A stretch of DNA of 59,830 nt, counting the filler, from Nitrospinae bacterium RIFCSPLOWO2_12_FULL_45_22 (GTDB lineage Bacteria; 2-12-FULL-45-22): the NCBI GenBank assembly GCA_001803565.1. It is 7 parts of 7 records of this genome, joined end to end, with 100 filler letters (N's around TTAATTAATTAA, not from the genome) between each part and the next. Parts side by side here need not be neighbours in the genome. Positions count along the whole stretch, not along the records: positions 6,841 to 13,359 come from MHDQ01000270.1; 6 more parts are not named here. One strand, written 5' to 3'. Positions 1-59,830 of the stretch are shown here, piece after piece. The first letter of the stretch is position 1. Each line of letters begins with the position of its first letter. Under the pieces are notes generated by a model, which did not search any database, was not told the DNA's origin, and saw only the letters and a list, made by a program, of their open reading frames with translations. The translations under genes were made by a program, and so were the position numbers.

Positions 1-1
1 G

Positions 2-1009
2 AGGTCAGCCTGGTCTCTGGGCAGATTTTTGCTGGACCATTTCATTACCGTTGTACCACCCCAGATGCTACATGCAGACATCTGGTATCGAGGCACAGCC
101 GATGCGGTTTATCAGAATCTTAATCTGATTGAGGACTTTTGTCCTGATCTGGTAGCAGTGTTTGGCGCGGATCATATCTACCGTATGGACATCAGGCAAA
201 TGATCAGGTTTCATCTAGATAAAGAGGCCGAGGTAACAGTAGCGGCCCGACCGGTACCTATCGGCCAAGCCGCTTCCTTTGGCATTATAGGTATTAATAC
301 CGACCAAAGGGTAGTAGATTTTCAAGAAAAACCGGAAAGGCCAAAACCCCTTCCCCAAGACCCTTCCCTGGCTTTTTCCTCTATGGGAAACTATATATTT
401 AACCGGGAAGTGTTGGCCCGCACTTTGAAAGAGGACGCTCACCGGAGTACAGAGCATGATTTTGGCAGGACCATCCTCCCTCAACTCCTCTCTAAAGCCC
501 AGGTCTTTGCTTATAACTTTCTACAGAATGAGATGCCTGGCTGTAAAGAATATGAGGAGAAGGGATATTGGCGCGATGTAGGGTCTATCGAGACTTACTG
601 GGAAGCTCACATGGACCTATTAGGCCCTAGACCATGGTTTGATTTAAATAATCTACAATGGCCCCTAATGACCATGGAATTTGCCGGGCCACCAGCCAAG
701 ATTACCCGAGGAGAAGTGGAAGATTCTATCCTCGGTGAAGGATGTTTTATACGGGGCGGTAAAGTCAGCAGGTCAGTATTAGGACGAGGAGTCGTAGTAG
801 AAGAGGATAGCCTGATAGAAGACTCTATAGTTATGGACTTTTGCCAGATAAGCAAAGGAGCCAGGGTACGAAAGACCGTTATAGATCGCTATAATATCAT
901 TGAGGGCCAGGATCAGATCGGATATGAACCAGAAAGGGATAAAGAGAGATTCTTTTTGGACCCTTCAGGAATAGTGGTCATCCCTCGCGGCAAAACCCGG
1001 CAGTTGTAG
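2..1009 (+). CDS. glgC: Glucose-1-phosphate adenylyltransferase (5' truncated by window edge)
   Basis: Motifs WYRGTADAVYQN, GADHIYRMD, FQEKP, SMGNYIF, HDFGRTILP, GYWRDVG and a C-terminal beta-helix; frame is open back to position 2. Confidence 0.95.
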   Translation, partial: RSAWSLGRFLLDHFITVVPPQMLHADIWYRGTADAVYQNLNLIEDFCPDLVAVFGADHIYRMDIRQMIRFHLDKEAEVTVAARPVPIGQAASFGIIGINTDQRVVDFQEKPERPKPLPQDPSLAFSSMGNYIFNREVLARTLKEDAHRSTEHDFGRTILPQLLSKAQVFAYNFLQNEMPGCKEYEEKGYWRDVGSIETYWEAHMDLLGPRPWFDLNNLQWPLMTMEFAGPPAKITRGEVEDSILGEGCFIRGGKVSRSVLGRGVVVEEDSLIEDSIVMDFCQISKGARVRKTVIDRYNIIEGQDQIGYEPERDKERFFLDPSGIVVIPRGKTRQL

Positions 1010-2647
1010 GCTTTTCCTGTTAGAGATAAGAATGGCCTTCCCCTCTTGGTCTACAATAAATCCAAAATCCGCTATATAGTCCCTTACCTTTTCATAATCT
1101 TTCTTATTTATCAAGCAATAAACCTGCTCTTTGGATGCCAAATACTGTCGCAACTCTTCCTTAGACTCTATCACCCGCCCCTGACGGCCACTATAAAAAA
1201 TGGCTGATTCCCGTAAGTGCTTATAGAATACTATCTTTTCTCCCGCTGGGACAAGCTGCCCCAGTTTTATAGCCACTCTTTTTACCGATTTGGATTGAGA
1301 TACAATAGGGAAGCCATAATAGATAAATATCAGAGTGGTTACTAAAATAAATATTAAGTTAATCAGGAAGAGCCCCTTTTTCTTATCTTTAATCAAAAAA
1401 AAGATATGGGAGGCACCAGTAGATATAAGCGCCAGGAGGGAAATTATAATAGTCTGGATTAATAAGGGCTGGGGGATATAGGGTAGAGGATGGTAATGTA
1501 GGTATATGAGCAGAAATAAAGGGGCTGGTAGGTAAGAGATTAATAAAAGCCAGGAAGATAGGCGGATACCTTTATTGAGGTTATTGCCGGCTGGAACCGC
1601 CATGAATAAATAATTATACCAGAATCGCCCTAACATAAGGGCTAAGGCAGGGTAGAGGGGCAGGAGATAAGGCCATTGCTTGGCCTTGGCTAAACTAAAA
1701 AAAAGAAATATTACCCCAAGCCAGAGGATTATAAATAGGCTGGCCCTCCTTTCTTTATCCCGGCTTTTTATTATAGTGGTCACCTGTGCAATCAAGGCAT
1801 TAGGCAAATAATATGTCCAGGGGATAAAGCTTATTGCTACTAAAGGAATATAATAGTAACTGGGTTGGCTATCCCCCGATGGGGGTGAGAAGAACCGGCC
1901 CAAATTTTGTTTAAAGAAAAAATGGCTGAAGAATTCTGGATTTTTTAATGTGACCAGAATATACCAGGGTAAGGATATCGCAAAAAATATTAATATCCCT
2001 TGCCTGGTAACTAGCTCTTTTAACTGACCTATCTTACCTACCAACAGCAAAAAAAGGATTATTATACCCATAGGCAATAAGAAGCCAATGGGCCCTTTAG
2101 CTAATACCCCAAAACCCATCGAAAGATAGAGGAGGAGAAGACAGGTATTGCTCCGCTCCTCTTTAAGATAAAAGAGATAAAAACATAAGAGCGAGAGGCT
2201 GATAAAGAAGGAAAGACCAATATCATGTACTACACTTTGAGATAAGGCTAGATAGATGCCGGTTGTAGCCAGGATAATACCAGCCAGGAAACCCGTTTCT
2301 CTATTGTAGAGATATTTCCCGAGATAAAATACTACTAGTACCCCGCCTAAACCCAATATGGCGGCCGGTAGCCGGGCAGCAAGCTCATTAACACCCAAAA
2401 ATAGAAAAGATAAGCTTACCAACCAATAATGTAGGATGGGTTTATCAAAAAATTTCTCACCATTAAACCGGGGGGTGATCCAGTCTCCGGTCTCTAAAAT
2501 CTCTTTAGAAACCTGGGCATGCATCCCTTCATCAGGCTCCCAGAGGGGGCGATTATTATTAAAGGGGAAAAAGAATAAAAATAGGGAGAAAAGGATTAAA
2601 AAAATAAGGGGGCAAAAATCATACTGCCATACAATCTTCCAGGTCAT
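965..2647 (-). CDS. ArnT/PMT-like membrane glycosyltransferase (GT-C fold)
   Basis: WEPDEG..AQVSKE..GDWITPRFNG..FFDKP; LAKGPIG; many transmembrane segments. Confidence 0.85.
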   Translation of the reverse strand: MTWKIVWQYDFCPLIFLILFSLFLFFFPFNNNRPLWEPDEGMHAQVSKEILETGDWITPRFNGEKFFDKPILHYWLVSLSFLFLGVNELAARLPAAILGLGGVLVVFYLGKYLYNRETGFLAGIILATTGIYLALSQSVVHDIGLSFFISLSLLCFYLFYLKEERSNTCLLLLYLSMGFGVLAKGPIGFLLPMGIIILFLLLVGKIGQLKELVTRQGILIFFAISLPWYILVTLKNPEFFSHFFFKQNLGRFFSPPSGDSQPSYYYIPLVAISFIPWTYYLPNALIAQVTTIIKSRDKERRASLFIILWLGVIFLFFSLAKAKQWPYLLPLYPALALMLGRFWYNYLFMAVPAGNNLNKGIRLSSWLLLISYLPAPLFLLIYLHYHPLPYIPQPLLIQTIIISLLALISTGASHIFFLIKDKKKGLFLINLIFILVTTLIFIYYGFPIVSQSKSVKRVAIKLGQLVPAGEKIVFYKHLRESAIFYSGRQGRVIESKEELRQYLASKEQVYCLINKKDYEKVRDYIADFGFIVDQEGKAILISNRKSLQLPGFAARDDHYS

Positions 2648-2931
2648 ATATTAAAATTAGTAGTGATATAACGCAAGCCTAAAGGCATTGCCCTACAATG
2701 CTCTGCCAGGAAGCTTGCATAATTCAGAATTATTTTTTGTAGCAGCTAAACTTCTACTATGCTATCTTGTTGAAATTCTTTTTGCAATACTAGAAAGTTA
2801 ATCTTGCAATTTTTATTAAAATTGTTAGATTAGCAAACTTACTATGAGACCTTTTGCTTACCCAACCAGATTTGCTAACCCATAAGGTTATGACTAATCC
2901 ATTCTGATAATACGGAGAGGTAGACTAAGAT

Positions 2932-3657
2932 ATGGACAAAAAGACTTTAGAAAGTTTTAAAGAGCTACTCCTTAAAGAACGGGAAAGACTAGCTGTAGAG
3001 GCGGAGAAAGCTAATAAAGAGTTCCAGATTTTAGGAGAGGATAGACCTATTGAGAGCGAAGAAAAGGCCAGTGTAAATATTGTCCTGGATGTATTGGCTA
3101 AACTAAGAGACCAGGGGAACAAAGAGTTAAAAGGTATAGAAGATGCCCTAACTAAAATCGAAGCTGGCGCCTATGGTATGTGCGAGGAGTGTGGTAAAAA
3201 TATCTCCGAGGCAAGGCTAAAGGTTTTACCTACAGCCCGGCTCTGTATAAATTGTAAAGAGATAATAGAAAAACGAGAAAAAATTGATTTGCTCCCCGAG
3301 AAGATTAAAGCTCCACAAAAAGTCTCTCTGGAAGAATATACGAACCTGTCTGATGAAGACCTAACAGAAACAATTTTTGAGCAGCTAGAAGAAGATGGAC
3401 GGGTAGATACTAGCAATCTTGAGGTCCTTGTCCAGGCTGGAAGAGTATTCCTCTCTGGCTCTGTTAGTTCCGAAGCAGATAGGCAGATAATCCTTCAATT
3501 AATCCCTGATAATATAGGGATAACCGATGTAGAAGATAAGCTGGAAGTAGCAGAATCTATCTACATTGCTGATGAAGCCGACTCCAAACCGCTTGATCAT
3601 CTTGAACTGGATGATGATCTTGAAGAGATAGATGAAGAAGACTTAGACCTTGACTAA
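2932..3657 (+). CDS. TraR/DksA C4-type zinc-finger protein fused to a BON domain with an acidic tail
   Basis: YGMCEECG..ARLKVLPTARLCINC zinc finger; BON pattern DGRVDTSNLEVLVQAGRVFLSGSV..GITDVEDKLEV; GAGG RBS upstream. Confidence 0.8.
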   Translation: MDKKTLESFKELLLKERERLAVEAEKANKEFQILGEDRPIESEEKASVNIVLDVLAKLRDQGNKELKGIEDALTKIEAGAYGMCEECGKNISEARLKVLPTARLCINCKEIIEKREKIDLLPEKIKAPQKVSLEEYTNLSDEDLTETIFEQLEEDGRVDTSNLEVLVQAGRVFLSGSVSSEADRQIILQLIPDNIGITDVEDKLEVAESIYIADEADSKPLDHLELDDDLEEIDEEDLDLD

Positions 3658-3659
3658 TC

Positions 3660-5168
3660 TCAATTACTTTCCATAAAGCTTTCCAATATCATTTTGCGTA
3701 GAGGGTTTTTTAGTTTTTTTAAGGCCAATTGCTCAATCTGCCTGATCCTTTCCCTACTAACGCCCATGATATTCCCTATCTCCTGGAGGGTATGCTCCGT
3801 TGTACCAGCAATACCGAAACGCATCTTAACCACCTGCTCTTCCCGGGGGGTGAGAGTAGACAGGACTTTCTTTACTTGCCGAGAGAGGTCTAGCCTGATA
3901 ATTGTTTCCGCAGGAGAATCTATCTTCTTATCTCTAACAAAATCCCCTAAACAGCTATCCTCATTACCTACCGGTGTTTCCAGAGAAAGGGGGTTTTTTG
4001 ACATCCTTAAGAGGTCCCGTACCTCCTCTGGAGTCAAATCAATCCCCTTAGCCACTTCGTTAATATGAGGTTCTCTACCCAATCCTTTCCATAGCTGATG
4101 GTACACACCGATTACTTTTTTTATTATTTCGGTTATATATACCGGGACCCTGATAGTTCTCGATTGTTCCGCAATAGCCCTCATTATGGACTGTCTAATC
4201 CACCAGATAGCATAAGTACTAAATTTATAGCCCTTCTTATAATCAAACTTCTCTGCGGCCTTTATTAATCCTATGTTACCTTCTTGAGCCAGATCCAGAA
4301 ATTTTACTCCGTGGTTAGTATAACGCTTTGCAATCATCAATACTAATCTTAGGTTCGACTCTACTAGCTTGTTTTTAGCTTCTCTAGCCTTTGCTTCTGC
4401 CCTCTCTATAGCCACCAGAGTAGCTTCTAAATCTTTTTGATTGGCTTGGTTATTAGAAGAGCCTAGGTTCTGGGTTTTTAATTGAACATTAATTTCTCTC
4501 AATCTCTGGCTAATACGGTCTATTTGTTCTTTCTTAAGATCCAATGCGCGCAATAACGCTAATAATCTCTCTTCGTTGCGCAAAAGGTTTGCCTTAAGCC
4601 TCTTGTATTCTTTTGCATCTCTTGTAGCTCTATTTATAGGCTTATTAATAATAAGCTTTTTTGTTTTATTGCTTTTATAAAGCCGATCTATCTTCCTCAG
4701 CGCTGCCTTAAAACTTTTTATATCCGCTATCCCATCTACTTCAGTTGTCCCAACGAGATTTTCTAAACGCTCCTCCCCCTTCTCGATCTTGTCTCCAAGT
4801 TTCAAAATCTCATCAATGGCATAAGGAGATGATAAAACAGCCCTTCTGATCTCCTCCTCTCCCTCCTCTTTTCTCCTGCCTAATTCACGCTCATCATTCT
4901 TGGTCAGTAGAGGATATTTCATCATTTCCTGAAAGTAGTGCGTATAGGGAGAACCCCTATATCCTTTAACCGGTTCCGCAGGTATGTCTTCAGTATCCAC
5001 CTCTTCGCTATTAGAAAATAATTCAGAAATATCTCCCTTCTCGTCTGACTGAAGCCCCTCTTCGGAAGAGACTTGTTCTTCTAAGTCTTCTTTTTCAGCT
5101 AAGTAAAAACTTATGCCCATATCTTCCTTTTTCCACATCTTATTCTTATTAACTATTCTCCCCCCCAC
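3660..5168 (-). CDS. Sigma-70 family RpoD-like sigma factor, probably a paralog; start uncertain
   Basis: Region 1.2 YPLLTK.DE, region 2 [36 protein letters not shown], region 4 [16 protein letters not shown]; no clear region 1.1. Confidence 0.9.
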
Positions 5169-5424
5169 CTATTATTAAATTTTTTGTTTATTTTTAAAAC
5201 CTTTTCTTATATAATAAACAGAATAGCTTCCCCTGAGACAAAGAAAGCCTGCTCTTTGCAGGCCTGCAAAAGTATTAAAAACACGTACTATAAACTTATA
5301 GTATTATACTACAATTCTTCCTAAGAGTCAACCTTTTATTTAATTTTTTTATTAATTTTTCTCTTCATTTGACTTGCCTTTTGAAAGGAAGAAGTTTTAC
5401 CTAGTTGAAAAGGAGGAAAAATAT

Positions 5425-6740
5425 ATGAATGTCTTCAGGAAGGTCTGGGGTATTTTCTCTTCTAAGTCCTGGTGGTTAATAGGCAACCCTAAAGTAGAAC
5501 AGACACAGCGCTTAGAGATCCTAGACCATGCCCAGGCCATAGTAAAAGCTGCCCAGGATTTAGAGAGTATCGCAGTGGGTTATGCCCCATTAGCAGAGCT
5601 ATTATTCCCCGTAGGAGAGATATTTAAAGATAGGCCGGTAGGATTGGGTAGCCAGCGTATACCCTGGGAGCCCAGTGGGCTTCATACCGGTGGAACTTCG
5701 CCGGTAATCCTGAAAGAAGCAGGGGTTATCTTTGGATTAATCGGACATAGAGAAGCCCGGGATGACCTTGGCGAAGGCCCCCATCTCAATAAACAGATAA
5801 GAATAGCGTTGGATTATGGCATTATCCCTATCTTATGCTGTGGAGAGCCAAAAGGTTCCCTGGTAGAGTCAGAGACTACACGGGAAAAGGCTTTAAAAGC
5901 AGAATTACTACCAGCCCTCGAGGGGTTTACCGCCGAGGAACTCCTTCAGGGACAGCTCACCATAGCTTATGAGCCGGGTCATGTTATTGGGTTGGACCAA
6001 CCTGCAGATATGGGCTATATAAGGAGCGGATTCTCCCTGATAAAAAAGATTTTGCTGAAGCATAATCTGGAAGGCTTAGCTAAAAAGGGGAGACTGCTCT
6101 ATGGTGGTGGGGTAAATTCCGATACTATCCAGCAGGTATGGGGCCTGGATAGGCCGACCAAGGTCTTCTCGGGCGAGAACTGGGCAGGTTTTCTAGTAGG
6201 TAGGGCCAGTGCCTCACCAGACTTTATGGATATGATGGAAAAATGGCAAGCCAAATTAGGCCGGTATCGGGATAGGAGTAAGGTCTTCCTGATGGAGGAG
6301 GATAAGACGGGAGTCGAGAGGTTAGAAATACCTCAGATAGCCCCCCCCCAAAAGAAGGTTAGGGTAGCCGTCTATGGCATAGGCGAAGTGGGAGTTGGGT
6401 TTATAACCTCGGTCTTCAAAGAAGATAAAATAGACATTGTACAGTTGTTCAATATGGAAGTGGATGCAGAGGACATCCGGGCAAGGATATATAAGAGTCT
6501 GTTTATTGATAAAGATAAGGTATTTATAGATGACCACCATGTCGTGATAAAGGATGAGGTCGCCGTGCAAGATGAGATTGAGATTGATGGTGAAATCTTT
6601 AATCTAAGAAGCTTATTGAACAGCATGGTCAATGACCATAGCAAAATAACGAAGGTTTTACGGGAGCAGAAGATGCTGGTAACCCCGGCCCATGACCCCA
6701 GAGAAGCAGCCTCCCAGTTGGTAAAGGATATAGATATTGT
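5425..6740 (+). CDS. Divergent triosephosphate isomerase fused to a GAPDH-like NAD-binding domain (3' truncated at contig end)
   Basis: AGGAGG RBS before ATG 5425; TIM motifs IGNPK, GHREAR, ILCCGE, IAYEP, YGGGV, FLVGRAS; from about 6352 KVRVAVYGIGEVG..DIVQLFN..DAE..HHVVIKD..KMLVTPAHDP..DIDI, resembling the GAPDH N-terminal domain. Confidence 0.75.
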
Positions 6741-6840
6741 NNNNNNNNNNNNNNNNNNNNNNNNNNNNNNNNNNNNNNNNNNNNTTAATTAATTAANNNN
6801 NNNNNNNNNNNNNNNNNNNNNNNNNNNNNNNNNNNNNNNN
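6741..6840. other. Artificial contig linker
   Basis: N run, TTAATTAATTAA (stops in all six frames), N run. Confidence 0.99.
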
Positions 6841-6842
6841 AT

Positions 6843-6974
6843 ATCTATAATGCCCACCTTAATCCCGATGTTTTCCCCTTCGACTTTACTATCTTTACCG
6901 GCAAAATCTCCGTAGAACGTATGCTTAAAGAACACCTTCTGGAATATATGGCTCAGAAAGAAAAAGGCCAATGA
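6843..6974 (+). CDS. 3' end of a cytochrome b (FdnI/hydrogenase cytochrome b-like) gene, not in the ORF track
   Basis: Manual translation [35 protein letters not shown]..stop resembles the HxYxxHLxP..FTG.IS....EHPLEY tail of this family. Confidence 0.65.
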
Positions 6975-6980
6975 ATATGA

Positions 6981-7103
6981 GTAACAGTTCAGCCCCTATC
7001 GAAAATGAATGTCATTCCGACCAAAGGGAGGAATCTTTATTTACCTCCGGTCTCGGAAGGATTTCTCGCTGCGCTCGAAAGGACAAAGAACCTGAACTGT
7101 TAC
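6981..7103. mobile_element. MITE-like element, family A, carrying a nested TGTCAT..GACA palindrome (7010-7085)
   Basis: Perfect 12-bp TIR GTAACAGTTCAG/CTGAACTGTTAC; 8-bp direct repeat GAATATGA on both flanks. Confidence 0.8.
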
Positions 7104-7113
7104 GAATATGATT

Positions 7114-7215
7114 TGTTGAATTATTCAGCATAATTAGGTAGCTTTAGAAAAATAGGTAAAAAACGAGCAAAGACATGTTGAATATTTCAGCAATATCATG
7201 TTGATTTATTCAGCA
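7114..7215. promoter_or_regulatory. Three near-palindromic sites TGTTGA-W5-TCAGCA, putative enhancer (UAS) for a sigma54 activator
   Basis: Copies at 7114-7130, 7176-7192 and 7199-7215, about 120-220 bp upstream of a -24/-12 promoter. Confidence 0.7.
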
Positions 7216-7335
7216 TTTTTTGGGGATTTAGCTTTATTTCGCTCCGCTTTTTCGATGTCTCTTTAGTCCTCCCCAAAATTTATCTTCAGAAAAATCAGTC
7301 CTTTCCGAACCAATAACCCGATAACCCCTTTGCTC

Positions 7336-7351
7336 TGGCACAGTTATTGCC
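7336..7351 (+). promoter_or_regulatory. Sigma54 (-24/-12) promoter
   Basis: TGGCACAGTTATTGCC matches TGGCAC-N5-TTGC with exact GG-N10-GC spacing, about 85 bp before the first gene. Confidence 0.8.
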
Positions 7352-7435
7352 TTTGAGATTAAGTGAGCCGCAAAGCTCCAAAGAGTCCAAGGGAAGGAAT
7401 GAAGGGTTATGGTTTTTAAAAGGAGGCGATGGTTT

Positions 7436-8191
7436 ATGAAACGTCAAATCAGATATCCAGCCACCATCATTGCTACCATTGTTATTGCCCTGGTAGCTAT
7501 CCCGGCCTTGGCAGTGTTGGGATTTATGTTGCGATATGTATTATTAGCAGCAATACCCATTGTCCTCTTGGGGTATGTCCTGGCCTATGCTGTAAGCCCT
7601 TGGGTAGGGAAAGTCTTTTCACAAGAAGCCCTCGATAGATCTATGTTGAATGGTTTTAAGGTGCCCAAAGGGGTCCTATTCCATCCCTTCCACAGTTGGG
7701 TAAAGTTAGAATCCCCAAAAAAAGCAGCTATTGGGGTAGATGACTTTGTGCAAAAGGTCTTGGGTCCGTTAGAAGCGATTGATACACCTCCGGTAGGGAC
7801 AAGAATCCAGCGAGAAGAAAACCTCTTTCAATTGAGGCGCGGAGACCGAACAGTAGATATAAAATCTCCCATTGCCGGTACCGTCTGTTCAGTCAATGAC
7901 AAGCTTTCTCGGTATCCTACCCTGGTCAACCAGTTCCCTTATGGTAAGGGATGGATAGTAAAACTCCGTCCGGATAATCTTAGTGATGACATAAGAAATC
8001 TTAGGGTAGCAAACGAGGCGCTGAAATGGTTTCGTGAGGAGTTGGAGCGATTTCAATCCCTATTGTCACCCCGTCCGCTCCAGGTCCAAATATTACAGGA
8101 CGGGGGTACAGTAGTGGATGACCTGTGGGCTTACCTAGATAATGACACCTGGTTGTCTATCAAGAAAAACTTTTTTAATAACGCGAGTTAG
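7436..8191 (+). CDS. Membrane-anchored GcvH-fold protein, lipoyl Lys absent
   Basis: Two N-terminal hydrophobic helices; FHPFHSWV..IGVDDFVQK..SPIAGTVCSVN..PYGKGWIVK; QDGG tail; AGGAGG RBS. Confidence 0.8.
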   Translation: MKRQIRYPATIIATIVIALVAIPALAVLGFMLRYVLLAAIPIVLLGYVLAYAVSPWVGKVFSQEALDRSMLNGFKVPKGVLFHPFHSWVKLESPKKAAIGVDDFVQKVLGPLEAIDTPPVGTRIQREENLFQLRRGDRTVDIKSPIAGTVCSVNDKLSRYPTLVNQFPYGKGWIVKLRPDNLSDDIRNLRVANEALKWFREELERFQSLLSPRPLQVQILQDGGTVVDDLWAYLDNDTWLSIKKNFFNNAS

Positions 8192-8307
8192 AAAGAAGAG
8201 CGGGAGTTTTTAGCCTGAAGAAGAAACAGTTCGGAAGCAACTGCTTGATGAAAGAGGATAAATAATAAACCTGAATCCAGTGCAAAATTATTTAGGGAGG
8301 AGCCGAA

Positions 8308-9216
8308 ATGGATCTCAAGAGAAGGGATTTTCTCAAAATAATTGGTTTAAGCACCGGAAGTGGACTTTTAGGTTGGGTGGGGACGGCTAATGCTTATGTA
8401 ACTAAACCTGATCCACATGATTCTGCAGCTATGTTAGTTGATACCACCAGGTGTGTCGGGTGCCGTACCTGTGAGATGGTTTGTGCCGAGGTGAATAATT
8501 TACCAGAGCCAGCTCTTTTGGGCGACGAATCTATCTTTGAGCAAAAAAGAACAACGGAAACATATGCTCACACGGTGGTTAATCGCTATCCTAACCCGAC
8601 AGGTGAGCCGGTATATGTCAAGACCCAATGTCGACACTGCAACGAACCGGCCTGTGCTTCTGCTTGCCTGGTAAAGGCAATGGAAAAGACACCGGAAGGT
8701 CCGGTTGTTTACCATGAGGAAAGGTGTATGGGATGTCGCTACTGCATGGTAGCCTGTCCCTTCTATATCCCAAAATTCGAATGGTCAAAAGCCGTTCCCG
8801 CTGTCCGCAAGTGTATATTTTGTTTTGAACGCCAGAAAGAAGGATTGGAACCCGCTTGTGCGGAGAACTGTCCAGCGGAGGCCCTTAAGTTTGGCAAGCG
8901 GAAAGAACTGCTTGAAATTGCCAGAACCCGCATCTACCAAAATCCTGATCAGTATATTCACCATATCTATGGAGAGCATGAGGTCGGTGGTACGGGGTGG
9001 CTGTATCTCTCCAATATACCATTCGAGCAATTGGGTTTCCGAATGGACCTCGGAACGAGGCCTTATCCAGAATTTACCAAAGGCTTTCTCACAGCAGTGC
9101 CCCTGGTGCTTCTTATTTGGCCAGCTCTGCTCGGAGGTGTATATGCCTTTACAAACCAACGAGAGCAAATGAACAATACAGAAAAAGCTGTTAGCCCAAT
9201 CAAAAAGGAGGTCTGA
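8308..9216 (+). CDS. Tat-exported 4x[4Fe-4S] protein, HybA/HmcB/NrfC-like, with C-terminal membrane anchor
   Basis: KRRDFLK Tat motif; CVGCRTCEMVC, CRHCNEPACASAC, CMGCRYCMVAC, CIFC..CAENC; HIYGEHEVGGT. Confidence 0.9.
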   Translation: MDLKRRDFLKIIGLSTGSGLLGWVGTANAYVTKPDPHDSAAMLVDTTRCVGCRTCEMVCAEVNNLPEPALLGDESIFEQKRTTETYAHTVVNRYPNPTGEPVYVKTQCRHCNEPACASACLVKAMEKTPEGPVVYHEERCMGCRYCMVACPFYIPKFEWSKAVPAVRKCIFCFERQKEGLEPACAENCPAEALKFGKRKELLEIARTRIYQNPDQYIHHIYGEHEVGGTGWLYLSNIPFEQLGFRMDLGTRPYPEFTKGFLTAVPLVLLIWPALLGGVYAFTNQREQMNNTEKAVSPIKKEV

Positions 9217-9218
9217 TC

Positions 9219-10451
9219 ATGGCCGAATACATTCAATATCCAGAGAAAATATATACTCCTCATTTATGGATTAGGGAAAAATTCCTTATGGGGATGAGTT
9301 TGTCCGCCTATATAAAGAAGCAGTTTACCCCGTTCAATGTTGTAGCTGGTCTCATCCTCCTTGTAGGACTGCCTTTTATCGCTCTCCGCTTCTCTCAGGG
9401 GCTTGCAGCGGTGACGAATGCCAATAGCGACTATCCCTGGGGGTTCATTCTTAGTTTCGGACTTTTTGCCGGGGTCCCTTTAGCCGCCGGAGGATATGTC
9501 CTTGCCTCTACTGTATACCTCTTCGGGCTTAAACAATATCATCCCCTACTCCGCCCTGCTATACTTACAGGCTTTCTCGGTTATTTCTTTGCAGTTGTGT
9601 ATCTACTCATTGACCTGGGACGTCCCTGGCGACTCCCCTATCCCATGTTTATTTACTACGGTCCCGCGTCGGTCCTGTTTCTGGTGGCCTGGCATGTGGC
9701 CCTATACCTATCGGTTCAATTTCTCGAGTTCTGTCCGGCTATATTCGAGTGGCTCGGTACAGAGAGATTCCGGCGGTGGGCCATGAGAATAACCATAGGG
9801 GCCACCATCTTCGGTGTGATCCTCTCGACCCTTCACCAGTCTGCCCTCGGTGCCCTCTTCCTCCTCGCACCAGGGAAACTTCATCCACTTTGGTACTCAC
9901 CGTTGATTCCAGTATTTTTCTTCATCTCAAGCATCTTCGCGGGACTTTCAGTGGTGATTGCTGAAAGTACCCTATCTAGCCGTTTCTTTAAAGACAAAGC
10001 TGACTACCACTATCTAGCGAGTCTCGACAACCTCACCCTTGGCCTTGGTAAAGCAGCTTCGGTTGTCCTCTTTACCTACTTTGGCCTGGAGGTAATTGGT
10101 GTTGCCCACGGGAACCACTGGGCCCTCCTGGGTACACCTTTTGGCTATTGGTTCCTCATAGAGATACTTATGTTCGTCCTTCTTCCTTGCTTTCTCTTTG
10201 CCTTTGGGACTCAGAAGAAGAAGGTAGGCCTTGTCCGCTTTACGGCTTTTCTAACTATCACAGGTATTATTTTCAACCGGCTTACGGTGGTACTTATTGC
10301 ATTAAACTGGAATCTGCCGCACCACGAAATTCCTTATTGGAAGGAATTTGTTATTGTTTTAACTATCATTACCATTCACTTGCTCACGTTCCGTTGGATC
10401 GTTAACCGGATGCCTGTCCTCCGGGAACACCCCGATTATAAAGGCATGTAG
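9219..10451 (+). CDS. NrfD-family integral membrane subunit, HybB/HmcC-like
   Basis: YPWG, DLGRPWR, LSTLHQSALGALF, LHPLWYS; about 10 transmembrane helices. Confidence 0.9.
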   Translation: MAEYIQYPEKIYTPHLWIREKFLMGMSLSAYIKKQFTPFNVVAGLILLVGLPFIALRFSQGLAAVTNANSDYPWGFILSFGLFAGVPLAAGGYVLASTVYLFGLKQYHPLLRPAILTGFLGYFFAVVYLLIDLGRPWRLPYPMFIYYGPASVLFLVAWHVALYLSVQFLEFCPAIFEWLGTERFRRWAMRITIGATIFGVILSTLHQSALGALFLLAPGKLHPLWYSPLIPVFFFISSIFAGLSVVIAESTLSSRFFKDKADYHYLASLDNLTLGLGKAASVVLFTYFGLEVIGVAHGNHWALLGTPFGYWFLIEILMFVLLPCFLFAFGTQKKKVGLVRFTAFLTITGIIFNRLTVVLIALNWNLPHHEIPYWKEFVIVLTIITIHLLTFRWIVNRMPVLREHPDYKGM

Positions 10452-10469
10452 AAGGGAGGAGATATTATT

Positions 10470-11177
10470 ATGGAACATCTATTTATGACTTCAGTCAAAG
10501 GAATAGAATATATAATAGCGGTGATATTTCTCTTTACCTTCATTGTTTTTTGGCGCGTATTAAATATTGGTGGGATTCCGGCCATGGAGTCCTTATCGGT
10601 TGCAGCCGGTGGAGTTGTAAAAAAGATAGGGGATATGGTTGATTGGTTTTTGGTTCCCGATCGGCTATATTTTCACCCCGGACATGCATGGGTAAAAGTA
10701 GAGGATGGTGATGTGGTGCGGGTTGGAATGGATGATTTTGCCCAAAAACTGGTAGGTAAGATTGACGCCCTCAACCTACCGAAGGTCGGCTCCACTGTGA
10801 GTCAAGGAGAAAGAGGGTGGACAGTCCATTTAGGATCAAAATCCGTTGATCTTCTTTCCCCAATAGATGGAAAGATCGTTGCCGTTAATGAGGCACTATT
10901 TAATGCACCGAAGCATATAAATGAGGCCCCTTATGAGGAGGGGTGGTTGATGAAGGTTAAAGTCCCGAGACTTTCGGCAAACTTAAAGAATCTCCTGTCG
11001 GGCAACCTGGCCAGGAGATGGATGGAAGAGGTGAGTGGTAATCTACGTTTAAGATTGGGGGCCAATCTTGGCTTGGTGTATCAAGATGGTGGTTTACCCG
11101 TTGAAGGGCTAGCCAAAAACTTGGATCGGGATAAATGGGATGAGATAGCAAAAGAATTTTTTCTGACTCTAGATTAA
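10470..11177 (+). CDS. Membrane-anchored GcvH-fold protein, no Lys at the canonical lipoyl position
   Basis: N-terminal KGIEY plus one TM helix; YFHPGHAWV..VGMDDFAQKLVG..SPIDGKIVAVN..PYEEGWL; VYQDGG tail. Confidence 0.8.
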   Translation: MEHLFMTSVKGIEYIIAVIFLFTFIVFWRVLNIGGIPAMESLSVAAGGVVKKIGDMVDWFLVPDRLYFHPGHAWVKVEDGDVVRVGMDDFAQKLVGKIDALNLPKVGSTVSQGERGWTVHLGSKSVDLLSPIDGKIVAVNEALFNAPKHINEAPYEEGWLMKVKVPRLSANLKNLLSGNLARRWMEEVSGNLRLRLGANLGLVYQDGGLPVEGLAKNLDRDKWDEIAKEFFLTLD

Positions 11178-11253
11178 TCAAGGGGGGTATGGAACTAACT
11201 CTCGTTTTTTAACTGGCAGAGCTGATTCTGCCACTGATAAGGAGGTGGCTATC

Positions 11254-11649
11254 ATGCAACGGTATTATGGCAGTACCAAGGTCAAGGCAGGGTTTTATTG
11301 GAACCCAAGAGCCTGGGATATAGCGCCTATACCAGGCAAAGGAGGGATATTACCGGGAGATATGGATACTTCTTATTTGAGGGTCCCTATGGTATTGATG
11401 CTTTTTGGCGCCCCGGTGGCAGGTCTGTTTTATGTGATCACCCTCCCAATTTACCTACCCTTAATCATTCTTGGCATAGCCTTTAACTTCCTTGGACAGA
11501 AAATTTACCAGTTGGTCCCAAAACCGGCATCCAAGTTAGTAGACAAATCAAGAAGTGATAATGGGGAAGTAATTTTTGACTCTCATCTGGGTATGGTATA
11601 TCCAGATGGTGGTTTACCTATGGAAGATGAGGCTGAAGATGAACGCTGA
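11254..11649 (+). CDS. Small membrane protein of unknown function with a C-terminal YPDGG motif
   Basis: GGAGG RBS; KVKAGFYWN..GGILPG, hydrophobic hairpin, tail HLGMVYPDGGLPME. Confidence 0.7.
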   Translation: MQRYYGSTKVKAGFYWNPRAWDIAPIPGKGGILPGDMDTSYLRVPMVLMLFGAPVAGLFYVITLPIYLPLIILGIAFNFLGQKIYQLVPKPASKLVDKSRSDNGEVIFDSHLGMVYPDGGLPMEDEAEDER

Positions 11650-12367
11650 AAGAAAGCGGATGCCTATTGTTCCTAATGGGGATTTAGAGTGTGTCTGGAT
11701 GTGGGCAGGGATTGTTACATATAAATTATGTGATTGCAACTATGAATGTGAGCACTGCAGTTTTGATAGGGCCATGAAAGAATGTGATTCGGTCCCTTTC
11801 CATGGGGAAGTAGGGGGTTACAAGCTCTGCCGCACCTTATTTTACCATTCAAGCCATACCTGGGCAGGGGTAGAAGAAGGTGGACATCTCCGTATTGGTC
11901 TGGATGATTTTGGTCAGAACATCCTGGGACCAATTCAAAGGATCTCCCTTCCAAAATTAGGAGCTAGAATAATGGAGGGGAGCATTCAGGTAAGAGGCCG
12001 GGGCATAGATGTTCCTCTATGCCCGCCTGCTGAAGGGTATATTGTTGAGGTGAATAAGCAATTGCTGACTTTTCCTGCCTTGATGAATAGTTACCCCTAC
12101 GATAAAGGATGGGTTGTCCTCATTCGGCCCGTTCATCTTTTGAAGAGCCTGAGGCAACTTTTTTATGGCTATCAAGCGGAAGAATGGTATCGGAGAGAGG
12201 TCTCCCGATTGGGAAGCGCCATTGCCCAGGTAACGCATCTACCGCCATCCAGGGTAGGCCCTACCATGCAGGATGGAGGCATTCCAATATTACAGATCCT
12301 CGATGCGATAGAGCCGAATGAAGCCTCGAAGATTATAAGACAATTTTTCATCCGTAACTGCAATTAG
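11639..12367 (+). CDS. Soluble GcvH-fold protein with N-terminal Cys-rich module, lipoyl Lys absent
   Basis: CVWMWAG..YKLCDCNYECEHCSFD; FYHSSHTWA..IGLDDFGQ..PYDKGWVV; TMQDGG tail. Confidence 0.8.
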   Translation: MNAERKRMPIVPNGDLECVWMWAGIVTYKLCDCNYECEHCSFDRAMKECDSVPFHGEVGGYKLCRTLFYHSSHTWAGVEEGGHLRIGLDDFGQNILGPIQRISLPKLGARIMEGSIQVRGRGIDVPLCPPAEGYIVEVNKQLLTFPALMNSYPYDKGWVVLIRPVHLLKSLRQLFYGYQAEEWYRREVSRLGSAIAQVTHLPPSRVGPTMQDGGIPILQILDAIEPNEASKIIRQFFIRNCN

Positions 12368-12470
12368 GACTTCTCCTATATTATCCCACCAAAAGATAAA
12401 GAAATGTAAAACCATGAATCTTATTGTTTACATTCGAGAGGCATTTTGTTCTGGAAATAGAATTTTATTT

Positions 12471-12601
12471 GGGTGTGGCTATTTTCGGTCAGAAACCAAT
12501 TAACCCTGTAGTGGCAGAGCTTGCTCTGCTAGGAATGTCGAGCAAGCTCGACCACTACAAATTGTATTATATAGGAGTTATGACAAATAATAGCCACACC
12601 C
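12471..12601. mobile_element. MITE-like element, family C, containing a GTAG-type REP doublet (12507-12559)
   Basis: 13-bp TIR GGGTGTGGCTATT/AATAGCCACACCC; 9-bp direct repeat ATTTTATTT on both flanks. Confidence 0.8.
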
Positions 12602-12912
12602 ATTTTATTTCATATGGATCAAACCTCTTGAATATCGGTTATGAGATGGGTAAAAATAATTTATTCAGGCAAAGCCCTGCTGTATGTGCCACTGAGGCAC
12701 ACCAAGTAAGAATGATATAGTATAATTATTTGCTATGATGGGGTTTTAGCCATGCATCCTTACATAGACTTTGGTTGGCGAAAGTACTGCACGATAATGA
12801 GTTGACAGTTGGTACGAGGTCTGATATAGTTATGAAAGAAAATAGAGTAATCCCCACCGAAAATTTTCTTTCTATCCTTTTATAGTGATAAACATCCTAT
12901 CTTTGATGGTGA

Positions 12913-13359
12913 ATGAGCATGCGTCCTTTTGCTTTTAACCTCTCCACTAAACTACTCATTTGCCTCATTGGCAGCATGGCGTTCATCTTTGGCATCATAG
13001 GGGTAATGAGTGTAAGAATGCACCGCCAGCATTTATTGGAAGCTATCGTCATGAGTGCCGACCGGACCAGCGATGTGATCAGGCGCAGTACTCGTTACTC
13101 CATGTTAAAAGATGAACGGAAGGTGGTCTACCAAATTATCAACACTATTGCCCATGAGCCGGGGATGATAAAGATCAGGATTTTCAACAAAGAGGGCAAG
13201 ATTACCTTCTCCACTGATCCACTAGAAATCAACTCCTTTGTCAATAAACAGGCTGAGGCCTGTTACGGATGTCATAGTCGTGCCCAGCCCCTAAGTAAGC
13301 TCTCCAGCCCAGACCGCTCCCGGGATTATTACACTCCGGATAAAAAACACGTCCTGGGT
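12913..13359 (+). CDS. N-terminal part of a membrane sensor (probable histidine kinase) with periplasmic CxxCH; 3' truncated
   Basis: TM helix, then IRIFNKEGKITFS..EACYGCH; the kinase domain lies beyond the contig end. Confidence 0.7.
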
Positions 13360-13459
13360 NNNNNNNNNNNNNNNNNNNNNNNNNNNNNNNNNNNNNNNNN
13401 NNNTTAATTAATTAANNNNNNNNNNNNNNNNNNNNNNNNNNNNNNNNNNNNNNNNNNNN
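13360..13459. other. Artificial contig linker
   Basis: N44-TTAATTAATTAA-N44. Confidence 0.99.
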
Positions 13460-14990
13460 TCTTTTTGGGTTTATGGAATATAGTACCAGCCCTGCCTTCT
13501 GTCACTCCTGCCATATTATGGAGCCTTATTATCAGGCCTGGCGTGGCTCTTCTCATAATTTTGTTGCCTGTGTAGAGTGCCACTATCCTCCGGGAAAGCC
13601 CCAAACTATCCTCTGGAAAAAGTTCCAGGCCATGTCCCAGGTAGTTAAATATGTCACCCGGACTTACTCTTCTAAGCCCTATGCTGAGATAGACGATGCC
13701 TCCTGCCTGCGTTCCGAGTGCCATTCTAGCCGGCTCCTGATTGGTAAAGGGAAGGTGGTCACTGAATCGAATATCATTTTTGACCACCGTCCCCACTTGA
13801 TGGAAGAACGTCGGGACCGCCAGTTGCGTTGTACTTCCTGCCATTCGCAGATCGTAGTAGGTAGGCACGTAGAGGTTACCTGGGAAACCTGTATCTTATG
13901 TCATTTCCGGGGAAAGGTAAGTCCTAGGGGTGCTGAACCGATTGGTGGTTGTCTTGGTTGCCATAGAGTGACAGATAAACCTTTTACCCTGGCTGGTATC
14001 ACCAATACCCATATGAATATCCTTATGAATCGCGAGGGTGTATGCCAGGATTGCCACAGAAATGTTATCCAGGGCGAGGGGGAGGCCCTTCGAGACCGGT
14101 GTCTTATCTGCCATAACCAGCCAGAAAAGGTAGAGCGGATTGGGGAGCTACCCTTTATCCATGAGACCCATATAACCAAGCATAGTGTAGCCTGTTTTCA
14201 CTGTCATAAGGAAATGGAGCATAAAGCTACGGTAGTGCCGCGGTTTGAATATAATTGCAATACCTGCCACACTAAAACCCACTCCCCCCAGTTATTGTTA
14301 TACACTGGCAGGGGGGGGCAGGGATTGCCGGATATGCCCGGTGGTAAATATCAGGCCAATGTTGATTGTATGGCCTGCCACCCTAAGCCAAAAACCAACC
14401 CCAGTAATGGTTCTACCGAGATAACCTTTACTGGTTCCATTAACAGTTGTCCGGATTGTCATAATAAAAAGTTTGTCGAGATAGCAGATTCCTGGAAGAC
14501 TTTATCAAATTCAGCCTTTACTTATCTGGAGCCAAGGCTAAAGAATCTGAAGGCCAGGATAGAAGAAAGAAAGAAAAGCCCACCTTCTGATCGGAAAGAA
14601 ACCCTGGAGACTGCTCTGGCACGGGCGGAACACAACCTTTCGTTTGTCCGGGCGGCCGACGGTATCCATAATATTTACTATGCGGCCCAGATATTACGGA
14701 AGGTGAAAGAGGATTTGGAAGCGGTGGCAAAGGGACTTAATATTAAACTATCAAATCCTGATAACTCTCCCTTTGCCCTTGGTGGTGCTGATGGTTGTAA
14801 TATACTTTGTCACGATAAGATAGGGATCACCGTACCTCCCGAAACGGTTAAATATAAGGGGAAAGAGATGTCCCATACTGTTCATAAAGAGATGGGTTTA
14901 ACCTGTGAGAACTGCCATCGCTTTGACTGGCATAAGAAGGTCCAGTTGATCGCTAAACCGGAAGACTGTCAAACCTGTCATGAGATCTAA
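13460..14990 (+). CDS. Multiheme cytochrome c with NapC/NirT-like N-terminal domain (5' truncated)
   Basis: 13 CxxCH motifs plus CLRSECH and CNILCH; STSPAFCHSCHIMEPYY..W..SSH..VACVECH NapC/NirT pattern; DGIHN.YA in a helical segment. Confidence 0.9.
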
Positions 14991-15128
14991 TTACCCATCT
15001 AATAATCCTTCAACTTTGTTTGACCTTAAAACATTGATGACCTGGATGGTTACCATAACCATGACAATAATAGCTTAGGTAGGGACCTATTTTCAACGCA
15101 ACTTTAGTCTGACTGAGAGGGCAATAAT

Positions 15129-15734
15129 ATGGGAAAGGTCAGGTATGGAATGGTAATTGATCTGCGGCGCTGTGTAGGGTGCCATAGTTGCGTAGTAGCC
15201 TGTAAAGTAGAGAATGAGGTCCCGGTCGGTGTATGGAATTCCTGGGTAAAGATCATCGAGAAGGGTAAATACCCTAAGGTCGGTAAATTTTTTCTGCCCT
15301 CTTTATGTAACAACTGCCAACGGGCTATCTGCGTAACCGTCTGTCCTACTAAGGCGTCATACCAACGAGAAGATGGCATCGTCATGGTTGATCCGCATAA
15401 GTGCATCGGATGTCGCTACTGCATGGCCAGTTGTCCTTACGAAGTCCGCTATATTGATCCCTTGAAGAGATGCGCCCGAAAGTGTTTCTTCTGCTCTCAT
15501 CGGGTAGATGCAGGTATTCAACCAGCCTGTGTACAGACCTGTCCGGCTAAGGCCCGCTCTTTCGGTGATCTGCATGATCCTGGCAGTGAAGTAGCCAGGC
15601 TGATCGCTAGCAACTCTGTTATGGTGCTTAAGCAGTGGATGGCTACATATCCCTCAGTCTTTTATATCGATATGGATATGGATGTAGCTGATCCCTTGCG
15701 GGGGAGTGAATTCAAGTGGAGAGAGGGGGAGTGA
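15129..15734 (+). CDS. 4x[4Fe-4S] electron-transfer subunit, PsrB/TtrB/NrfC-like
   Basis: RYGMVIDLRRCVGCHSCVVAC, CNNCQRAICVTVCP, CIGCRYCMASCP, CFFC..CVQTCP. Confidence 0.9.
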   Translation: MGKVRYGMVIDLRRCVGCHSCVVACKVENEVPVGVWNSWVKIIEKGKYPKVGKFFLPSLCNNCQRAICVTVCPTKASYQREDGIVMVDPHKCIGCRYCMASCPYEVRYIDPLKRCARKCFFCSHRVDAGIQPACVQTCPAKARSFGDLHDPGSEVARLIASNSVMVLKQWMATYPSVFYIDMDMDVADPLRGSEFKWREGE

Positions 15735-15740
15735 GATACC

Positions 15741-16655
15741 ATGGAGCTAAATGTCCTATATAATGTCCATCATGAGATGCCTATCGGTGTGGTCATAGCT
15801 GCCTATTTCTATATGGTGGGACTACATGCCGGGTGTTCTATTATATCAATCAGTGCCACCTTGATTGGCAGGACTGAATATAAGCCGGTAGCCAAGATCG
15901 GGGCAATCGGGGTAATAATCCTCTTTACCCTTGCCCCTATCCTATTGATAGTTGATCTGGAACAACCCTTACGCTTTTGGTACCTATTACTTCGCTTTAA
16001 CCTCGGTTCTCCCATAACCTGGGGCACCTTCTTTCTCATGTCTTATCCTTTAACCACCACTATATATATCTGGCATTTATTCCGGGGAAATGTCCTGGCC
16101 TCTAAGGTTTGGGGGGTAATAAGCCTGCCCTTGGCTGTGGGGGTGCATGGATATACTGGTTTTATCCTGGGTATGGGCAAGGCCCGGGTCCTTTGGAACA
16201 CTGCTATCATGCCGGGTTATTTCTTATCATCGGCTATGGTCTCTGGCTTAGCCCTGATGATCATACTTGCCATCATCAGATTTTATATCATCTCCCACCG
16301 CCTAACACCGGAGCAGAAAGAGGTGGATCATAACCTGATTGTGGGACTCACCCAGATTATGGCAGCCTTTATTGCGGTAAATCTATTCTATGTCTTTTGC
16401 GATATCATCGTAATGTATTACCATACCGAAGATGCCTTTGAAAATGTAGAGTTAGTGAGACTGGGGAAATTTAGCTTTCTCTATATGTGGGTGGATAATT
16501 TTTTAGGGAACGTGATCCCTTTAGTTACTATATTTCTCCCCCGGGTACGCCGGGCCTTACCGGTGCTGGCTATTATTTCACTCCTGGCCCTCATAGGGGT
16601 TTTTGTTATGCGTTATGTCCTGGTGGTTGGTGGGCAATATATTCCATTAAGCTAG
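15741..16655 (+). CDS. NrfD/PsrC-family membrane anchor
   Basis: DLEQPLRF, SPITWG, HGYTG, LWN, RYVLVVGGQ; multiple TM helices. Confidence 0.9.
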   Translation: MELNVLYNVHHEMPIGVVIAAYFYMVGLHAGCSIISISATLIGRTEYKPVAKIGAIGVIILFTLAPILLIVDLEQPLRFWYLLLRFNLGSPITWGTFFLMSYPLTTTIYIWHLFRGNVLASKVWGVISLPLAVGVHGYTGFILGMGKARVLWNTAIMPGYFLSSAMVSGLALMIILAIIRFYIISHRLTPEQKEVDHNLIVGLTQIMAAFIAVNLFYVFCDIIVMYYHTEDAFENVELVRLGKFSFLYMWVDNFLGNVIPLVTIFLPRVRRALPVLAIISLLALIGVFVMRYVLVVGGQYIPLS

Positions 16656-16693
16656 AAGGATTCCTGTTCAAATAACCAGGATTCAAAAAAAAT

Positions 16694-16758
16694 GGTTTTG
16701 AGATTTGTATTTAGGATTTTGATATTGTTTTGGATTTAGTCATTAGGATTTAGAATTT
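16694..16758. repeat. Degenerate short tandem repeats (GATTT/ATTTAGG-like)
   Basis: ggttttgagatttgtatttaggattttgatattgttttggatttagtcattaggatttagaattt. Confidence 0.5.
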
Positions 16759-16805
16759 GTTTAACCGGGTTTCTCTCAGTAAATGTAACATCATCAGCAA
16801 GGGGG

Positions 16806-18985
16806 GTGTTTAGGATGCCAGATTTTAAAAGGCGGGATTTTTTGAAGCTCGGGCTGGGGGCTAGTTCACTGTTGGCACTGGAAGGCTATAGCAGTCTGCT
16901 TGGCACTGCTGAGGGAGAAGAGTTAGCATGGGGTGGTAAACAGGTCTGTCGGACTACTGGGAAGACACGCCATGCCATCCCTAGCACCTGCCTTAATTGT
17001 TTTGCCCGCTGTGGTATCCTGGGCTATGTAGATGCCGGGAGGTTGGTAAAGATCGAGGGAGACCCTGGAAATCCCAATAACCAGGGGAAGATATGTGCCA
17101 AAGGGCAGGCCGGTATTAACCTGGAATATGATGTTGATAGAATACTCTATCCATTAAGGAGGATAGGAAAGCGTGGTGAAGGGAAATGGGAACGGATATC
17201 CTGGGAAAAGGCCTTGCAGGAGGTAGCAGATAGGCTAAAGACCATCCGGGGGGGTGGGAATCCCGATGAATTTGCCTTTCATAGCGAGCGGGATATAACT
17301 ACCCAGTCCTTTGCCCGGCGTTTCCTGGATGTCTTTGGGAGTACCAGCATCCTGAATCATACTGCGTTAGGAGGGGCGAATAAAAAGATCGCTCGCCAGC
17401 TCACCTGGGGGGCCGATATAGATATAAATGATGTAGCTTATAGTGAATATATCCTCAATTTTGGCGCTAATCCCTACGAGGCGCATATCCTCAGAACCGC
17501 TTTTATCCAGCGAATTGCCTCCACCAGATCAATTCGGATGGTAGGAGAAAAGATCTTGAATAAGGCAAAATTGGTTACCTTTGATTCCAGATGTTCCATC
17601 ACGGCTGGGAGGAGCGATGAATGGATCCCCGTTATGCCTGGTACTGACGGGATAGTGGCCCTGGCTATGGCTCGTGTCATTATGAATGAAGGGTTGTATG
17701 ATAATGATTTTATTACTAAATGGTGCAACTACCCAGTGGATAAGCTAGCACAACACTTACAACCATATACCCCCGAGGTAGCCCAGAAGATAAGTAGTGT
17801 TCCCGCCCCTGATATCCGAAGAATTGCCCGGGAGTTTGCTACCGCTAAGCCCGCTACCACTATTTCAGCCGGCGGTGTTACTGAACATATTAATGGCGTC
17901 TATACGGAGCGTTGCATAGCCCTCCTTTCTGCTATCACAGGCAATATAGATATTAAGGGTGGGGACTGTCTTCCCCGTACTTATCAATTTTCTCAGCCGG
18001 AACCAATACCCCTGGAACCCCCCCGGGAGAGTAAGCTCACTCACCCACAGGAATTTCCCCTGGCCCATCACATGACTGCTACCAATGTCCTCTCGATGAT
18101 AAAGGAGGGGAGGCAAAAGATAAGCGCCTATATGATCTATCAGCATAACCCTGCCTATTTTGATCCAGAGTGTAGTATACACGCAGAAATATTACAAGAC
18201 GAAAAGCTGATCCCTTTTTTTGTGGTAATCGATTCATATCTGAGTGAGAGTGCGGCCTTGGCAGATATGATACTTCCGGCCGCTACTTATTTGGAGCGGC
18301 TAGAGCTGGAATCACCACCTTCATTTGAGATGGTCCCCTTTATTAGTATCAGACAACCCATAGTCAGACCCCTGGGTGAGGCCCAGCCTTTCATGGACAT
18401 TCTTATTGAGCTGGCAAGAAGGATCGGTGGCGGAATGGAGGGATATTTTCCCTTTGCCACCGCCGAAGATTATTGGCGGGCCTGTATATCCCATATCGCT
18501 GCCTTGGTTAAGGTAGGCGGATTGGATTATCTGAAAGAACATGGGGTTTGGTTTGACCCAGAAGCCAAACCCAACTATAAATCTTACGAAAAAGAAGGCT
18601 TTGAGACCCCATCGGGTAAATTTGAGATATATTCCAAAATCTTAGAAGAAAAAGGGTTCAATCCCCTGCCGGTATATGAGCCTATCCCCCAACAACAAAA
18701 GATGAAGAATGATCAATTCATTTTGATCACCTTTCAGGAAAATGTCCATACCCATGGATACACAAACAATGCGATACTCCTAGCAGAAATTACTCATAAT
18801 AATAAGATATGGATAAATTCCGATGTAGCTCGGGCAAGAGGGATAAAGAGGGACGACCTAATAGAGGTCCGCTCAAAGATTGGCTCAATAAAGATCAGGG
18901 CTCACCCTACCCCAGGAATACATCCCATGGTGGTGGCAATATCTGATAGCTGTGGTCATTGGGAATATGGCAGAATAGCCCAGGC
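16806..18985 (+). CDS. Tat-exported Mo/W-bisPGD oxidoreductase catalytic subunit, Psr/Phs/Ttr/Arr group (3' truncated)
   Basis: KRRDFLK; FS0 motif CLNCFARC..CAKG; YPLRR.GKRGEGKW; ADMILPAATYLER; TPSGKFEIYS. Confidence 0.9.
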
Positions 18986-19085
18986 NNNNNNNNNNNNNNN
19001 NNNNNNNNNNNNNNNNNNNNNNNNNNNNNTTAATTAATTAANNNNNNNNNNNNNNNNNNNNNNNNNNNNNNNNNNNNNNNNNNNN
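18986..19085. other. Artificial contig linker
   Basis: N44-TTAATTAATTAA-N44. Confidence 0.99.
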
Positions 19086-20432
19086 ATTAAGCAGAGATTA
19101 GGTAAGGACTTTCCGATAAGCTGCCGGATTAATGGGGCAGATAATATTAAGGGAGGATTAACCCTGGCCGATACTCAGCTTTTAGCGCCTATGCTGGAAG
19201 AAGCGGGCGCCGATGTTATTCATGTCTCGGCCAGCGTTTATGGTGGTTATCCCTCTACTATAGCGCCTATGGCTGAAGAAGCCGGTTACTTTATCCCATT
19301 AGCTGAAGGGATTAAGAAAGCGGTAAAAGTCCCGGTTATTGCCGTGGGTAAGATCCATGACCCTTTCCTGGCCGAAGATACTATCCGGCAAGGGAAGGCC
19401 GACCTAGTAGCTATGGGTAGGGCCTTAATTGCTGATCCTGACCTACCCAATAAGATTGCTCACGGACGGTTAACCGAGATCAGAAAATGTATCAGTTGTA
19501 ATCAGGGTTGCCTGGATAGAGAACATAATATCCTCCTACCCGTTGCCCAGCCCGAGAGCAATGTCCATCTCCTTTGTATGCAAAACCCTGATATAGGCCA
19601 GGAATATATCAATATTAACCCAGTTAAGAACCCTAAAAAAGTATTGATAATAGGCGGTGGTCCCGGGGGGATGGCCGCAGCCCGTGCAGCAGCTTTGCAG
19701 GGTCATGATGTCAGCTTATATGAAGAAGCTCAAAAGCTGGGCGGGCAGCTTAATCTGGCTGCTATACCACCAAAAAAACAAGCATTCAAAGAGGTTATTG
19801 AGTATCTATCCTGCCAGTCAGAGGAGTTGGGAGTAAAGACCTGCCTTGAGATAAAGGTCACGCCCTCGTTGGTAAAGACTTTAGCCCCGGACATAGTAAT
19901 TTTAGCCACGGGCGCTTTGCCTATCACTCCCCAGATACCCGGGATATACCAGGAAAATGTCGTTTCCGCGTGGGATATACTCCAGGATAAGGCAGAAGCT
20001 GGCGATAAAGCGCTGATTATTGGTGGTGGCCAGATAGGATGTGAAGTAGCTAGTCTCTTAGTAGATAAAGGTAAAAAAGTAACAATAGTAGAGATGTTAG
20101 ATCAGTTTGCTGGCAATATGGGCCGGGTATCCCGTTGGTATCTGTTGCATAAATTGACTGGCGCTGGGGTAGAGCTGCTAAAAAATGTTACTGTCACCGA
20201 GATAAAGGGAAGGGATATCAGTATAGAAGCCAACGGCAATAAGGACTGCTTATCCGGTTTCGATACCATAGTTTTTGCCGTTGGCTCCCGGCCACGGAAT
20301 GAGCTGGAGACAGAGATTAGGGGATTAGTGTCTGAGATGCATATTGTAGGTGATGCCTTACAGCCGCGCAAGGCCCTGGAGGCTATCTATGAAGGAACCA
20401 AAATCACCCGGTTATTTAGCACCACAAAATAG
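19086..20432 (+). CDS. NADH:flavin oxidoreductase, OYE/2,4-dienoyl-CoA reductase-like (5' truncated)
   Basis: ADLVAMGRALIADPDLP, CISCNQGC..C cluster, GGGPGG and GGGQIG Rossmann motifs; frame open from the contig start. Confidence 0.9.
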   Translation: MKQRLGKDFPISCRINGADNIKGGLTLADTQLLAPMLEEAGADVIHVSASVYGGYPSTIAPMAEEAGYFIPLAEGIKKAVKVPVIAVGKIHDPFLAEDTIRQGKADLVAMGRALIADPDLPNKIAHGRLTEIRKCISCNQGCLDREHNILLPVAQPESNVHLLCMQNPDIGQEYININPVKNPKKVLIIGGGPGGMAAARAAALQGHDVSLYEEAQKLGGQLNLAAIPPKKQAFKEVIEYLSCQSEELGVKTCLEIKVTPSLVKTLAPDIVILATGALPITPQIPGIYQENVVSAWDILQDKAEAGDKALIIGGGQIGCEVASLLVDKGKKVTIVEMLDQFAGNMGRVSRWYLLHKLTGAGVELLKNVTVTEIKGRDISIEANGNKDCLSGFDTIVFAVGSRPRNELETEIRGLVSEMHIVGDALQPRKALEAIYEGTKITRLFSTTK

Positions 20433-20522
20433 GACTATTGGCATTTTTTAGCTTGACTTTGTAATAATAATGCATACCATTACTCTTAATATTTTAAAAT
20501 TAAAAAAAAAAGGAGGGGATAG

Positions 20523-20954
20523 ATGAGTAAAGAGAGCAGCAAAAAGATTATTGAAGCATTAAACCAGGATAGGGCAGATGAGCTGGCAGCTATTATCCAG
20601 TATATGGGCCACCATTATGAAGCAGAAGGGATGGAGAGTCCAGAAATAATCGAGATATTTAAGTCTACCGCCATAGATGAGATGAGGCATGCAGAGGCCC
20701 TGGCAGAAAGGATCGTTTACCTGGGCGGAACACCTACCAAAATACCTTCCCCGATAAAAAAAGGCGGGGACCTGCGAAAGATGATTAAAGATGACCTGGA
20801 TAGCGAGAATGGGGCTATAAAGCAGTATAAGGAACATATTAAATTGTGTGCTCAACTGGATGATCCGGTGTCGCGCCTTATGCTGGAGAAGATACTGACG
20901 GATGAGGAAGAGCATGCCGATAAATGGGAGACTATCTTAGGCATAAGGAAATAG
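20523..20954 (+). CDS. Bacterioferritin/ferritin-like protein
   Basis: Ferroxidase residues in DELAAIIQY, DEMRHAE, SENGAI, DEEEHAD. Confidence 0.85.
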   Translation: MSKESSKKIIEALNQDRADELAAIIQYMGHHYEAEGMESPEIIEIFKSTAIDEMRHAEALAERIVYLGGTPTKIPSPIKKGGDLRKMIKDDLDSENGAIKQYKEHIKLCAQLDDPVSRLMLEKILTDEEEHADKWETILGIRK

Positions 20955-20994
20955 AAAGTCTGCTTTAAACAAGACATCAAGCGAGGAAGAGGCA

Positions 20995-21906
20995 ATGGAA
21001 GAGAAACCTTTGGTAGGCGCCACAATTGTCAATAGTAACAATAGTGATATGAGAGAATCTCCCGTCAGACCTGGCTCACCCAAGAGGTCTCTCCGGGAAG
21101 TCCATCTGGAATCTGAGGCGATAACAGGGCTCTATGAGAAACTGATAGAAGACCTGAGGAGGAAGATAGAAGACCCTTCTATTGATAACAATATCTTATG
21201 CCGGGATTTTCTGGCCGAAATATACCAGGGCAATAAAGTAGATTATGACAGGCTCATGAACGCTGATAACACTCCCCTCCCCACTAAGGTCTTATTAGCC
21301 AGTTTCGACCCCCGGAATATCACCCTGGAGCCAGAGTATTATACCGAAGTAGACCCCCAGAAATATTATCAAAGAAAACCCCTGATCTGGCTCTGGATCA
21401 TGTTTGACCGCTCCCCTTTAGGACAGAATCTCTATCTGGGCACTAGACTGCGGCGGTTATTGGCTGGCTATATCTTTAAGAGATGTGGCAAGAATGTGAA
21501 GATATTTCATGGCGTAGAATTCTCCTTCGGTTATAACCTAAGTGTGGGAGATAATGTGGTCTTCCATAGATATTCTCTCATTGATGACCGGGGAGAGGTG
21601 ATTATTCACGATAATACCAGCATCTCTGACTATGTCAATGTCTATTCCCACTCCCATAGCATTGTTGACGCGAACGATGTCAGCCTGGGAACAACCGAGA
21701 TCGGCCCTAATGCCCGCGTGACTTACCATTCGACTGTTCTTTCCGGCATAAAGATAGGTAACGAGGCTATGGTAGGGAGTTTTGGGCTTGTTACCCGTAA
21801 TGTACGACCCCATCATGTCAATGTAGGGATCCCGGCCAAGAGTGTCCGGGTAAAGCCCAATGCCTGTGCCAGTTGTGATGAAGACTGTGGCAGGCGGGTC
21901 ATCTGA
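20995..21906 (+). CDS. Hexapeptide-repeat (left-handed beta-helix) acyltransferase
   Basis: IFKRCGKNVKIF, VGDNVVF, IGPNARV, IGNEAMVG, VGIPAK. Confidence 0.8.
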   Translation: MEEKPLVGATIVNSNNSDMRESPVRPGSPKRSLREVHLESEAITGLYEKLIEDLRRKIEDPSIDNNILCRDFLAEIYQGNKVDYDRLMNADNTPLPTKVLLASFDPRNITLEPEYYTEVDPQKYYQRKPLIWLWIMFDRSPLGQNLYLGTRLRRLLAGYIFKRCGKNVKIFHGVEFSFGYNLSVGDNVVFHRYSLIDDRGEVIIHDNTSISDYVNVYSHSHSIVDANDVSLGTTEIGPNARVTYHSTVLSGIKIGNEAMVGSFGLVTRNVRPHHVNVGIPAKSVRVKPNACASCDEDCGRRVI

Positions 21907-21908
21907 GA

Positions 21909-24299
21909 TCAATGCGCATAAGCAGAGGGCGGCGATTTCGGTAGAATAATGTCGTAGATAGCATTTTCAAATACCTGTTGGATATTTTCTACCCAGATAA
22001 AATTAATTTCAGCCTTTACCTGTTCCGGTAAATCTGCCAGGTCCTGCTGATTTTTAGCAGGCAAGATAACTGTCTTTAGCCCGGCCCCATGAGCAGCCAA
22101 AACTTTTTCTCTAATACCCCCTACCGGCAATACTTTTCCCCGGAGAGTTATTTCACCACTCATGGCGACTTGATGCTTTACTGGCCTTTCATTCATAAGG
22201 GAGGCCAGGGCTACTGCCAAAGTTACACCCGCTGAAGGGCCATCTTTCGGGATTGCCCCCTCCGGGATATGGATATGGATATCCCATTTATCAAAGGCAT
22301 CTTCAGGGATATCTAGTTCGTTGGCTTTAGACTTAACATAACTGAGGGCAGCCTGGGCTGATTCCCGCATGATCTCTCCTAGCTTGCCAGTAAGTTGTAG
22401 CTTGCCGTTACCCCTCATCTTGATAGCCTCTACGTACAGAATATCTCCGCCCGTGGGAGTCCAGGCCAAACCCGTCGCTACTCCTACCTCATCACCCCTT
22501 TCGGCCTCTACCGGGAGATATGTTACCGGACCTAGATAGGCAGTAAGGTTAGGATAGTCTACTGAGTAATGGCCCTGACGGTTTAATACCGTTAATTTGG
22601 CTACTTTGCGGCATACACCACTGATAGCCCTTTCCAGATTCCGTAGCCCCGCTTCTCTGGTATAATCCCTGATTATCCCCCTAATGGCTTCATCAGTGAA
22701 TCTCAATTTCTTGGCATTAAGCCCGTTTTCTTTGAGCTGCTTGGGAACCAAATATTTTTTGGCTATAACCAGCTTCTCTCCCTCGGTATAACCGTTCAGC
22801 TCCATCACTTCCATGCGGTCTCTTAAAGGCGCAGGGATACTGTACAATACATTAGCGGTAGTGATGAATAATACCCGGGAGAGATCAAAAGGTAGATCCA
22901 GGTAATGATCCACAAAATCTCTATTTTGCTCTGGGTCCAATACCTCTAACAGGGCGGAATAAGGATCACCCCGCACATCAGCCCCCATCTTATCTATCTC
23001 ATCAATCATAAAGAGGGGGTTATTAGTGCCAGCCCGGCGTAAGCCCTGGAGGATCTTACCAGGCATAGCGCCCACATAAGTCCGTCGGTGCCCACGGATC
23101 TCTGCTTCATCCCTTACCCCACCTACCGAGATACGGATAAATTTGCGGCCTATGGCCTGGGCGATAGATTTTCCCAACGAGGTTTTACCTACCCCGGGTG
23201 GGCCAACAAAACAAAGGATCGGGCCCTTCATATCCTTCTTCAGCTTATGGACGGCCAGAAATTCTAATATCCGTTCCTTAACCTTCTCCAACCCATAATG
23301 ATCCCTATCCAATATTTTAGTCGCCAGGTTCAAATCAATCCTATCCTGGGTAGCTTCTTTCCAGGGTAAAGAGATGATCCAATCCAGGTAAGTATGGATA
23401 ACCTGGTATTCTGGCGAGGAGGCAAAGGCCCCTTCCAATCTGGTCAACTCATGCTCGGCTGTGGTTTTGACTAAGGGAGGGAACTTTTTCTTAATAATCT
23501 TACCCTTTAACTCCTCGATATCAGCCTCCTCTCTGCTCTCTTCACCCAGCTCTTTTTTGATAGTAGCCATCTGTTGGCGGAGATAGTACTCCCGTTGACT
23601 CTTCTCCACCTCTACCTGTACTTTATCCCGGATTTCAACATCTACTTGTTTAAACTTCAGTTCTTTTTCTAACAGCTCAATAATCCTTTCTAATCGTTCT
23701 TTGCCATCAAGGGTTTCCAGGAGTATCTGCTTATCTTTGAGGGAGAAGCCCACATTGCTGGCAATCAAATCCGCTAAGTTGCCCGGTCCTTTAAGATTGA
23801 TCTTTATGATAGGTAATAATTCTTCTGAGAGGCCAGGGTCTAAATAAACCAGCTTCTCTAAAAGGGTTAAAGCCTCTGCCATCAATGCCCCTATCCTGAC
23901 TGAGTCTTTATACTCCTTTTCCGCCAATGTTCCTACCCGGGCAACTAAATAGGGCATTTCCTGGATATATTCTAGCACCTGGATACGCTGAGTCCCCTGG
24001 ATAATGACCTGGATTAGTTCCTCTGGTAAATATACTTTTTTTAATACCTTGGCCTGGATGCCGATATTATAAAGGGCCTTTGGTCGTGCTACCTCCATAG
24101 CTGGGTCCTTTTGGAGAACCAGGCCAATATTTTGCTCATCCTCTTCTTCTTCCCCATCAAATATCTGCTTATTATGCGGTTTCCTTATCTGAAGGGCACC
24201 GATAGAGTCCGGAAAAAATACATTGGTCAGCAGAGGTAATATAGGGAGCAGTTTAGCGCCAGTTCTGTCCTCCAGCCGTAAAAGTTTAGATGGACACAT
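21909..24299 (-). CDS. lon: ATP-dependent protease La
   Basis: GPPGVGKTS, GHRRTYVGAMPG, DEIDK, PKDGPSAG, GGIREK. Confidence 0.97.
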   Translation of the reverse strand: MCPSKLLRLEDRTGAKLLPILPLLTNVFFPDSIGALQIRKPHNKQIFDGEEEEDEQNIGLVLQKDPAMEVARPKALYNIGIQAKVLKKVYLPEELIQVIIQGTQRIQVLEYIQEMPYLVARVGTLAEKEYKDSVRIGALMAEALTLLEKLVYLDPGLSEELLPIIKINLKGPGNLADLIASNVGFSLKDKQILLETLDGKERLERIIELLEKELKFKQVDVEIRDKVQVEVEKSQREYYLRQQMATIKKELGEESREEADIEELKGKIIKKKFPPLVKTTAEHELTRLEGAFASSPEYQVIHTYLDWIISLPWKEATQDRIDLNLATKILDRDHYGLEKVKERILEFLAVHKLKKDMKGPILCFVGPPGVGKTSLGKSIAQAIGRKFIRISVGGVRDEAEIRGHRRTYVGAMPGKILQGLRRAGTNNPLFMIDEIDKMGADVRGDPYSALLEVLDPEQNRDFVDHYLDLPFDLSRVLFITTANVLYSIPAPLRDRMEVMELNGYTEGEKLVIAKKYLVPKQLKENGLNAKKLRFTDEAIRGIIRDYTREAGLRNLERAISGVCRKVAKLTVLNRQGHYSVDYPNLTAYLGPVTYLPVEAERGDEVGVATGLAWTPTGGDILYVEAIKMRGNGKLQLTGKLGEIMRESAQAALSYVKSKANELDIPEDAFDKWDIHIHIPEGAIPKDGPSAGVTLAVALASLMNERPVKHQVAMSGEITLRGKVLPVGGIREKVLAAHGAGLKTVILPAKNQQDLADLPEQVKAEINFIWVENIQQVFENAIYDIILPKSPPSAYAH

Positions 24300-24915
24300 C
24301 AGGATTTCTCCTCCTTGCTAAGAAATCAGGGTACAAGGTCAAGGCCCTATGCCAGTCACTAACAGTATTGATATTAAAAAAAGAGAGGAGTTGCGGATCA
24401 AACCGTATTAGCTCTTCATGCCCCACCTCTCTTATTTTCAAATAAGGAAATAGGTCTAAGATCTTTAGATTACCTTCTTCTAACTGTTTTTTTACCCGAG
24501 GGAGACAGCTCCTGGAATAGACAGCATGGAGGGGTTGGTAGCCCCTGTCCGTCTTAGGGATTACTAAGTCAAAGGTATCGCCTTCTTGTTCGGTTAGGTC
24601 TACTAAGTAGCGTATTAAATTGCAATTAATAAAAGGCATATCGCATGCGACAAAAAAATTGTGCTGACTGGTAGAGGCCATAAGCCCGGAATAAAGCCCT
24701 ACTATAGAACCTTTAGCCGGAAAAAGGTCCCGGGTTACCTGGCACCCTAAGCCCTCATAGAGCTTCGGGCTATTAGTAACAATAATAACCTCAGGAAAGA
24801 CCTGCAACAAGCTATGGGTGACCCATTCTATGACGGTTTTATCCCCTAATTTCAATTGGGCTTTATTAGCCCCTATCCTCTTGTTCTGCCCACCAGCTAG
24901 AATTATCCCCTTCAT
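24286..24915 (-). CDS. mobA: Molybdenum cofactor guanylyltransferase
   Basis: ILAGGQNKRIG..K, ACDMPF, PLHAVYS, FFNINT. Confidence 0.9.
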   Translation of the reverse strand: MKGIILAGGQNKRIGANKAQLKLGDKTVIEWVTHSLLQVFPEVIIVTNSPKLYEGLGCQVTRDLFPAKGSIVGLYSGLMASTSQHNFFVACDMPFINCNLIRYLVDLTEQEGDTFDLVIPKTDRGYQPLHAVYSRSCLPRVKKQLEEGNLKILDLFPYLKIREVGHEELIRFDPQLLSFFNINTVSDWHRALTLYPDFLARRRNPDVSI

Positions 24916-25054
24916 CTCTTTTTCTTAAGGAATGTGTTTCTACAACTTATTATACATTAAACCTCACTCCAGAGCGACTATTAATAATCGCTTTCCAGAT
25001 AAATATCCTGGCATCGCTACAATTTTGATCTCCTCATGCTACAGAATGGAAGTG

Positions 25055-25154
25055 NNNNNNNNNNNNNNNNNNNNNNNNNNNNNNNNNNNNNNNNNNNNTT
25101 AATTAATTAANNNNNNNNNNNNNNNNNNNNNNNNNNNNNNNNNNNNNNNNNNNN
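25055..25154. other. Artificial contig linker
   Basis: N44-TTAATTAATTAA-N44. Confidence 0.99.
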
Positions 25155-25156
25155 TG

Positions 25157-25306
25157 GCCCGTGACCTCGATGAGCTTTATGAAAACCTGGTAGAGAGAAC
25201 CTTTTCCAGAAAGAACCTTTTAAAAATCTTTAATGAGTGGCTATCCGGCACAGAAACTGTTGATGACCAGACCCGGATAAAAATTACCGGGGTCAGGAAA
25301 CAGTAG
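25157..25306 (+). CDS. 3' end of an unidentified gene
   Basis: Open frame ARDLDELYENLVERTFSRK..ITGVRKQ-stop from the contig start. Confidence 0.5.
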   Translation, partial: ARDLDELYENLVERTFSRKNLLKIFNEWLSGTETVDDQTRIKITGVRKQ

Positions 25307-25425
25307 TCAGAAGTCAGTTAAAGAGGCAGGTTGTATTATTTGATTGACTGGGCGGCAAAAAAGTTATAAGCTTTTTTTAATCAAAACAACCTGGACCCAT
25401 ACCAAATTAAGATAAGGAGACGTAG

Positions 25426-26025
25426 TTGCTTTCGCCGGAAGAACGGAGCATAATATATCAGAGACTTGCGCAGGTATTCTCTTATCCTGGCGAGGAAGAT
25501 TATGCCGGGTTAGTTGATGATAGCTACCTGGAGCCCTTTTTATTACTGGGCAGGGATGTGGAGTCCCTCCTTTCCAAAACCAGTTACCCGGTATCGTTAG
25601 AAGAATTACAACAGCAATATACTGGCTTGTTCGATGTAGGCAGGGGTGGCAGCGGCCCTCCTTGCCCCTTGTATGAAGGCCCTTACCGGCCGGATTGGGG
25701 CCGGAGTAAGATTTTTGAAGAACTTTTACGTTTTTATGATTTCTTTGGCCTGGAGCTATCCCCTGATAGCCGAGAACTACCAGACCATTTGACTGTAGAG
25801 TTAGAGTTCATGCATTTTCTTACCTTCCAGGAGGCCAGCTCTGAAGACCCTGCACCCTTTCAGCGTGCTCAGCGGGACTTTCTTAATCGTCATCTCGTTA
25901 ACTGGGTACCAATGCTCCGCCAGAGGATAGATGAAGTGGCTATATCTGACTATTTTAAGGCTCAAGGATTTATTTTGGAGTCTTTTATCCGGACTGAGAT
26001 AATAACCCTGCAGGATATAACCTAG
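25426..26025 (+). CDS. TorD/DmsD/EbdD-family molybdoenzyme maturation chaperone
   Basis: YTGLFD..PCPLYEG, FYDFFGL, ELPDHLTVELEFMHFL, FLNRHL..W. Confidence 0.9.
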   Translation: MLSPEERSIIYQRLAQVFSYPGEEDYAGLVDDSYLEPFLLLGRDVESLLSKTSYPVSLEELQQQYTGLFDVGRGGSGPPCPLYEGPYRPDWGRSKIFEELLRFYDFFGLELSPDSRELPDHLTVELEFMHFLTFQEASSEDPAPFQRAQRDFLNRHLVNWVPMLRQRIDEVAISDYFKAQGFILESFIRTEIITLQDIT

Positions 26026-26240
26026 TACTTCGTTACATTAAAATGTTTCCAATGCGTAACCAAGTCTTTGCCACGAAGTCACAAAGACACCAAGGAAACG
26101 TAAAACGCAAAGCTAAAAGTGCAAAGCTGAGGAATAATTACCTTAATTTTACACTTTGCATTTTAAGCTTTGAGCTTTTTAGTGCCTTTGTGGCTAATAC
26201 AAGTTTTTATTGTATACTTTTTTATGAAACGCTCTACTAG
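26022..26240. mobile_element. MITE-like element, family B (CTAG-flanked), with nested palindromes
   Basis: CTAG at both ends; imperfect IR TACTTCGTTACATTAAAATGT versus TAGAGCGTTTCATAAAAAAGT; the internal AAAGCTAAAAGTGCAAAG module recurs near 42028. Confidence 0.6.
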
Positions 26241-26306
26241 TTAGTTATAAAGTGTTAGTAGTAGTAATTGTTAACGACAACTGATACTGATGATATGGAG
26301 GTGGCC

Positions 26307-29165
26307 ATGTCAGGCAATGGATTCAATAGAAGGGAATTTTTAAAGAGTACCGGGTTGATGGTGGGCTCTCTCTATTTAAGTAACCTAAGGATAAGGGAGG
26401 TATATGCTCAGACCCAGCCTGCCGCCTATCCCTACCGGAGTTGGGAAGACCTTTATAAGAAGCAATGGACCTGGGATAAGGTAGTAAAAGGCACCCATTA
26501 TGTGAACTGCTGGTACCAGTCGGCCTGCTGCTGGGATGTTTATATTAAAGATGGTATTGTGATCCGGGAAGAGCAGACCGCAGAATATCCCCCCATTTCA
26601 CCTGACGCTCCTGATCCCAATCCCCGCGGCTGTCAGAAAGGGGCTTGTTACAGCCACCGGATGTATGACCCAACCCGGCTCAAATATCCTTTGAAGCGAG
26701 TAGGTGAGAGGGGTGAAGGGAAATGGAAGCGGGTATCCTGGGACGAGGCCCTGAGTGAGATAGCCGATAGGATGGTAGATATTATTGCCCAAGAAGGCCC
26801 GGAGACTATAGTGTGGGATATAGGCACCAATTTCAGCATCGGCTCCCAGAGTGTGGGCCTGACCCGATTGGCCCTATCGTTAGGAACCCCGCTATTAGAT
26901 ATGAATCCCGAGATAGGCGATGGTCATCAGGGTATGGCTATCACTATGGGCAAGATAATCAATGAGGGGTCAGGTGATAACTGGTTTTATACTGACCTGT
27001 TCCTTATCTGGGGTGGCAACCCTACCTATACCCATATACCTAACTCCCACTATTATATTGAAGGGCGGTATAATGGCGCAAAGATTGTTACTATCAGCCC
27101 CGACTATAGCCCTTCAGCTCTCCATGCCGACCTCTGGATCCCCATAAATGTGGGTACGGATGCTGCCTTGGCCCTCTCGCTCGCCCATATAATTGTGAAT
27201 GAGAAGCTTTACCATGCAGCCTTTCTGAAAGAACAGACCGATATGCCTCTCCTGGTAAGGGATGATAACCGGCTTTTCTTACGCGAAAAGGACCTGAAAG
27301 AAGGTGGAAAAGACGATGTCTTTTACCTATTTGATCTTACCAGTAAAGCCATAAAGGAAGCCCCCAAGCTCTCTCTGGCCTTAAATGGCATAGACCCAGC
27401 CCTGGAAGGGGAATACGAAGTAGAGACTTTGCAGGGCAAGGTAAAGGTCAGGCCGGTCTTTGAGCTACTCAAAAAGCGGCTGGAGGAATATTCCCCTGAG
27501 AATGCCTCAACGATTACTGGTATAAATCCTAAGGTAATAAAAGACCTGGCCCATGACATCGCCAAGGCCAAGTCAGTATGTAACGTAACCCAGAGTAATT
27601 TCTCTAAGTTTTATCATGTGGCGCTACTGGAGCGGGCTGAGTTATTAGTAGGCGCTTTATGTGGTCATTTTGGTAAGCGTGGTAGTGGTTTTCGGGGCTT
27701 CCCGTTCCTTATGCCTGATGCCTTTGAGACCTTTCCTTTCATGAAGAAGCCCGGTGTAGAAGGGGCTAAGGAGTTTGAAGCCTGGTTTGAGCAGCAATTC
27801 AAGCCTTTCAAAGATGCCGGCTATACCGATGAGATGTTGGTCTACGAATTTATCCGGCAGGCTTATTCACAAGGGTTCTGGACCTCGGCGACCCTCTTCT
27901 GGTATATCCATGGAGGATTAAAGGAGCTTTCTGGCAGGTCTAAAGAATGGGACCGCTACCTGAAACGAGATGTAGATGACTACCTGAAAGAGTCCTTTGA
28001 AAAAGGCTGGCAGATGATTGTACCAGCACCAGAAAAAGAACCCCGGGGCCTATTCGAATATGGCGGCAATATATTACGCCGGGTAAGGGGTTATACTAAG
28101 CTCATAGATACCCTGTACCCCAAACTAAAACTAGCAGTGACTATAGATTGGCGCATGAGCACCACGGGCCTCTATTCTGATTTTGTCTTGCCGCTAGCTG
28201 GTTGGTATGAAAAAGAGGATATTAAATGGGTAACACCCCTTCAACCCTTTGTCCATATCACTGACCGGGCTGTGGAACCATTGCACGAATCTAAGACTGA
28301 CTGGGAGATATTTTGCCTGCTAGCCAGGAAGGTCGAGGAACAGGCCAAGCAGAAAGGGATCGAGACTTATAAAGTGAGGGATGAAGAACGGAGATTCGAT
28401 ACTGTTTACGGTGCCTTGACCTTTGGGGGTTATTACAAAGATAAAGACGACGCAAAGCTGGCCGATGATTATATGAAGATCTCTACCAACACCAAAGGGG
28501 TAACCTGGCCGGAGTTACGCAAAAAAGGGTTTGCTCCTTTCAGTGGGGTCGGGAGGAGTCCCGGGACTATCGGTAACGCTACCGATATTAAACCCAACGA
28601 GACTATCGTGCCCCTGACCTGGCATACGGACAAGAAAGTCCCTTATCCTACCCTTAGCCGGCGTATGCAGTTCTATATTGACCATGAGCTATTCCTTGAT
28701 CTGGGTGAGGAGCTACCCGTTCACAAAGAACCACCTAAAGCCGGTGGTAATTACCCATTAGTAGTGACCGGTGGGCATACTCGCTGGAGTATCCACTCCT
28801 CCTGGCGGGATAGTCAGCACATGCTCCGCCTTCAGCGCGGCGTACCAGTCATGTATATAAGTGCTGTAGATGCCCAGAAGCGTGGGATAAAGGATGGGGA
28901 AGAGGTAGAGGTTAAGAACGACCTAAATTCCTTCCGGATCCATGCCAAGGTATCTCCGGCTGTGAGGCCAGGCCAGGTGATAATCTATCATGCCTGGGAG
29001 AATTATCAGTTCAAAGATCGTAAGCTCTTCCAGAACCTGATGCCATCACCCTTGAATCCTATTACTTTGGCTGGTGGTTATTATCATCTGAGGCCCATGT
29101 TCCTCGCTCTGCATCCACCTCAGAACGACCGAGATACCAGAGTAGAGGTAGTAAAGCTTACTTAA
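26307..29165 (+). CDS. Tat-exported type II DMSO-reductase-family alpha subunit, steroid C25/ethylbenzene dehydrogenase-like
   Basis: NRREFLK; GTHYVNCWYQSAC..NPRGCQKG (His-ligated FS0); EIGD Asp ligand; WGGNP.YT.IPN.HY..EGRY.G; HTRWSIHS; GGAGG RBS before ATG 26307. Confidence 0.85.
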   Translation: MSGNGFNRREFLKSTGLMVGSLYLSNLRIREVYAQTQPAAYPYRSWEDLYKKQWTWDKVVKGTHYVNCWYQSACCWDVYIKDGIVIREEQTAEYPPISPDAPDPNPRGCQKGACYSHRMYDPTRLKYPLKRVGERGEGKWKRVSWDEALSEIADRMVDIIAQEGPETIVWDIGTNFSIGSQSVGLTRLALSLGTPLLDMNPEIGDGHQGMAITMGKIINEGSGDNWFYTDLFLIWGGNPTYTHIPNSHYYIEGRYNGAKIVTISPDYSPSALHADLWIPINVGTDAALALSLAHIIVNEKLYHAAFLKEQTDMPLLVRDDNRLFLREKDLKEGGKDDVFYLFDLTSKAIKEAPKLSLALNGIDPALEGEYEVETLQGKVKVRPVFELLKKRLEEYSPENASTITGINPKVIKDLAHDIAKAKSVCNVTQSNFSKFYHVALLERAELLVGALCGHFGKRGSGFRGFPFLMPDAFETFPFMKKPGVEGAKEFEAWFEQQFKPFKDAGYTDEMLVYEFIRQAYSQGFWTSATLFWYIHGGLKELSGRSKEWDRYLKRDVDDYLKESFEKGWQMIVPAPEKEPRGLFEYGGNILRRVRGYTKLIDTLYPKLKLAVTIDWRMSTTGLYSDFVLPLAGWYEKEDIKWVTPLQPFVHITDRAVEPLHESKTDWEIFCLLARKVEEQAKQKGIETYKVRDEERRFDTVYGALTFGGYYKDKDDAKLADDYMKISTNTKGVTWPELRKKGFAPFSGVGRSPGTIGNATDIKPNETIVPLTWHTDKKVPYPTLSRRMQFYIDHELFLDLGEELPVHKEPPKAGGNYPLVVTGGHTRWSIHSSWRDSQHMLRLQRGVPVMYISAVDAQKRGIKDGEEVEVKNDLNSFRIHAKVSPAVRPGQVIIYHAWENYQFKDRKLFQNLMPSPLNPITLAGGYYHLRPMFLALHPPQNDRDTRVEVVKLT

Positions 29166-31545
29166 GCTCTGCTACAGTGACACCATCGCCCCCCTCCTGG
29201 GCGTTGCCGGGGCGGAAGTTACGGACATAGGGGGAGGTGGCGAGATAAGTCCGTAGGGCCTTTTTCAGGGCCCCGGTGCCATAGCCATGGATAAGGTATA
29301 CAGAAGAGACGTTTTCGAGAATAGCCTTATCCAGGAAGCCCTCTGCCTTAGCCCTTGCTTCTTCCACGGTTAATCCCCTCAGGTCACAACAATTTTCCGG
29401 GCTAGTCATAGGGAAATTTAGCGCCATCTCGGCCCCATCAGCCTTTGCCGGGGGCTTCTTGCGGGGTCGCACTTTCTTATTTTCTTTTTTTAGGGGCAAT
29501 AGGTCGGTCGTCTTTACCAACAACTTCATCTGGCCTATCTGCACTCCTACCCGCTCTTTACCATCTGGGTCTTCCAGCAATATTCCCCGTTGCTGCAAAG
29601 AGACGACCTCTACCTCATCCCCTTCGTAGCAACTACCCAGGGATAAGATGGGCATAGAGGCTGGCCACCAGTCCTGGTGCCGGCGGGCGTTTATTTCCTG
29701 GTCTGTCTCATATAGCTCTTGCTGGGCGGCCCTGAGCTTTTCCCGTCGCCTCTCCTGTTTGATATTTTCTAGGAGGGCGTTTATCTTCTTTTTTGCTTCG
29801 TTTAATTCCTGGGATAATTCCTGCCGGAAATCCAGTACGCTCCGTTGTTTTTCGTTTTTAATCTTCTCCAACTCTTCCTGTACCTGCTTCTGGAGGCGGT
29901 CAGTCTCTTCTTTTGTCCGGGATAATTCTTCTGCCTTTCGCTCCATTACCTGACGTTGTTCTTCCAGATGTCTTAATAAAGTATCAATCGCCTGGGGTTG
30001 GCCACCCCAAAGTTCCCTGGCCCGGGAGCATAATTCCAGGGGTAACCCTAACCTATGGGCTATCTCCATACCATAACTTCTTCCAGGCATACCGCTCCGG
30101 AGGCGGAAAGTCGGTTGTAGACCCGTGAGATCGAATTCCATACCAGCATTGACTATACGACTATTTTGTCCGGATAAGGCCTTAAGGTGATTATAATGGG
30201 TAGTAACAATAAGGTAAGTATCTAAGGCCAGAAGCTCCTCTATGATAGCCTGGGCTAAGGCTTCTCCTTCCTGCGGATCAGTAGAGGTAACAATTTCATC
30301 CAGGAGGACTAAAGAGCCGGGAGAGGACTCTCTTATAATTTCTATAATATTACACAGGTGTCCAGAGAAGGTAGATAGATTACTCTCTACACTCTGCGGA
30401 TCACCAATATCTGCATAAATCTCAGGGAAAACAGCCATCTCTGAATCAGCCGAGGCAGGGATAAGGAGGCCAGCTTTGATCATCAAGGCGCATAGCCCTA
30501 CGGTCTTTAACATGATAGTCTTGCCACCTGCATTAGGCCCGGTAATAATCATACCCTGGGATTCTTCTCCTAAGCTAATATCATTTGGCACCACATTTTC
30601 CTGATTCAGCATTAGTAGCGGATGACGAACCTGGAGGAGCTTTACCTTGCCCTGGCTATTGATGCGTGGTGCATGGGCGGAGAGCATTATAGCTAAGCGG
30701 GCCTTGCTAAAAGTGAGGTCTAAATTGCTTAATACCCCCAGGTTAGTCATGATCTCGGGTAGATAGTCTGCTACCAATAACGATAGCTCTCTAAGGATGC
30801 GATAGGTTTCATGCTCCAGCTCCAGCTCTGCTATGCGTAAGCGATTATTCAAATCTACCAGCTCGTGAGGCTCAATAAAGATAGTCGCCCCACTAACAGA
30901 AGAGTCATGCACAATCCCTGGTATCTTGCCCCGGGTTTCGGCCTTAATCGGGATAACATAGCGGTTTCCCCGGATAGTAAAATATTCTTCCTGGAGAATA
31001 TTGGCGTATAGAGGAGAATTCAGGATAGAAGTTAGCTTATCCTTGATAGCCTGCTGCAAAAAATAGACCTGGCGGCGCAATTGCGGCAGGAGGGGACTGG
31101 CAGCATCGGCCAGCCCATCGGTCTCATCCAGACAACTACCTAACCGCCTTCTCAAATCCCTTAGATCAGCCAGTGGAAGGATCATCCGATAGAGATGGGG
31201 ATAGGCGCCACGTCTGGTAATAAAGAAGGTTTTTATCCGGGAGCAAGCCACCAAAGAGCGATAGACCTGCATTAATTCCTGCGCATTCAGTACCCCCTCT
31301 TTCTCTATGCGCAGCATAAGGGGCCGCAGATCATGGATACCATCTAACGGAAGGGCCCCTTCTTCCTGGATGACTTGCTTGAGCTCTGCGGCCTCCTTTA
31401 ACCGTTGGATGATGGTGGCTTCATCCCTTTCCAGGGACAATTTTAGGGCTTCATCTCTGCCGAGAGGCGAGGTAGTCAGTTCTGCCAGCCTATCTTTTAT
31501 CTTAGACCATTCCAGCGCTAACAGCGACTTATCTATTATTGTCAT
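29158..31545 (-). CDS. mutS2: Endonuclease MutS2
   Basis: ITGPNAGGKT, ADIGD.QS....LSTFS, TTHY, C-terminal Smr domain IHGYGTGALK..GGDGVT. Confidence 0.95.
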   Translation of the reverse strand: MTIIDKSLLALEWSKIKDRLAELTTSPLGRDEALKLSLERDEATIIQRLKEAAELKQVIQEEGALPLDGIHDLRPLMLRIEKEGVLNAQELMQVYRSLVACSRIKTFFITRRGAYPHLYRMILPLADLRDLRRRLGSCLDETDGLADAASPLLPQLRRQVYFLQQAIKDKLTSILNSPLYANILQEEYFTIRGNRYVIPIKAETRGKIPGIVHDSSVSGATIFIEPHELVDLNNRLRIAELELEHETYRILRELSLLVADYLPEIMTNLGVLSNLDLTFSKARLAIMLSAHAPRINSQGKVKLLQVRHPLLMLNQENVVPNDISLGEESQGMIITGPNAGGKTIMLKTVGLCALMIKAGLLIPASADSEMAVFPEIYADIGDPQSVESNLSTFSGHLCNIIEIIRESSPGSLVLLDEIVTSTDPQEGEALAQAIIEELLALDTYLIVTTHYNHLKALSGQNSRIVNAGMEFDLTGLQPTFRLRSGMPGRSYGMEIAHRLGLPLELCSRARELWGGQPQAIDTLLRHLEEQRQVMERKAEELSRTKEETDRLQKQVQEELEKIKNEKQRSVLDFRQELSQELNEAKKKINALLENIKQERRREKLRAAQQELYETDQEINARRHQDWWPASMPILSLGSCYEGDEVEVVSLQQRGILLEDPDGKERVGVQIGQMKLLVKTTDLLPLKKENKKVRPRKKPPAKADGAEMALNFPMTSPENCCDLRGLTVEEARAKAEGFLDKAILENVSSVYLIHGYGTGALKKALRTYLATSPYVRNFRPGNAQEGGDGVTVAELK

Positions 31546-31557
31546 AATACAACGATT

Positions 31558-31694
31558 GTAAGCGTTCGGCTATCAGCAATCAGCTCTCAGCAAAAACCAG
31601 TTGTCAGGGAGCGGGGATCAGGATATAAGAGATTAAAAACCTGATCCCTAACCCCCGGTTGCTGACGGCTGATAGATGACGGCTGAATACTTAC
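31558..31694. mobile_element. Family A MITE-like element with heptamer-repeat stem
   Basis: Ends GTAAGCGTTCGG and CTGAATACTTAC; flanks CAACGATT/CATGGATT (6 of 8 match); GCTATCA-like heptamers inside. Confidence 0.65.
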
Positions 31695-31700
31695 CATGGA

Positions 31701-33263
31701 TTAATGGGCTGGTCTCCTTCCACCCTTTCCTCCCTTCATGAGAAGTAATAAAGGGAAAAAGGCCAGGTAGAGGAGGGCCAGGAGCAGAAAATTGTCATTA
31801 AAGGCCAGCATCTTACTCTGGCGTAAAACCTCCCCATAGATCATCCCCAGGGACTGTTGAGAGGCAGTAAAGCTATCCGGGCCCGAAAAACCCAGGATAT
31901 TATGCAAGAGGATGCCACGGCCCTGGGCCTCAAGGTTCATAGGGTTGATATGGCTCACCAGCATGGATTGATGGAACTGACTCCAGCGGCTCAGATAGGT
32001 AGTAACAACAGCAACCCCAATAGAGCCACCAAGGTTGCGCAACATGTTATACAAACTGGTAGCATGGCCCATCTCCTCTTTATTAATCCTTCCTAAAGAG
32101 GTAGTAGAAACCGGTACAAAGATAAAACCCAGACCAAACCCATGGATCAGCCGGGTCCACATGGCGTAGTTAAAATCTATCTGGAGATTAAAATTAGACA
32201 TGGTATACAAACCATAAGAAGTGACACAAGCACCAAAAGCTATCAGGATGCGGGTATCAATAAGGTTAACTAATCTACCTACAAAAAGCATAGCTACCAA
32301 CGAGGCAATACCACCCGGGCCCATAACCAGCCCGGCCTTAGTAGGGGTGTAACCCATCAGATTCTGGAGATAAACGGGTAATAGGACAACACTGCCTAGT
32401 AAGGCTAAGAAATGGATGGAGATTAATATAGAACCAAGTGCATAGGTACGATCCTTGAATAGCCTCAAATGGATAATTGGATTCTTACTCCTCAGTTCCC
32501 AAAACACTACCGCCACCAGGGCTACAAAGCTTATCATGGCCATCCGCACGATAAAACCTGACGCAAACCAGTCTTCCAACTCCCCTTTGTCCAGCATTAT
32601 CTGGAAACAAGCCAGCCCCAGGCAGAGCAGGATCAATCCTATATAATCTATGTTCCCAATACTTCTGCCTTGTCTCCTAAGATAGGGTGGATCAGAGATA
32701 AAGGCCCAGATCATTATAATAGCCAGCAGCCCTACCGGTATATTTATATAAAAGGCCCAGCGCCAGGTATAATTATCGGTTATCCAACCGCCCAGCACCG
32801 GCCCAAAAATGGGCGCGAACATGAGCCCTACCCCATAAACCGCCATAGCCATTCCTTGCTGGGCCGGGGGAAAGGTCTCCATTAATACTGCATGGGAAGT
32901 AGCAATCAAGGGGCCACCACCGATACCCTGAAGGATCCTGAATAGGACCAACAAGCCTAACGTAGGGGCAGAACCACAGAGGAAAGAGCTAACAGTAAAG
33001 AGGCTTACACTGAAGATAAGGAGCCCCTTGCGGCCGAATAAACTGGTGAGCCAGCCGGTAAGGGGGATAACTATGCCATTAGCCACTAAATATGAGGTAA
33101 GTACCCAGCTTACTTCTTCCAGGCCGGCAGATAAGCTTCCCTGGATATGGGGTACTGCAACAGTAACAATGGTGGTATCGATAATCTCCATAATCGTCGC
33201 CAGCATTACCGATGCCGTGATTAGCCATTTTTCAAGCGCCCCTGGGGTATCTGATGTGGCCAT
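31701..33263 (-). CDS. DHA2-family (EmrB/QacA) MFS efflux transporter
   Basis: IDTTIVTVAVP, WVLTSYL, FRILQG, GPVLGGWITD..WRW.FYIN.P. Confidence 0.93.
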   Translation of the reverse strand: MATSDTPGALEKWLITASVMLATIMEIIDTTIVTVAVPHIQGSLSAGLEEVSWVLTSYLVANGIVIPLTGWLTSLFGRKGLLIFSVSLFTVSSFLCGSAPTLGLLVLFRILQGIGGGPLIATSHAVLMETFPPAQQGMAMAVYGVGLMFAPIFGPVLGGWITDNYTWRWAFYINIPVGLLAIIMIWAFISDPPYLRRQGRSIGNIDYIGLILLCLGLACFQIMLDKGELEDWFASGFIVRMAMISFVALVAVVFWELRSKNPIIHLRLFKDRTYALGSILISIHFLALLGSVVLLPVYLQNLMGYTPTKAGLVMGPGGIASLVAMLFVGRLVNLIDTRILIAFGACVTSYGLYTMSNFNLQIDFNYAMWTRLIHGFGLGFIFVPVSTTSLGRINKEEMGHATSLYNMLRNLGGSIGVAVVTTYLSRWSQFHQSMLVSHINPMNLEAQGRGILLHNILGFSGPDSFTASQQSLGMIYGEVLRQSKMLAFNDNFLLLALLYLAFFPLLLLMKGGKGGRRPAH

Positions 33264-33466
33264 AGATCTGTATATCTAAGATTTTATATGGTATTGCCGG
33301 GATAACTCAACCTCTATGATAATCATTGAAAATCAAAATAATCGAATATCCCCTTATTGTCAATGATCCCCTGGGTTGGAATGGAGAGAATTTCTCCTTG
33401 ACAACCCTATCCCCCTCCTATAAGTTCATTGCATAGGAATTTTCATTTTAATAATGCGGTTTTGTG

Positions 33467-33489
33467 GTAGTCGCAGGCTAAAGCCTGCG
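33467..33489. repeat. GTAG-type REP-like palindrome
   Basis: GTAGT-CGCAGGCT-AA-AGCCTGCG. Confidence 0.55.
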
Positions 33490-33542
33490 TTAATTTATGC
33501 TCAAACAAAATCCCTGATATAACAGTATTATGGAGAAAGAGA

Positions 33543-33863
33543 ATGAGGAAAGAACGGTTGGTCTATAGCCTAATAATATCTTTCGTAATATTCGTAAGCT
33601 GTGCTACGGTGGGTAAAGATTTTCCTGGCCGGGACATGGTAAAGAATATCCAGACGGGTAAGACCACCAAATTAGAGATACTGGATATGTTCGGTGCCCC
33701 TTATCGTCGGGGGATAGAGGATGGTGATGAGACCTGGACTTATGTATATTGGAAGGTCAATCTAATTGGCAGTAAATACTCGAAGGACCTCTATATCCAC
33801 TTTGATAAGAACAGCATAGTACGTTCCTATAGCTATAATAATAATTTCCCGGGTGCTGAGTAG
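33543..33863 (+). CDS. Lipoprotein with SmpA/OmlA (BamE-like) domain
   Basis: Lipobox FVSC; IQTGKTTK.EI...FGAP, WTY. Confidence 0.75.
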   Translation: MRKERLVYSLIISFVIFVSCATVGKDFPGRDMVKNIQTGKTTKLEILDMFGAPYRRGIEDGDETWTYVYWKVNLIGSKYSKDLYIHFDKNSIVRSYSYNNNFPGAE

Positions 33864-34470
33864 CTTTTTTCTCATGGAAGAAGAAAAGGACCCTATCAAA
33901 GAACTTCGTCTGGGCCAGAAGATCAAGGGCCTGCGGAGCAGTATGCGCTTATCTTTGAAGGAAGTGGCAGAAAAGGCTGGCCTGACAGAGCCGGTCCTGT
34001 CCCAAATAGAAAACGATATTGTACCACCTACTATCGCCGCATTAGCCAGGATAGGCCGGGCCCTCAAGGTAGAATTAGGCTATTTTTTCCAGAAGGAACC
34101 CTTAGGTGGTGAGATAGAAGTAGTCCGGCGCGACGAGCGGAAGATCGTCCGAAGACAACGCACCTTAGGTTCAACCCCCCTCAGTTATTCTTACCAGTCC
34201 CTGGCTTATCGCAAGACCTGCCGGAATATGCAGCCCTTCCTCATCGAATTCGATCTAGATATCCAGGAGGAGATACCCAGTTTGAGCCACGAGGGGGAAG
34301 AGTTTCTCTACCTGCTGGAGGGAGAGTTGGAATTCCGTACGGAAAAAGAGGGCATAATCCTACATGAGGGAGACAGCCTCTATTTTGATTCCCAGATATC
34401 CCATGCCTTTTATGGCCGGGGGAAGAAAAAGCCGAGGGCTATAGTTGTTATCTTTACCCCCAGAGACTAG
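33853..34470 (+). CDS. XRE-family HTH regulator with cupin domain
   Basis: LKEVAEKAGL....LSQIEND..PT; HEGEEF.YLLEG..GDSLYFDS..SH. Confidence 0.9.
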   Translation: MLSSFFLMEEEKDPIKELRLGQKIKGLRSSMRLSLKEVAEKAGLTEPVLSQIENDIVPPTIAALARIGRALKVELGYFFQKEPLGGEIEVVRRDERKIVRRQRTLGSTPLSYSYQSLAYRKTCRNMQPFLIEFDLDIQEEIPSLSHEGEEFLYLLEGELEFRTEKEGIILHEGDSLYFDSQISHAFYGRGKKKPRAIVVIFTPRD

Positions 34471-34477
34471 CAGCTAC

Positions 34478-35041
34478 ATGGTTGAGATCAGGATTCATGG
34501 CCGTGGTGGCCAGGGAGCAGTAGTAGCCTCAAAGATACTGGCTATCGCCTTTTTCAAGGAAGGTAAGTATGTCCAGTCTTTCCCGGCTTTCGGGGTGGAG
34601 CGTAGAGGGGCGCCAGTAGCTGCTTTTGTCCGTACAGGTCACGAATTTATCTATTTGAGGACCGAGATCTATCAGCCCGATCATGTCATAGTCCTGGACC
34701 CTACCCTCATTGGCCCTATAGCCGTTACTGGTGGGTTACGGGACGGGGGATGGGTCTTGATCAATTCTGAAAAAGAACCACACCAATACCATAACCTCAG
34801 CCCTTCCCATTATTATCGGATAGCTACCGTAGACGCTAACCATATTGCTACCCAACACCATTTAGGCTCTCCTACTAATCCCATAGTCAATACTGCTATC
34901 CTGGGGGCCTTTGCCCGCATCAGTAATCTGGTTAGTATTGAGTCAGTAGAAGAGGCCATTAAAGAAGAAGTACCAGTAGATAGAGAAGAGAATGCCAGGG
35001 CTGCCCGTAACGCCTACCTCAAGGTGGTCTATGAGGGATGA
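34478..35041 (+). CDS. 2-oxoacid:acceptor oxidoreductase gamma subunit (PorC-like)
   Basis: EIRIHGRGGQGAV, FGVERRGAPV, NTAILGA. Confidence 0.92.
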   Translation: MVEIRIHGRGGQGAVVASKILAIAFFKEGKYVQSFPAFGVERRGAPVAAFVRTGHEFIYLRTEIYQPDHVIVLDPTLIGPIAVTGGLRDGGWVLINSEKEPHQYHNLSPSHYYRIATVDANHIATQHHLGSPTNPIVNTAILGAFARISNLVSIESVEEAIKEEVPVDREENARAARNAYLKVVYEG

Positions 35042-36782
35042 AGGAAAGGAAATTCCAAAAAAGCTACCGGGCATGATTGTTTCCTTTGCTGACATGGCCT
35101 GGAATAAGACCGGGAGCTGGCGCTATCTAAAGCCCCGCTATGAGAATAAGACCCCACCGTGTTCTGCGGGCTGCCCGGCTGGCGAGGATATTGAGGGTAG
35201 TTTACGGCTATTAGCGGGAGGGAAAATCCTTCGGGCCTGGGCCCTTATCAAGATTGAGAACCCCTTTCCCAGGGTCTGTGGCCGGGTCTGCTTCCATCCC
35301 TGTGAAGCCCATTGCAACCGTGGAGAATATGATCGGTCTATCGCCATCAATCGCCTGGAGCGCTTTATTGCCGATGCTGCTACCCAAAAGAACCGCAGGG
35401 TTCCTAAGCCCAAAATAAGGCGGCGGGAAAGGATTGCTGTGATAGGGGCAGGCCCCGCAGGGTTGAGCTGTGCCTATCACCTAACCCGCCTGGGCTATCC
35501 GGTTACGGTCTTTGAAGCTTTGCCTCAAACAGGCGGGATGCTCCGGGTGGGTATCCCGGCGTTCCGCTTATCCCGTGAAGTATTGGATGCCGAGTTAGCC
35601 GAACTGCTGGCTATGGGGATAGAGATAAAAACCGGAGTCCGGTTAGGGCATAATCTTTTTTGGACAGACCTCAAGGGCTTCAAGGCCGTTTTCTTAGCCA
35701 CTGGGGCTCATATCAGCCGGAACCTGGCTATCCCGGGCGAGGATATTCCCGGGGTATATCGGGGCTTAGAATTCCTGGGCCAGTTAAATAGTGGACAAAA
35801 GATATCGTTAGGTAAGCGGGTTGCTATTATAGGTGGTGGAAATACCGCTATTGATGTGGCCCGGTCAGCCTTGCGGCTCCAGAGCGAACCCCATATCCTG
35901 TATCGGCGTACCAGAAACGAGATGCCAGCCTTTAATGAAGAGACAATAGAAGCAGAGAGGGAAGGGGTAGAATTCTCTTTCCTTACCGCCCCGGCCCGAA
36001 TATTGGCCCGTGCTGGCCAGGTAAGCGGGATAGAATGCCTAAGGATGGAGTTAGGGGAGCCGGATGAGAGTGGTCGGCGGAGGCCGGTACCGGTCAAGGG
36101 TTCTAATTTTATTATAGAAGCTGACAATGTTGTGGCGGCCCTGGGCGAGGAGCCGGAGCTGTCTTATTTAGACCAGGAAATAAAGGTTGTTAGGGGCCTG
36201 GTTGCTACTGATGCCTGGCAGCGTACTTCTAAACTCCGAGTCCTTGCTGGCGGGGATAATACCTCTTTTCGCCGGACGGTAATAGATGCCATCGCTGCCG
36301 GGAAAAAGGCCGCCTTAGCTATTGACTGTTTTATTCAAGAGAGGGGTCTAGAGGCCCTCTGGCCCAAAATACAGATAGGAGCCAATGGCGCTTTCTCTAT
36401 GCGGCAATATCTCAAGATAAAGGATAGAGGGAAAACGCGCTCGGCAGAGATAGTAAATCTTTCGCAGCTTAATCTGGATTATTTCGCCCCAGCCGAACGG
36501 ATCAAGCGACCGGCATTAGCTTTAGATGAAAGGAGGCAAAGCTTCAAAGAGGTAAATAAAACTATTAGCCAGGAGTTGGCCGGGCAAGAGGCTGGGCGCT
36601 GTTTTCATTGTGGCGTATGTAACAACTGTGAAAACTGCTACCTTTACTGTCCTGAAGGGGCTATTTACCCGCAAAGAACTGGCCTGGGCTACCGGATTGA
36701 TTATGACTATTGTAAGGGTTGTGGGGTTTGTATGGAAGAATGTCCCCGCAATGCTATCACCTTAGAAGAGGAAGAGCGATGA
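35031..36782 (+). CDS. GltD/DsrL-like FAD/NAD(P) oxidoreductase with PorD-like N- and C-terminal ends
   Basis: NKTGSWR (PorD-like start); PPCSAGCP, CGRVCFHPCE..C, GAGPAG, GGGNTA, YRRT; C-terminal CNNCENCYLYCP and IDYDYCKGCGVCMEECP. Confidence 0.85.
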   Translation: MRDEGKEIPKKLPGMIVSFADMAWNKTGSWRYLKPRYENKTPPCSAGCPAGEDIEGSLRLLAGGKILRAWALIKIENPFPRVCGRVCFHPCEAHCNRGEYDRSIAINRLERFIADAATQKNRRVPKPKIRRRERIAVIGAGPAGLSCAYHLTRLGYPVTVFEALPQTGGMLRVGIPAFRLSREVLDAELAELLAMGIEIKTGVRLGHNLFWTDLKGFKAVFLATGAHISRNLAIPGEDIPGVYRGLEFLGQLNSGQKISLGKRVAIIGGGNTAIDVARSALRLQSEPHILYRRTRNEMPAFNEETIEAEREGVEFSFLTAPARILARAGQVSGIECLRMELGEPDESGRRRPVPVKGSNFIIEADNVVAALGEEPELSYLDQEIKVVRGLVATDAWQRTSKLRVLAGGDNTSFRRTVIDAIAAGKKAALAIDCFIQERGLEALWPKIQIGANGAFSMRQYLKIKDRGKTRSAEIVNLSQLNLDYFAPAERIKRPALALDERRQSFKEVNKTISQELAGQEAGRCFHCGVCNNCENCYLYCPEGAIYPQRTGLGYRIDYDYCKGCGVCMEECPRNAITLEEEER

Positions 36783-37951
36783 CCCGGAGGGTGATTATGG
36801 GCAACCATGCCGTCTCTTATGGGGTGATGCTTGCACGGGCTCAAGTGATTGCTGCTTATCCCATAACACCTCAGACCCAGGTAGTAGAATTCCTCTCAGA
36901 GATGTGTGCTGATGGCCGCTTAGCAGCCAAGTTTATTAAGGTAGAATCAGAACATTCTGCCCTGGCCTGTTGTATCGGTGCCGCTACCGCAGGATGCCGC
37001 ACTTTCACAGCCACCTCCGCCCAGGGGCTAGCCCTGATGCATGAATTACTCCATTGGGCCACCGCTGCCCGATTACCCATTGTTATGGCTAATGTCAACC
37101 GGGCATTGGCACCCGGCTGGAATATCTGGTGTGACCAGACAGATTCCTTGGCCCAGAGAGATACTGGCTGGATGCAGTTTTATTGCGATAGCAATCAGGA
37201 GATATTGGATAGCGTTTTGCTGGCCTATAGAGTAGCAGAGAAGAGCCTCTTGCCTGCTATGGTAGTATATGATGCCTTTTATCTATCTCATACTTCTGAG
37301 CCAGTAGATATACCCGAGCAAGAAGAGGTAGATGCCTTTCTACCACCTTTTCAACCGCCATATTTTCTGGATACAGATAATCCCCGTACCTTTTATCCCC
37401 TCTTAGGGCCAGAATATTATATGGAGTTTCGCTACCAGATGGAACAAGCTATGGAGAAGGCATTAAAGGCCTTTAATGAAGCGGGCACAGAATTAAAAAC
37501 CATCTTCGGGCGGGAATATCATCCTATTGAATATTATCGCTGCGAGGATGCTGAATTGATCCTGCTCACGGCTGGTAGCGCGGCTAGTACTGCCCGGGTT
37601 GTCATTGACCAGATGCGGGTAAAAGGCTATCCAGTAGGGTTGATGAAGATTAGATTATTCCGCCCTTTCCCAGGGCAAGAGCTGCGTGAGGCCCTGAGAA
37701 GTGTAGCTAAAATAACTGTGCTGGATCGAAACCTGTCCCCAGGAATTGGCGGAATCTTTGCCCAGGAACTGAAGGCTGTCCTGGTTAATAGCCCCAAACA
37801 TCCCGCAGTCTTTAGCTTTATTGCGGGCCTGGGCGGTAGGGATATTACCCCTCAGATCATCCAACAAGCCCTGGAAATAACCCTGGCAAATGACAGACCA
37901 GTAGCACACAGCGTATGGCTGGGCTTACAAGAAGAGATGATTAATAAATGA
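36779..37951 (+). CDS. 2-oxoacid:acceptor oxidoreductase alpha subunit (PorA-like)
   Basis: AAYPITPQT, ESEHSA, TATSAQGL, GLGGRD; ATGA overlap with the upstream gene. Confidence 0.92.
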   Translation: MTRRVIMGNHAVSYGVMLARAQVIAAYPITPQTQVVEFLSEMCADGRLAAKFIKVESEHSALACCIGAATAGCRTFTATSAQGLALMHELLHWATAARLPIVMANVNRALAPGWNIWCDQTDSLAQRDTGWMQFYCDSNQEILDSVLLAYRVAEKSLLPAMVVYDAFYLSHTSEPVDIPEQEEVDAFLPPFQPPYFLDTDNPRTFYPLLGPEYYMEFRYQMEQAMEKALKAFNEAGTELKTIFGREYHPIEYYRCEDAELILLTAGSAASTARVVIDQMRVKGYPVGLMKIRLFRPFPGQELREALRSVAKITVLDRNLSPGIGGIFAQELKAVLVNSPKHPAVFSFIAGLGGRDITPQIIQQALEITLANDRPVAHSVWLGLQEEMINK

Positions 37952-38093
37952 GGATACAGCCGTCAGCAAGACTTATCGTAAGGTGTTAGGGACAGAGCGT
38001 GAGAGCGTTAGGCGTAAAAAGAATTTCTCTTCACGCCTTGCCCCTTACGCCTTCTGCTTGTTTTTAGCTGAAGGCTGATAGCTGAAGGCTTAC
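37948..38093. mobile_element. Family A MITE-like element with degenerate left end
   Basis: Right end CTGAAGGCTTAC (reverse complement GTAAGCCTTCAG); flanks ATTAATAA/ATTAATGA; internal heptamer hairpin. Confidence 0.55.
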
Positions 38094-38094
38094 A

Positions 38095-38747
38095 TTAATG
38101 ATCGCCCCGGGTTAAGTAGACCACGTAGCCTTTCTGCCGGAGCTGGGAGGCTAATTCTTCGGCTGAGTCACGGGATTTGAAGCGCCCCAATCTTACTCTA
38201 TAGTATTTTGCCTTCCAGGTCTCATTCGTGGTTAGGTATACATCAGGATACTCTTGCCTCAATGTTTGCAGGAGGCTCTCGGCATTGGTCTTTATACTAA
38301 ATGATCCTACCTGTAAAGTATAATCTCCAGCTATTGACCCGGCACCTGAGGCGGGAATCTTCAGGATAGCAATTTGCACCGGTGCAAGACCATCATTGAC
38401 CATATCTAAAGCCTGGGCAGCACCAAAAGACAAATCAATCTCCCGGCCTTCAATAAATGGCCCCCGGTCATTAATCTTTAGTATTACCGATTTACCCTTT
38501 TCCTTGCGAGTAACCTGCACTACGGTTCCCAGAGGGAGGGTCTTATGCGCCGCTGTTATCCCATACATATCATAAATCTCACCACTAGCGGTAGGTTTTC
38601 CATGATAATCCTTACCATACCAGGATGCTACCCCTTCAATGACTTGTCCTTTATCATAAACAGGCGGAGGCACTGGGAGGGGCCGCCGGGCGCAAGACAA
38701 TAAAACTACCAATAGACAAAGGATTAACCGGTTTAGCCTAGACCGGG
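38095..38747 (-). CDS. rlpA: Septal ring lytic transglycosylase with SPOR domain (5' end at contig edge)
   Basis: Lipobox LLSC; GVASWYG..HGKPTASGE, TAAHKTLP, INDRGPF; SPOR LQVGSF. Confidence 0.92.
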
Positions 38748-38847
38748 NNNNNNNNNNNNNNNNNNNNNNNNNNNNNNNNNNNNNNNNNNNNTTAATTAAT
38801 TAANNNNNNNNNNNNNNNNNNNNNNNNNNNNNNNNNNNNNNNNNNNN
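38748..38847. other. Artificial contig linker
   Basis: N44-TTAATTAATTAA-N44. Confidence 0.99.
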
Positions 38848-38848
38848 T

Positions 38849-38974
38849 ACCTTCCTTCCCCGCGACCCCCTGGCCCTGCCTGTAAGCAATAAAGGCAATA
38901 CCTTGAGGGGGGCCTTTGGCAGCGTCTTCAAACATATGGTTGGCTCCAAATCCTGCGCCATTAATAACCATTAA
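38849..38974 (+). pseudogene. Possible cas6 (RAMP) N-terminal remnant
   Basis: TFLPRDPLALPVSNKGNTLRGAFGSVFKHMV resembles the L.LP..KG.TLRGAFG motif of Cas6; stops after 41 codons. Confidence 0.5.
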
Positions 38975-39026
38975 TAATAAGAAGAATTAGCTATTCTAGT
39001 AAACGACTTAAATAAGCGGGAAAGGG

Positions 39027-39152
39027 CTTTTCAAAACTTACTGAACCGGATATTGAAAGGATTATCCACGAATCCAGGGGTCTCAGTTGAAGCGTATAGT
39101 TCTTAGCACCAATGTTTCCATTTCTGCTTTTTTCTGGAAGGGTTATAGGTAG
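39027..39152 (+). pseudogene. Decayed toxin-antitoxin remnant (antitoxin tail plus PIN toxin start)
   Basis: KLTEPDIERIIHESRG-stop overlaps by TTGA with MKRIVLSTNVSISAFFWKG-stop, a degraded VLDTNV.IS PIN motif. Confidence 0.55.
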
Positions 39153-39186
39153 TTTTGTTCTTTGACAGTTTAAACTGGCGTGAGGC

Positions 39187-39585
39187 TTACAACCAATCTA
39201 TTTCTACGAGTTCTTCAACTTTTTTGAATTCAGGGTCTCCGGTAGCAATAGCGGCTTTTTCCTTTAAAGCGGTAGCGACAGCGAAGCAATCGGCATAAGA
39301 AATAGGGTATTTGGCCTTGATCCTTGAAGCTTTTATTATTTGCTCAAAGGAGTTAGAGAGGATCTCTATTGGTAGACTTGGAAGGATAACCTCTATAAAA
39401 TAGTCAGCATAGCCAGAGTCTCGCTCTCTTGCAAGGATATAATAAGTCTCCCCGATATTCAACTCGTTCATTATAAGAGGATTATCCTCAGACGAAGATA
39501 ATAGATCCTTTACCCTTTGATATTTATCTTCTTTTTTTAGATAGGCGAGAAGGCTGTAAGAATCGAGCAATTTCTTTTTCTTCAC
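39187..39585 (-). CDS. vapC: PIN-domain toxin
   Basis: LLDSY.LLAYL, NIGE.YY, ISYADCFA, TGDPEF. Confidence 0.88.
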   Translation of the reverse strand: MKKKKLLDSYSLLAYLKKEDKYQRVKDLLSSSEDNPLIMNELNIGETYYILARERDSGYADYFIEVILPSLPIEILSNSFEQIIKASRIKAKYPISYADCFAVATALKEKAAIATGDPEFKKVEELVEIDWL

Positions 39586-39811
39586 GCTCCAATTCCTCCT
39601 TACGCGCTTTTAAAAGGGCATCTACCAGGGAAGAGCCCTTCTCGAAAATGCCACAAAAGGCTTCAACGGGATTCTCCGGTAGTGGTATAATCTCAAGATG
39701 ATCATTGGCCAGTTTTAAAAGCACCCTCTGTTTCTGTTTTATATGGAGAGCTTCTCTTATTTCCTTAGGAATTACCACCTGCCCTTTGGAGGATACTGTA
39801 GCTATTGCCAT
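39524..39811 (-). CDS. AbrB/MazE-type antitoxin
   Basis: TVSSKGQVVIPKEIREAL; overlaps the toxin gene. Confidence 0.88.
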   Translation of the reverse strand: MAIATVSSKGQVVIPKEIREALHIKQKQRVLLKLANDHLEIIPLPENPVEAFCGIFEKGSSLVDALLKARKEELEREEKEIARFLQPSRLSKKRR

Positions 39812-40041
39812 AGGTTTTACCTCCCTTTTATTGTCTTACTTTGATAAGTTAAATTAACATATTAGATAAAGTAAGTAAAATAAAAATGCTGATGAAGGGT
39901 TGAGACATAAGGAAATTTTTTACCCAATTTCCTTCCGGAAATAAAATTTTACGGTAATGGTATTGACAAAAATCCCTTTAATGTGTCCGCTATCCTATAA
40001 ATACCTTCCCCTAACTTGACATTGTCACATTTGCCATGTCA

Positions 40042-41139
40042 TTACATATGGTGCCATAAAGAAAAAATTTCTTTTAAGATAGCTTCCTTTTTAGCGAGCA
40101 TCTCTTTTTTCGAACGGCAGCGGATGATTCCACTCCCTGCCCCGGGATGCCCATCGCCCATATTTAACCGCCGCATGATCTCACCCACATCTTTGCTATG
40201 TTCTAAACCTTGTCCTGAGTGAAACGAAGGGTCTTTAAGGGTGAATCCTAAAGACATGGAGAAATTCAGGTCATTAGTCTTTATCCCCTGGTAGAAGAGG
40301 TTTTGGACTTCTACCACGGCCTGGGCCTGGGGATAAAGAAGGAAGGCCAGATTTTTAACTATTGTGGGTTTCCGGGTATGGGGAGTAAGGTCTATGATGA
40401 TTATTACTTTATCTTTATCTTCTGGCAAGAAATAAACCCCTTCCTGGATGAGCCGTAGCATCCCTTCTTCCTTCTCTTTATATTTCTGGAAGCGTTGCCG
40501 CACCGCTGGGGCCTGCGCTATTTCCCCCAAAGGCGTCTTCTTTATCTGATCAACTAAAGTCCTCAGGTATTGGTTCTTTTGCTGGATATCCCCCTCCGGG
40601 TATTTTATCGAATAGTCAATGATCTTCCCCGGTGTCTCTTGCCGCCAGGTGTCAATATCAGAATAATTAAAAGAATCAATAATATCCACGGCCTGGACAG
40701 TCTCTTCTAAGAAGAACGGTAAGGGGTGAAGGGTAAGAGGCGGTAAGGAGTAAGGAGTAAGGAGTGAGGAGTTCTTATTGTTCACGGCTGACGGCTCGCT
40801 GCTCCCTTCCTGCCTGGCTGGCAGACAGGTAAAATAGTTATAGGCCACCCGGGCACAGGAAGGCTCTAGTTGAAACTGCCCGGCAATACCAGCAATATCT
40901 ACTCCCCTTAACTCTAAGGCCATCAGATTACCCTGGTGGTGGTCAAACCACATACCACATTCCGCCGGGTAAGGAAGGTCACAAACAATATCCTTCTCTG
41001 TTATAGAAATTTTTCGTTGCTCGATAGAATTGGGGCCAGTAAAGATAACCCGATTTATGCCTAAGGCCAGGGAAACAATGGCCGCTGAAGCTACACCGTC
41101 AAAGTCATTATGGGTGATAATACTCTGATAATAGCCCAT
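40042..41139 (-). CDS. DHH-superfamily phosphoesterase-like protein with in-frame repeat insertions
   Basis: THNDFDG, CDLPY, WFDHH, PSCARV, GDGHPGAG. Confidence 0.75.
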   Translation of the reverse strand: MGYYQSIITHNDFDGVASAAIVSLALGINRVIFTGPNSIEQRKISITEKDIVCDLPYPAECGMWFDHHQGNLMALELRGVDIAGIAGQFQLEPSCARVAYNYFTCLPARQEGSSEPSAVNNKNSSLLTPYSLPPLTLHPLPFFLEETVQAVDIIDSFNYSDIDTWRQETPGKIIDYSIKYPEGDIQQKNQYLRTLVDQIKKTPLGEIAQAPAVRQRFQKYKEKEEGMLRLIQEGVYFLPEDKDKVIIIIDLTPHTRKPTIVKNLAFLLYPQAQAVVEVQNLFYQGIKTNDLNFSMSLGFTLKDPSFHSGQGLEHSKDVGEIMRRLNMGDGHPGAGSGIIRCRSKKEMLAKKEAILKEIFSLWHHM

Positions 41140-41206
41140 CGTAAAACCCAGAGCACAGAACTAAGAGCAAAGACCAGCCTCTGTTCTGCGCTCTTTTTTC
41201 TTTGTT

Positions 41207-41941
41207 CTAAAGAAGCCCGCCATCTACCCCCAGATGTTGCCCGGTGATATAGCTAGCCTCATCAGAGGCCAGGAAGATAAAGGCCGGGGCAATCTCTTCT
41301 TCGCGGGACATCCTACCTAGTGCCCTTCTCTTGAGTAGTTGCTGGAATACATCCTCGGGGACATTTTCATACATACGGGTCCGGTGGGAAGCAGAGACAG
41401 CATTTACGGTAATATTATATCTACCAAATTCCTTGGCCAGGGTCCTGGTAAGGGCAATTACCCCGGCCTTAGCGGCTGAATAGTTAGCTTGCCCTACATT
41501 CCCTATGACTCCGGCAACGGACGCTACGTTAATAATACGCCCGTAGTTCTGTTCTTTCATAACCGGGAAGGCCGCCTTTATACAACAGAACACCCCTTTA
41601 AGATCAACCGTCATTACCTGGTCCCATTCTTCCTCGGTCATCCTATGGAACATGGCATCTTTACTAATGCCGGCATTATTAACCAGGATATCTATCCGAC
41701 CAAAATTATCAATAGCAGTCCTGGTAAGCCCTTCTGCCCCAGTCAGGGCAGTGATATCATTATAGTTCCCTACCGCTGCTCCGCCCGATTCCTTGATCTC
41801 TGCTACTACTCCATCTACCTTTTCTGTCGTGGTCCCATTTACTACTACCTTTGCCCCTTCCGAAGCCATTCCAAGAGCTATTAGGCGGCCTATGCCCCTA
41901 CCTGAACCAGTAATCACTGCGATTTTATCTCTTAGTCTCAT
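41207..41941 (-). CDS. Short-chain dehydrogenase/reductase, FabG-like
   Basis: TGSGRGIG, NNAG, YSAAK. Confidence 0.92.
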   Translation of the reverse strand: MRLRDKIAVITGSGRGIGRLIALGMASEGAKVVVNGTTTEKVDGVVAEIKESGGAAVGNYNDITALTGAEGLTRTAIDNFGRIDILVNNAGISKDAMFHRMTEEEWDQVMTVDLKGVFCCIKAAFPVMKEQNYGRIINVASVAGVIGNVGQANYSAAKAGVIALTRTLAKEFGRYNITVNAVSASHRTRMYENVPEDVFQQLLKRRALGRMSREEEIAPAFIFLASDEASYITGQHLGVDGGLL

Positions 41942-42105
41942 AATAAACTCCCCTCATTATGCGCAAACATTCAGCCAACTGACCTTTCTTTGCCCCCCAG
42001 ACAAAAAACAAAGGAAGCGTAAGACGAAAAGCTAAAAGTGCAAAGTTAAGGAATATTTACCGTAGTTTTAAACTTTACGCTTTGAGCTTCTTAGTTAAAG
42101 GAAAC

Positions 42106-42432
42106 TTAGACATGGTTATCCAGGAGCTTTTTAATATCTCCTTTGGGCCTGGCGCCTACTAACTGGCCTGCTACCTGGCCCTCTTTAAAAAGTATAAGGG
42201 TGGGTATACTCCTGACATTGAACTGACCGGGGGTGCGAGGATTTTTATCCACATTGAGTTTTCCAACCCTTACCCGGCCATGATACTCATTAGCTAATTC
42301 TTCTATAGTAGGGGCGATAGTCTTGCAGGGGCCACACCAGGTAGCCCAAAAATCTACCAGGGTTGGAGTAACTATATTAAGTACTTGAGCATCAAAATTG
42401 TCATCTGAAAATTCTAAAATTTTATCTGTCAT
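42106..42432 (-). CDS. trxA: Thioredoxin
   Basis: DFWATWCGPCK, SIPTL. Confidence 0.95.
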   Translation of the reverse strand: MTDKILEFSDDNFDAQVLNIVTPTLVDFWATWCGPCKTIAPTIEELANEYHGRVRVGKLNVDKNPRTPGQFNVRSIPTLILFKEGQVAGQLVGARPKGDIKKLLDNHV

Positions 42433-42510
42433 AATCTTCCCCTCCTTCTAACTGAAAAGGTATTGTCAAAACTTCACCACAGAGCATACAGGGTATCCCT
42501 CCATAAAGGG

Positions 42511-42533
42511 GTAGGTCAGGCATCTCGCCTGAC
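42511..42533. repeat. GTAG-type REP-like palindrome
   Basis: GTAG-GTCAGG..CCTGAC. Confidence 0.5.
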
Positions 42534-42549
42534 TAATTTTCATGCCTCG

Positions 42550-43047
42550 CTAAAAGATAAGTATATAAACCTGTAGCAAAAGATTAGTTATTATCCCCGC
42601 TGCCAAATCATCCAGCATTACTCCCCAACCCCGGCCTAAAGATTCTAGCAAAGACCAGGGTTTCCAGATATCAAAGAGCCGGAAAAAAATAAAAGCCGCT
42701 AGCAGATACGGTAACTCATGAGGAAGTAGAAGGATAGACACGAAAAAACCTACCAGCTCATCAATAACAATACTGGAGTGATCCTTCTTGCCCAGGATTA
42801 CCTCGGCTTCTCCCGAGACCCATACGCCTAAAAAAAATAAGGATACGATTATTATAACATGGGCAGAGGGATTCATTTGCTGACGAAATAATAAGGTGAT
42901 AACTAATCCCAATAGACTACCCCAGGTGCCTGGAAACAAAGGCAACTGTCCCATGCCTCCACAACTGGCCACAAAGAGGATCAAGGAGTTTTGCCAACCC
43001 TTGACCGGCTTAATAGCTTCAGTTGCTAGATCATCCCTATTAGTCAT
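42550..43047 (-). CDS. pgpA: Phosphatidylglycerophosphatase A
   Basis: PGTWGS, IVIDE.VG, FRLFDIWKP, GVMLDD. Confidence 0.92.
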   Translation of the reverse strand: MTNRDDLATEAIKPVKGWQNSLILFVASCGGMGQLPLFPGTWGSLLGLVITLLFRQQMNPSAHVIIIVSLFFLGVWVSGEAEVILGKKDHSSIVIDELVGFFVSILLLPHELPYLLAAFIFFRLFDIWKPWSLLESLGRGWGVMLDDLAAGIITNLLLQVYILIF

Positions 43048-43055
43048 CAAACCCC

Positions 43056-44207
43056 CTATCTTGTAGGGAGCAAGGAGGTAGCCATCTCCCTGCCCCATTG
43101 GTCTGCCGCTAAGACATCTTCCAGCGATAGGATAGGAGAGGGTGAGTGGTGGTCTATGGCCTTTTCAATGATCCGGGGAATATCCAAAAACTTGATCGTA
43201 TTCGTCAGAAAGGCCTGAACCGCCACTTCATTAGCGGCATTCAGAACCGCTGGCATAGTATTGCCTATTTCCAGCGCACAGTAAGCATATCTTAGGCAAG
43301 CGAAGAGATTCAAATCAGGCTTTTCAAAGGTCAAAGTACCTACCTGGGTAAGGTCTAAAGGAGGCAACTGATTTGGCAGCCGCTCAGGATAGCTCAAGGC
43401 ATAAGCAATGGGGATACGCATATCCGGTATGCCCAGTTGGGCAATAACTGCCCCATCAATAAATTCTACCATAGAGTGGACTATGCTTTGATGATGGATA
43501 GTTACCTCTATCTTCTCCTGAGGCATATCAAACAACCACCGTGCTTCGATGACTTCGAACCCTTTATTCATTAGAGTGGCTGAATCTATGGTTATCTTTT
43601 TTCCCATTGCCCAGTTAGGGTGTTTTAATGCCTCGGCCAGAGAGACTCTCTCCATCTCTGCCGCAGTATAATGCCGCAAAGGCCCCCCTGAGGCCGTTAA
43701 GATGATTCTTTTTATATCTTTTTTATCTACCCCGGTCAATGATTGGAATAGGGCACTGTGTTCGCTGTCAATGGGAATAATATTCTCTAGCATATCAGCT
43801 TCTTTAGCTATCAATTCCCCCGCCATAACCAGGGTCTCTTTATTTGCCAGGGCAACCCTTTTCCTGGCTTTAATAGCGGCATAAGTAGGGATCAAGCCAG
43901 CGGCTCCTACAATAGCAGAAACTATCAAATCTGCCTCAGGATGAGTAGCAAGCTGTACCGTCCCCTGGAGGCCCTTCCAAACCTCAATATCTAGATCTAT
44001 TAGTTTTTTCTGGAGCTTATCGGCCGCTTCATCATCATAAAGAGAAACGATCCTGGGGTTAAACTTGCGGGCCTGTGATTCCAAAAGGGAGCTATTTTTG
44101 TGGGTGGCTAAGCCCAGGATTTCATACTTATCCTGATGCTCTTGAATAACCCTTAAGGTGTTTACCCCAATAGAGCCGGTGGAGCCTAAAATAATTACCT
44201 TCTTCAT
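43056..44207 (-). CDS. dxr: 1-deoxy-D-xylulose 5-phosphate reductoisomerase
   Basis: LGSTGSIG, LANKE, DSEHSA, HPNW.MG.KITIDSAT. Confidence 0.97.
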   Translation of the reverse strand: MKKVIILGSTGSIGVNTLRVIQEHQDKYEILGLATHKNSSLLESQARKFNPRIVSLYDDEAADKLQKKLIDLDIEVWKGLQGTVQLATHPEADLIVSAIVGAAGLIPTYAAIKARKRVALANKETLVMAGELIAKEADMLENIIPIDSEHSALFQSLTGVDKKDIKRIILTASGGPLRHYTAAEMERVSLAEALKHPNWAMGKKITIDSATLMNKGFEVIEARWLFDMPQEKIEVTIHHQSIVHSMVEFIDGAVIAQLGIPDMRIPIAYALSYPERLPNQLPPLDLTQVGTLTFEKPDLNLFACLRYAYCALEIGNTMPAVLNAANEVAVQAFLTNTIKFLDIPRIIEKAIDHHSPSPILSLEDVLAADQWGREMATSLLPTR

Positions 44208-45001
44208 ATCCGGATAAAATAGCAATAATAATACAGGGCTGGGACAGAAAATATCAGGCTATCCAGCCTATCCAGCACCCCACCATGGCCAGGGAGGAGA
44301 GAGCCAGAATCCTTTACGCCACAACCCCGCTTGAGCAAAGACTCGCTTAAGTCACCTAATTGTCCCAGGCCATTTAACAATATACCTACTAACAGGGTGT
44401 TCATCAAGCCCCAGGAACTTAAAAACCATTCCCGGGCTAAAAAGGCCCCTAAAATCCCACCTATAAGATTGGCTACGGCACCTTCGATGGTCTTATTCGG
44501 GCTGGTTTGCGGGGCTAATTTGTGCCTTCCCCATTTACTGCCCACATAATAAGCGGCAGTATCCCCTACCCAGATTACCAGCAAGATAAAAAAGATATAT
44601 TCTTTCCCCTGTGGTAGGTTATATAAAAGTATAAAATGGCTAAGCAGCCAACTGGTATAAAAGACCCCGAGGAAGGTATTACCCAGGGCAGAAATTCTCT
44701 CTAAAACCCCATCACCCCTCCAGAACAATTGACTACTCAGTAAAATAATAACAAAGAGGTAAAGGACAAGGTTCACCAGTACTGGCTCATCCCAGTAAAA
44801 GAAAAGGGGCAATAACCCCCCGGCTAGAAAGCCACCGTGTTGATAATACCCCAGGTTCTTATTTCTTAAAAGGCTGAAGAACTCTGCCAGACCCAGTAAT
44901 ATAATTAGTGTGATAAATAGATAAAATAAGAAGGGAGGGGCTTTGAGTACTAATAATATGGTTAGAGGTATAAGGAGGGCAGCAGTAAAAACCCTTTTCA
45001 C
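44204..45001 (-). CDS. cdsA: Phosphatidate cytidylyltransferase
   Basis: SPNKTIEG, GDLSESLLKR..GVKDSG.LLPGHGG.LDR.DS. Confidence 0.95.
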   Translation of the reverse strand: MKRVFTAALLIPLTILLVLKAPPFLFYLFITLIILLGLAEFFSLLRNKNLGYYQHGGFLAGGLLPLFFYWDEPVLVNLVLYLFVIILLSSQLFWRGDGVLERISALGNTFLGVFYTSWLLSHFILLYNLPQGKEYIFFILLVIWVGDTAAYYVGSKWGRHKLAPQTSPNKTIEGAVANLIGGILGAFLAREWFLSSWGLMNTLLVGILLNGLGQLGDLSESLLKRGCGVKDSGSLLPGHGGVLDRLDSLIFSVPALYYYCYFIRI

Positions 45002-45786
45002 CTTATTTCCCTGGATGCAAGCTGCTGACCAGTCAAACCAAACCGGCGTTCCCGTTTCTGGTAATCTAGCAAGGCAAGCAAAAGGTCATTCTCCTGGAAA
45101 TCAGGCCATAATTTGCGGGTGAAATATAATTCCGTGTAAGCAATCTGCCATAAGAGGAAATTACTAATTCTGAACTCCCCACTGGTCCTTATCAAAAGGT
45201 CTGGTTCAGGCAAGCCCGAGGTATTTAGATATTGTCCGAAAAGGTCTTCATCAATCTCCTCTAGAGCAATATTGCCCTTAAGGAGGTCCTGGCAGATACC
45301 CTTCACTGCCTGGGTTATCTCGGTTCGGCTACCATAGCTCAATGCCAGGGTCAAGACCATGGCTTCATTATCCCTGGTCTCTCTAATGACCTTCTCTACT
45401 GCTTTTTGAACTGATACCGGCAGATCTTCTAGCCGACCAATTACATTACAGCGAATATTCTCTCTTTTCATCCGAGCAAGTTCTTTATGGATATATTCCT
45501 CCAGGAGTTGCATCAGGGTATCTACCTCTGCCTTAGGCCGGTTCCAATTTTCTATAGAAAAGCTGTATAGAGTTAAGGCCCTTATCCCTATCTTACGGCA
45601 GATAGTTACTGCTGCTTCCACGGATTTAATACCAGCACGATGACCAGCAACCCGGGGAAGAAATCGTTTTTGCGCCCACCTGCCATTACCATCCATTATA
45701 ATAGCAATATGCTGTGGGAGTCTTTCTTGGTCCAACTGGTCAATTAATTTCTGACTGGCCAAATGACTGCTCTCCGCCTTGGTCAT
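44998..45786 (-). CDS. uppS: Undecaprenyl diphosphate synthase
   Basis: IMDGNGRWA, FSIENW, RTSGE.RISNF. Confidence 0.97.
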   Translation of the reverse strand: MTKAESSHLASQKLIDQLDQERLPQHIAIIMDGNGRWAQKRFLPRVAGHRAGIKSVEAAVTICRKIGIRALTLYSFSIENWNRPKAEVDTLMQLLEEYIHKELARMKRENIRCNVIGRLEDLPVSVQKAVEKVIRETRDNEAMVLTLALSYGSRTEITQAVKGICQDLLKGNIALEEIDEDLFGQYLNTSGLPEPDLLIRTSGEFRISNFLLWQIAYTELYFTRKLWPDFQENDLLLALLDYQKRERRFGLTGQQLASREIR

Positions 45787-45999
45787 TAGTCATTGGAGAA
45801 AAATTTAATGTAGTAGCAGAGCTTGCCTCTGCCTCAAACCGCTTGTAGCAAAGACAGGCTTTTGGGTGCCCTTTGGGTGTTGCCTTAGATTGACTTGCTT
45901 TGGATTCAGGATTATATATAACTTGTTTTGTCTTGTTTTGCTGAGGGCTAACCGCTGCGGGCTGGACGTTTGCCAGGAAAACAGGGACCAATGACTAAG

Positions 46000-46560
46000 T
46001 TAGAGCTCAAGAATCTCTTTACTCTTCCGCTCTCCTAGTTCATCTACCAGCTCAATAAATTTGTCAGTAATCTTCTGGATATTTTCCTGGGTCTTATATA
46101 ATTCATCCTCGGTAATCTCTTTCTCCTTCTCTAGCGATTTGAGCTCCTCATTTTTTTCCCGCCGGATGTTTCTAACAGCTACCTTACGCTCTTCCCCCAT
46201 CTTTTTTACCACTTTTACTAGTTCTTTTCGTCTTTCCTCTGTTAAGGGAGGGACAGGGATTCTTATTATCTTCCCATCATTAGCAGGAGTAAGCCCTAGA
46301 TCGGCTTTAAGGATGGCTTTCTCTATTTCCCCTAATAAACCCCTATCCCAGGGCTGTACCGTAATAAGGCGGCTTTCTGGAGTCGAAAGGGTAGCTATGT
46401 GGCTGAGGGGAGTGGGGCTACCATAAGAATTTACTACTACCCCTTCCAGAATAGAGGTAGAGGCCCGGCCAGTTCGGACAGTATTAAGTTGTTTTTTATA
46501 TGCTTCAATAGAGTTCTGCATCTTCTTCTCAGTGTCTTTATAAATCTTCTCTACCACCAT
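46000..46560 (-). CDS. frr: Ribosome recycling factor
   Basis: VRTGRA, PPLTEERRKEL, VRNIRR. Confidence 0.97.
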   Translation of the reverse strand: MVVEKIYKDTEKKMQNSIEAYKKQLNTVRTGRASTSILEGVVVNSYGSPTPLSHIATLSTPESRLITVQPWDRGLLGEIEKAILKADLGLTPANDGKIIRIPVPPLTEERRKELVKVVKKMGEERKVAVRNIRREKNEELKSLEKEKEITEDELYKTQENIQKITDKFIELVDELGERKSKEILEL

Positions 46561-46595
46561 AACCTCGATCTTCCAGGAATTTCCTTTTTGCTGGG

Positions 46596-47309
46596 TCAGG
46601 AGACTAAAGTGCCAATAGGTTCTCCCATTAATATCCGTTTAATATTGTCCTTCTCCATTAGATTAAAGATAATGATAGGCAATTTATTATCCATACAAAG
46701 GGAAATAGCCGCGGCATCCATTACCTTAAGACCATTCTTTAGAACATCCAGATAGGTGAGGGTATTAAATTTTACTGCATTTTCATCCTTTAGGGGATCA
46801 TTGGTATAAACCCCATCTACCCGCGTGCCCTTCAAAATTACCTCGGCCCCTATCTCCATAGCCCGTAGGGAGGCCGCAGTGTCAGTGCTAAAATAAGGGT
46901 TTCCTGTGCCACCTGCGAATATAACCACCCGCCCTTTCTCTAGATGCCTCATAGCCCGGCGCCGGATATAAGGTTCAGCCAATTCCTTCATTTCGATAGC
47001 GGTTTGGACCCTGGTAATTATACCGACTTTCTCCAGGACATCTTGCAAAGCCAGGCCATTGATTACTGTGGCCAGCATACCCATATAATCCCCGGTAACT
47101 CTTTCGATGCCGAAGTTCTCCGCTACGTTACCCCGGAATATATTACCCCCCCCAATAACTATAGCCGTCTCGGCGCCCATTTCCTGGATTTCTTTTATCT
47201 CCAGGGCAATAATTGTTAATATTTTAGGTTCAATGCCAAACTGAAATTCCCCCTGCAGGGCTTCACCACTAAGTTTGAGCAATATCCTTTTATATTTTAG
47301 TTGATTCAT
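46596..47309 (-). CDS. pyrH: Uridylate kinase
   Basis: [26 protein letters not shown]. Confidence 0.97.
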
Positions 47310-47312
47310 TGA

Positions 47313-47918
47313 CTAACTTTTACCTTCATCTCCCACTTGAAATCGGGCAAACCTCTTTATGGTAATATTTTCCCCTAATAGCCCGATCTTTTGGGAGATC
47401 ACCTGCTCTATCCGAAGGTCAGGGTCTTTTATAAAAGGCTGTTCTAACAGGCAAACTTCTGAAAAATATTTCTCCATCTTACCTTCAACGATCTTTTCAA
47501 TAACTTTTTCCGGTTTGCCCGCAGCTTGAGCCTCCGCAGCAAATACCTGTCGCTCTTTATCAAGGACCTCCCCGGAAATATCTTCTTGTTTAAGATAAAG
47601 CGGATTTGTAGCAGCAATTTGCATGGATAGGTCCTTAACTAGCTCGATAAATTCTGGGGTCTTAGCCACAAAATCTGTCTCACAATTAACTTCTACTAAT
47701 ACCCCTAATTTGCCACCTGCATGGATATAAGAGCCAATAAGCCCTTCACTGGTGGGGCGACTGCCTTTTCTAAGGGCCTCGGCTAACCCTTTAGCCCTTA
47801 GATTACCAATAGCCTTTTCTAGATCGCCACCAGCTTCAGCCAGGGCATTCTTACAATCCATCATACCTGCCCCAGTTTTATCCCGTAGCTCTTTTACCAT
47901 AGAAGCTGTCACATTCAT
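47313..47918 (-). CDS. tsf: Elongation factor Ts (short form)
   Basis: VKELRDKTGAGMMDCK, EVNCETDFVA. Confidence 0.97.
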   Translation of the reverse strand: MNVTASMVKELRDKTGAGMMDCKNALAEAGGDLEKAIGNLRAKGLAEALRKGSRPTSEGLIGSYIHAGGKLGVLVEVNCETDFVAKTPEFIELVKDLSMQIAATNPLYLKQEDISGEVLDKERQVFAAEAQAAGKPEKVIEKIVEGKMEKYFSEVCLLEQPFIKDPDLRIEQVISQKIGLLGENITIKRFARFQVGDEGKS

Positions 47919-47928
47919 TATTTCCTCC

Positions 47929-48819
47929 TCACACAGATGCCTCCAACTCCGCAACCTCTCCTGTTTCTATGCGCTTTTTACCCGGTCTTTTCTTCTTGCC
48001 TCGGGTCTCATCTGATTCCTCTTTCAGTTTCTCTTCAAACGCTTCCTCTGGAATCTCTACTATGGTCCCTAGCGGAAGGAATTCTGTAACCTCTTCGGGC
48101 AATTTTCCTTCACTTAAAACCGCTATTTGGTCAAGGTAGGCCGTTTTTCCCTCTAAAATAGCATCGGCCATCTTAGAGGTTACTAAACGGATGGCTCTTA
48201 TAGCATCGTCATTACCCGGTATAACGTAATCAATCCCATCGGGATCGCAGTTAGTATCTACTAATGCTACTACAGGTATCTGCATTCTCTTAGCTTCATT
48301 GATAGCAGTCTTTTCCTTCTTAGGATCTATAAGAAAGAGGGCTTTAGGTAGTTTCTCCAGGGTTTTTACTCCACCAAGCGATTTTTCCAGCCTTTGCCTT
48401 TCTTTTTCCAGCTTTAACACCTCTTTTTTGGGTAAGGTCCTTAGCTTATCTTCTTCTCCCATCTTCTCCAGCTTTTTAAGCTTAAGGATACTTTTTCTAA
48501 CGGTCACAAAGTTAGTCAGCATACCGCCCAGCCATCTCTGAGTCACATAAGGCATATTACAGCGGTTAGCTTCTTGAGCGATGGTTTCTTGGGCCTGCTT
48601 CTTTGTCCCTACAAATAGAACTTTTTCTCCTTGAGAAGCCGTTTCCACAAGAAAATTGTATGCCTCATGAAATTTTTCTAAAGTCTTCCTCAAATCAATA
48701 ATATATATGCCATTGCGGGCATTGAAGAGATATTTTTTCATCTTTGGATTCCAGCGCTTGGTCTGGTGTCCAAAATGAAATCCTGCTTCTAGTAATTGCT
48801 TCATGGTAACAATGGTCAA
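47929..48819 (-). CDS. rpsB: 30S ribosomal protein S2
   Basis: [34 protein letters not shown]. Confidence 0.98.
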
Positions 48820-48851
48820 ATTATCTATCCTCCCCCTTTCGTTATCGTTAA

Positions 48852-48986
48852 CTAGTAGAACCTTTCTTAATTAGCATGTCATCTCGACCGAAGGGAGAGA
48901 TATTGGTAACATTCCTTATTCATTAAGATTTCTCGCTTCGCTCGAAATGACAGCATTGCAACGTTATTTAAAAGACGCTCTCCTAG
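48852..48986. mobile_element. Family B MITE-like element carrying the TGTCAT..ATGACA palindrome (48877-48952)
   Basis: CTAG at both ends; imperfect IR; internal module similar to 7010-7085. Confidence 0.6.
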
Positions 48987-49056
48987 GTTCCTACTTTGCC
49001 TTTTCTAAACCTAGCATATCCTGGGTATCAATTCAAGGGTTTTTTCAAGTAAGATT

Positions 49057-50262
49057 TCAAGTAAGATATTGAGAGTTTAATCTGACATACTCTGTGGAGA
49101 GATCGCTAGTCCATATTACGGTCTCAGCCCTACCCAGGTTCAGATCAACCACAACCCTTATCTCCTTCTTTCTGAATATCTCCCTGGCCTTTTCTTCCCA
49201 TGCCCCAAGAACCGCTATTCCTTGTTGAACAAGGTTCAAGTCATCTACCGCGATGCTAATTTTGTTAGGATTAACCCTAGCCTCCGCCTTTCCAATAGCC
49301 ATCATGAATCGCCCCCAATTCGGGTCTTCACCAAAAAAAGCGGTTTTTACCAGTAGGGAATTAGCTAAGCTACGGGCTACTGCCTCAGCATCTCTAGGAG
49401 TGGCTGCCCCAACTACTCTGATCTCTATAAATTTGGTGATGCCTTCACCATCCTGGACAATAAGGTGGGCAAGGGCCAAAGTGACATGGTCTAGGGCCTC
49501 CTGAAAGGCCCGATATGCCTGGTTCTTGGTACAGACTCTCTCATTTCTAGCTAGCCCATTAGCCAGGCAGATAACCATATCATTGGTACTAGTATCACCA
49601 TCTATCGTTATACGGTTGAAGCTCTTGTCTACCGCCTTCTTGAGGGCATATTGTAGCAGGCTTCTCTCAATATTAAAATCAGTGGCCAGGAAGCAGAGCA
49701 TGGTAGCCATATCAGGCTGGATCATTCCCGCACCTTTGGCTATCCCTCCTAAGTGGAAAGTCTGGCCCCTATAGTTCCATTCAACCGCCAGCTCTTTACT
49801 TGTTTTATCGGTAGTAAGGATCGCCTCTGCTGCGGCTCTTCCGCCTTCGGGACTTAAGGCTTTTATTAGCGAGGGGAGGGCGGTTTTGATCTTCTCCAGC
49901 GGTAGTTTTTTACCAATAATGCCGGTAGAGGCCAGCAAGATAGCACGAGGGTCTGCTTGTAGATATTTAGCTGTTAGGGAGGCTAGCTCTTGGGCATGGG
50001 AATAGCCTTCGGGGCCGGTACAGCAATTGGCATTGCCACTATTGACCAGGATAGCCCTGGTTAACTCATACTTTATATGATCGAGGGTAAGTTTAAGGGG
50101 CTCAGCCTGAACCTTATTTCGGCTAAAGAGGCCCGCTGATATTGCTGGTGGGTCTGAAACTATCAATGCCAAGTCCTTTCCCGCTTCTTTTATGCCGCAC
50201 TGAATACCACCCGCCTTTATCCCAGGAACTACTGTAATACCTCCGGTAACTTCTCTGATCAT
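49057..50262 (-). CDS. argJ: Bifunctional ornithine acetyltransferase
   Basis: [36 protein letters not shown]. Confidence 0.96.
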
Positions 50263-50269
50263 TGTGCTG

Positions 50270-51310
50270 TTAAGGGTACATAGTAGGAGTATCTAATCCG
50301 GTCTTTTCGCCAAAATTATACATGATATTCATATTCTGTATGGCCTGACCGGAGGCCCCTTTGACCAGGTTATCTATAACTGATATAATCTTGAGGAGTT
50401 TGTTTCGCTTGTCCCAAAAAAGTGCTATGTCGCAACAATTGGTGCCTACTACCTGCCGGGTATCAGGCAGGCTACCTGGCCCCCGGAGCCGGATAAATGG
50501 TTCATTTTGATAAAAATTTTGGTACCATTCCATGATATTTTGTAGGGGATGTTCTACCTTGGGCTTGACATAGATAGTGTTCAAAATCCCGCGGCTCATG
50601 GGTGCCAGGTGGGGGGTGAAGGAAACCAGCACCTCTTCCCCCGCTAAGCAAGAGAGCTCTTGCTCTATTTCCGGTATATGCCGATGCATAACAGGCTGAT
50701 AAGCCTTTAACGCATCATGGCATTCGCAGAATTGATACTCTAGCTCTACCTTTCTGCCAGCCCCAGAGATGCCAGACTTGGAATCCACCAGGATAAATTT
50801 ACCATCAATCAGCTTTTCTTTTAATAGTGGGGCAAGGGCAAGGATGATCCCAGTGGGGTAACAGCCGGGATTTGCCACTATCTGAGCATCTTTTATTGGG
50901 GGCCGATAAATCTCAGGCAGGCCATATACTGCTTCGGATAAAAGCTCTGGACACGCATGGGTACAATCGTACCACTGGGCAAAGGTTTGGGGATCTTTTA
51001 GCCGGAAATCGGCGCTGAGGTCTATTATCCTGAGCCTATCTTTTCGCAAAAGGGGCACTAATGCCATAGAAGAGAGATGGGGAAGGGCCATAAAAACCAA
51101 TTGGCAATCGGTGGCAATATCTCTTGGTTGAAGCTTTTCGTAGTTTAACTCTATCCAGCCCTCGAGAGAAGGGAAGACCTCAGATATTTTATGCCCGGCA
51201 TACTTTTCCGAGGTAATAGTAGTAATCTCTACCTCTGGATGACGTAACAATAGCCTTATCAATTCCAAGCCCGTATAACCGCTTGCCCCTATAATACCTA
51301 CCTTTAACAA
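50270..51310 (-). CDS. argC: N-acetyl-gamma-glutamyl-phosphate reductase (start approximate)
   Basis: GASGYTG.EL, DLSADFR, ANPGCYPT, DNLVKGASGQA. Confidence 0.96.
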   Translation of the reverse strand: MLKVGIIGASGYTGLELIRLLLRHPEVEITTITSEKYAGHKISEVFPSLEGWIELNYEKLQPRDIATDCQLVFMALPHLSSMALVPLLRKDRLRIIDLSADFRLKDPQTFAQWYDCTHACPELLSEAVYGLPEIYRPPIKDAQIVANPGCYPTGIILALAPLLKEKLIDGKFILVDSKSGISGAGRKVELEYQFCECHDALKAYQPVMHRHIPEIEQELSCLAGEEVLVSFTPHLAPMSRGILNTIYVKPKVEHPLQNIMEWYQNFYQNEPFIRLRGPGSLPDTRQVVGTNCCDIALFWDKRNKLLKIISVIDNLVKGASGQAIQNMNIMYNFGEKTGLDTPTMYP

Positions 51311-51440
51311 TCCCTTTACTATCCTCCCATCTACCCGAGGCTTTATTAGGCCCTGACCCTTTAGACCACCACGTGGCAAAAAATCTCGCATGTTCACCGC
51401 GTACTCGGCGGTGAAATAAAAATTCTATTTTTGGGCCAAA

Positions 51441-51472
51441 TAAAAAAGAAGGTCTAACGACCTTCTTTTTTA
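51441..51472. terminator. Intrinsic (bidirectional-type) terminator downstream of rpsI
   Basis: AAAAAAGAAGGTC-TAAC-GACCTTCTTTTTT hairpin. Confidence 0.75.
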
Positions 51473-51502
51473 TATAAGAGAGTGCCAAAATTTATATAAA
51501 TA

Positions 51503-51895
51503 TTATCTCTTAGAGTATTGGAAGCGAGCCCTAGCCCCACGCTGACCATATTTTTTCCGCTCTTTTATCCTGGAGTCGCGGGTCAGAAAGCCTGCCTTTT
51601 TCAAAATGGCCCTTAATCCCGGATCAGAGAGCAAAAGGGCGCGAGAAATCCCATGTTTTATGGCTCCTGCCTGGCCTGAGTGACCACCACCTTTAGCCGT
51701 GGCTATTACATCAAACTTTTCTGCGGTATTAGTAAGTTCCAATGGCTGCTGGAGGATCATCTTAGAAGTGCCTCTGGAGAAATAATTGTCCATAGGAGTA
51801 TTGTTTATCTTTATATTACCATTGCCTGGACGCAGCCATACTCGCGCAACCGCGGTCTTCCTTTTTCCTGTAGCATAAAAGCCTCTTTCTTCCAT
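51503..51895 (-). CDS. rpsI: 30S ribosomal protein S9
   Basis: [20 protein letters not shown]-terminal QYSKR. Confidence 0.98.
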
Positions 51896-51919
51896 CTATT
51901 CCTCCATATAGTGGTAGAC

Positions 51920-52348
51920 CTATATCGCTAATATCTCTGGCTTTTGGGCATGCTGTTGATGGTTAGAGCCAGCGTAAATCCTTATTTTCTTCAACATGTC
52001 CCTACCCAGCTTATTTTTGGGCAACATTCCCTTTATAGCAAACTGCAATAGCCGCTCTGGATGGGTCTGCATCAATTTTTCCGCAGTTACAGACTTTAGA
52101 CCGCCAGGATAGCCTGAATATCTATAATAAACTTTATCTTTCAATTTCTTACCAGTCAATAATACTTTGCTAGCATTGATAATGATTACATGATCCCCGG
52201 TATCAACATGGGGGGTATAGATAGGGCGATGTTTACCTCGTAATATCTTTGCCACTTCCGAGGCCAATCTGCCTAAAATCTTCCCCTCGGCATCAACTAA
52301 AATCCACTTTCTCTCTACTTCTTCTGTTTTTGCCGAAAAAGTCTTCAT
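51920..52348 (-). CDS. rplM: 50S ribosomal protein L13
   Basis: LGRLAS, RGKH.P.YTPHVD.GD, SGYPGG. Confidence 0.98.
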
Positions 52349-52490
52349 AATAATTACTGCTCCTCTAAGCTCTTCCTTAGTGCTTCATTTCATAAATACA
52401 GTTACGTATTATGCCTATTTTTAACCTCTCCTGTATTCCTTAGAGCACTAAGTATTCCAAAAATCGGTAAAAGCTATCTCTAGCAAATTG

Positions 52491-52538
52491 GTGACAGTTC
52501 AGGTTCCTTGTCACTTTCGATAGGGGCTGAACTGTTAC
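52491..52538. mobile_element. Family A MITE-like element, minimal 48-bp form
   Basis: GTGACAGTTCAG..CTGAACTGTTAC with 8-bp direct repeat GCAAATTG; the reverse complement matches both ends of 6981-7103. Confidence 0.8.
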
Positions 52539-52647
52539 GCAAATTGATTATATTTTATGGGGAGATATTTTTTTGTCAAGTCAATTAGTCAATTTGGCTA
52601 TTTTGTGAAGTAACATTCCGGGGAAACCCCAGATTTTTATCTGGCCA

Positions 52648-53262
52648 CTATTGGACAAAATTCAAATGGCAGGTATCATTCAAGGTAGAGAGGAGCCAGC
52701 CCCGCTCTCCATACTCAATAATGTTCTTCGCTGCCACATCCTGAGCTAGTTTTCGGAAATGTTTTAACGGAAGATTTATTGCCTTACATAAGATAACCCT
52801 GATAGTAAAGTTATGACTTACTGCCACCACACTGTCCTGGGTATGATGAAGGCAACTAAGCCGGTTGATAACCTCCCAGGCCCTTTCCTGTAATTCTGCT
52901 AACGATTCTCCCTGGGGCATCTTTACGGCATCAGGGTTTTCTATCCATTCCTGCAAAAATTCCCTATGATCATTTAAGAGTTGTAAATAAGTTAGGCCCT
53001 CCAGTTCTCCCTGGTTCATTTCCTTCAGGCTTGGTTCTACTCTCACTTCTAGCCCATGACAATCGGCAATAAGCCTGGCAGTCTCTATAGCCCGCTTCAA
53101 TGGGCTGGAATAGATGGCCTTAAACCCATCCTCTTTTAAGGATTGAGCCAGGGCATGGGCCTGTTTCAGGCCCATCTCATTCAGTTCAATGTCCGTTAGC
53201 CCCTGGCAACGTTGGGCTTTATTCCAGGAGGTTTCTCCATGCCGGATTAAGAAGATTTTCAT
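52648..53262 (-). CDS. Histidine phosphatase (PGM/CobC/PspA-like)
   Basis: LIRHGET.WN, SSPLKRA.ETA, VSH. Confidence 0.9.
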   Translation of the reverse strand: MKIFLIRHGETSWNKAQRCQGLTDIELNEMGLKQAHALAQSLKEDGFKAIYSSPLKRAIETARLIADCHGLEVRVEPSLKEMNQGELEGLTYLQLLNDHREFLQEWIENPDAVKMPQGESLAELQERAWEVINRLSCLHHTQDSVVAVSHNFTIRVILCKAINLPLKHFRKLAQDVAAKNIIEYGERGWLLSTLNDTCHLNFVQ

Positions 53263-53278
53263 CTCTTTTCCCCTCTTT

Positions 53279-53378
53279 NNNNNNNNNNNNNNNNNNNNNN
53301 NNNNNNNNNNNNNNNNNNNNNNTTAATTAATTAANNNNNNNNNNNNNNNNNNNNNNNNNNNNNNNNNNNNNNNNNNNN
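53279..53378. other. Artificial contig linker
   Basis: N44-TTAATTAATTAA-N44. Confidence 0.99.
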
Positions 53379-53536
53379 GTATAATGTTTATGACCTCCTG
53401 GTACAAACTCAATTATTTTGACACTATGATTAGGTCATGGGTTATACCCCATTATTCGTAGAATAATGGGCGTTTTGACAGTTTACCTGGCCTCCTCTAT
53501 TGAGGTATTATTAACCCCTTGGGAAAGGAGGCCGCC

Positions 53537-53800
53537 ATGTCAGCAAAGAATCTTAAACCAGAAGAAAAGCTCCAAATTGTCCTGGAAGGTATCAGAGAGG
53601 GTAATATTGCGGCTCTCTGCCGCCGCCATGCCATTCATCCTTCTGATTACCACCGGTGGAAAGAGCAACTTTTTAAAAAAGCTAAAGAGGTCTTCAACAA
53701 TTCTAAAATCAAGAAAGACCCTGAATTAGAACGAATCCAGAAAGAAAAGGAGAGGTTAGAGCGAACCCTCTTGGACTTAACCTGTGAGCTCCAGCTTTAA
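53537..53800 (+). CDS. Transposase OrfA (HTH)
   Basis: AGGAGG RBS; PEEKLQIVLE..IAALCRRHAI....Y.RWK, then a coiled coil. Confidence 0.85.
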   Translation: MSAKNLKPEEKLQIVLEGIREGNIAALCRRHAIHPSDYHRWKEQLFKKAKEVFNNSKIKKDPELERIQKEKERLERTLLDLTCELQL

Positions 53801-54852
53801 AAAAAAAGAGTGGACTAGGGCTCACTGGAGAGGTAAAGGGTAACCGCTTAACCCCAGAGATAAAGCTTGAGCTGATGGAACTGATAGCTTCTCTTCCCTG
53901 GCCAGGTAACAAGAGTTGCCGGGTATTGAAGTTAAAACGGGGCCGATATTGGCGATGGAAGAATAGATATGATGGGACTCTGTCTTCTTTGGAGGACAGG
54001 GCCCCTATCGCCCAGATTCGTCCCCATGCCCTTTTACCAGAGGAAAGGCAAGAGATCATCTGCTTTGCCTTAGATAACCCTAAAGAAAGACATAGGAAAC
54101 TAAGCTTTCTCATGATTGATCAGGATATCGGCTATTTCAGCCCCTCTACGGCTTACCAGGTCTTAAAGAAGGGGGGGGCCAAACCCTGGGTATCTCTTAA
54201 AAAGCCTATGAGAAGACAAGACATTGAAGTTACAGGCCCTAACCAGGTCTGGTACATAGATATTACCTATCTTAAGGTCAACGGGAGAAATTGGTATCTC
54301 ATACCGGTTCTGGATAAATACTCTCGATTGATAGTGTACTGGGAACTCTGTTGGACGATGACTGCTCATGATGTTAAACGGATAGTAGACTTTGCCCTGG
54401 AAAAGGAAGGGCTTCATCTCCAGGAACAAAAGCCTAAGATCATCAGCGATAATGGTACCCAGATGGTAGCCAAAAGCTTCAAAAAATTCCTTAAAGACCT
54501 GGGGATTAAACATATCCGTATCGCCTATCGCCACCCTGAAAGTCAAGGGCGGATCGAGGTCTTCTTTAAGACCTTAAAATACGAATGCTTCTATCATGGG
54601 GAATACCAAAATGCTCATGAAGCCCATAGGGACATAGAAGCCTTCATTCACTATTATAACTACCAAAGATTACATCAGGGAATAGGTTTTGTTACCCCTT
54701 ATCAAAAACATATTGGCCGGGCTGATGCTATAATTGCAGCTAGAAAGGCCAAACTCGCCCTGGCCAAAGAATTACGGAAAGCCCTCAATAGGGGAGAAAA
54801 GGTTAAAGCGAACCCCATGCCAGAGATGGTCGGTCATAGTGTCTTAATTTAA
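53797..54852 (+). CDS. Transposase OrfB (rve/DDE integrase core)
   Basis: NQVWYIDITY, DKYSR, SDNGTQM, QGRIE.FFKTLK.E, YN..RLH..IG..TP; frame is open from the T3A9 run. Confidence 0.88.
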   Translation, partial: LKKKSGLGLTGEVKGNRLTPEIKLELMELIASLPWPGNKSCRVLKLKRGRYWRWKNRYDGTLSSLEDRAPIAQIRPHALLPEERQEIICFALDNPKERHRKLSFLMIDQDIGYFSPSTAYQVLKKGGAKPWVSLKKPMRRQDIEVTGPNQVWYIDITYLKVNGRNWYLIPVLDKYSRLIVYWELCWTMTAHDVKRIVDFALEKEGLHLQEQKPKIISDNGTQMVAKSFKKFLKDLGIKHIRIAYRHPESQGRIEVFFKTLKYECFYHGEYQNAHEAHRDIEAFIHYYNYQRLHQGIGFVTPYQKHIGRADAIIAARKAKLALAKELRKALNRGEKVKANPMPEMVGHSVLI

Positions 54853-55042
54853 AATTTTGGTTGAAAAGGTCATAAACAATGCAGCTCGTTGTTGTGGCTC
54901 TACAGGAGCAAGGACGTGTTGAAGTGACGAAGAAGTATGCTTGTCGCGAAGAAGTCTCGATCGATCGTTTCAAGTGGTGTATGCTGGTAAATACTCAGCA
55001 ATGAGTTATCGAGTCGCCAGGGAACGGCAAGGAACCCGTGGC

Positions 55043-55108
55043 ACCTAACTCGGCGCTCCACACGGACGCGGCAAAAAGCGCCGCACCGGTGAGCTTGGTG
55101 CGTTAGAT
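55043..55108 (+). mobile_element. Integron attC site 1
   Basis: R'' ACCTAAC .. R' GTTAGAT; L boxes GCTCCAC/GTGAGC with one extrahelical base; 66 bp. Confidence 0.85.
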
Positions 55109-55918
55109 TTTCCTGGAAACTTTTGTTGGCGGCACATAGGGAAGACCAGACAACAAATCCTGTTTTCTGAAATACCGACAATGCTCTGGATGATTCACCA
55201 TTCCTCGCAAGAGAGCCGCAAACGATTTTCGTGGTGCCCGGGGTTGCCCCTCAAGAAGCACCCGTGCTTCCTTGTACGCCTCATACGCAAGAATGTCGGT
55301 AGCTTGCAAGGGGCTGAAATACCTTTTATCGGTAAAACTCAACCCTACCCATCTATAGCGATCCTGACGAGCGGGATCTTTTTTGATTTGATCCGCGAGT
55401 TTTAATAGTTCCCCCTTATGAAGCGCCCCATCCTCAAATATATAACCAATAGGCTCCCGGTGTCCAACCTTATCAGCCCATGCAGCAATCGCCTGAAGGC
55501 ACATGAGAGCACAGAATGCATATGCATTCTGTGGTGCCCCAGGATCACGTTGCCACAATGCTGCTTCCTTGTAGTCCTTAACCCCAACTGCCGCAACGAC
55601 CGGAATTGTTATCCTTCTCTTAATAATTTCAAGGAACTTTTTGAGCCTCTCTATTCGCTCATCTTCTTTCCAATCTTTGAACTGTTTCTGCCGGTTCTCG
55701 TAATCCACCATATGGAAGAAAGAGATACCTGTCTGCTTCAGGGCCTTATCCCATTCTGACTGTAGACGAGCCCACTGCTTATCGGGGGCAAGAAACCCTG
55801 CCACCACAACGACCGGAGAATCCCTATGCACTCCACTCTCATCGAAGTAGGCTCCGAACATGACCAGAATCTTCTCGCACACCTTATGCGGCAAGACAAG
55901 ACTCGTCATCTCGCGCAC
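55103..55918 (-). CDS. DUF3800-like (RNase H-fold) protein in an integron cassette; start uncertain
   Basis: AYFDESG, VVAGF, FHM, LQATDILAYE; bounded by two attC sites. Confidence 0.75.
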   Translation of the reverse strand: MREMTSLVLPHKVCEKILVMFGAYFDESGVHRDSPVVVVAGFLAPDKQWARLQSEWDKALKQTGISFFHMVDYENRQKQFKDWKEDERIERLKKFLEIIKRRITIPVVAAVGVKDYKEAALWQRDPGAPQNAYAFCALMCLQAIAAWADKVGHREPIGYIFEDGALHKGELLKLADQIKKDPARQDRYRWVGLSFTDKRYFSPLQATDILAYEAYKEARVLLEGQPRAPRKSFAALLRGMVNHPEHCRYFRKQDLLSGLPYVPPTKVSRKI

Positions 55919-55945
55919 GGAAACATGCCAACCGAGGGGCAGGAA

Positions 55946-56006
55946 ATCTAACCATCGGCTGGAGACCGACGTTGCTTCGCAGCGCGGCTCAGCCGAGGCG
56001 TTACTG
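55946..56006 (+). mobile_element. Integron attC site 2
   Basis: R'' ATCTAAC, the exact complement of the upstream GTTAGAT; L boxes CGGCTGGAG/CTCAGCCG with one extrahelical base; ends GTTACTG. Confidence 0.85.
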
Positions 56007-56056
56007 CTCTCATTGCTTTAGCTCCCTCATTCTATCAGGGTTTAACCATGTCAGGC

Positions 56057-56731
56057 TCAAAGCCCCAGCTCTTCTCCTACCAGAAAGACAGTGATTTGTG
56101 TAGCCATGGGTCTTTTATGCAGGGTCACAAATATGTTGCAGATACGGGCTGGGGAATTGCAATCCACACAAACCCCGGTCTCTGCACAGGGGGTAGGAAC
56201 AGGTATGCGTTTGGCATCTGTTGGAGCCGCATAATGTCTTACCCTCCTGACTGCCTCATCTAAATCCTCTACGATCTTGTTATATCCAGCTACCACTATG
56301 ACTTGTTGGGGGCCAAAAAACATTGCTCCTACCCGATTACCATTACCATCAATATTGAACAGTTGCCCTTTTTCGGTAACGGCATTAGTCCCACTAAGGA
56401 ATAGATCACAGGAATAAATTTCCCGCATAATAGGCAGCATCTTGGCCATGGCGGTCATCAGGTCTGTCTCCGTTTCCAGAACCTTTGTTGGGTTCAAGAA
56501 GGTAATATCTTCCCGGCGATCGAGTCTTTCGATCAATCCAATTTCCTCCAGGGTCAAAGAACCACCTACACCAACCTTGGAACCGGCTGGTATTAGCTTG
56601 AGGATCTCTTCACAGGCATCCTTTGCTGCTGGGTAATATCTGGCCCCAAAACCATTCTTTTCTAAAGCAGATATTGTCCGTTTAATCCGTTCCCCTAGAT
56701 ACCAATCCTTTAATTCTTTTGATGTTTGCAT
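56057..56731 (-). CDS. LUD-domain (lactate utilisation LutC/YkgG-like) protein
   Basis: GGSLTL, SGTNAVT..G.LFNIDGNGNRV, GYNKIV, PC..TG.C.DC.SP.RIC. Confidence 0.85.
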   Translation of the reverse strand: MQTSKELKDWYLGERIKRTISALEKNGFGARYYPAAKDACEEILKLIPAGSKVGVGGSLTLEEIGLIERLDRREDITFLNPTKVLETETDLMTAMAKMLPIMREIYSCDLFLSGTNAVTEKGQLFNIDGNGNRVGAMFFGPQQVIVVAGYNKIVEDLDEAVRRVRHYAAPTDAKRIPVPTPCAETGVCVDCNSPARICNIFVTLHKRPMATQITVFLVGEELGL

Positions 56732-56745
56732 GATACGCCTCCTCT

Positions 56746-58071
56746 CTAATTAAGTTTCTTGGTTTCTTTGGATTCTCTTACAATCTCTAAAAATCCCTCC
56801 AGGTGTTCTTCTAGGGCGGCCCTGTTTTCTCCCGGCAAATCTGTATCAATGGTAGTGGTTGGGATGTTAAGCTCCATTCTTATATTATCAGTTATACACC
56901 GTGCTGTCTTGGCGATGTAGTTACAGCCAAAGGCACAGTCAAAGATACTGCCATCGGCCTTCATCTGTTTTGTTAGCCCAGTCACTAACTTCGCCCTCTG
57001 GGTCATGGGCTGAGTAAAGGGTATGGAAAGATCCCTCTTGGCTAAGGCTATAAATGGCTCCTCATCCTCATTCACATCGGCACGGAATAGGTTCCAGACG
57101 CATTCCAATCCAGCCAGAGTACCACCCAGGTCTTCCAAAAGGTTATATATTTTTATCTCAGAAGTAGTTATCCCAGAGAAAAATATCCTCACAGCATCAT
57201 CTCTTATGCCCGGGCCTTTTATCCTCTTCGTTGCCCGCTCCCTTATCTCCATCAATATTGTATCAAGGGTGTCATTGGCCGCTACAGGATCGCTTTGCCA
57301 ATCATCAACCAAGACCATGGTGAGGATAAAGTCCAGGGCAGATATGGGGGAAGGGTCTAACAATAAAAAGTCCATTAGCTCTCTGATTTTTTTTCTCATA
57401 CGATTATGAAACCTTATGGACTCCATCAAATCGGCCTTTTCGACCTTTTTCTTGGTTAGTCTTTCCATAGTCTTTACAAAGGTTTGTAACTCACCGACCA
57501 TATAGTCCAGCGCATTGTCCTCTTTGCCTTCCAGATGGGGGAAGAAGGGCTGGTCCAGGAAATGGACCTCAGGGATGATGTCAGACAAGTTTTCACCATT
57601 ATAAGGAGAATTGGTACACCAGGGGCCAACAAAGGTATAATAGGCATCTACCGGGACGAGCTGGCGGCGTATAGCAGCATTACCTACGGCTTGCCAGGCA
57701 CAGGCCTCCGGCGAGAGTTGCTCCCGACCTTCGGTAGCTAAGCTATAATCTCTTGTGTAAATCAGGTGGGCCATAGAGATAAAAAAGGGGTCTACCGGTA
57801 TAACCCCGCAACCATAATAAATATCTGTAGGATTGGCTGGGTACTTCACAACTATGGTTTTACCTTGATTATGGGCTTCCTTGAGCCGCTCCAACTGGGT
57901 AAGGGAAAGGTAAGCCAATTTTCTTATTCCGACCAGTTCCATATCTATCCGCAGATCGGCCAGACCAGGAAAGTGCCTGGGGGCTTCCTGCATTAAATAC
58001 TCACCGATCTCTGCCATAGGGATAAATCCACCATTCCCCATACTTAATCCTTCTAATAATTTCTCAGACAT
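56746..58071 (-). CDS. 2-hydroxyacyl-CoA dehydratase family subunit (HgdA/B-like)
   Basis: Cys spacing SPEAC..GPWC..FGC; IDTD..G.....EHLEGFLE tail; paired with the upstream paralog. Confidence 0.75.
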   Translation of the reverse strand: MSEKLLEGLSMGNGGFIPMAEIGEYLMQEAPRHFPGLADLRIDMELVGIRKLAYLSLTQLERLKEAHNQGKTIVVKYPANPTDIYYGCGVIPVDPFFISMAHLIYTRDYSLATEGREQLSPEACAWQAVGNAAIRRQLVPVDAYYTFVGPWCTNSPYNGENLSDIIPEVHFLDQPFFPHLEGKEDNALDYMVGELQTFVKTMERLTKKKVEKADLMESIRFHNRMRKKIRELMDFLLLDPSPISALDFILTMVLVDDWQSDPVAANDTLDTILMEIRERATKRIKGPGIRDDAVRIFFSGITTSEIKIYNLLEDLGGTLAGLECVWNLFRADVNEDEEPFIALAKRDLSIPFTQPMTQRAKLVTGLTKQMKADGSIFDCAFGCNYIAKTARCITDNIRMELNIPTTTIDTDLPGENRAALEEHLEGFLEIVRESKETKKLN

Positions 58072-58087
58072 TTCCCTCCCTCCTATT

Positions 58088-58201
58088 GTAAGCCTTTAGC
58101 TATCAGCCGTCAGCTTTCAGCTAAAACTAGTTGTCAGGGTTTAGGGGTCAGGGATCAGCTTTTTAATTTCTATACCCCGAACTCTAATTGCTGACCCCTG
58201 A
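58088..58201. repeat. Partial family A element
   Basis: GTAAGCCTTTAGCTATCAGCCGTCAGCTTTCAGCTAAAACTAGTTGTCAGGG is collinear with the start of 31558-31694; the right TIR is not seen. Confidence 0.65.
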
Positions 58202-59356
58202 TTATTGAGTGCTGTATTTCTGGCCCTGAAGTAGTTCTATAAATGCCTCCATCCTTGTCCTGATCTGGCCCAGGCTAATAGAAGAATAATCTGAATTTAT
58301 ATGGAGCAGGGGGATACCCATCTGGTTGAGCCATTTGCGATCGTCTTCTACCTTAAATGCATAGGCATCGCAGAACCTTAAGGTATAGGAAATAACCCCA
58401 GCAACCCGGTATTGCTTGATCAATTCCTTTATATGTTCTCTGCGAGCATTGCCTTCTCTTCGGACATCGGGCAGGGTAGCGCATGGAATCTTTCCAAGAT
58501 ACCTACGAGCTAGCCCTTCTAGAGTAGGTTCTTCCACATCGTTCCAGAACCATCGGGTGCCGGTGCAAAGCTCATCTATCACGATATTTACCCCGAGTTC
58601 TTTAACAAGGTCAAGGATCTTCCTATCCCCGGATGCCAGGATACTTCCTGCTATAAGGAGCCTCGGCCCTCTTCTATTACCCTTTCTTCGTTCCCTGATT
58701 AATGCCAATTCCTCTAGGACAGTGTCAAGGATTTTAAGGTATTTCTGGCGGTCCAATACAAATCCAGCCTCAACTATCTCATGTGCCTCCTCCCAAGAGA
58801 CCGGTGGGAACTCTTCTTTAAGGAAGTTATATATAGCCCTTAACTTTTGCCGGATAGAATTATAGAGGGAAATAGAGTTTTTTAAGTCTTCCTCGGTTAT
58901 CTTCTTATCAGCTATTTTTTCTATTCTTTCGCGAAAATCTTCCAACTCTCTTAGATAATACGCTAGTGCCTGGTTCTCTCCAAACTTCCTGGGTAGCCCT
59001 ATGGGGATGACTTGGACCCCAAAATATTTTTCTAGGGTTTCTAGAACCCATTCCATCTGGACACAGGCGGGTGATTCCACAATATAGTTGGTAGCCATAA
59101 AAAATGGGTCTTTACCACTGGCACGATAGCCTATGCACGATTTAGCATAGGAGCAGGAATTGGGGGTTATATATTCACCACCACTTATCTCAGGCTCTTT
59201 TTCTCCGCCCCACATTAGCCGTATAGGGCTGAGCCCGGCGGCATGGATCAGCTCCTCAGGGACATAATTACAAAAATAGCCTATAGGGGTGCTCCATCTC
59301 AACTCTTCGGGTCTGGCTGCAGAGGCCCTTTTAATTTCTTCTAATCCTTTGATCAT
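58202..59356 (-). CDS. 2-hydroxyacyl-CoA dehydratase family subunit (HgdB/FldC/BcrC-like)
   Basis: IGYFCNYVPEELIHAAG, CSYAKS, DELCTGTR, LRFCD, GQIRTR.EAF.E. Confidence 0.88.
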   Translation of the reverse strand: MIKGLEEIKRASAARPEELRWSTPIGYFCNYVPEELIHAAGLSPIRLMWGGEKEPEISGGEYITPNSCSYAKSCIGYRASGKDPFFMATNYIVESPACVQMEWVLETLEKYFGVQVIPIGLPRKFGENQALAYYLRELEDFRERIEKIADKKITEEDLKNSISLYNSIRQKLRAIYNFLKEEFPPVSWEEAHEIVEAGFVLDRQKYLKILDTVLEELALIRERRKGNRRGPRLLIAGSILASGDRKILDLVKELGVNIVIDELCTGTRWFWNDVEEPTLEGLARRYLGKIPCATLPDVRREGNARREHIKELIKQYRVAGVISYTLRFCDAYAFKVEDDRKWLNQMGIPLLHINSDYSSISLGQIRTRMEAFIELLQGQKYSTQ

Positions 59357-59410
59357 AATTATTTCTCCTTAAGGATTAACCCTATAGGAGATACATCTTA
59401 ATTTTTACTT

Positions 59411-59563
59411 GGGTGTGGCTATTCTTTGTCATAAAGCCTATGACGTAGCATGCTACCTCCCTACTTTCTATTGTATCACGAATTCTATTTGTGCTATTTG
59501 AGGTACGGATAAATCCGTGGCTCCAAAAAAGTTCGTGGATTTCTGCCAGAAAATAGCCCCCCC
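59411..59563. mobile_element. Second family C MITE-like element (degenerate)
   Basis: GGGTGTGGCTATTCTTTGTCATAA .. AAAATAGCCCCCCC; ends match 12471-12601 in inverted orientation; no clean TSD. Confidence 0.6.
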
Positions 59564-59743
59564 AATTCAATTAGAAATTGTTTCTTTCTTTTTTAGGGCA
59601 TATGGCACATATTGCGGTAGCTTTGAGACGGTTCAGAAAATAAGAGGATCAGCCTAGTCATTGGAGTTAGAGGTAAATGTTTAGATGCCAATAAACCCAA
59701 TCCATCTTATAGGTTTGAGATTGTCCATGTCAATCTAATTTTT

Positions 59744-59792
59744 TGTCAAGCCAAAATAGAAATGTCCTATTTTTACCAAAATAGAAATGTCC
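59744..59792. mobile_element. Probable IS end (ISNCY/IS1202-like) with subterminal direct repeats
   Basis: TGT start followed by two exact copies of CCAAAATAGAAATGTCC (59751-59767, 59776-59792). Confidence 0.55.
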
Positions 59793-59830
59793 GGTTTTAA
59801 GGTACTGGAAGTATCCGTTCTCTCTCCTTT

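What the first reader, a model, noticed from the sequence alone, without database searches (positions are those of the whole stretch)
5425..6740. Divergent triosephosphate isomerase fused in frame to a GAPDH-like domain
Seen: a TIM barrel that keeps the catalytic Asn/Lys (GNPK), His/Glu (GHREAR) and Glu (AYEP), while its phosphate-gripping loops are altered (WAIGTG to HVIGLD, YGGS to YGGG, VGGAS to VGRAS). It continues without a stop into KVRVAVYGIGEVG..DIVQLFN..DAE..HHVVIKD, an insertion of about 45 aa, then KMLVTPAHDP..DIDI, which is collinear with the GAPDH NAD-binding domain. The usual GFGRIG reads GIGEVG. Established: TPI-GAPDH fusions are known from stramenopile mitochondria, and the familiar bacterial fusion is PGK-TPI. 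Inference: a bacterial TPI-GAPDH-type fusion that may act on a different sugar phosphate or be regulatory. The catalytic Cys region is cut off by the contig end.
Basis: partly seen in the sequence, partly recalled or inferred. Interest (0 to 1): 0.72.

Follow-up and report, generated by a model that had tools for sequence, protein, structure and literature searches.

The report
Bacterial triosephosphate isomerase–GAPDH fusion enzyme
This is the front part of a real but rare bacterial gene that joins two consecutive sugar-metabolism enzymes, triosephosphate isomerase and a very divergent glyceraldehyde-3-phosphate dehydrogenase, into one protein that seems to have replaced the ordinary isomerase gene in a related genome.

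Summary
Window 5425-6740 (+) is the first 438 codons of a gene cut off by a contig end. Residues 17-272 are a TIM domain (Pfam E 5.7e-35). A disordered linker then leads in frame into a Rossmann domain.

Full-length relatives of 701-719 aa, one 98% identical, continue into a complete GAPDH fold with Cys149, His176, Thr179, Arg231 and Asn313 kept. Four independent assemblies show no indel in the C-run.

The family is rare: 12 representatives at E<=1e-30 among 1.84 billion. It was found in 1 of 400 relatives of the one carrier genome held. Both halves form single, long-branched clades apart from ordinary TIMs and GAPDHs.

In that carrier genome the fusion is the only TIM found. The usual gap-pgk-tpiA-secG cluster reads gap-pgk-secG there. 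An ordinary GAPDH is kept.

Best reading (about 0.6): a bifunctional TPI/GAPDH that supplies the cell's TPI activity, with a second GAPDH that may accept NADP(H). I found no description of a bacterial fusion in the searched literature. It is a new variant of a known kind, of moderate interest.

The parts
5412..5416 (+). Shine-Dalgarno-like GGAGG, 8 bases before the ATG
   Evidence: Read directly from the sequence. The close relative P0002 starts with the same MNVFRK.
5425..6740 (+). Partial coding sequence (438 codons) of the TIM-GAPDH fusion, cut by the contig end
   Evidence: It is 99% identical over residues 1-439 to the 703-aa P0002. N run begins at 6741.
5473..6240 (+). Triosephosphate isomerase (TIM barrel) domain, residues 17-272
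   Evidence: PF00121 at E 5.7e-35. N10, K12, H95, E97 and E165 are kept. Loop 6 reads GHVIGLD, loop 7 YGGG, loop 8 GRAS. Model pLDDT is mostly above 90.
6241..6348 (+). Inter-domain linker (residues about 273-308); it holds the run of nine C at 6341-6349
   Evidence: Variable in length and sequence among relatives. pLDDT is below 50 at residues 281-295 of the model. No indel in the contigs of 4 runs.
6349..6738 (+). N-terminal (dinucleotide-binding) part of the GAPDH-like half, residues 309-438, with GIGEVG in place of GFGRIG
   Evidence: Alignment with ordinary GAPDHs. The whole C-terminal half of the model matches GAPDH chains. Gp_dh_N itself does not reach its cut-off.
6559..6663 (+). 35-residue insertion (residues 379-413) in the Rossmann domain, specific to the Nitrospinota-like clade
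   Evidence: Gapped in 6 of 6 ordinary GAPDHs and in P0006, P0008, P0009, P0012 and P0013-15. Modelled as extra beta strands with pLDDT about 81-84.
6741..6840 (.). Artificial spacer between two contigs (N44, TTAATTAATTAA, N44); not biology

Best explanation
The gene encodes a bifunctional enzyme of about 703 aa.

N-terminal half. This is a divergent but catalytically complete triosephosphate isomerase that interconverts dihydroxyacetone phosphate and glyceraldehyde 3-phosphate.

C-terminal half. After a flexible linker of about 35 residues comes a very divergent type-I-like GAPDH. It uses the Cys/His thioacyl mechanism on the same triose phosphate.

What is shown:
- the fusion is real;
- the folds are TIM and GAPDH;
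- the catalytic residues are kept;
- each half has a single origin;
- in one carrier genome no other TIM is found.

What is inferred:
- the TIM half provides the cell's housekeeping TPI activity and has displaced tpiA;
- the GAPDH half is a second GAPDH beside the ordinary NAD-type gap, and it works on glyceraldehyde 3-phosphate / 1,3-bisphosphoglycerate;
- the GAPDH half accepts NADP(H), because it has no acidic residue at position 32 and has a basic residue at position 187;
- the fusion passes glyceraldehyde 3-phosphate directly between the two sites, most plausibly in the gluconeogenic direction.
For: Fusion is real.
- 14 full-length fused cluster representatives were seen: P0002-5, P0168-170, P0006, P0171, P0008, P0172, P0009, P0012 and P0016.
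- 11 of the 12 members of P0002's cluster are 703 aa. The twelfth is a 439-aa partial record.
- Contigs of 4 of 4 runs show no indel in the stretch.

Folds.
- PF00121 at E 5.7e-35.
- Gp_dh_C at 30.6 bits, over its cut-off of 24.4.
- TIGR01534 at E 5e-28.
- PDB matches: TIM at 9.9e-24 and GAPDH at 4.1e-21.
- Model pLDDT 90.1. Foldseek's best matches are all GAPDH, with TM 0.82-0.90 normalised to the target.

Active sites.
- TIM half: K12, H95 and E165 in 14 of 14 fused members; N10 and E97 in 13 of 14.
- GAPDH half: S148, C149, H176, T179, G209, R231, N313 and a Lys at the place of R195 in 14 of 14 fused members.
- These are the positions lost in the two unfused dead paralogues P0007 and P0011.

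Single origin.
- The GAPDH halves (20 rows) sit on one side of a branch with SH-aLRT 100.
- The TIM halves (16 rows) form one clade with support 99.

Replacement of tpiA in carrier genome G001.
- PF00121 finds one place only, the fusion, at 131 bits.
- The other 39 of 40 relatives searched each carry an ordinary TIM: 38 as single matches of 224-356 bits, and G022 as two adjacent pieces of 137 and 100 bits.
- G001 reads gap-pgk-secG, with 72 bases between pgk and secG.
- G003 reads gap-pgk-tpiA-secG and G002 reads gap-pgk-tpiA.
- G001 has GpsA and an aldolase-like gene, so it needs DHAP.

Cofactor.
- G001's ordinary gap has AVND, with Asp32.
- The fused half has no Asp there. In the HMMER alignment position 32 falls on the Ala of chain 8wwz, which titles B. 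subtilis GapB.

Neighbourhood.
- No conserved neighbour was seen in 3 lineages. That fits a stand-alone central-metabolism gene.
Against: - No activity has been measured for any member.
- The phosphate-gripping loops of the TIM half are changed: W168H, T172L, G173D, S211G and G233R. In the P0006/P0171/P0009 clade even G171 and the YGG motif are changed.
- Every equivalog model scores far below its cut-off: TIM 79.9 against 293, and GAPDH-I 98.2 against 367.2.
- The S-loop is shorter and lacks R194, R195 and R197.
- R10 of GFGRIG is Glu in all members.
- The claim of a sole TIM rests on one metagenome-assembled genome of 1.5 Mb with unknown completeness. PF00342 (PGI) is not found there either.
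- In 1 of the 3 relatives looked at (G010), tpiA does not lie beside gap or pgk. Synteny is therefore not universal.
- The window's own copy is truncated before the catalytic Cys, and the rest of its genome is not held.
- The NADP(H) preference and the channelling are inference only.
Confidence: 0.6

Rival explanations
1. Both halves are active but work on a different ketose/aldose phosphate pair, for example tetrose phosphates. The protein would then be a two-step isomerase-dehydrogenase of another pathway.
For: - Loops 6, 7 and 8 of the TIM half, which grip the phosphate and close over the substrate, are altered.
- The Pi-site arginines of GAPDH are replaced, and D181 is Ser or Thr.
- All equivalog models score far below their cut-offs.
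- The TIM family does hold enzymes for other substrates, such as L-erythrulose-1-phosphate isomerase (chain 11ef, E 4.3e-14).
- One source names a member 'erythrose-4-phosphate dehydrogenase' among other names.
Against: - In G001 no other TIM is found, tpiA is missing from its usual place, and DHAP users are present.
- Ordinary TIMs match better (9.9e-24) than the erythrulose-phosphate isomerase (4.3e-14).
- GAPDH-I scores 98 bits against 60 for the E4P dehydrogenase model.
- The P0008/P0172 clade keeps a near-canonical loop 6, GVVGTGK.
- No catabolic operon or transporter sits beside the gene in 3 lineages.
Confidence: 0.15
2. The TIM half is the working TPI, but the GAPDH-like half is not a phosphorylating GAPDH. 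It could be non-phosphorylating, making 3-phosphoglycerate directly. Or it could serve mainly as an oligomerisation or regulatory module.
For: - R194, R195 and R197 are absent, and the S-loop is shortened and modelled with lower confidence (pLDDT 68-75).
- The genome already has an ordinary gap next to pgk.
- Dead unfused paralogues exist (P0007, P0011), which shows that this scaffold can persist without catalysis.
Against: - Cys149, His176, Thr179, Arg231, Asn313, Thr208/Gly209 and a Lys at position 195 are invariant in 14 of 14 fused members despite only 29-40% identity. These are the very positions lost in the dead paralogues.
- That pattern argues for catalysis with an anion site.
Confidence: 0.15
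3. The fusion is an accessory isozyme rather than a replacement. Carrier genomes also hold an ordinary tpiA, which is simply missing from the incomplete assembly.
For: - G001 is a 1.5 Mb metagenome-assembled genome of unknown completeness, and PGI (PF00342) is not found in it.
- In G010 tpiA lies away from gap and pgk, so a tpiA elsewhere is conceivable.
Against: - pgk and secG are adjacent, 72 bases apart, where relatives carry tpiA.
- The other 39 of 40 relatives searched show an ordinary TIM, while G001 shows only the fusion.
- gap, pgk, enolase, gpsA and an aldolase-like gene are all found in G001.
Confidence: 0.08
4. Artefact: two adjacent genes were merged by an assembly or homopolymer error in the C-run.
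For: One assembly carries the gene as two calls, and both are listed with a longest contig of 4224 bases. P0174 goes out of frame right after 'EIPP' in the linker. P0188 starts at an internal Met.
Against: - 14 fused cluster representatives from several sources have different linkers, and all are in frame.
- 4 of 4 laid runs show no indel.
- The split form would leave the GAPDH part without its GxGxxG, because P0188 starts at residue 344. It therefore looks like the error or a pseudogene.
Confidence: 0.02

Closest known systems
Eukaryotic (stramenopile and other) mitochondrial TPI-GAPDH fusion proteins (PMC3527533; abstract and three passages seen)
   Same: The same two consecutive glycolytic enzymes are joined in the same order, with TPI at the N-terminus and GAPDH at the C-terminus, in one polypeptide.
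   Different: - Independent origin. P0018 is a 573-aa protein of that architecture with canonical motifs (AYEPIWAIGTGK, YGGS, GINGFGRIGR, SNASCTTNC); the tools do not tell its source.
- P0018 matches our protein no better than any single TIM does (E 4.4e-28; sequence).
- Its GAPDH part groups with ordinary GAPDHs, not with this family.
- Here both halves are highly divergent, the host is bacterial, and there is no targeting peptide.
Bacterial PGK-TPI fusion (NCBIfam NF010569, bifunctional phosphoglycerate kinase/triosephosphate isomerase)
   Same: TIM is fused to a neighbouring enzyme of lower glycolysis. This is the best-scoring NCBIfam model for the TIM half (96.7 bits).
   Different: - The partner is PGK, and TIM is at the C-terminus.
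- The score is far below the cut-off of 883.
- No PGK domain is present here.
Type I GAPDH (TIGR01534), for example the chain 8wwz titled B. subtilis GapB and B. stearothermophilus 1gd1
   Same: - The whole fold matches, with TM up to 0.90 normalised to the target.
- GxGxxG, S148-C149-T150, H176, T179, T208-G209, R231, N313 and Y317 are kept.
- Position 32 is non-acidic, as in 8wwz.
   Different: - 98 bits against a cut-off of 367.
- R10 is Glu and R195 is Lys, with a shorter S-loop that lacks R194 and R197.
- E314 is Val.
- There is a 35-residue insertion in the Rossmann domain and an insertion of about 20 residues before the last strand.
- It is fused to TIM.
Ordinary bacterial TpiA (PF00121; NF000722)
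   Same: Barrel fold and catalytic N10, K12, H95, E97 and E165.
   Different: - W11P, S96R, V167G, W168H, T172L, G173D, S211G and G233R.
- A loop of about 9 extra residues before strand 8.
- An N-terminal helix.
- 79.9 bits against a cut-off of 293.

Membership tests
Triosephosphate isomerase family (Pfam PF00121) | Profile score over the curated cut-off | tested here: met
   121.4 bits against 20.1, residues 17-272 of the window's protein.
Triosephosphate isomerase family (Pfam PF00121) | Catalytic residues Asn10, Lys12, His95, Glu97 and Glu165 | tested here: met
   All five are present in the window's protein (GNPK, GHRE, AYEP). K12, H95 and E165 are kept in 14 of 14 fused members.
TpiA equivalogs (NCBIfam NF000722, TIGR00419 and others) | Score over the equivalog cut-off, and canonical phosphate-binding loops 6, 7 and 8 | tested here: not met
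   79.9 bits against 293, and 45.5 against 130.6. Loops read GHVIGLD, YGGG and GRAS instead of VWAIGTG, YGGS and GGAS.
TpiA equivalogs | DHAP/GAP isomerase activity | not testable with these tools
   Indirect only: it is the sole TIM found in carrier genome G001.
GAPDH (Pfam Gp_dh_C PF02800 and Gp_dh_N PF00044) | Profile scores over the cut-offs | tested here: inconclusive
   Gp_dh_C scores 30.1-31.9 bits against 24.4 in 3 of 3 full-length relatives. Gp_dh_N appears only at 13 bits against 31.7, in 1 of 3. No GAPDH model matches the window's truncated protein.
GAPDH fold | Both domains superpose on solved GAPDH structures | tested here: met
   Model of P0002 (98% identical to the C-terminal 154 residues of the window's protein): Foldseek E 4.6e-24, TM 0.82-0.90 normalised to the target, about 400 aligned columns.
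Type I phosphorylating GAPDH (TIGR01534) | Equivalog score over the cut-off | tested here: not met
   98.2 bits against 367.2.
Type I phosphorylating GAPDH (TIGR01534) | Catalytic Cys149 and His176; Ps site Thr179 and Arg231; Asn313 | tested here: met
   Present in 14 of 14 fused relatives. In the window's own copy they lie beyond the contig end.
Type I phosphorylating GAPDH (TIGR01534) | Pi-site Arg195 and NAD-specifying Asp32 | tested here: not met
   There is a Lys at position 195 in a shortened S-loop, and no Asp at position 32 (Asn or Met depending on the alignment).
Eukaryotic TPI-GAPDH fusion | Common origin with the eukaryotic fusion (halves group with it in trees) | tested here: not met
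   The GAPDH part of P0018 lies among ordinary GAPDHs. It is separated from this family by a branch with support 100. The source of P0018 is not told.

The most novel reading that the evidence does not exclude
The family is not a glycolytic TPI/GAPDH at all. It would be a dedicated two-step isomerase-dehydrogenase for another phosphorylated sugar, with a remodelled phosphate-gripping site and a Lys-based anion site. In that case the carrier lineage has lost TPI in the classical sense, or makes DHAP by another route.

A milder form of the same idea: it is an NADPH-driven anabolic 'triose-phosphate synthase' that turns 1,3-bisphosphoglycerate into DHAP without releasing glyceraldehyde 3-phosphate, and it is partnered in some genomes by catalytically dead paralogues.
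Probability: 0.15. Interest if true: 0.75.

Novelty: new variant of a known kind. Interest (0 to 1): 0.55.

Why it matters
TPI-GAPDH fusions are known only from eukaryotes, where they prompted the idea of mitochondrial glycolysis. This bacterial family joined the same two enzymes, in the same order, independently. That makes it a natural experiment on whether joining these two steps gives a selective advantage, such as passing on or shielding reactive glyceraldehyde 3-phosphate.

The family also shows how far both active sites can drift. Loop 6 of TIM and the arginine-rich S-loop of GAPDH are textbook features, yet both are changed here while every catalytic residue is kept.

If the fusion really is the only TPI of its host, it is a case of a core glycolytic gene being displaced by a divergent fused homologue. 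Genome annotation currently hides this: the sources name the members 'triose-phosphate isomerase', 'glyceraldehyde 3-phosphate dehydrogenase' or 'hypothetical protein'.

Tried and rejected
Searches that could not be run or gave nothing:
- The window's own genome is not held.
- A 'phylum' search around G001 covered only G001 itself. 'relatives' worked instead.
- Alignment A2 was too diverse for a contig scan. The narrower A3 found only 3 metagenome loci, all close relatives.
- The genome-contig scan gave 12 loci. Only L001 is a fusion. The other 11 are 28-34% identical matches and were not examined further.
- The rest of the gene is not elsewhere in the window.

Context and expression:
- Gene neighbourhood is not conserved and gives no functional hint. 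In the window and L020 a sigma-70 gene lies upstream and divergent. In L021 a ribonucleotide reductase and a LonB-like gene lie downstream. In L019 the gene sits between TauE and a PAPS reductase. In L001 it sits between SpoVG and a sigma-70 gene.
- No RNA holder was listed among the sequencing runs, so nothing can be said about expression.
- The promoter and terminator scan of 5100-5500 gave only consensus matches.

Other leads:
- The ESM Atlas gave only general GAPDH clusters.
- A weak homoserine-dehydrogenase match to the Rossmann part (E 0.065) was rejected. Full-length relatives match GAPDH by profile and by fold.
- The dead paralogue P0007 has no counterpart of its own in G001. It matches only the fusion and the ordinary gap.

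Literature:
- Searches for a bacterial TPI-GAPDH fusion returned only eukaryotic fusions.
- In PMC3527533 'bacteria' and 'prokaryot' occur only as background (passages seen).
- PMC12525153 contains none of 'fusion', 'fused' or 'Nitrospin'.
- Subscription-only papers are not covered by these searches.

Full report
**What is in the window.** The window is seven contigs joined by artificial spacers of N44-TTAATTAATTAA-N44. The finding lies at the end of the first contig (1-6740). An ORF starts at ATG 5425, eight bases after GGAGG, and stays open until the contig stops at 6740.

Pfam finds one family, TIM, at residues 17-272 (E 5.7e-35, 121 bits, cut-off 20.1). NCBIfam's TIM equivalogs all match, but far below their cut-offs. 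The last 130 residues get only a chance-level homoserine-dehydrogenase hit (E 0.065). tblastn with a full-length relative finds no continuation of the gene in the other six contigs, and no other TIM or GAPDH in the window.

**The fusion is real.** I searched the last 154 residues against 5.8 billion proteins. This gave four proteins of 701-714 aa, of which P0002 is 98% identical. All carry TIM plus Gp_dh_C. Over their full length P0003, P0004 and P0005 are 83%, 89% and 66% identical to P0002.

Eleven of the twelve members of P0002's cluster are 703 aa. The twelfth is a 439-aa partial record on a 6,740-base contig, evidently this window's own protein. Further searches raised the number of full-length fused cluster representatives to 14.

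Twenty DNA runs from 16 studies of soil, groundwater and sediment hold the stretch. Contigs of four of them, laid on 5300-6740, show substitutions but no inserted or deleted letters. Pieces bridge the run of nine C at 6341-6349 in all four.

One assembly does carry the gene as two calls. P0174 goes out of frame right after 'EIPP' in the linker, and P0188 starts at an internal Met of the Rossmann domain. That split would leave the second part without its GxGxxG. I read it as a homopolymer error or a pseudogene, not as the natural state. That the two calls share one contig is my inference from their equal contig length.

**What the second half is.** In full-length relatives TIGR01534 (type I GAPDH) matches residues 362-633 at E 5e-28. 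This is 98 bits against a cut-off of 367. Solved GAPDHs match at E about 1e-20.

AlphaFold2, run on a 61-row alignment, gives a confident model (mean pLDDT 90.1). It has two well-folded halves and a disordered linker, with residues 281-295 below pLDDT 50. Foldseek's best matches are all GAPDH chains. They are covered nearly end to end, with TM 0.82-0.90 normalised to the target.

So the stretch KVRVAVYGIGEVG... in the window is the dinucleotide-binding domain of a GAPDH, although Pfam's Gp_dh_N does not reach its cut-off. It is confined to the Nitrospinota-like clade and is modelled as extra beta strands.

**Active sites (residue numbers are the conventional ones, placed by motif from my own knowledge).**

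TIM half:
- K12, H95 and E165 are kept in 14 of 14 fused members.
- N10 and E97 are kept in 13 of 14.
- The loops that grip the phosphate differ: W168H, T172L, G173D, S211G and G233R in the window's clade.
- The P0008/P0172 clade keeps a near-canonical GVVGTGK.
- The P0006/P0171/P0009 clade has changed even G171 and the YGG motif.

GAPDH half:
- S148, C149, H176, T179, G209, R231 and N313 are kept in 14 of 14.
- R195 is always Lys, inside an S-loop that is shorter by two to three residues and lacks R194 and R197.
- R10 is always Glu.
- There is no Asp at position 32.

Two unfused relatives, P0007 and P0011, have lost exactly these residues: G9/G12, S148, C149, H176, T179, K195 and N313. The contrast shows that in the fused proteins these positions are held by selection.

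**Rarity and origin.** A full HMMER pass over 1.84 billion representatives gave 7,884 hits at E<=0.001, but only 12 at E<=1e-30. After these the list drops to ordinary TIMs and GAPDHs at 1e-28 and weaker.

Among the 400 genomes offered as relatives of the carrier genome G001, only G001 holds a member (1 of 200). In a tree of the GAPDH parts, the 20 family rows sit on one side of a branch with SH-aLRT 100. A total branch length of about 2.1 separates them from 12 ordinary GAPDHs, from G001's own gap, and from the GAPDH part of P0018. P0018 is a 573-aa canonical TPI-GAPDH fusion whose source the tools do not tell. The 16 TIM parts likewise form one clade among 121 ordinary TIMs, with support 99 in a FastTree analysis.

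The fusion therefore arose once, long ago, independently of the canonical-type fusion. Both trees carry long branches (P0012, P0016), and their inner order is unsure.

**Function.** The gene has no conserved neighbours:
- sigma-70 gene (divergent) in the window and L020;
- ribonucleotide reductase and a LonB-like gene downstream in L021;
- TauE and a PAPS reductase in L019;
- SpoVG and a sigma-70 gene in L001.

The most telling evidence comes from G001, the genome that holds L001, titled a Nitrospinota MAG.
- PF00121 finds a single place there, the fusion, at 131 bits.
- The other 39 of 40 relatives searched carry an ordinary TIM. In 38 of them it is a single match of 224-356 bits. In G022 it is two adjacent pieces of 137 and 100 bits.
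- G001 has an ordinary gap with AVND, that is, Asp32. It is followed by pgk and then directly by secG.
- G003 reads gap-pgk-tpiA-secG and G002 reads gap-pgk-tpiA. In the third relative inspected, G010, tpiA lies elsewhere.
- G001 also has GpsA, an aldolase-like gene and enolase. It must therefore interconvert GAP and DHAP.

I conclude that the TIM half most likely supplies the TPI activity and that tpiA was displaced. There are caveats. G001 is a 1.5 Mb assembly of unknown completeness, PF00342 (PGI) is not found in it, and it is a single genome.

**The GAPDH half.** It keeps the thioacyl machinery and the site for the C3 phosphate, so GAP is the natural substrate. Two features suggest that it accepts NADP(H):
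- It has a non-acidic residue at position 32. In the HMMER alignment this falls on the Ala of chain 8wwz, which titles B. subtilis GapB.
- It has a basic residue at position 187, which is Lys or Arg in most members.

The link between these positions and cofactor choice is recalled from the engineering work whose PDB titles appear (1dbv). It was not tested here. A second, anabolic GAPDH tied to TPI would hand GAP straight on to DHAP. This is inference.

**Comparison and novelty.** The architecture equals the eukaryotic TPI-GAPDH fusion, but the origin is separate and both halves are far more divergent. The familiar bacterial fusion is PGK-TPI.

Four literature searches and passages of two papers gave no bacterial TPI-GAPDH fusion. 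Subscription journals are not covered. Sources annotate the members as TIM, as GAPDH or as hypothetical.

I rate it a new variant of a known kind, with interest 0.55. The fusion itself is certain. The bifunctional TPI/GAPDH reading stands at about 0.6, and a different substrate at about 0.15.

Noticed in passing
window 7409-12364 (+), second contig: Three GcvH-like proteins (PF01597) of 235-263 aa with long N-terminal extensions lie at 7409-8188, 10470-11174 and 11576-12364. They are interleaved with a 4Fe-4S NrfC-like protein (8308-9213) and an NrfD-like membrane protein (9219-10448). This is an unusual pairing of lipoyl-carrier-like proteins with a quinone-interacting membrane module.
   Followed up: no
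proteins P0007 (393 aa) and P0011 (409 aa), not in the window: These are unfused relatives of the GAPDH-like half. They have lost the GxGxxG glycines, S148, C149, H176, T179, K195 and N313 but keep R231 and the clade-specific insertion. They nest inside the Nitrospinota-like clade. They look like catalytically dead paralogues. No counterpart was found in G001.
   Followed up: partly
proteins P0174 and P0188 (one JGI assembly); corresponds to window about 6330-6350: In one assembly the gene is called as two ORFs. The frame is lost right after 'EIPP' in the linker, at the place of the C-run. Four laid runs show no indel there.
   Followed up: partly
protein P0187 (701 aa) versus window 5425-6738: A second, full-length copy is 83% identical over the window's 438 residues. 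It carries the same locus-tag prefix as the 439-aa partial record. Run X3 also holds two variants of the stretch 6385-6528. Either two related strains were binned together or the genome has two paralogues.
   Followed up: partly
window 34445-37948 (+) and 25426-29162 (+): 2-oxoacid:ferredoxin oxidoreductase subunits (POR gamma, a Pyr_redox_2/Fer4_20 protein, POR_N alpha) lie here. So do a molybdopterin oxidoreductase of 965 aa and its NarJ-like chaperone. They fit an anaerobic or microaerobic, possibly reverse-TCA, metabolism.
   Followed up: no
window 53875-54849 (+) and 39187-39808 (-): An rve-type integrase/transposase and a PIN/MazE-like toxin-antitoxin pair.
   Followed up: no
G001:C59 (locus L016) 1-2628: In the carrier genome the conserved cluster reads gap-pgk-secG with tpiA absent. 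It is followed by MobA-like and MobB genes.
   Followed up: yes

Follow-up and report, generated by a model that had tools for sequence, protein, structure and literature searches.

A widespread Hmc/HybAB-like redox gene cassette with lysine-less H-protein folds and a haem-c sensor kinase

In the genome of Nitrospinae bacterium RIFCSPLOWO2_12_FULL_45_22, genes for an iron-sulfur (FeS) protein and an NrfD-type membrane subunit lie among genes for proteins with the fold of the glycine-cleavage H-protein (GcvH). Is this a remnant of a known operon or a system in its own right, and what would H-protein folds do in it? The window, i.e. the whole stretch of DNA analysed (59,830 nucleotides), consists of contigs linked by N44-TTAATTAATTAA-N44 spacers, and the cassette is confined to a single 6.5-kb contig piece (6841-13359). 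Gene calls and family profiles bore out the co-oriented gene set described in an earlier, sequence-only reading of this DNA: G1, FeS protein, NrfD-type subunit, G2, small membrane protein, G3 and the start of a sensor gene, all on the + strand (Table 1). The cassette is a widespread yet unstudied bacterial system that unites a membrane electron-transfer module, lysine-less H-protein folds and a haem-based sensor system; literature searches found no description of this gene arrangement.

Table 1. Features of the cassette, in window coordinates.
Feature	Coordinates	Strand	Details
Three direct copies of an imperfectly palindromic 17-mer, TGTTGA(A/T)T(T/A)(A/T)TTCAGCA	7114..7231	+	starts 7114, 7176, 7199
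Sigma54 (-24/-12) promoter, TGGCAC-N5-TTGC	7336..7350	+	86 nt upstream of G1 start codon
G1, membrane-anchored GcvH-fold protein, no lipoyl lysine, C-terminal ILQDGG	7436..8191	+	GCV_H 85.9 bits
FeS protein, HmcB/HybA-like, periplasmic, Tat-exported, tail-anchored, 4x[4Fe-4S]	8308..9216	+	Fer4_11
NrfD-type quinone-interacting integral membrane subunit, HmcC/HybB-like	9219..10451	+	PF03916, 84 bits
G2, bitopic, 1 TM helix, cytoplasmic GcvH fold, helical tail with VYQDGG	10470..11177	+	GCV_H 96 bits
Small membrane protein, hydrophobic hairpin, C-terminal LGMVYPDGG then acidic tail	11245..11649	+	
G3, soluble GcvH-fold protein, N-terminal C-x12-C-x5-C-x2-C, TMQDGG tail	11639..12367	+	GCV_H 60 bits
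Sigma70-type promoter-like site, TTGACA-17-TATAGT, extended TG	12802..12830	+	83 nt upstream of kinase gene
Sensor histidine kinase, N-terminal 149 residues, cut by contig end	12913..13359	+	TM helix + periplasmic sensor domain

The FeS protein has a twin-arginine leader, 16 Cys across four cluster motifs and a TM helix at its C-terminus (residues 256-282). It scored 380 bits against HmcB and 229 bits against HybA, below the respective equivalog cut-offs of 420 and 263 bits, and the NrfD-type protein likewise fell below the cut-offs for HmcC (479 vs 550 bits) and HybB (221 vs 450 bits). The closest solved structure to the FeS protein was FdnH (E 2.4e-31); for the NrfD-type protein, a sequence-based search detected none. 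The pair had been called HybAB/NrfCD-like, and an FeS/NrfD redox pair is indeed present, but the NCBIfam scores place it closest to HmcB/HmcC, ahead of HybA/HybB and NrfC/NrfD. The first account lacked this closer HmcBC kinship, as well as the sigma54 regulator, the archaemetzincin and the common LGxTMxDGG motif described below.

A relative of G2 is encoded in 329 stretches of species-representative genomes, from which 80 loci spanning more than ten phyla were kept. Conservation of GcvH-like genes beside a hybAB/hmcBC-like pair, a test set beforehand, was found in 64 of the 67 loci whose sequence extends 2.4 kb or more upstream of G2; in these 64 the FeS and NrfD genes directly precede G2. Repetition of the same gene order on this scale places the arrangement beyond chance. 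In the other three loci (L027, L040 and L053) G2 is not preceded by the pair, so the two need not be linked in cis. In 45/65 loci G2 is followed by a further GcvH-like gene. A sigma54 response regulator was found in 59, an archaemetzincin in 57 and a haem-c kinase in 52 of the 80 loci, many of those without them being short contigs. The archaemetzincin motif HExxHxxGxxH is intact in 55/57 copies; of three whole genomes examined, two have no other M54 gene, and in the third, two of three M54 copies lie beside such cassettes. Since regulator and protease fall off the window's contig, we extrapolate from relatives that this organism has them. Apart from these genes, no family was shared by more than 14 loci. 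Multihaem cytochromes are often encoded nearby or fused to cassette proteins: in some loci cytochrome b561 and a multihaem cytochrome are encoded as a pair next to the kinase, and in the natural fusion P0150 the G2 TM helix and GcvH domain are attached to a periplasmic tetrahaem cytochrome c.

Kinship to GcvH was clear for the G proteins (GCV_H matches, E 1e-16 to 1e-27), with G1 reaching 82 bits against the gcvH equivalog (cut-off 116 bits). G1 is preceded by a ribosome-binding site (AGGAGG, 7421-7426), has a single 55-residue hydrophobic stretch that we interpret as two TM helices, and falls in a 24-tip clade of the domain tree (support 0.97), where 17 tips immediately precede an FeS gene. 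G2 is the most conserved accessory subunit; its short periplasmic N-terminus bears a conserved K-G-x-E-Y, and its orientation fits both the positive-inside rule (K+R 0.27 vs 2.33, n=85) and the cytochrome c fusion P0150. The AF2 model of G2 (mean pLDDT 79.8, DGG loop poorly modelled) returned GcvH structures as top matches in a structure search (E 3e-12, TMt 0.82). In G3, C28, C41, C47 and C50 are invariant in 34 sequences and are likely a metal site; it might bind a redox cofactor, in which case G3 would be more than an adaptor. The N-terminus of G3 matched no Pfam family, and the Cys region of its AF2 model is below 50 (mean pLDDT 78 overall). The small membrane protein gave no family match in a profile search; it has counterparts in relatives (P0121, P0122), and small TM ORFs bearing a DGG-type motif occur in 21/80 loci.

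Lipoylation was assessed from an alignment anchored on two canonical GcvH proteins, in which the lipoyl column holds D in G1, S in G2 and G in G3, the last also having no hairpin lysine. The lipoyl lysine is missing from all three, as the original description of them as non-lipoylated had held. Lysine occupies this column in 2/80 G2 orthologues, 16/69 G1-like proteins and 1/46 G3 proteins. One position further on, G1 has Arg and 63/80 G2 orthologues have lysine, and this adjacent lysine of G2 might yet be modified. Genomes G002 and G003 also hold canonical GcvH genes, and neither lipoate ligase nor lipoate synthase is a recurrent neighbour in the related loci. From these sequences we infer that G1, G2 and G3 are probably not lipoyl carriers; an ancient carrier fold seems to have been recruited to a new, non-carrier role.

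All cytoplasmic components of the cassette have in common the motif LGxTMxDGG. DGG was found in 166/202 GcvH-like ORFs, and D-G-G is invariant across 86 G2 sequences. A search with the tail profile matched 1910 cluster representatives, and the GcvH+tail unit of other lineages occurs in fusions with receiver (REC) domains; further fusions were kinase-REC-GcvH, GcvH-HisKA, acetyl-CoA synthetase-GcvH, and tandem GcvH domains joined to both a GlcD-like oxidase and an HdrD-like module. The REC-GcvH fusions within the related loci have no DGG, so the motif is dispensable for some family members. The sequence-only reading proposed that the H-protein folds act as adaptors or signal couplers, an idea that the fusions and the sigma54 promoter support in part and on comparative grounds, and we retain it as a plausible role.

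The sigma54 promoter upstream of G1 is the sole exact match to TGGCAC-N5-TTGC in the 59.8-kb window (0.13 expected), and its position before the operon is in keeping with the kinase and regulator nearby. Comparable sites precede the operon in 20/63 related loci; operon-upstream stretches held 20 of 40 sigma54 sites in 4.8% of the strand length searched, a tenfold enrichment. The 17-mer repeats, 137-222 nt upstream of the promoter, are candidate enhancer (UAS) sites of the sigma54 activator. A related pattern, TG[TC]TGA-N5-TCA[GA]CA, has six sites in 1156 kb of related loci, four of them within 2.2 kb upstream of an FeS gene, in three loci. The sigma70-like site before the kinase gene, a consensus match only (11/12 positions), is the best in the contig. 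The claim of a haem-c sensor at the cluster end held up: the kinase has CYGCH at residue 117, and CxxCH is kept in 47/48 full-length orthologues. Its sensor region scored 19.3 bits against PF21563, below the cut-off, where the orthologue from locus L078 reached 35.8 bits, and matched chemoreceptor sensor chain 3b42 (E 1.9e-5), which we take to be a haem-c domain.

Among known systems, the closest are the Hmc (HmcABCDEF) and Nhc (NhcABCD) transmembrane redox complexes of Desulfovibrio. These share with the cassette a periplasmic four-cluster FeS protein and an NrfD-type subunit (its best NCBIfam matches), a small membrane protein, a regulator encoded with the operon and, in 6/80 related loci, a small c3-type cytochrome upstream. 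Unlike Hmc and Nhc, the cassette scores under both equivalog cut-offs, has no 16- or 9-haem cytochrome, includes a dedicated haem-c kinase, sigma54 regulator and archaemetzincin, and is distributed far beyond sulfate reducers. It also lacks the cytochrome b (HmcE) and HdrD-like HmcF of Hmc, and two to four non-lipoylated GcvH-fold proteins stand in place of HmcE/HmcF and the haem cytochrome. The second-best matches, HybA/HybB of E. coli hydrogenase-2, likewise comprise a Tat-exported tail-anchored FeS protein and a cofactor-less NrfD-type quinone subunit, but the cassette has no hydrogenase genes, scores below the cut-offs and has extra GcvH-fold subunits.

We give an even chance to the reading that the cassette is a self-regulated, Hmc/HybAB-like quinone:periplasmic-cytochrome module with the H-fold proteins as cytoplasmic docking or regulatory subunits. 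The membrane histidine kinase, through its periplasmic c-haem domain, would monitor the periplasmic redox state or a small ligand and signal to an NtrC-type sigma54 activator, whose gene adjoins the kinase in relatives and would here lie past the contig end; the activator would then fire the sigma54 promoter of the G1-FeS-NrfD-G2-small membrane protein-G3 operon, presumably from the upstream repeats. Family knowledge and the multihaem cytochrome neighbours and fusions suggest that the FeS and NrfD-type subunits form an electron module that lacks a catalytic subunit. G1, G2 and the small membrane protein would be anchored beside the NrfD subunit and may contact it, with C-terminal parts in the cytoplasm, a topology that is supported; G3 would be soluble with its Cys4 metal site. 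The domain fusions point to the H-folds as the docking or regulatory face of the module, perhaps held together or recognised via LGxTMxDGG, through which signalling proteins or enzymes would be coupled to it. The archaemetzincin, whose catalytic motif is intact and whose gene accompanies those of kinase and regulator in relatives, is probably part of the system.

Alternatively, the cassette could serve mainly in signalling, which we regard as rather unlikely: the HmcBC-like pair would probe the quinone pool or periplasmic redox with no bulk respiratory current, and the H-folds would relay its state to the kinase and sigma54 regulator. Control of this kind is known from ZraP and PspA, which exert feedback on their sigma54 systems. 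The fusions of GcvH+tail to REC, HisKA and an entire kinase-REC fit such a role, as do the layout of G2 as a transmembrane relay (periplasm-facing K-G-x-E-Y, one TM, cytoplasmic domain), the kinase, regulator and protease that accompany each paralogous cassette of genome G002, the lack of a conserved catalytic subunit nearby, and a kinase core closest to ZraS and AtoS. However, the FeS, NrfD and G genes sit behind the sigma54 promoter and are therefore outputs of the system rather than constitutive sensors; moreover, the frequent multihaem cytochromes suggest genuine electron traffic, and a four-cluster ferredoxin with a ten-helix membrane protein would be an expensive sensor.

We consider it improbable that the H-folds are still carriers with a new covalent group, replacing HmcE/HmcF as a cytoplasmic redox or acyl-transfer arm. 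Either an acyl or lipoyl-like moiety would sit on the basic residue beside the old lipoyl site, or the archaemetzincin would expose a C-terminal Gly-Gly that an acetyl-CoA-synthetase-like enzyme then activates. The G1 and G2 families conserve K or R one position past the canonical lysine, which would suit the former; in 4/80 loci GcvH-like genes adjoin, or are fused to, a gene for an ANL-type adenylating enzyme, the DGG loop, invariant but poorly modelled, is found together with a conserved metalloprotease, and one protein fuses a G2-related domain to an HdrD-like module. Yet this position is Arg in G1 and most G1-like proteins and is not basic in G3, so a lysine-linked cofactor cannot be general; the adenylating enzyme is missing from 76/80 loci; lipoate ligase or synthase is, as noted, not recurrent; and NrfD-type subunits are cofactor-less, which leaves no evident route for electrons to the cytoplasmic side. 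Least probable of all, and close to refuted, is the idea that the contig shows only part of a characterised operon (for Hmc, hydrogenase-2, Nrf or a molybdoenzyme complex), with its catalytic genes past the contig end. The best family matches are HmcB/HmcC and HybA/HybB, molybdoenzymes occur on other contigs of the window, and the earlier remark that this contig has no molybdoenzyme, while true, is weak evidence because the contig spans only 6.5 kb. Against such a fragment, which the sequence-only reading had itself named as a finding that would refute it, no hydrogenase, HmcA/E/F-type or molybdopterin gene recurs in the long related loci (up to 10 kb each side), the scores lie under the HmcB, HmcC, HybA and HybB cut-offs, and the window's two molybdopterin oxidoreductases have FeS/NrfD partners of their own.

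The preferred reading, a regulated quinone module with H-folds as docking or regulatory subunits, has partial precedents. In the part of the published account considered here, Geobacter CbcBA is an inner-membrane quinone oxidoreductase with a sigma54 promoter, a receiver-domain activator (BccR) and redox-potential-dependent induction, i.e. a precedent for sigma54- and receiver-regulated, redox-potential-specific expression of such an enzyme; unlike the cassette it is a bc-type cytochrome with no FeS/NrfD pair, and that part mentions no GcvH-fold protein, haem-c kinase or archaemetzincin.

H-protein paralogues diverted from glycine cleavage to redox or stress systems are also represented by LbpA (sHdr sulfur-oxidation system) and GcvH-L (SirTM operon), both lipoylated on a conserved lysine. 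G1, G2 and G3 differ in lacking this lysine and in their TM anchors, Cys4 domain and DGG tail, and no sHdr, ligase, sirtuin or macrodomain gene recurs near the cassette in the related loci. NqrA and RnfC have an N-terminal barrel-sandwich hybrid domain, a lipoyl-like fold that has no lysine cofactor and is structural on the cytoplasmic side of membrane redox complexes. A weak NQRA_N match in a REC-GcvH protein (E 7.9e-5) and low-probability Foldseek matches recall these domains; this likeness of fold is remote, whereas the G proteins are clear GCV_H homologues.

The pieces of the window are separated by a spacer of 44 N, TTAATTAATTAA and a further 44 N, and the cassette lies wholly on the piece at positions 6841–13359; statements about its contig reach 6.5 kb only. 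The seven co-oriented genes reported in the sequence-only reading, with the features claimed for them, were all confirmed by ORF reading, Pfam and NCBIfam scores, and transmembrane (TM) analysis. They comprise three GcvH-fold proteins (G1, G2 and G3), a Tat-exported iron-sulfur (FeS) protein, an NrfD-type membrane protein, a small membrane protein and a sensor kinase. Ribosomal protein S2, encoded on another piece of the window, had ≤67% identity to named relatives, a Nitrospinae MAG ranking first and Tectomicrobia second, and near-identical DNA was found in 20 soil, groundwater and sediment sequencing runs from 16 studies, two of which may be the source.

Genes of the cassette, with positions counted along the whole window
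Gene	Positions	Strand	Features
G1	7436–8191	+	AGGAGG ahead of the gene; 55-residue hydrophobic N-terminus; GCV_H domain
FeS protein	8308–9216	+	twin-arginine leader; 16 Cys, four cluster motifs; C-terminal anchor helix
NrfD-family protein	9219–10451	+	PF03916
G2	10470–11177	+	one TM helix; GCV_H domain
Small membrane protein	11245–11649	+	134 residues, hydrophobic
G3	11639–12367	+	Cys-rich N-terminus; GCV_H domain
Membrane sensor	12913 to contig end (13359)	+	CYGCH motif

Homologues of G2 were detectable at similar length in 726 cases, typically with 50–60% identity, and a pattern scan using one genome per species found a G2 relative encoded in 329 stretches, the best 80 of which form the set of related loci. 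Genomes with the cassette number in the hundreds at species level; they come from soil, sediment and groundwater and include those of syntrophs, NC10/Rokubacteria, Nitrospinota, Acidobacteriota, Gemmatimonadota and Bacteroidota. Record titles of the best 80 loci name Nitrospinae, Schekmanbacteria, Methylomirabilis, Rokubacteria, Syntrophales and other Thermodesulfobacteriota, Myxococcales, Deferrimicrobia, Gemmatimonadota, Acidobacteriota, Bacteroidota, Ignavibacteria, Calditrichia, Limnocylindria and Krumholzibacteriia. The association of GcvH-like genes with a HybAB-like pair, first noticed in the window, is conserved: FeS and NrfD genes lie immediately 5′ of G2 in 64 of the 67 loci with at least 2.4 kb upstream (the exceptions being L027, L040 and L053), and a further GcvH-like gene follows G2 in 45 of 65. 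Locus L027 carries a small motif-bearing membrane protein, G2 and G3 together, and L040 three G genes together, both with no adjoining FeS/NrfD pair; therefore the H-fold set can be encoded apart from the membrane module.

Clustering of neighbor ORFs across the best 80 loci yielded one common extra family, a 180-residue protein present in 49 loci, which Pfam and NCBIfam identify as an archaemetzincin. Targeted searches of the same 80 loci recovered an NtrC-type sigma54 activator in 59, the archaemetzincin in 57 and a HAMP-HisKA-HATPase kinase in 52, with many of the loci that are missing regulator, protease or kinase being short contigs; acetyl-CoA synthetase (4/80) and a small c3-type cytochrome (6/80) were rarer. 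The next commonest neighbors were multihaem cytochrome c families (11, 8 and 6 loci) and cytochrome b561 (7 loci). In Syntrophales loci the kinase/regulator/protease block has two cytochrome genes beside it, one for a cytochrome b561 (Ni_hydr_CYTB) and one for a multihaem cytochrome c (L007, 19132–20659 on the minus strand; also L009 and L012); this pair, whose families occur in 7 and 8 of the best 80 loci, resembles the CbcBA arrangement of Geobacter.

The FeS and NrfD-type proteins were assigned to the NrfC-type four-cluster ferredoxins (Fer4_11, 76.7 bits vs a cut-off of 26.2) and the NrfD superfamily (PF03916, 84 bits vs 25.8), and a Tat-type RR leader and 16 cysteines in four cluster motifs were read in the FeS protein adjoining the NrfD-type protein. 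Among NCBIfam models, the best matches were HmcB (379.9 bits) and HmcC (478.9 bits), under equivalog cut-offs of 420 and 550, respectively, followed by HybA (228.7 bits, cut-off 263) and HybB (221.2 bits, cut-off 450), both also under; NrfC and QrcC/QrcD ranked far lower. The Hmc operon additionally encodes the multihaem HmcA, cytochrome b HmcE and HdrD-like HmcF. The cassette pair is thus nearest to the Hmc complex by score, yet falls below its cut-offs and lacks genes for these three subunits: no counterparts were found on the cassette contig, and none in the Pfam-annotated loci L015, L007 and L078, the sole exception being the small c3-type cytochrome in L078. In the neighbor clustering of the best 80 loci, neither a CCG nor a cytochrome b family was recurrent next to the operon. 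Hydrogenase-2 differs likewise, as its HybA and HybB cut-offs are not reached by the pair and its structural genes are absent beside the cassette; no hydrogenase gene was present on the cassette contig or in the three annotated loci.

The sequence-only reading held that the three GcvH-fold proteins are non-lipoylated, and at the sequence level this stands. All three scored above the Pfam GCV_H cut-off and below that of the gcvH equivalog TIGR00527 (82.4, 85.9 and 52.9 bits for G1, G2 and G3; cut-off 115.85). In an alignment, the position of the E. coli H-protein lysine, which we take to be the lipoate-bearing residue, was occupied by Ser in G2, with a Lys one residue further on. A set of 203 GcvH-like domains, drawn from the related loci as well as the window, was aligned and read against two canonical GcvH proteins (motif V-K-A-V), taken from the same genomes as two of the cassettes. 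The aligned rows have D (G1), S (G2) and G (G3) in the canonical lysine column. Lysine occurs there in 2/80 G2 orthologues, 16/69 G1-like proteins and 1/46 G3 proteins; the following position is K in 63/80 G2 orthologues (R, I or other in the remainder) and R in most G1-like proteins. In the AlphaFold2 models the H-protein fold is intact despite loss of the lysine: that of G2, built from an 86-sequence alignment (mean pLDDT 79.8), matched solved H-proteins with a best E of 3e-12 and a target TM-score of 0.82, and that of G3 (mean pLDDT 78.3) had the same strand pattern.

No gcvP or gcvT gene was found on the cassette contig. LbpA of the sHdr system bears a lipoylated lysine and has sHdr and lipoate-ligase genes as neighbors; in contrast, that lysine is absent from G1, G2 and G3, and such neighbors do not recur in the related loci. 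Matches to NF045810 (“GcvH-related protein”) all fell below cut-off in three related genomes and the controls. The Cys-rich N-terminus of G3, scanned in 34 members, had no Pfam match with an E of 1 or below and yielded no informative match in the Atlas, where the best scored 0.77. In a domain tree of all 203 tips, rooted on the two canonical GcvH proteins with none dropped, G1 of the window belonged to a 24-member clade supported at 0.97, with 17 members encoded directly before the FeS gene, and G2 to a 37-member clade supported at 0.86, with 31 directly after the NrfD gene; no clade for G3 met the thresholds set.

Among 85 members of the G2 family, the mean number of K+R was 0.27 before the TM helix vs 2.33 in the 15 residues after it, which predicts an N-out, C-in topology for G2. 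A natural fusion, P0150, is ordered as signal peptide, four CxxCH motifs, the G2 N-terminal motif, TM helix, GcvH fold and tail. Because the K+R asymmetry predicts C-in and this fusion settles the orientation, the H-fold domains are placed in the cytoplasm. The short conserved N-terminus of G2 (K10, E13, Y14) is predicted to face the periplasm. The periplasmic side is also that of the FeS protein and of the quinone site usual in NrfD proteins.

A motif, (L)G-x-(T/V)-(M/Y)-x-D-G-G, is common to G1, G2, the small membrane protein and G3 near their C-termini. It was found in 166 of 202 GcvH-like ORFs of the related loci, and it is also C-terminal in small TM proteins at 21 of the best 80. The D-G-G is invariant in 86 G2 sequences and was modelled with pLDDT < 50; a low-confidence yet invariant segment is typical of one that may order only upon binding. 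A tail-only profile retrieved 1910 cluster representatives at E up to 0.001 (336 at 1e-10), and all 12 matches of unusual length that were scanned against Pfam also have GCV_H.

GcvH units were also found joined to other domains. Receiver-domain fusions comprise six proteins from four of the loci, an 83-member Atlas cluster and P0127, which bears a G2-type tail; elsewhere the unit is fused to a complete haem-c kinase and receiver (L059), to HisKA (L053), to acetyl-CoA synthetase (L020, L036) and, in P0150, to a tetrahaem cytochrome. The H-fold is constant in these fusions while the anchor, signalling domain or enzyme varies, as would be expected if the H-fold served for docking or regulation. 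This pattern is now the main support for the proposal, made from the window, that the H-folds act as adaptors or signal couplers, a role that we infer. Two further architectures were noted. The 1242-aa P0394 (Anaerolineae) combines two tandem lysine-less GcvH-like domains with a GlcD-type FAD oxidase and an HdrD-like FeS/CCG module, a separate recruitment of the H-fold to a thiol/disulfide-type oxidoreductase. P0395 (571 aa) and the 61 members of an Atlas cluster combine a GcvH-like domain with a periplasmic-binding-protein-like domain, PBP_like_2.

A sigma54 promoter, TGGCACAGTTATTGC, lies at 7336–7350, 86 nt ahead of the G1 start, and is the single exact match to TGGCAC-N5-TTGC in the 59.8 kb window (0.13 expected). 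Of 63 related loci, 20 had TGG[CT]A[CT]-N5-TTG[CT] on the strand of the operon, no more than 1.8 kb ahead of the FeS gene; these upstream stretches held 20 of all 40 sites in 4.8% of the strand length searched. A looser pattern, TGG-N9-TGC, occurred in 16 of 60 loci vs 0.15 expected per region, with several sites chance-like, and the stricter pattern was preferred. Three copies of an imperfectly palindromic 17-mer lie 137–222 nt upstream of the promoter, and a related palindrome is found upstream of the operon in three other loci (4 of 6 sites in 1156 kb). Ahead of the kinase gene lies a separate, strong sigma70-like site.

The CxxCH of the kinase is kept in 47 of 48 full-length orthologues. 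Against PF21563, a periplasmic c-haem sensor type known from a Geobacter chemoreceptor, the kinase fragment of the window scored 19.3 bits vs a cut-off of 27, and the orthologue from L078 scored 35.8 bits; the sensor region also matched the solved chemoreceptor sensor chain 3b42 (E 1.9e-5), which we take to be a haem-c domain. An NtrB/NtrC-type sigma54 two-component system is recognizable from the promoter in the window together with the kinase and activator domains in relatives; the window itself holds the kinase N-terminus only, and the activator would fall off the contig. Most simply read, a sensor operon expressed constitutively turns on an output operon that depends on sigma54. A quinone oxidoreductase under this kind of control has already been characterised in Geobacter, with CbcBA/BccR.

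The Peptidase_M54 gene was found in relatives’ loci and not on the cassette contig. The archaemetzincin motif is given as HExxHxxGxxHCx4CxM...CxxC in PMC3427221; HExxHxxGxxH is intact in 55 of 57 cassette-associated copies, and the protein from L015 scored 155 bits vs the NF033823 cut-off of 145. Three whole genomes were reached via the loci, and in two of them the cassette copy is the sole M54 gene. In the complete Gemmatimonadota genome G002, two of three M54 genes each reside in a cassette. The two cassettes are paralogues, and each carries a kinase and a regulator of its own; one of them, L090 (G002:C1:888000-906000), is a second, diverged full cassette with G1-like, FeS, NrfD, G3-like, kinase, regulator and archaemetzincin genes. 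The third M54 gene was considered as the marker of a third cassette and dropped, as its surroundings are housekeeping genes. Among 14 control genomes, the family was present in three archaea only.

Gene identities, lipoyl-lysine loss, conservation of the cassette and its regulators, the sigma54 promoter, topology, shared motif and fusions were computed here. The composite reading that we place on them, a sensor-controlled quinone module with an H-fold cytoplasmic face and a protease, stands in our estimation at about an even chance. Under it, the kinase would read periplasmic redox state or a ligand via haem c and, through the sigma54 regulator, turn the operon on; electron traffic between the quinone pool and c-type cytochromes in the periplasm would run through the FeS/NrfD pair; on the cytoplasmic side, the H-fold proteins together with the small membrane protein would make up the face through which the module is coupled to partners; and the archaemetzincin would act on some cassette component. 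The whole module might instead be primarily a signalling device, a reading that we consider rather unlikely. That the H-folds are carriers of a new covalent group seems improbable.

A more speculative proposal, and a long shot, is that the H-fold and small membrane proteins act together as a transmembrane relay gated by proteolysis, with their invariant, flexible LGxTMxDGG element as the recognition or cleavage site of the archaemetzincin. A cut there would free C-terminal helices or bare a Gly-Gly end, and would switch the coupling of the quinone module to the haem-c kinase/sigma54 regulator; if true, this would provide the first physiological archaemetzincin substrate and a new cofactor-free role for the H-protein fold. 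The sequence-only reading had itself allowed that the cluster could be a piece of a characterised Hmc or hydrogenase operon. The Hmc-like scores of the pair notwithstanding, this was rejected because no hydrogenase, molybdopterin or HdrD-type gene recurs as a neighbor in the best 80 loci, and we regard it as barely credible.

Returning to the composite reading, its known part is an NrfCD/HmcBC-type quinone module, and the accessory and regulatory set is the part without precedent. Among the basic components of respiratory chains, aerobic as well as anaerobic, are NrfD-type modules; to our knowledge, the partners reported for them so far are catalytic subunits or cytochromes rather than H-protein folds. 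The full-text literature searched, which covered main texts, few of them from subscription journals, described neither GcvH-like subunits alongside NrfD-type modules, nor receiver–GcvH proteins, nor a bacterial archaemetzincin context; an in-text search of a review of NrfD-like proteins (PMC8076601) and a cable-bacteria paper (PMC13047784) likewise found no description of the cassette arrangement. If true, the reading would define a new class of accessory subunit for quinone modules, show the lipoyl-carrier fold to be reusable for docking or regulation, and give archaemetzincins a concrete genomic context. The cassette is also a compact, self-contained unit of sensor, promoter and output, suited to reporter assays.

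Other genes of the window include a triosephosphate isomerase domain in an ORF of 455+ residues that reaches its contig end (5374–6740), with no family assigned to its C-terminal extension, and, on further contigs, a PIN-domain gene (39190–39585) and an rve-type integrase of an IS element (53875–54849). A separate contig (13473–18985) encodes a 505-residue multihaem cytochrome c with a NapC/NirT N-terminus and c3/c7 domains, a second four-cluster ferredoxin, a second NrfD protein and a Tat molybdopterin oxidoreductase. Together these genes resemble an entire respiratory complex of Psr/Ttr-like type with no relation to the cassette, and were dropped as a part of it, being on a different contig. 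At 25426–29162, a NarJ-like chaperone adjoins a 965-residue molybdopterin oxidoreductase, the second molybdoenzyme of the bin.
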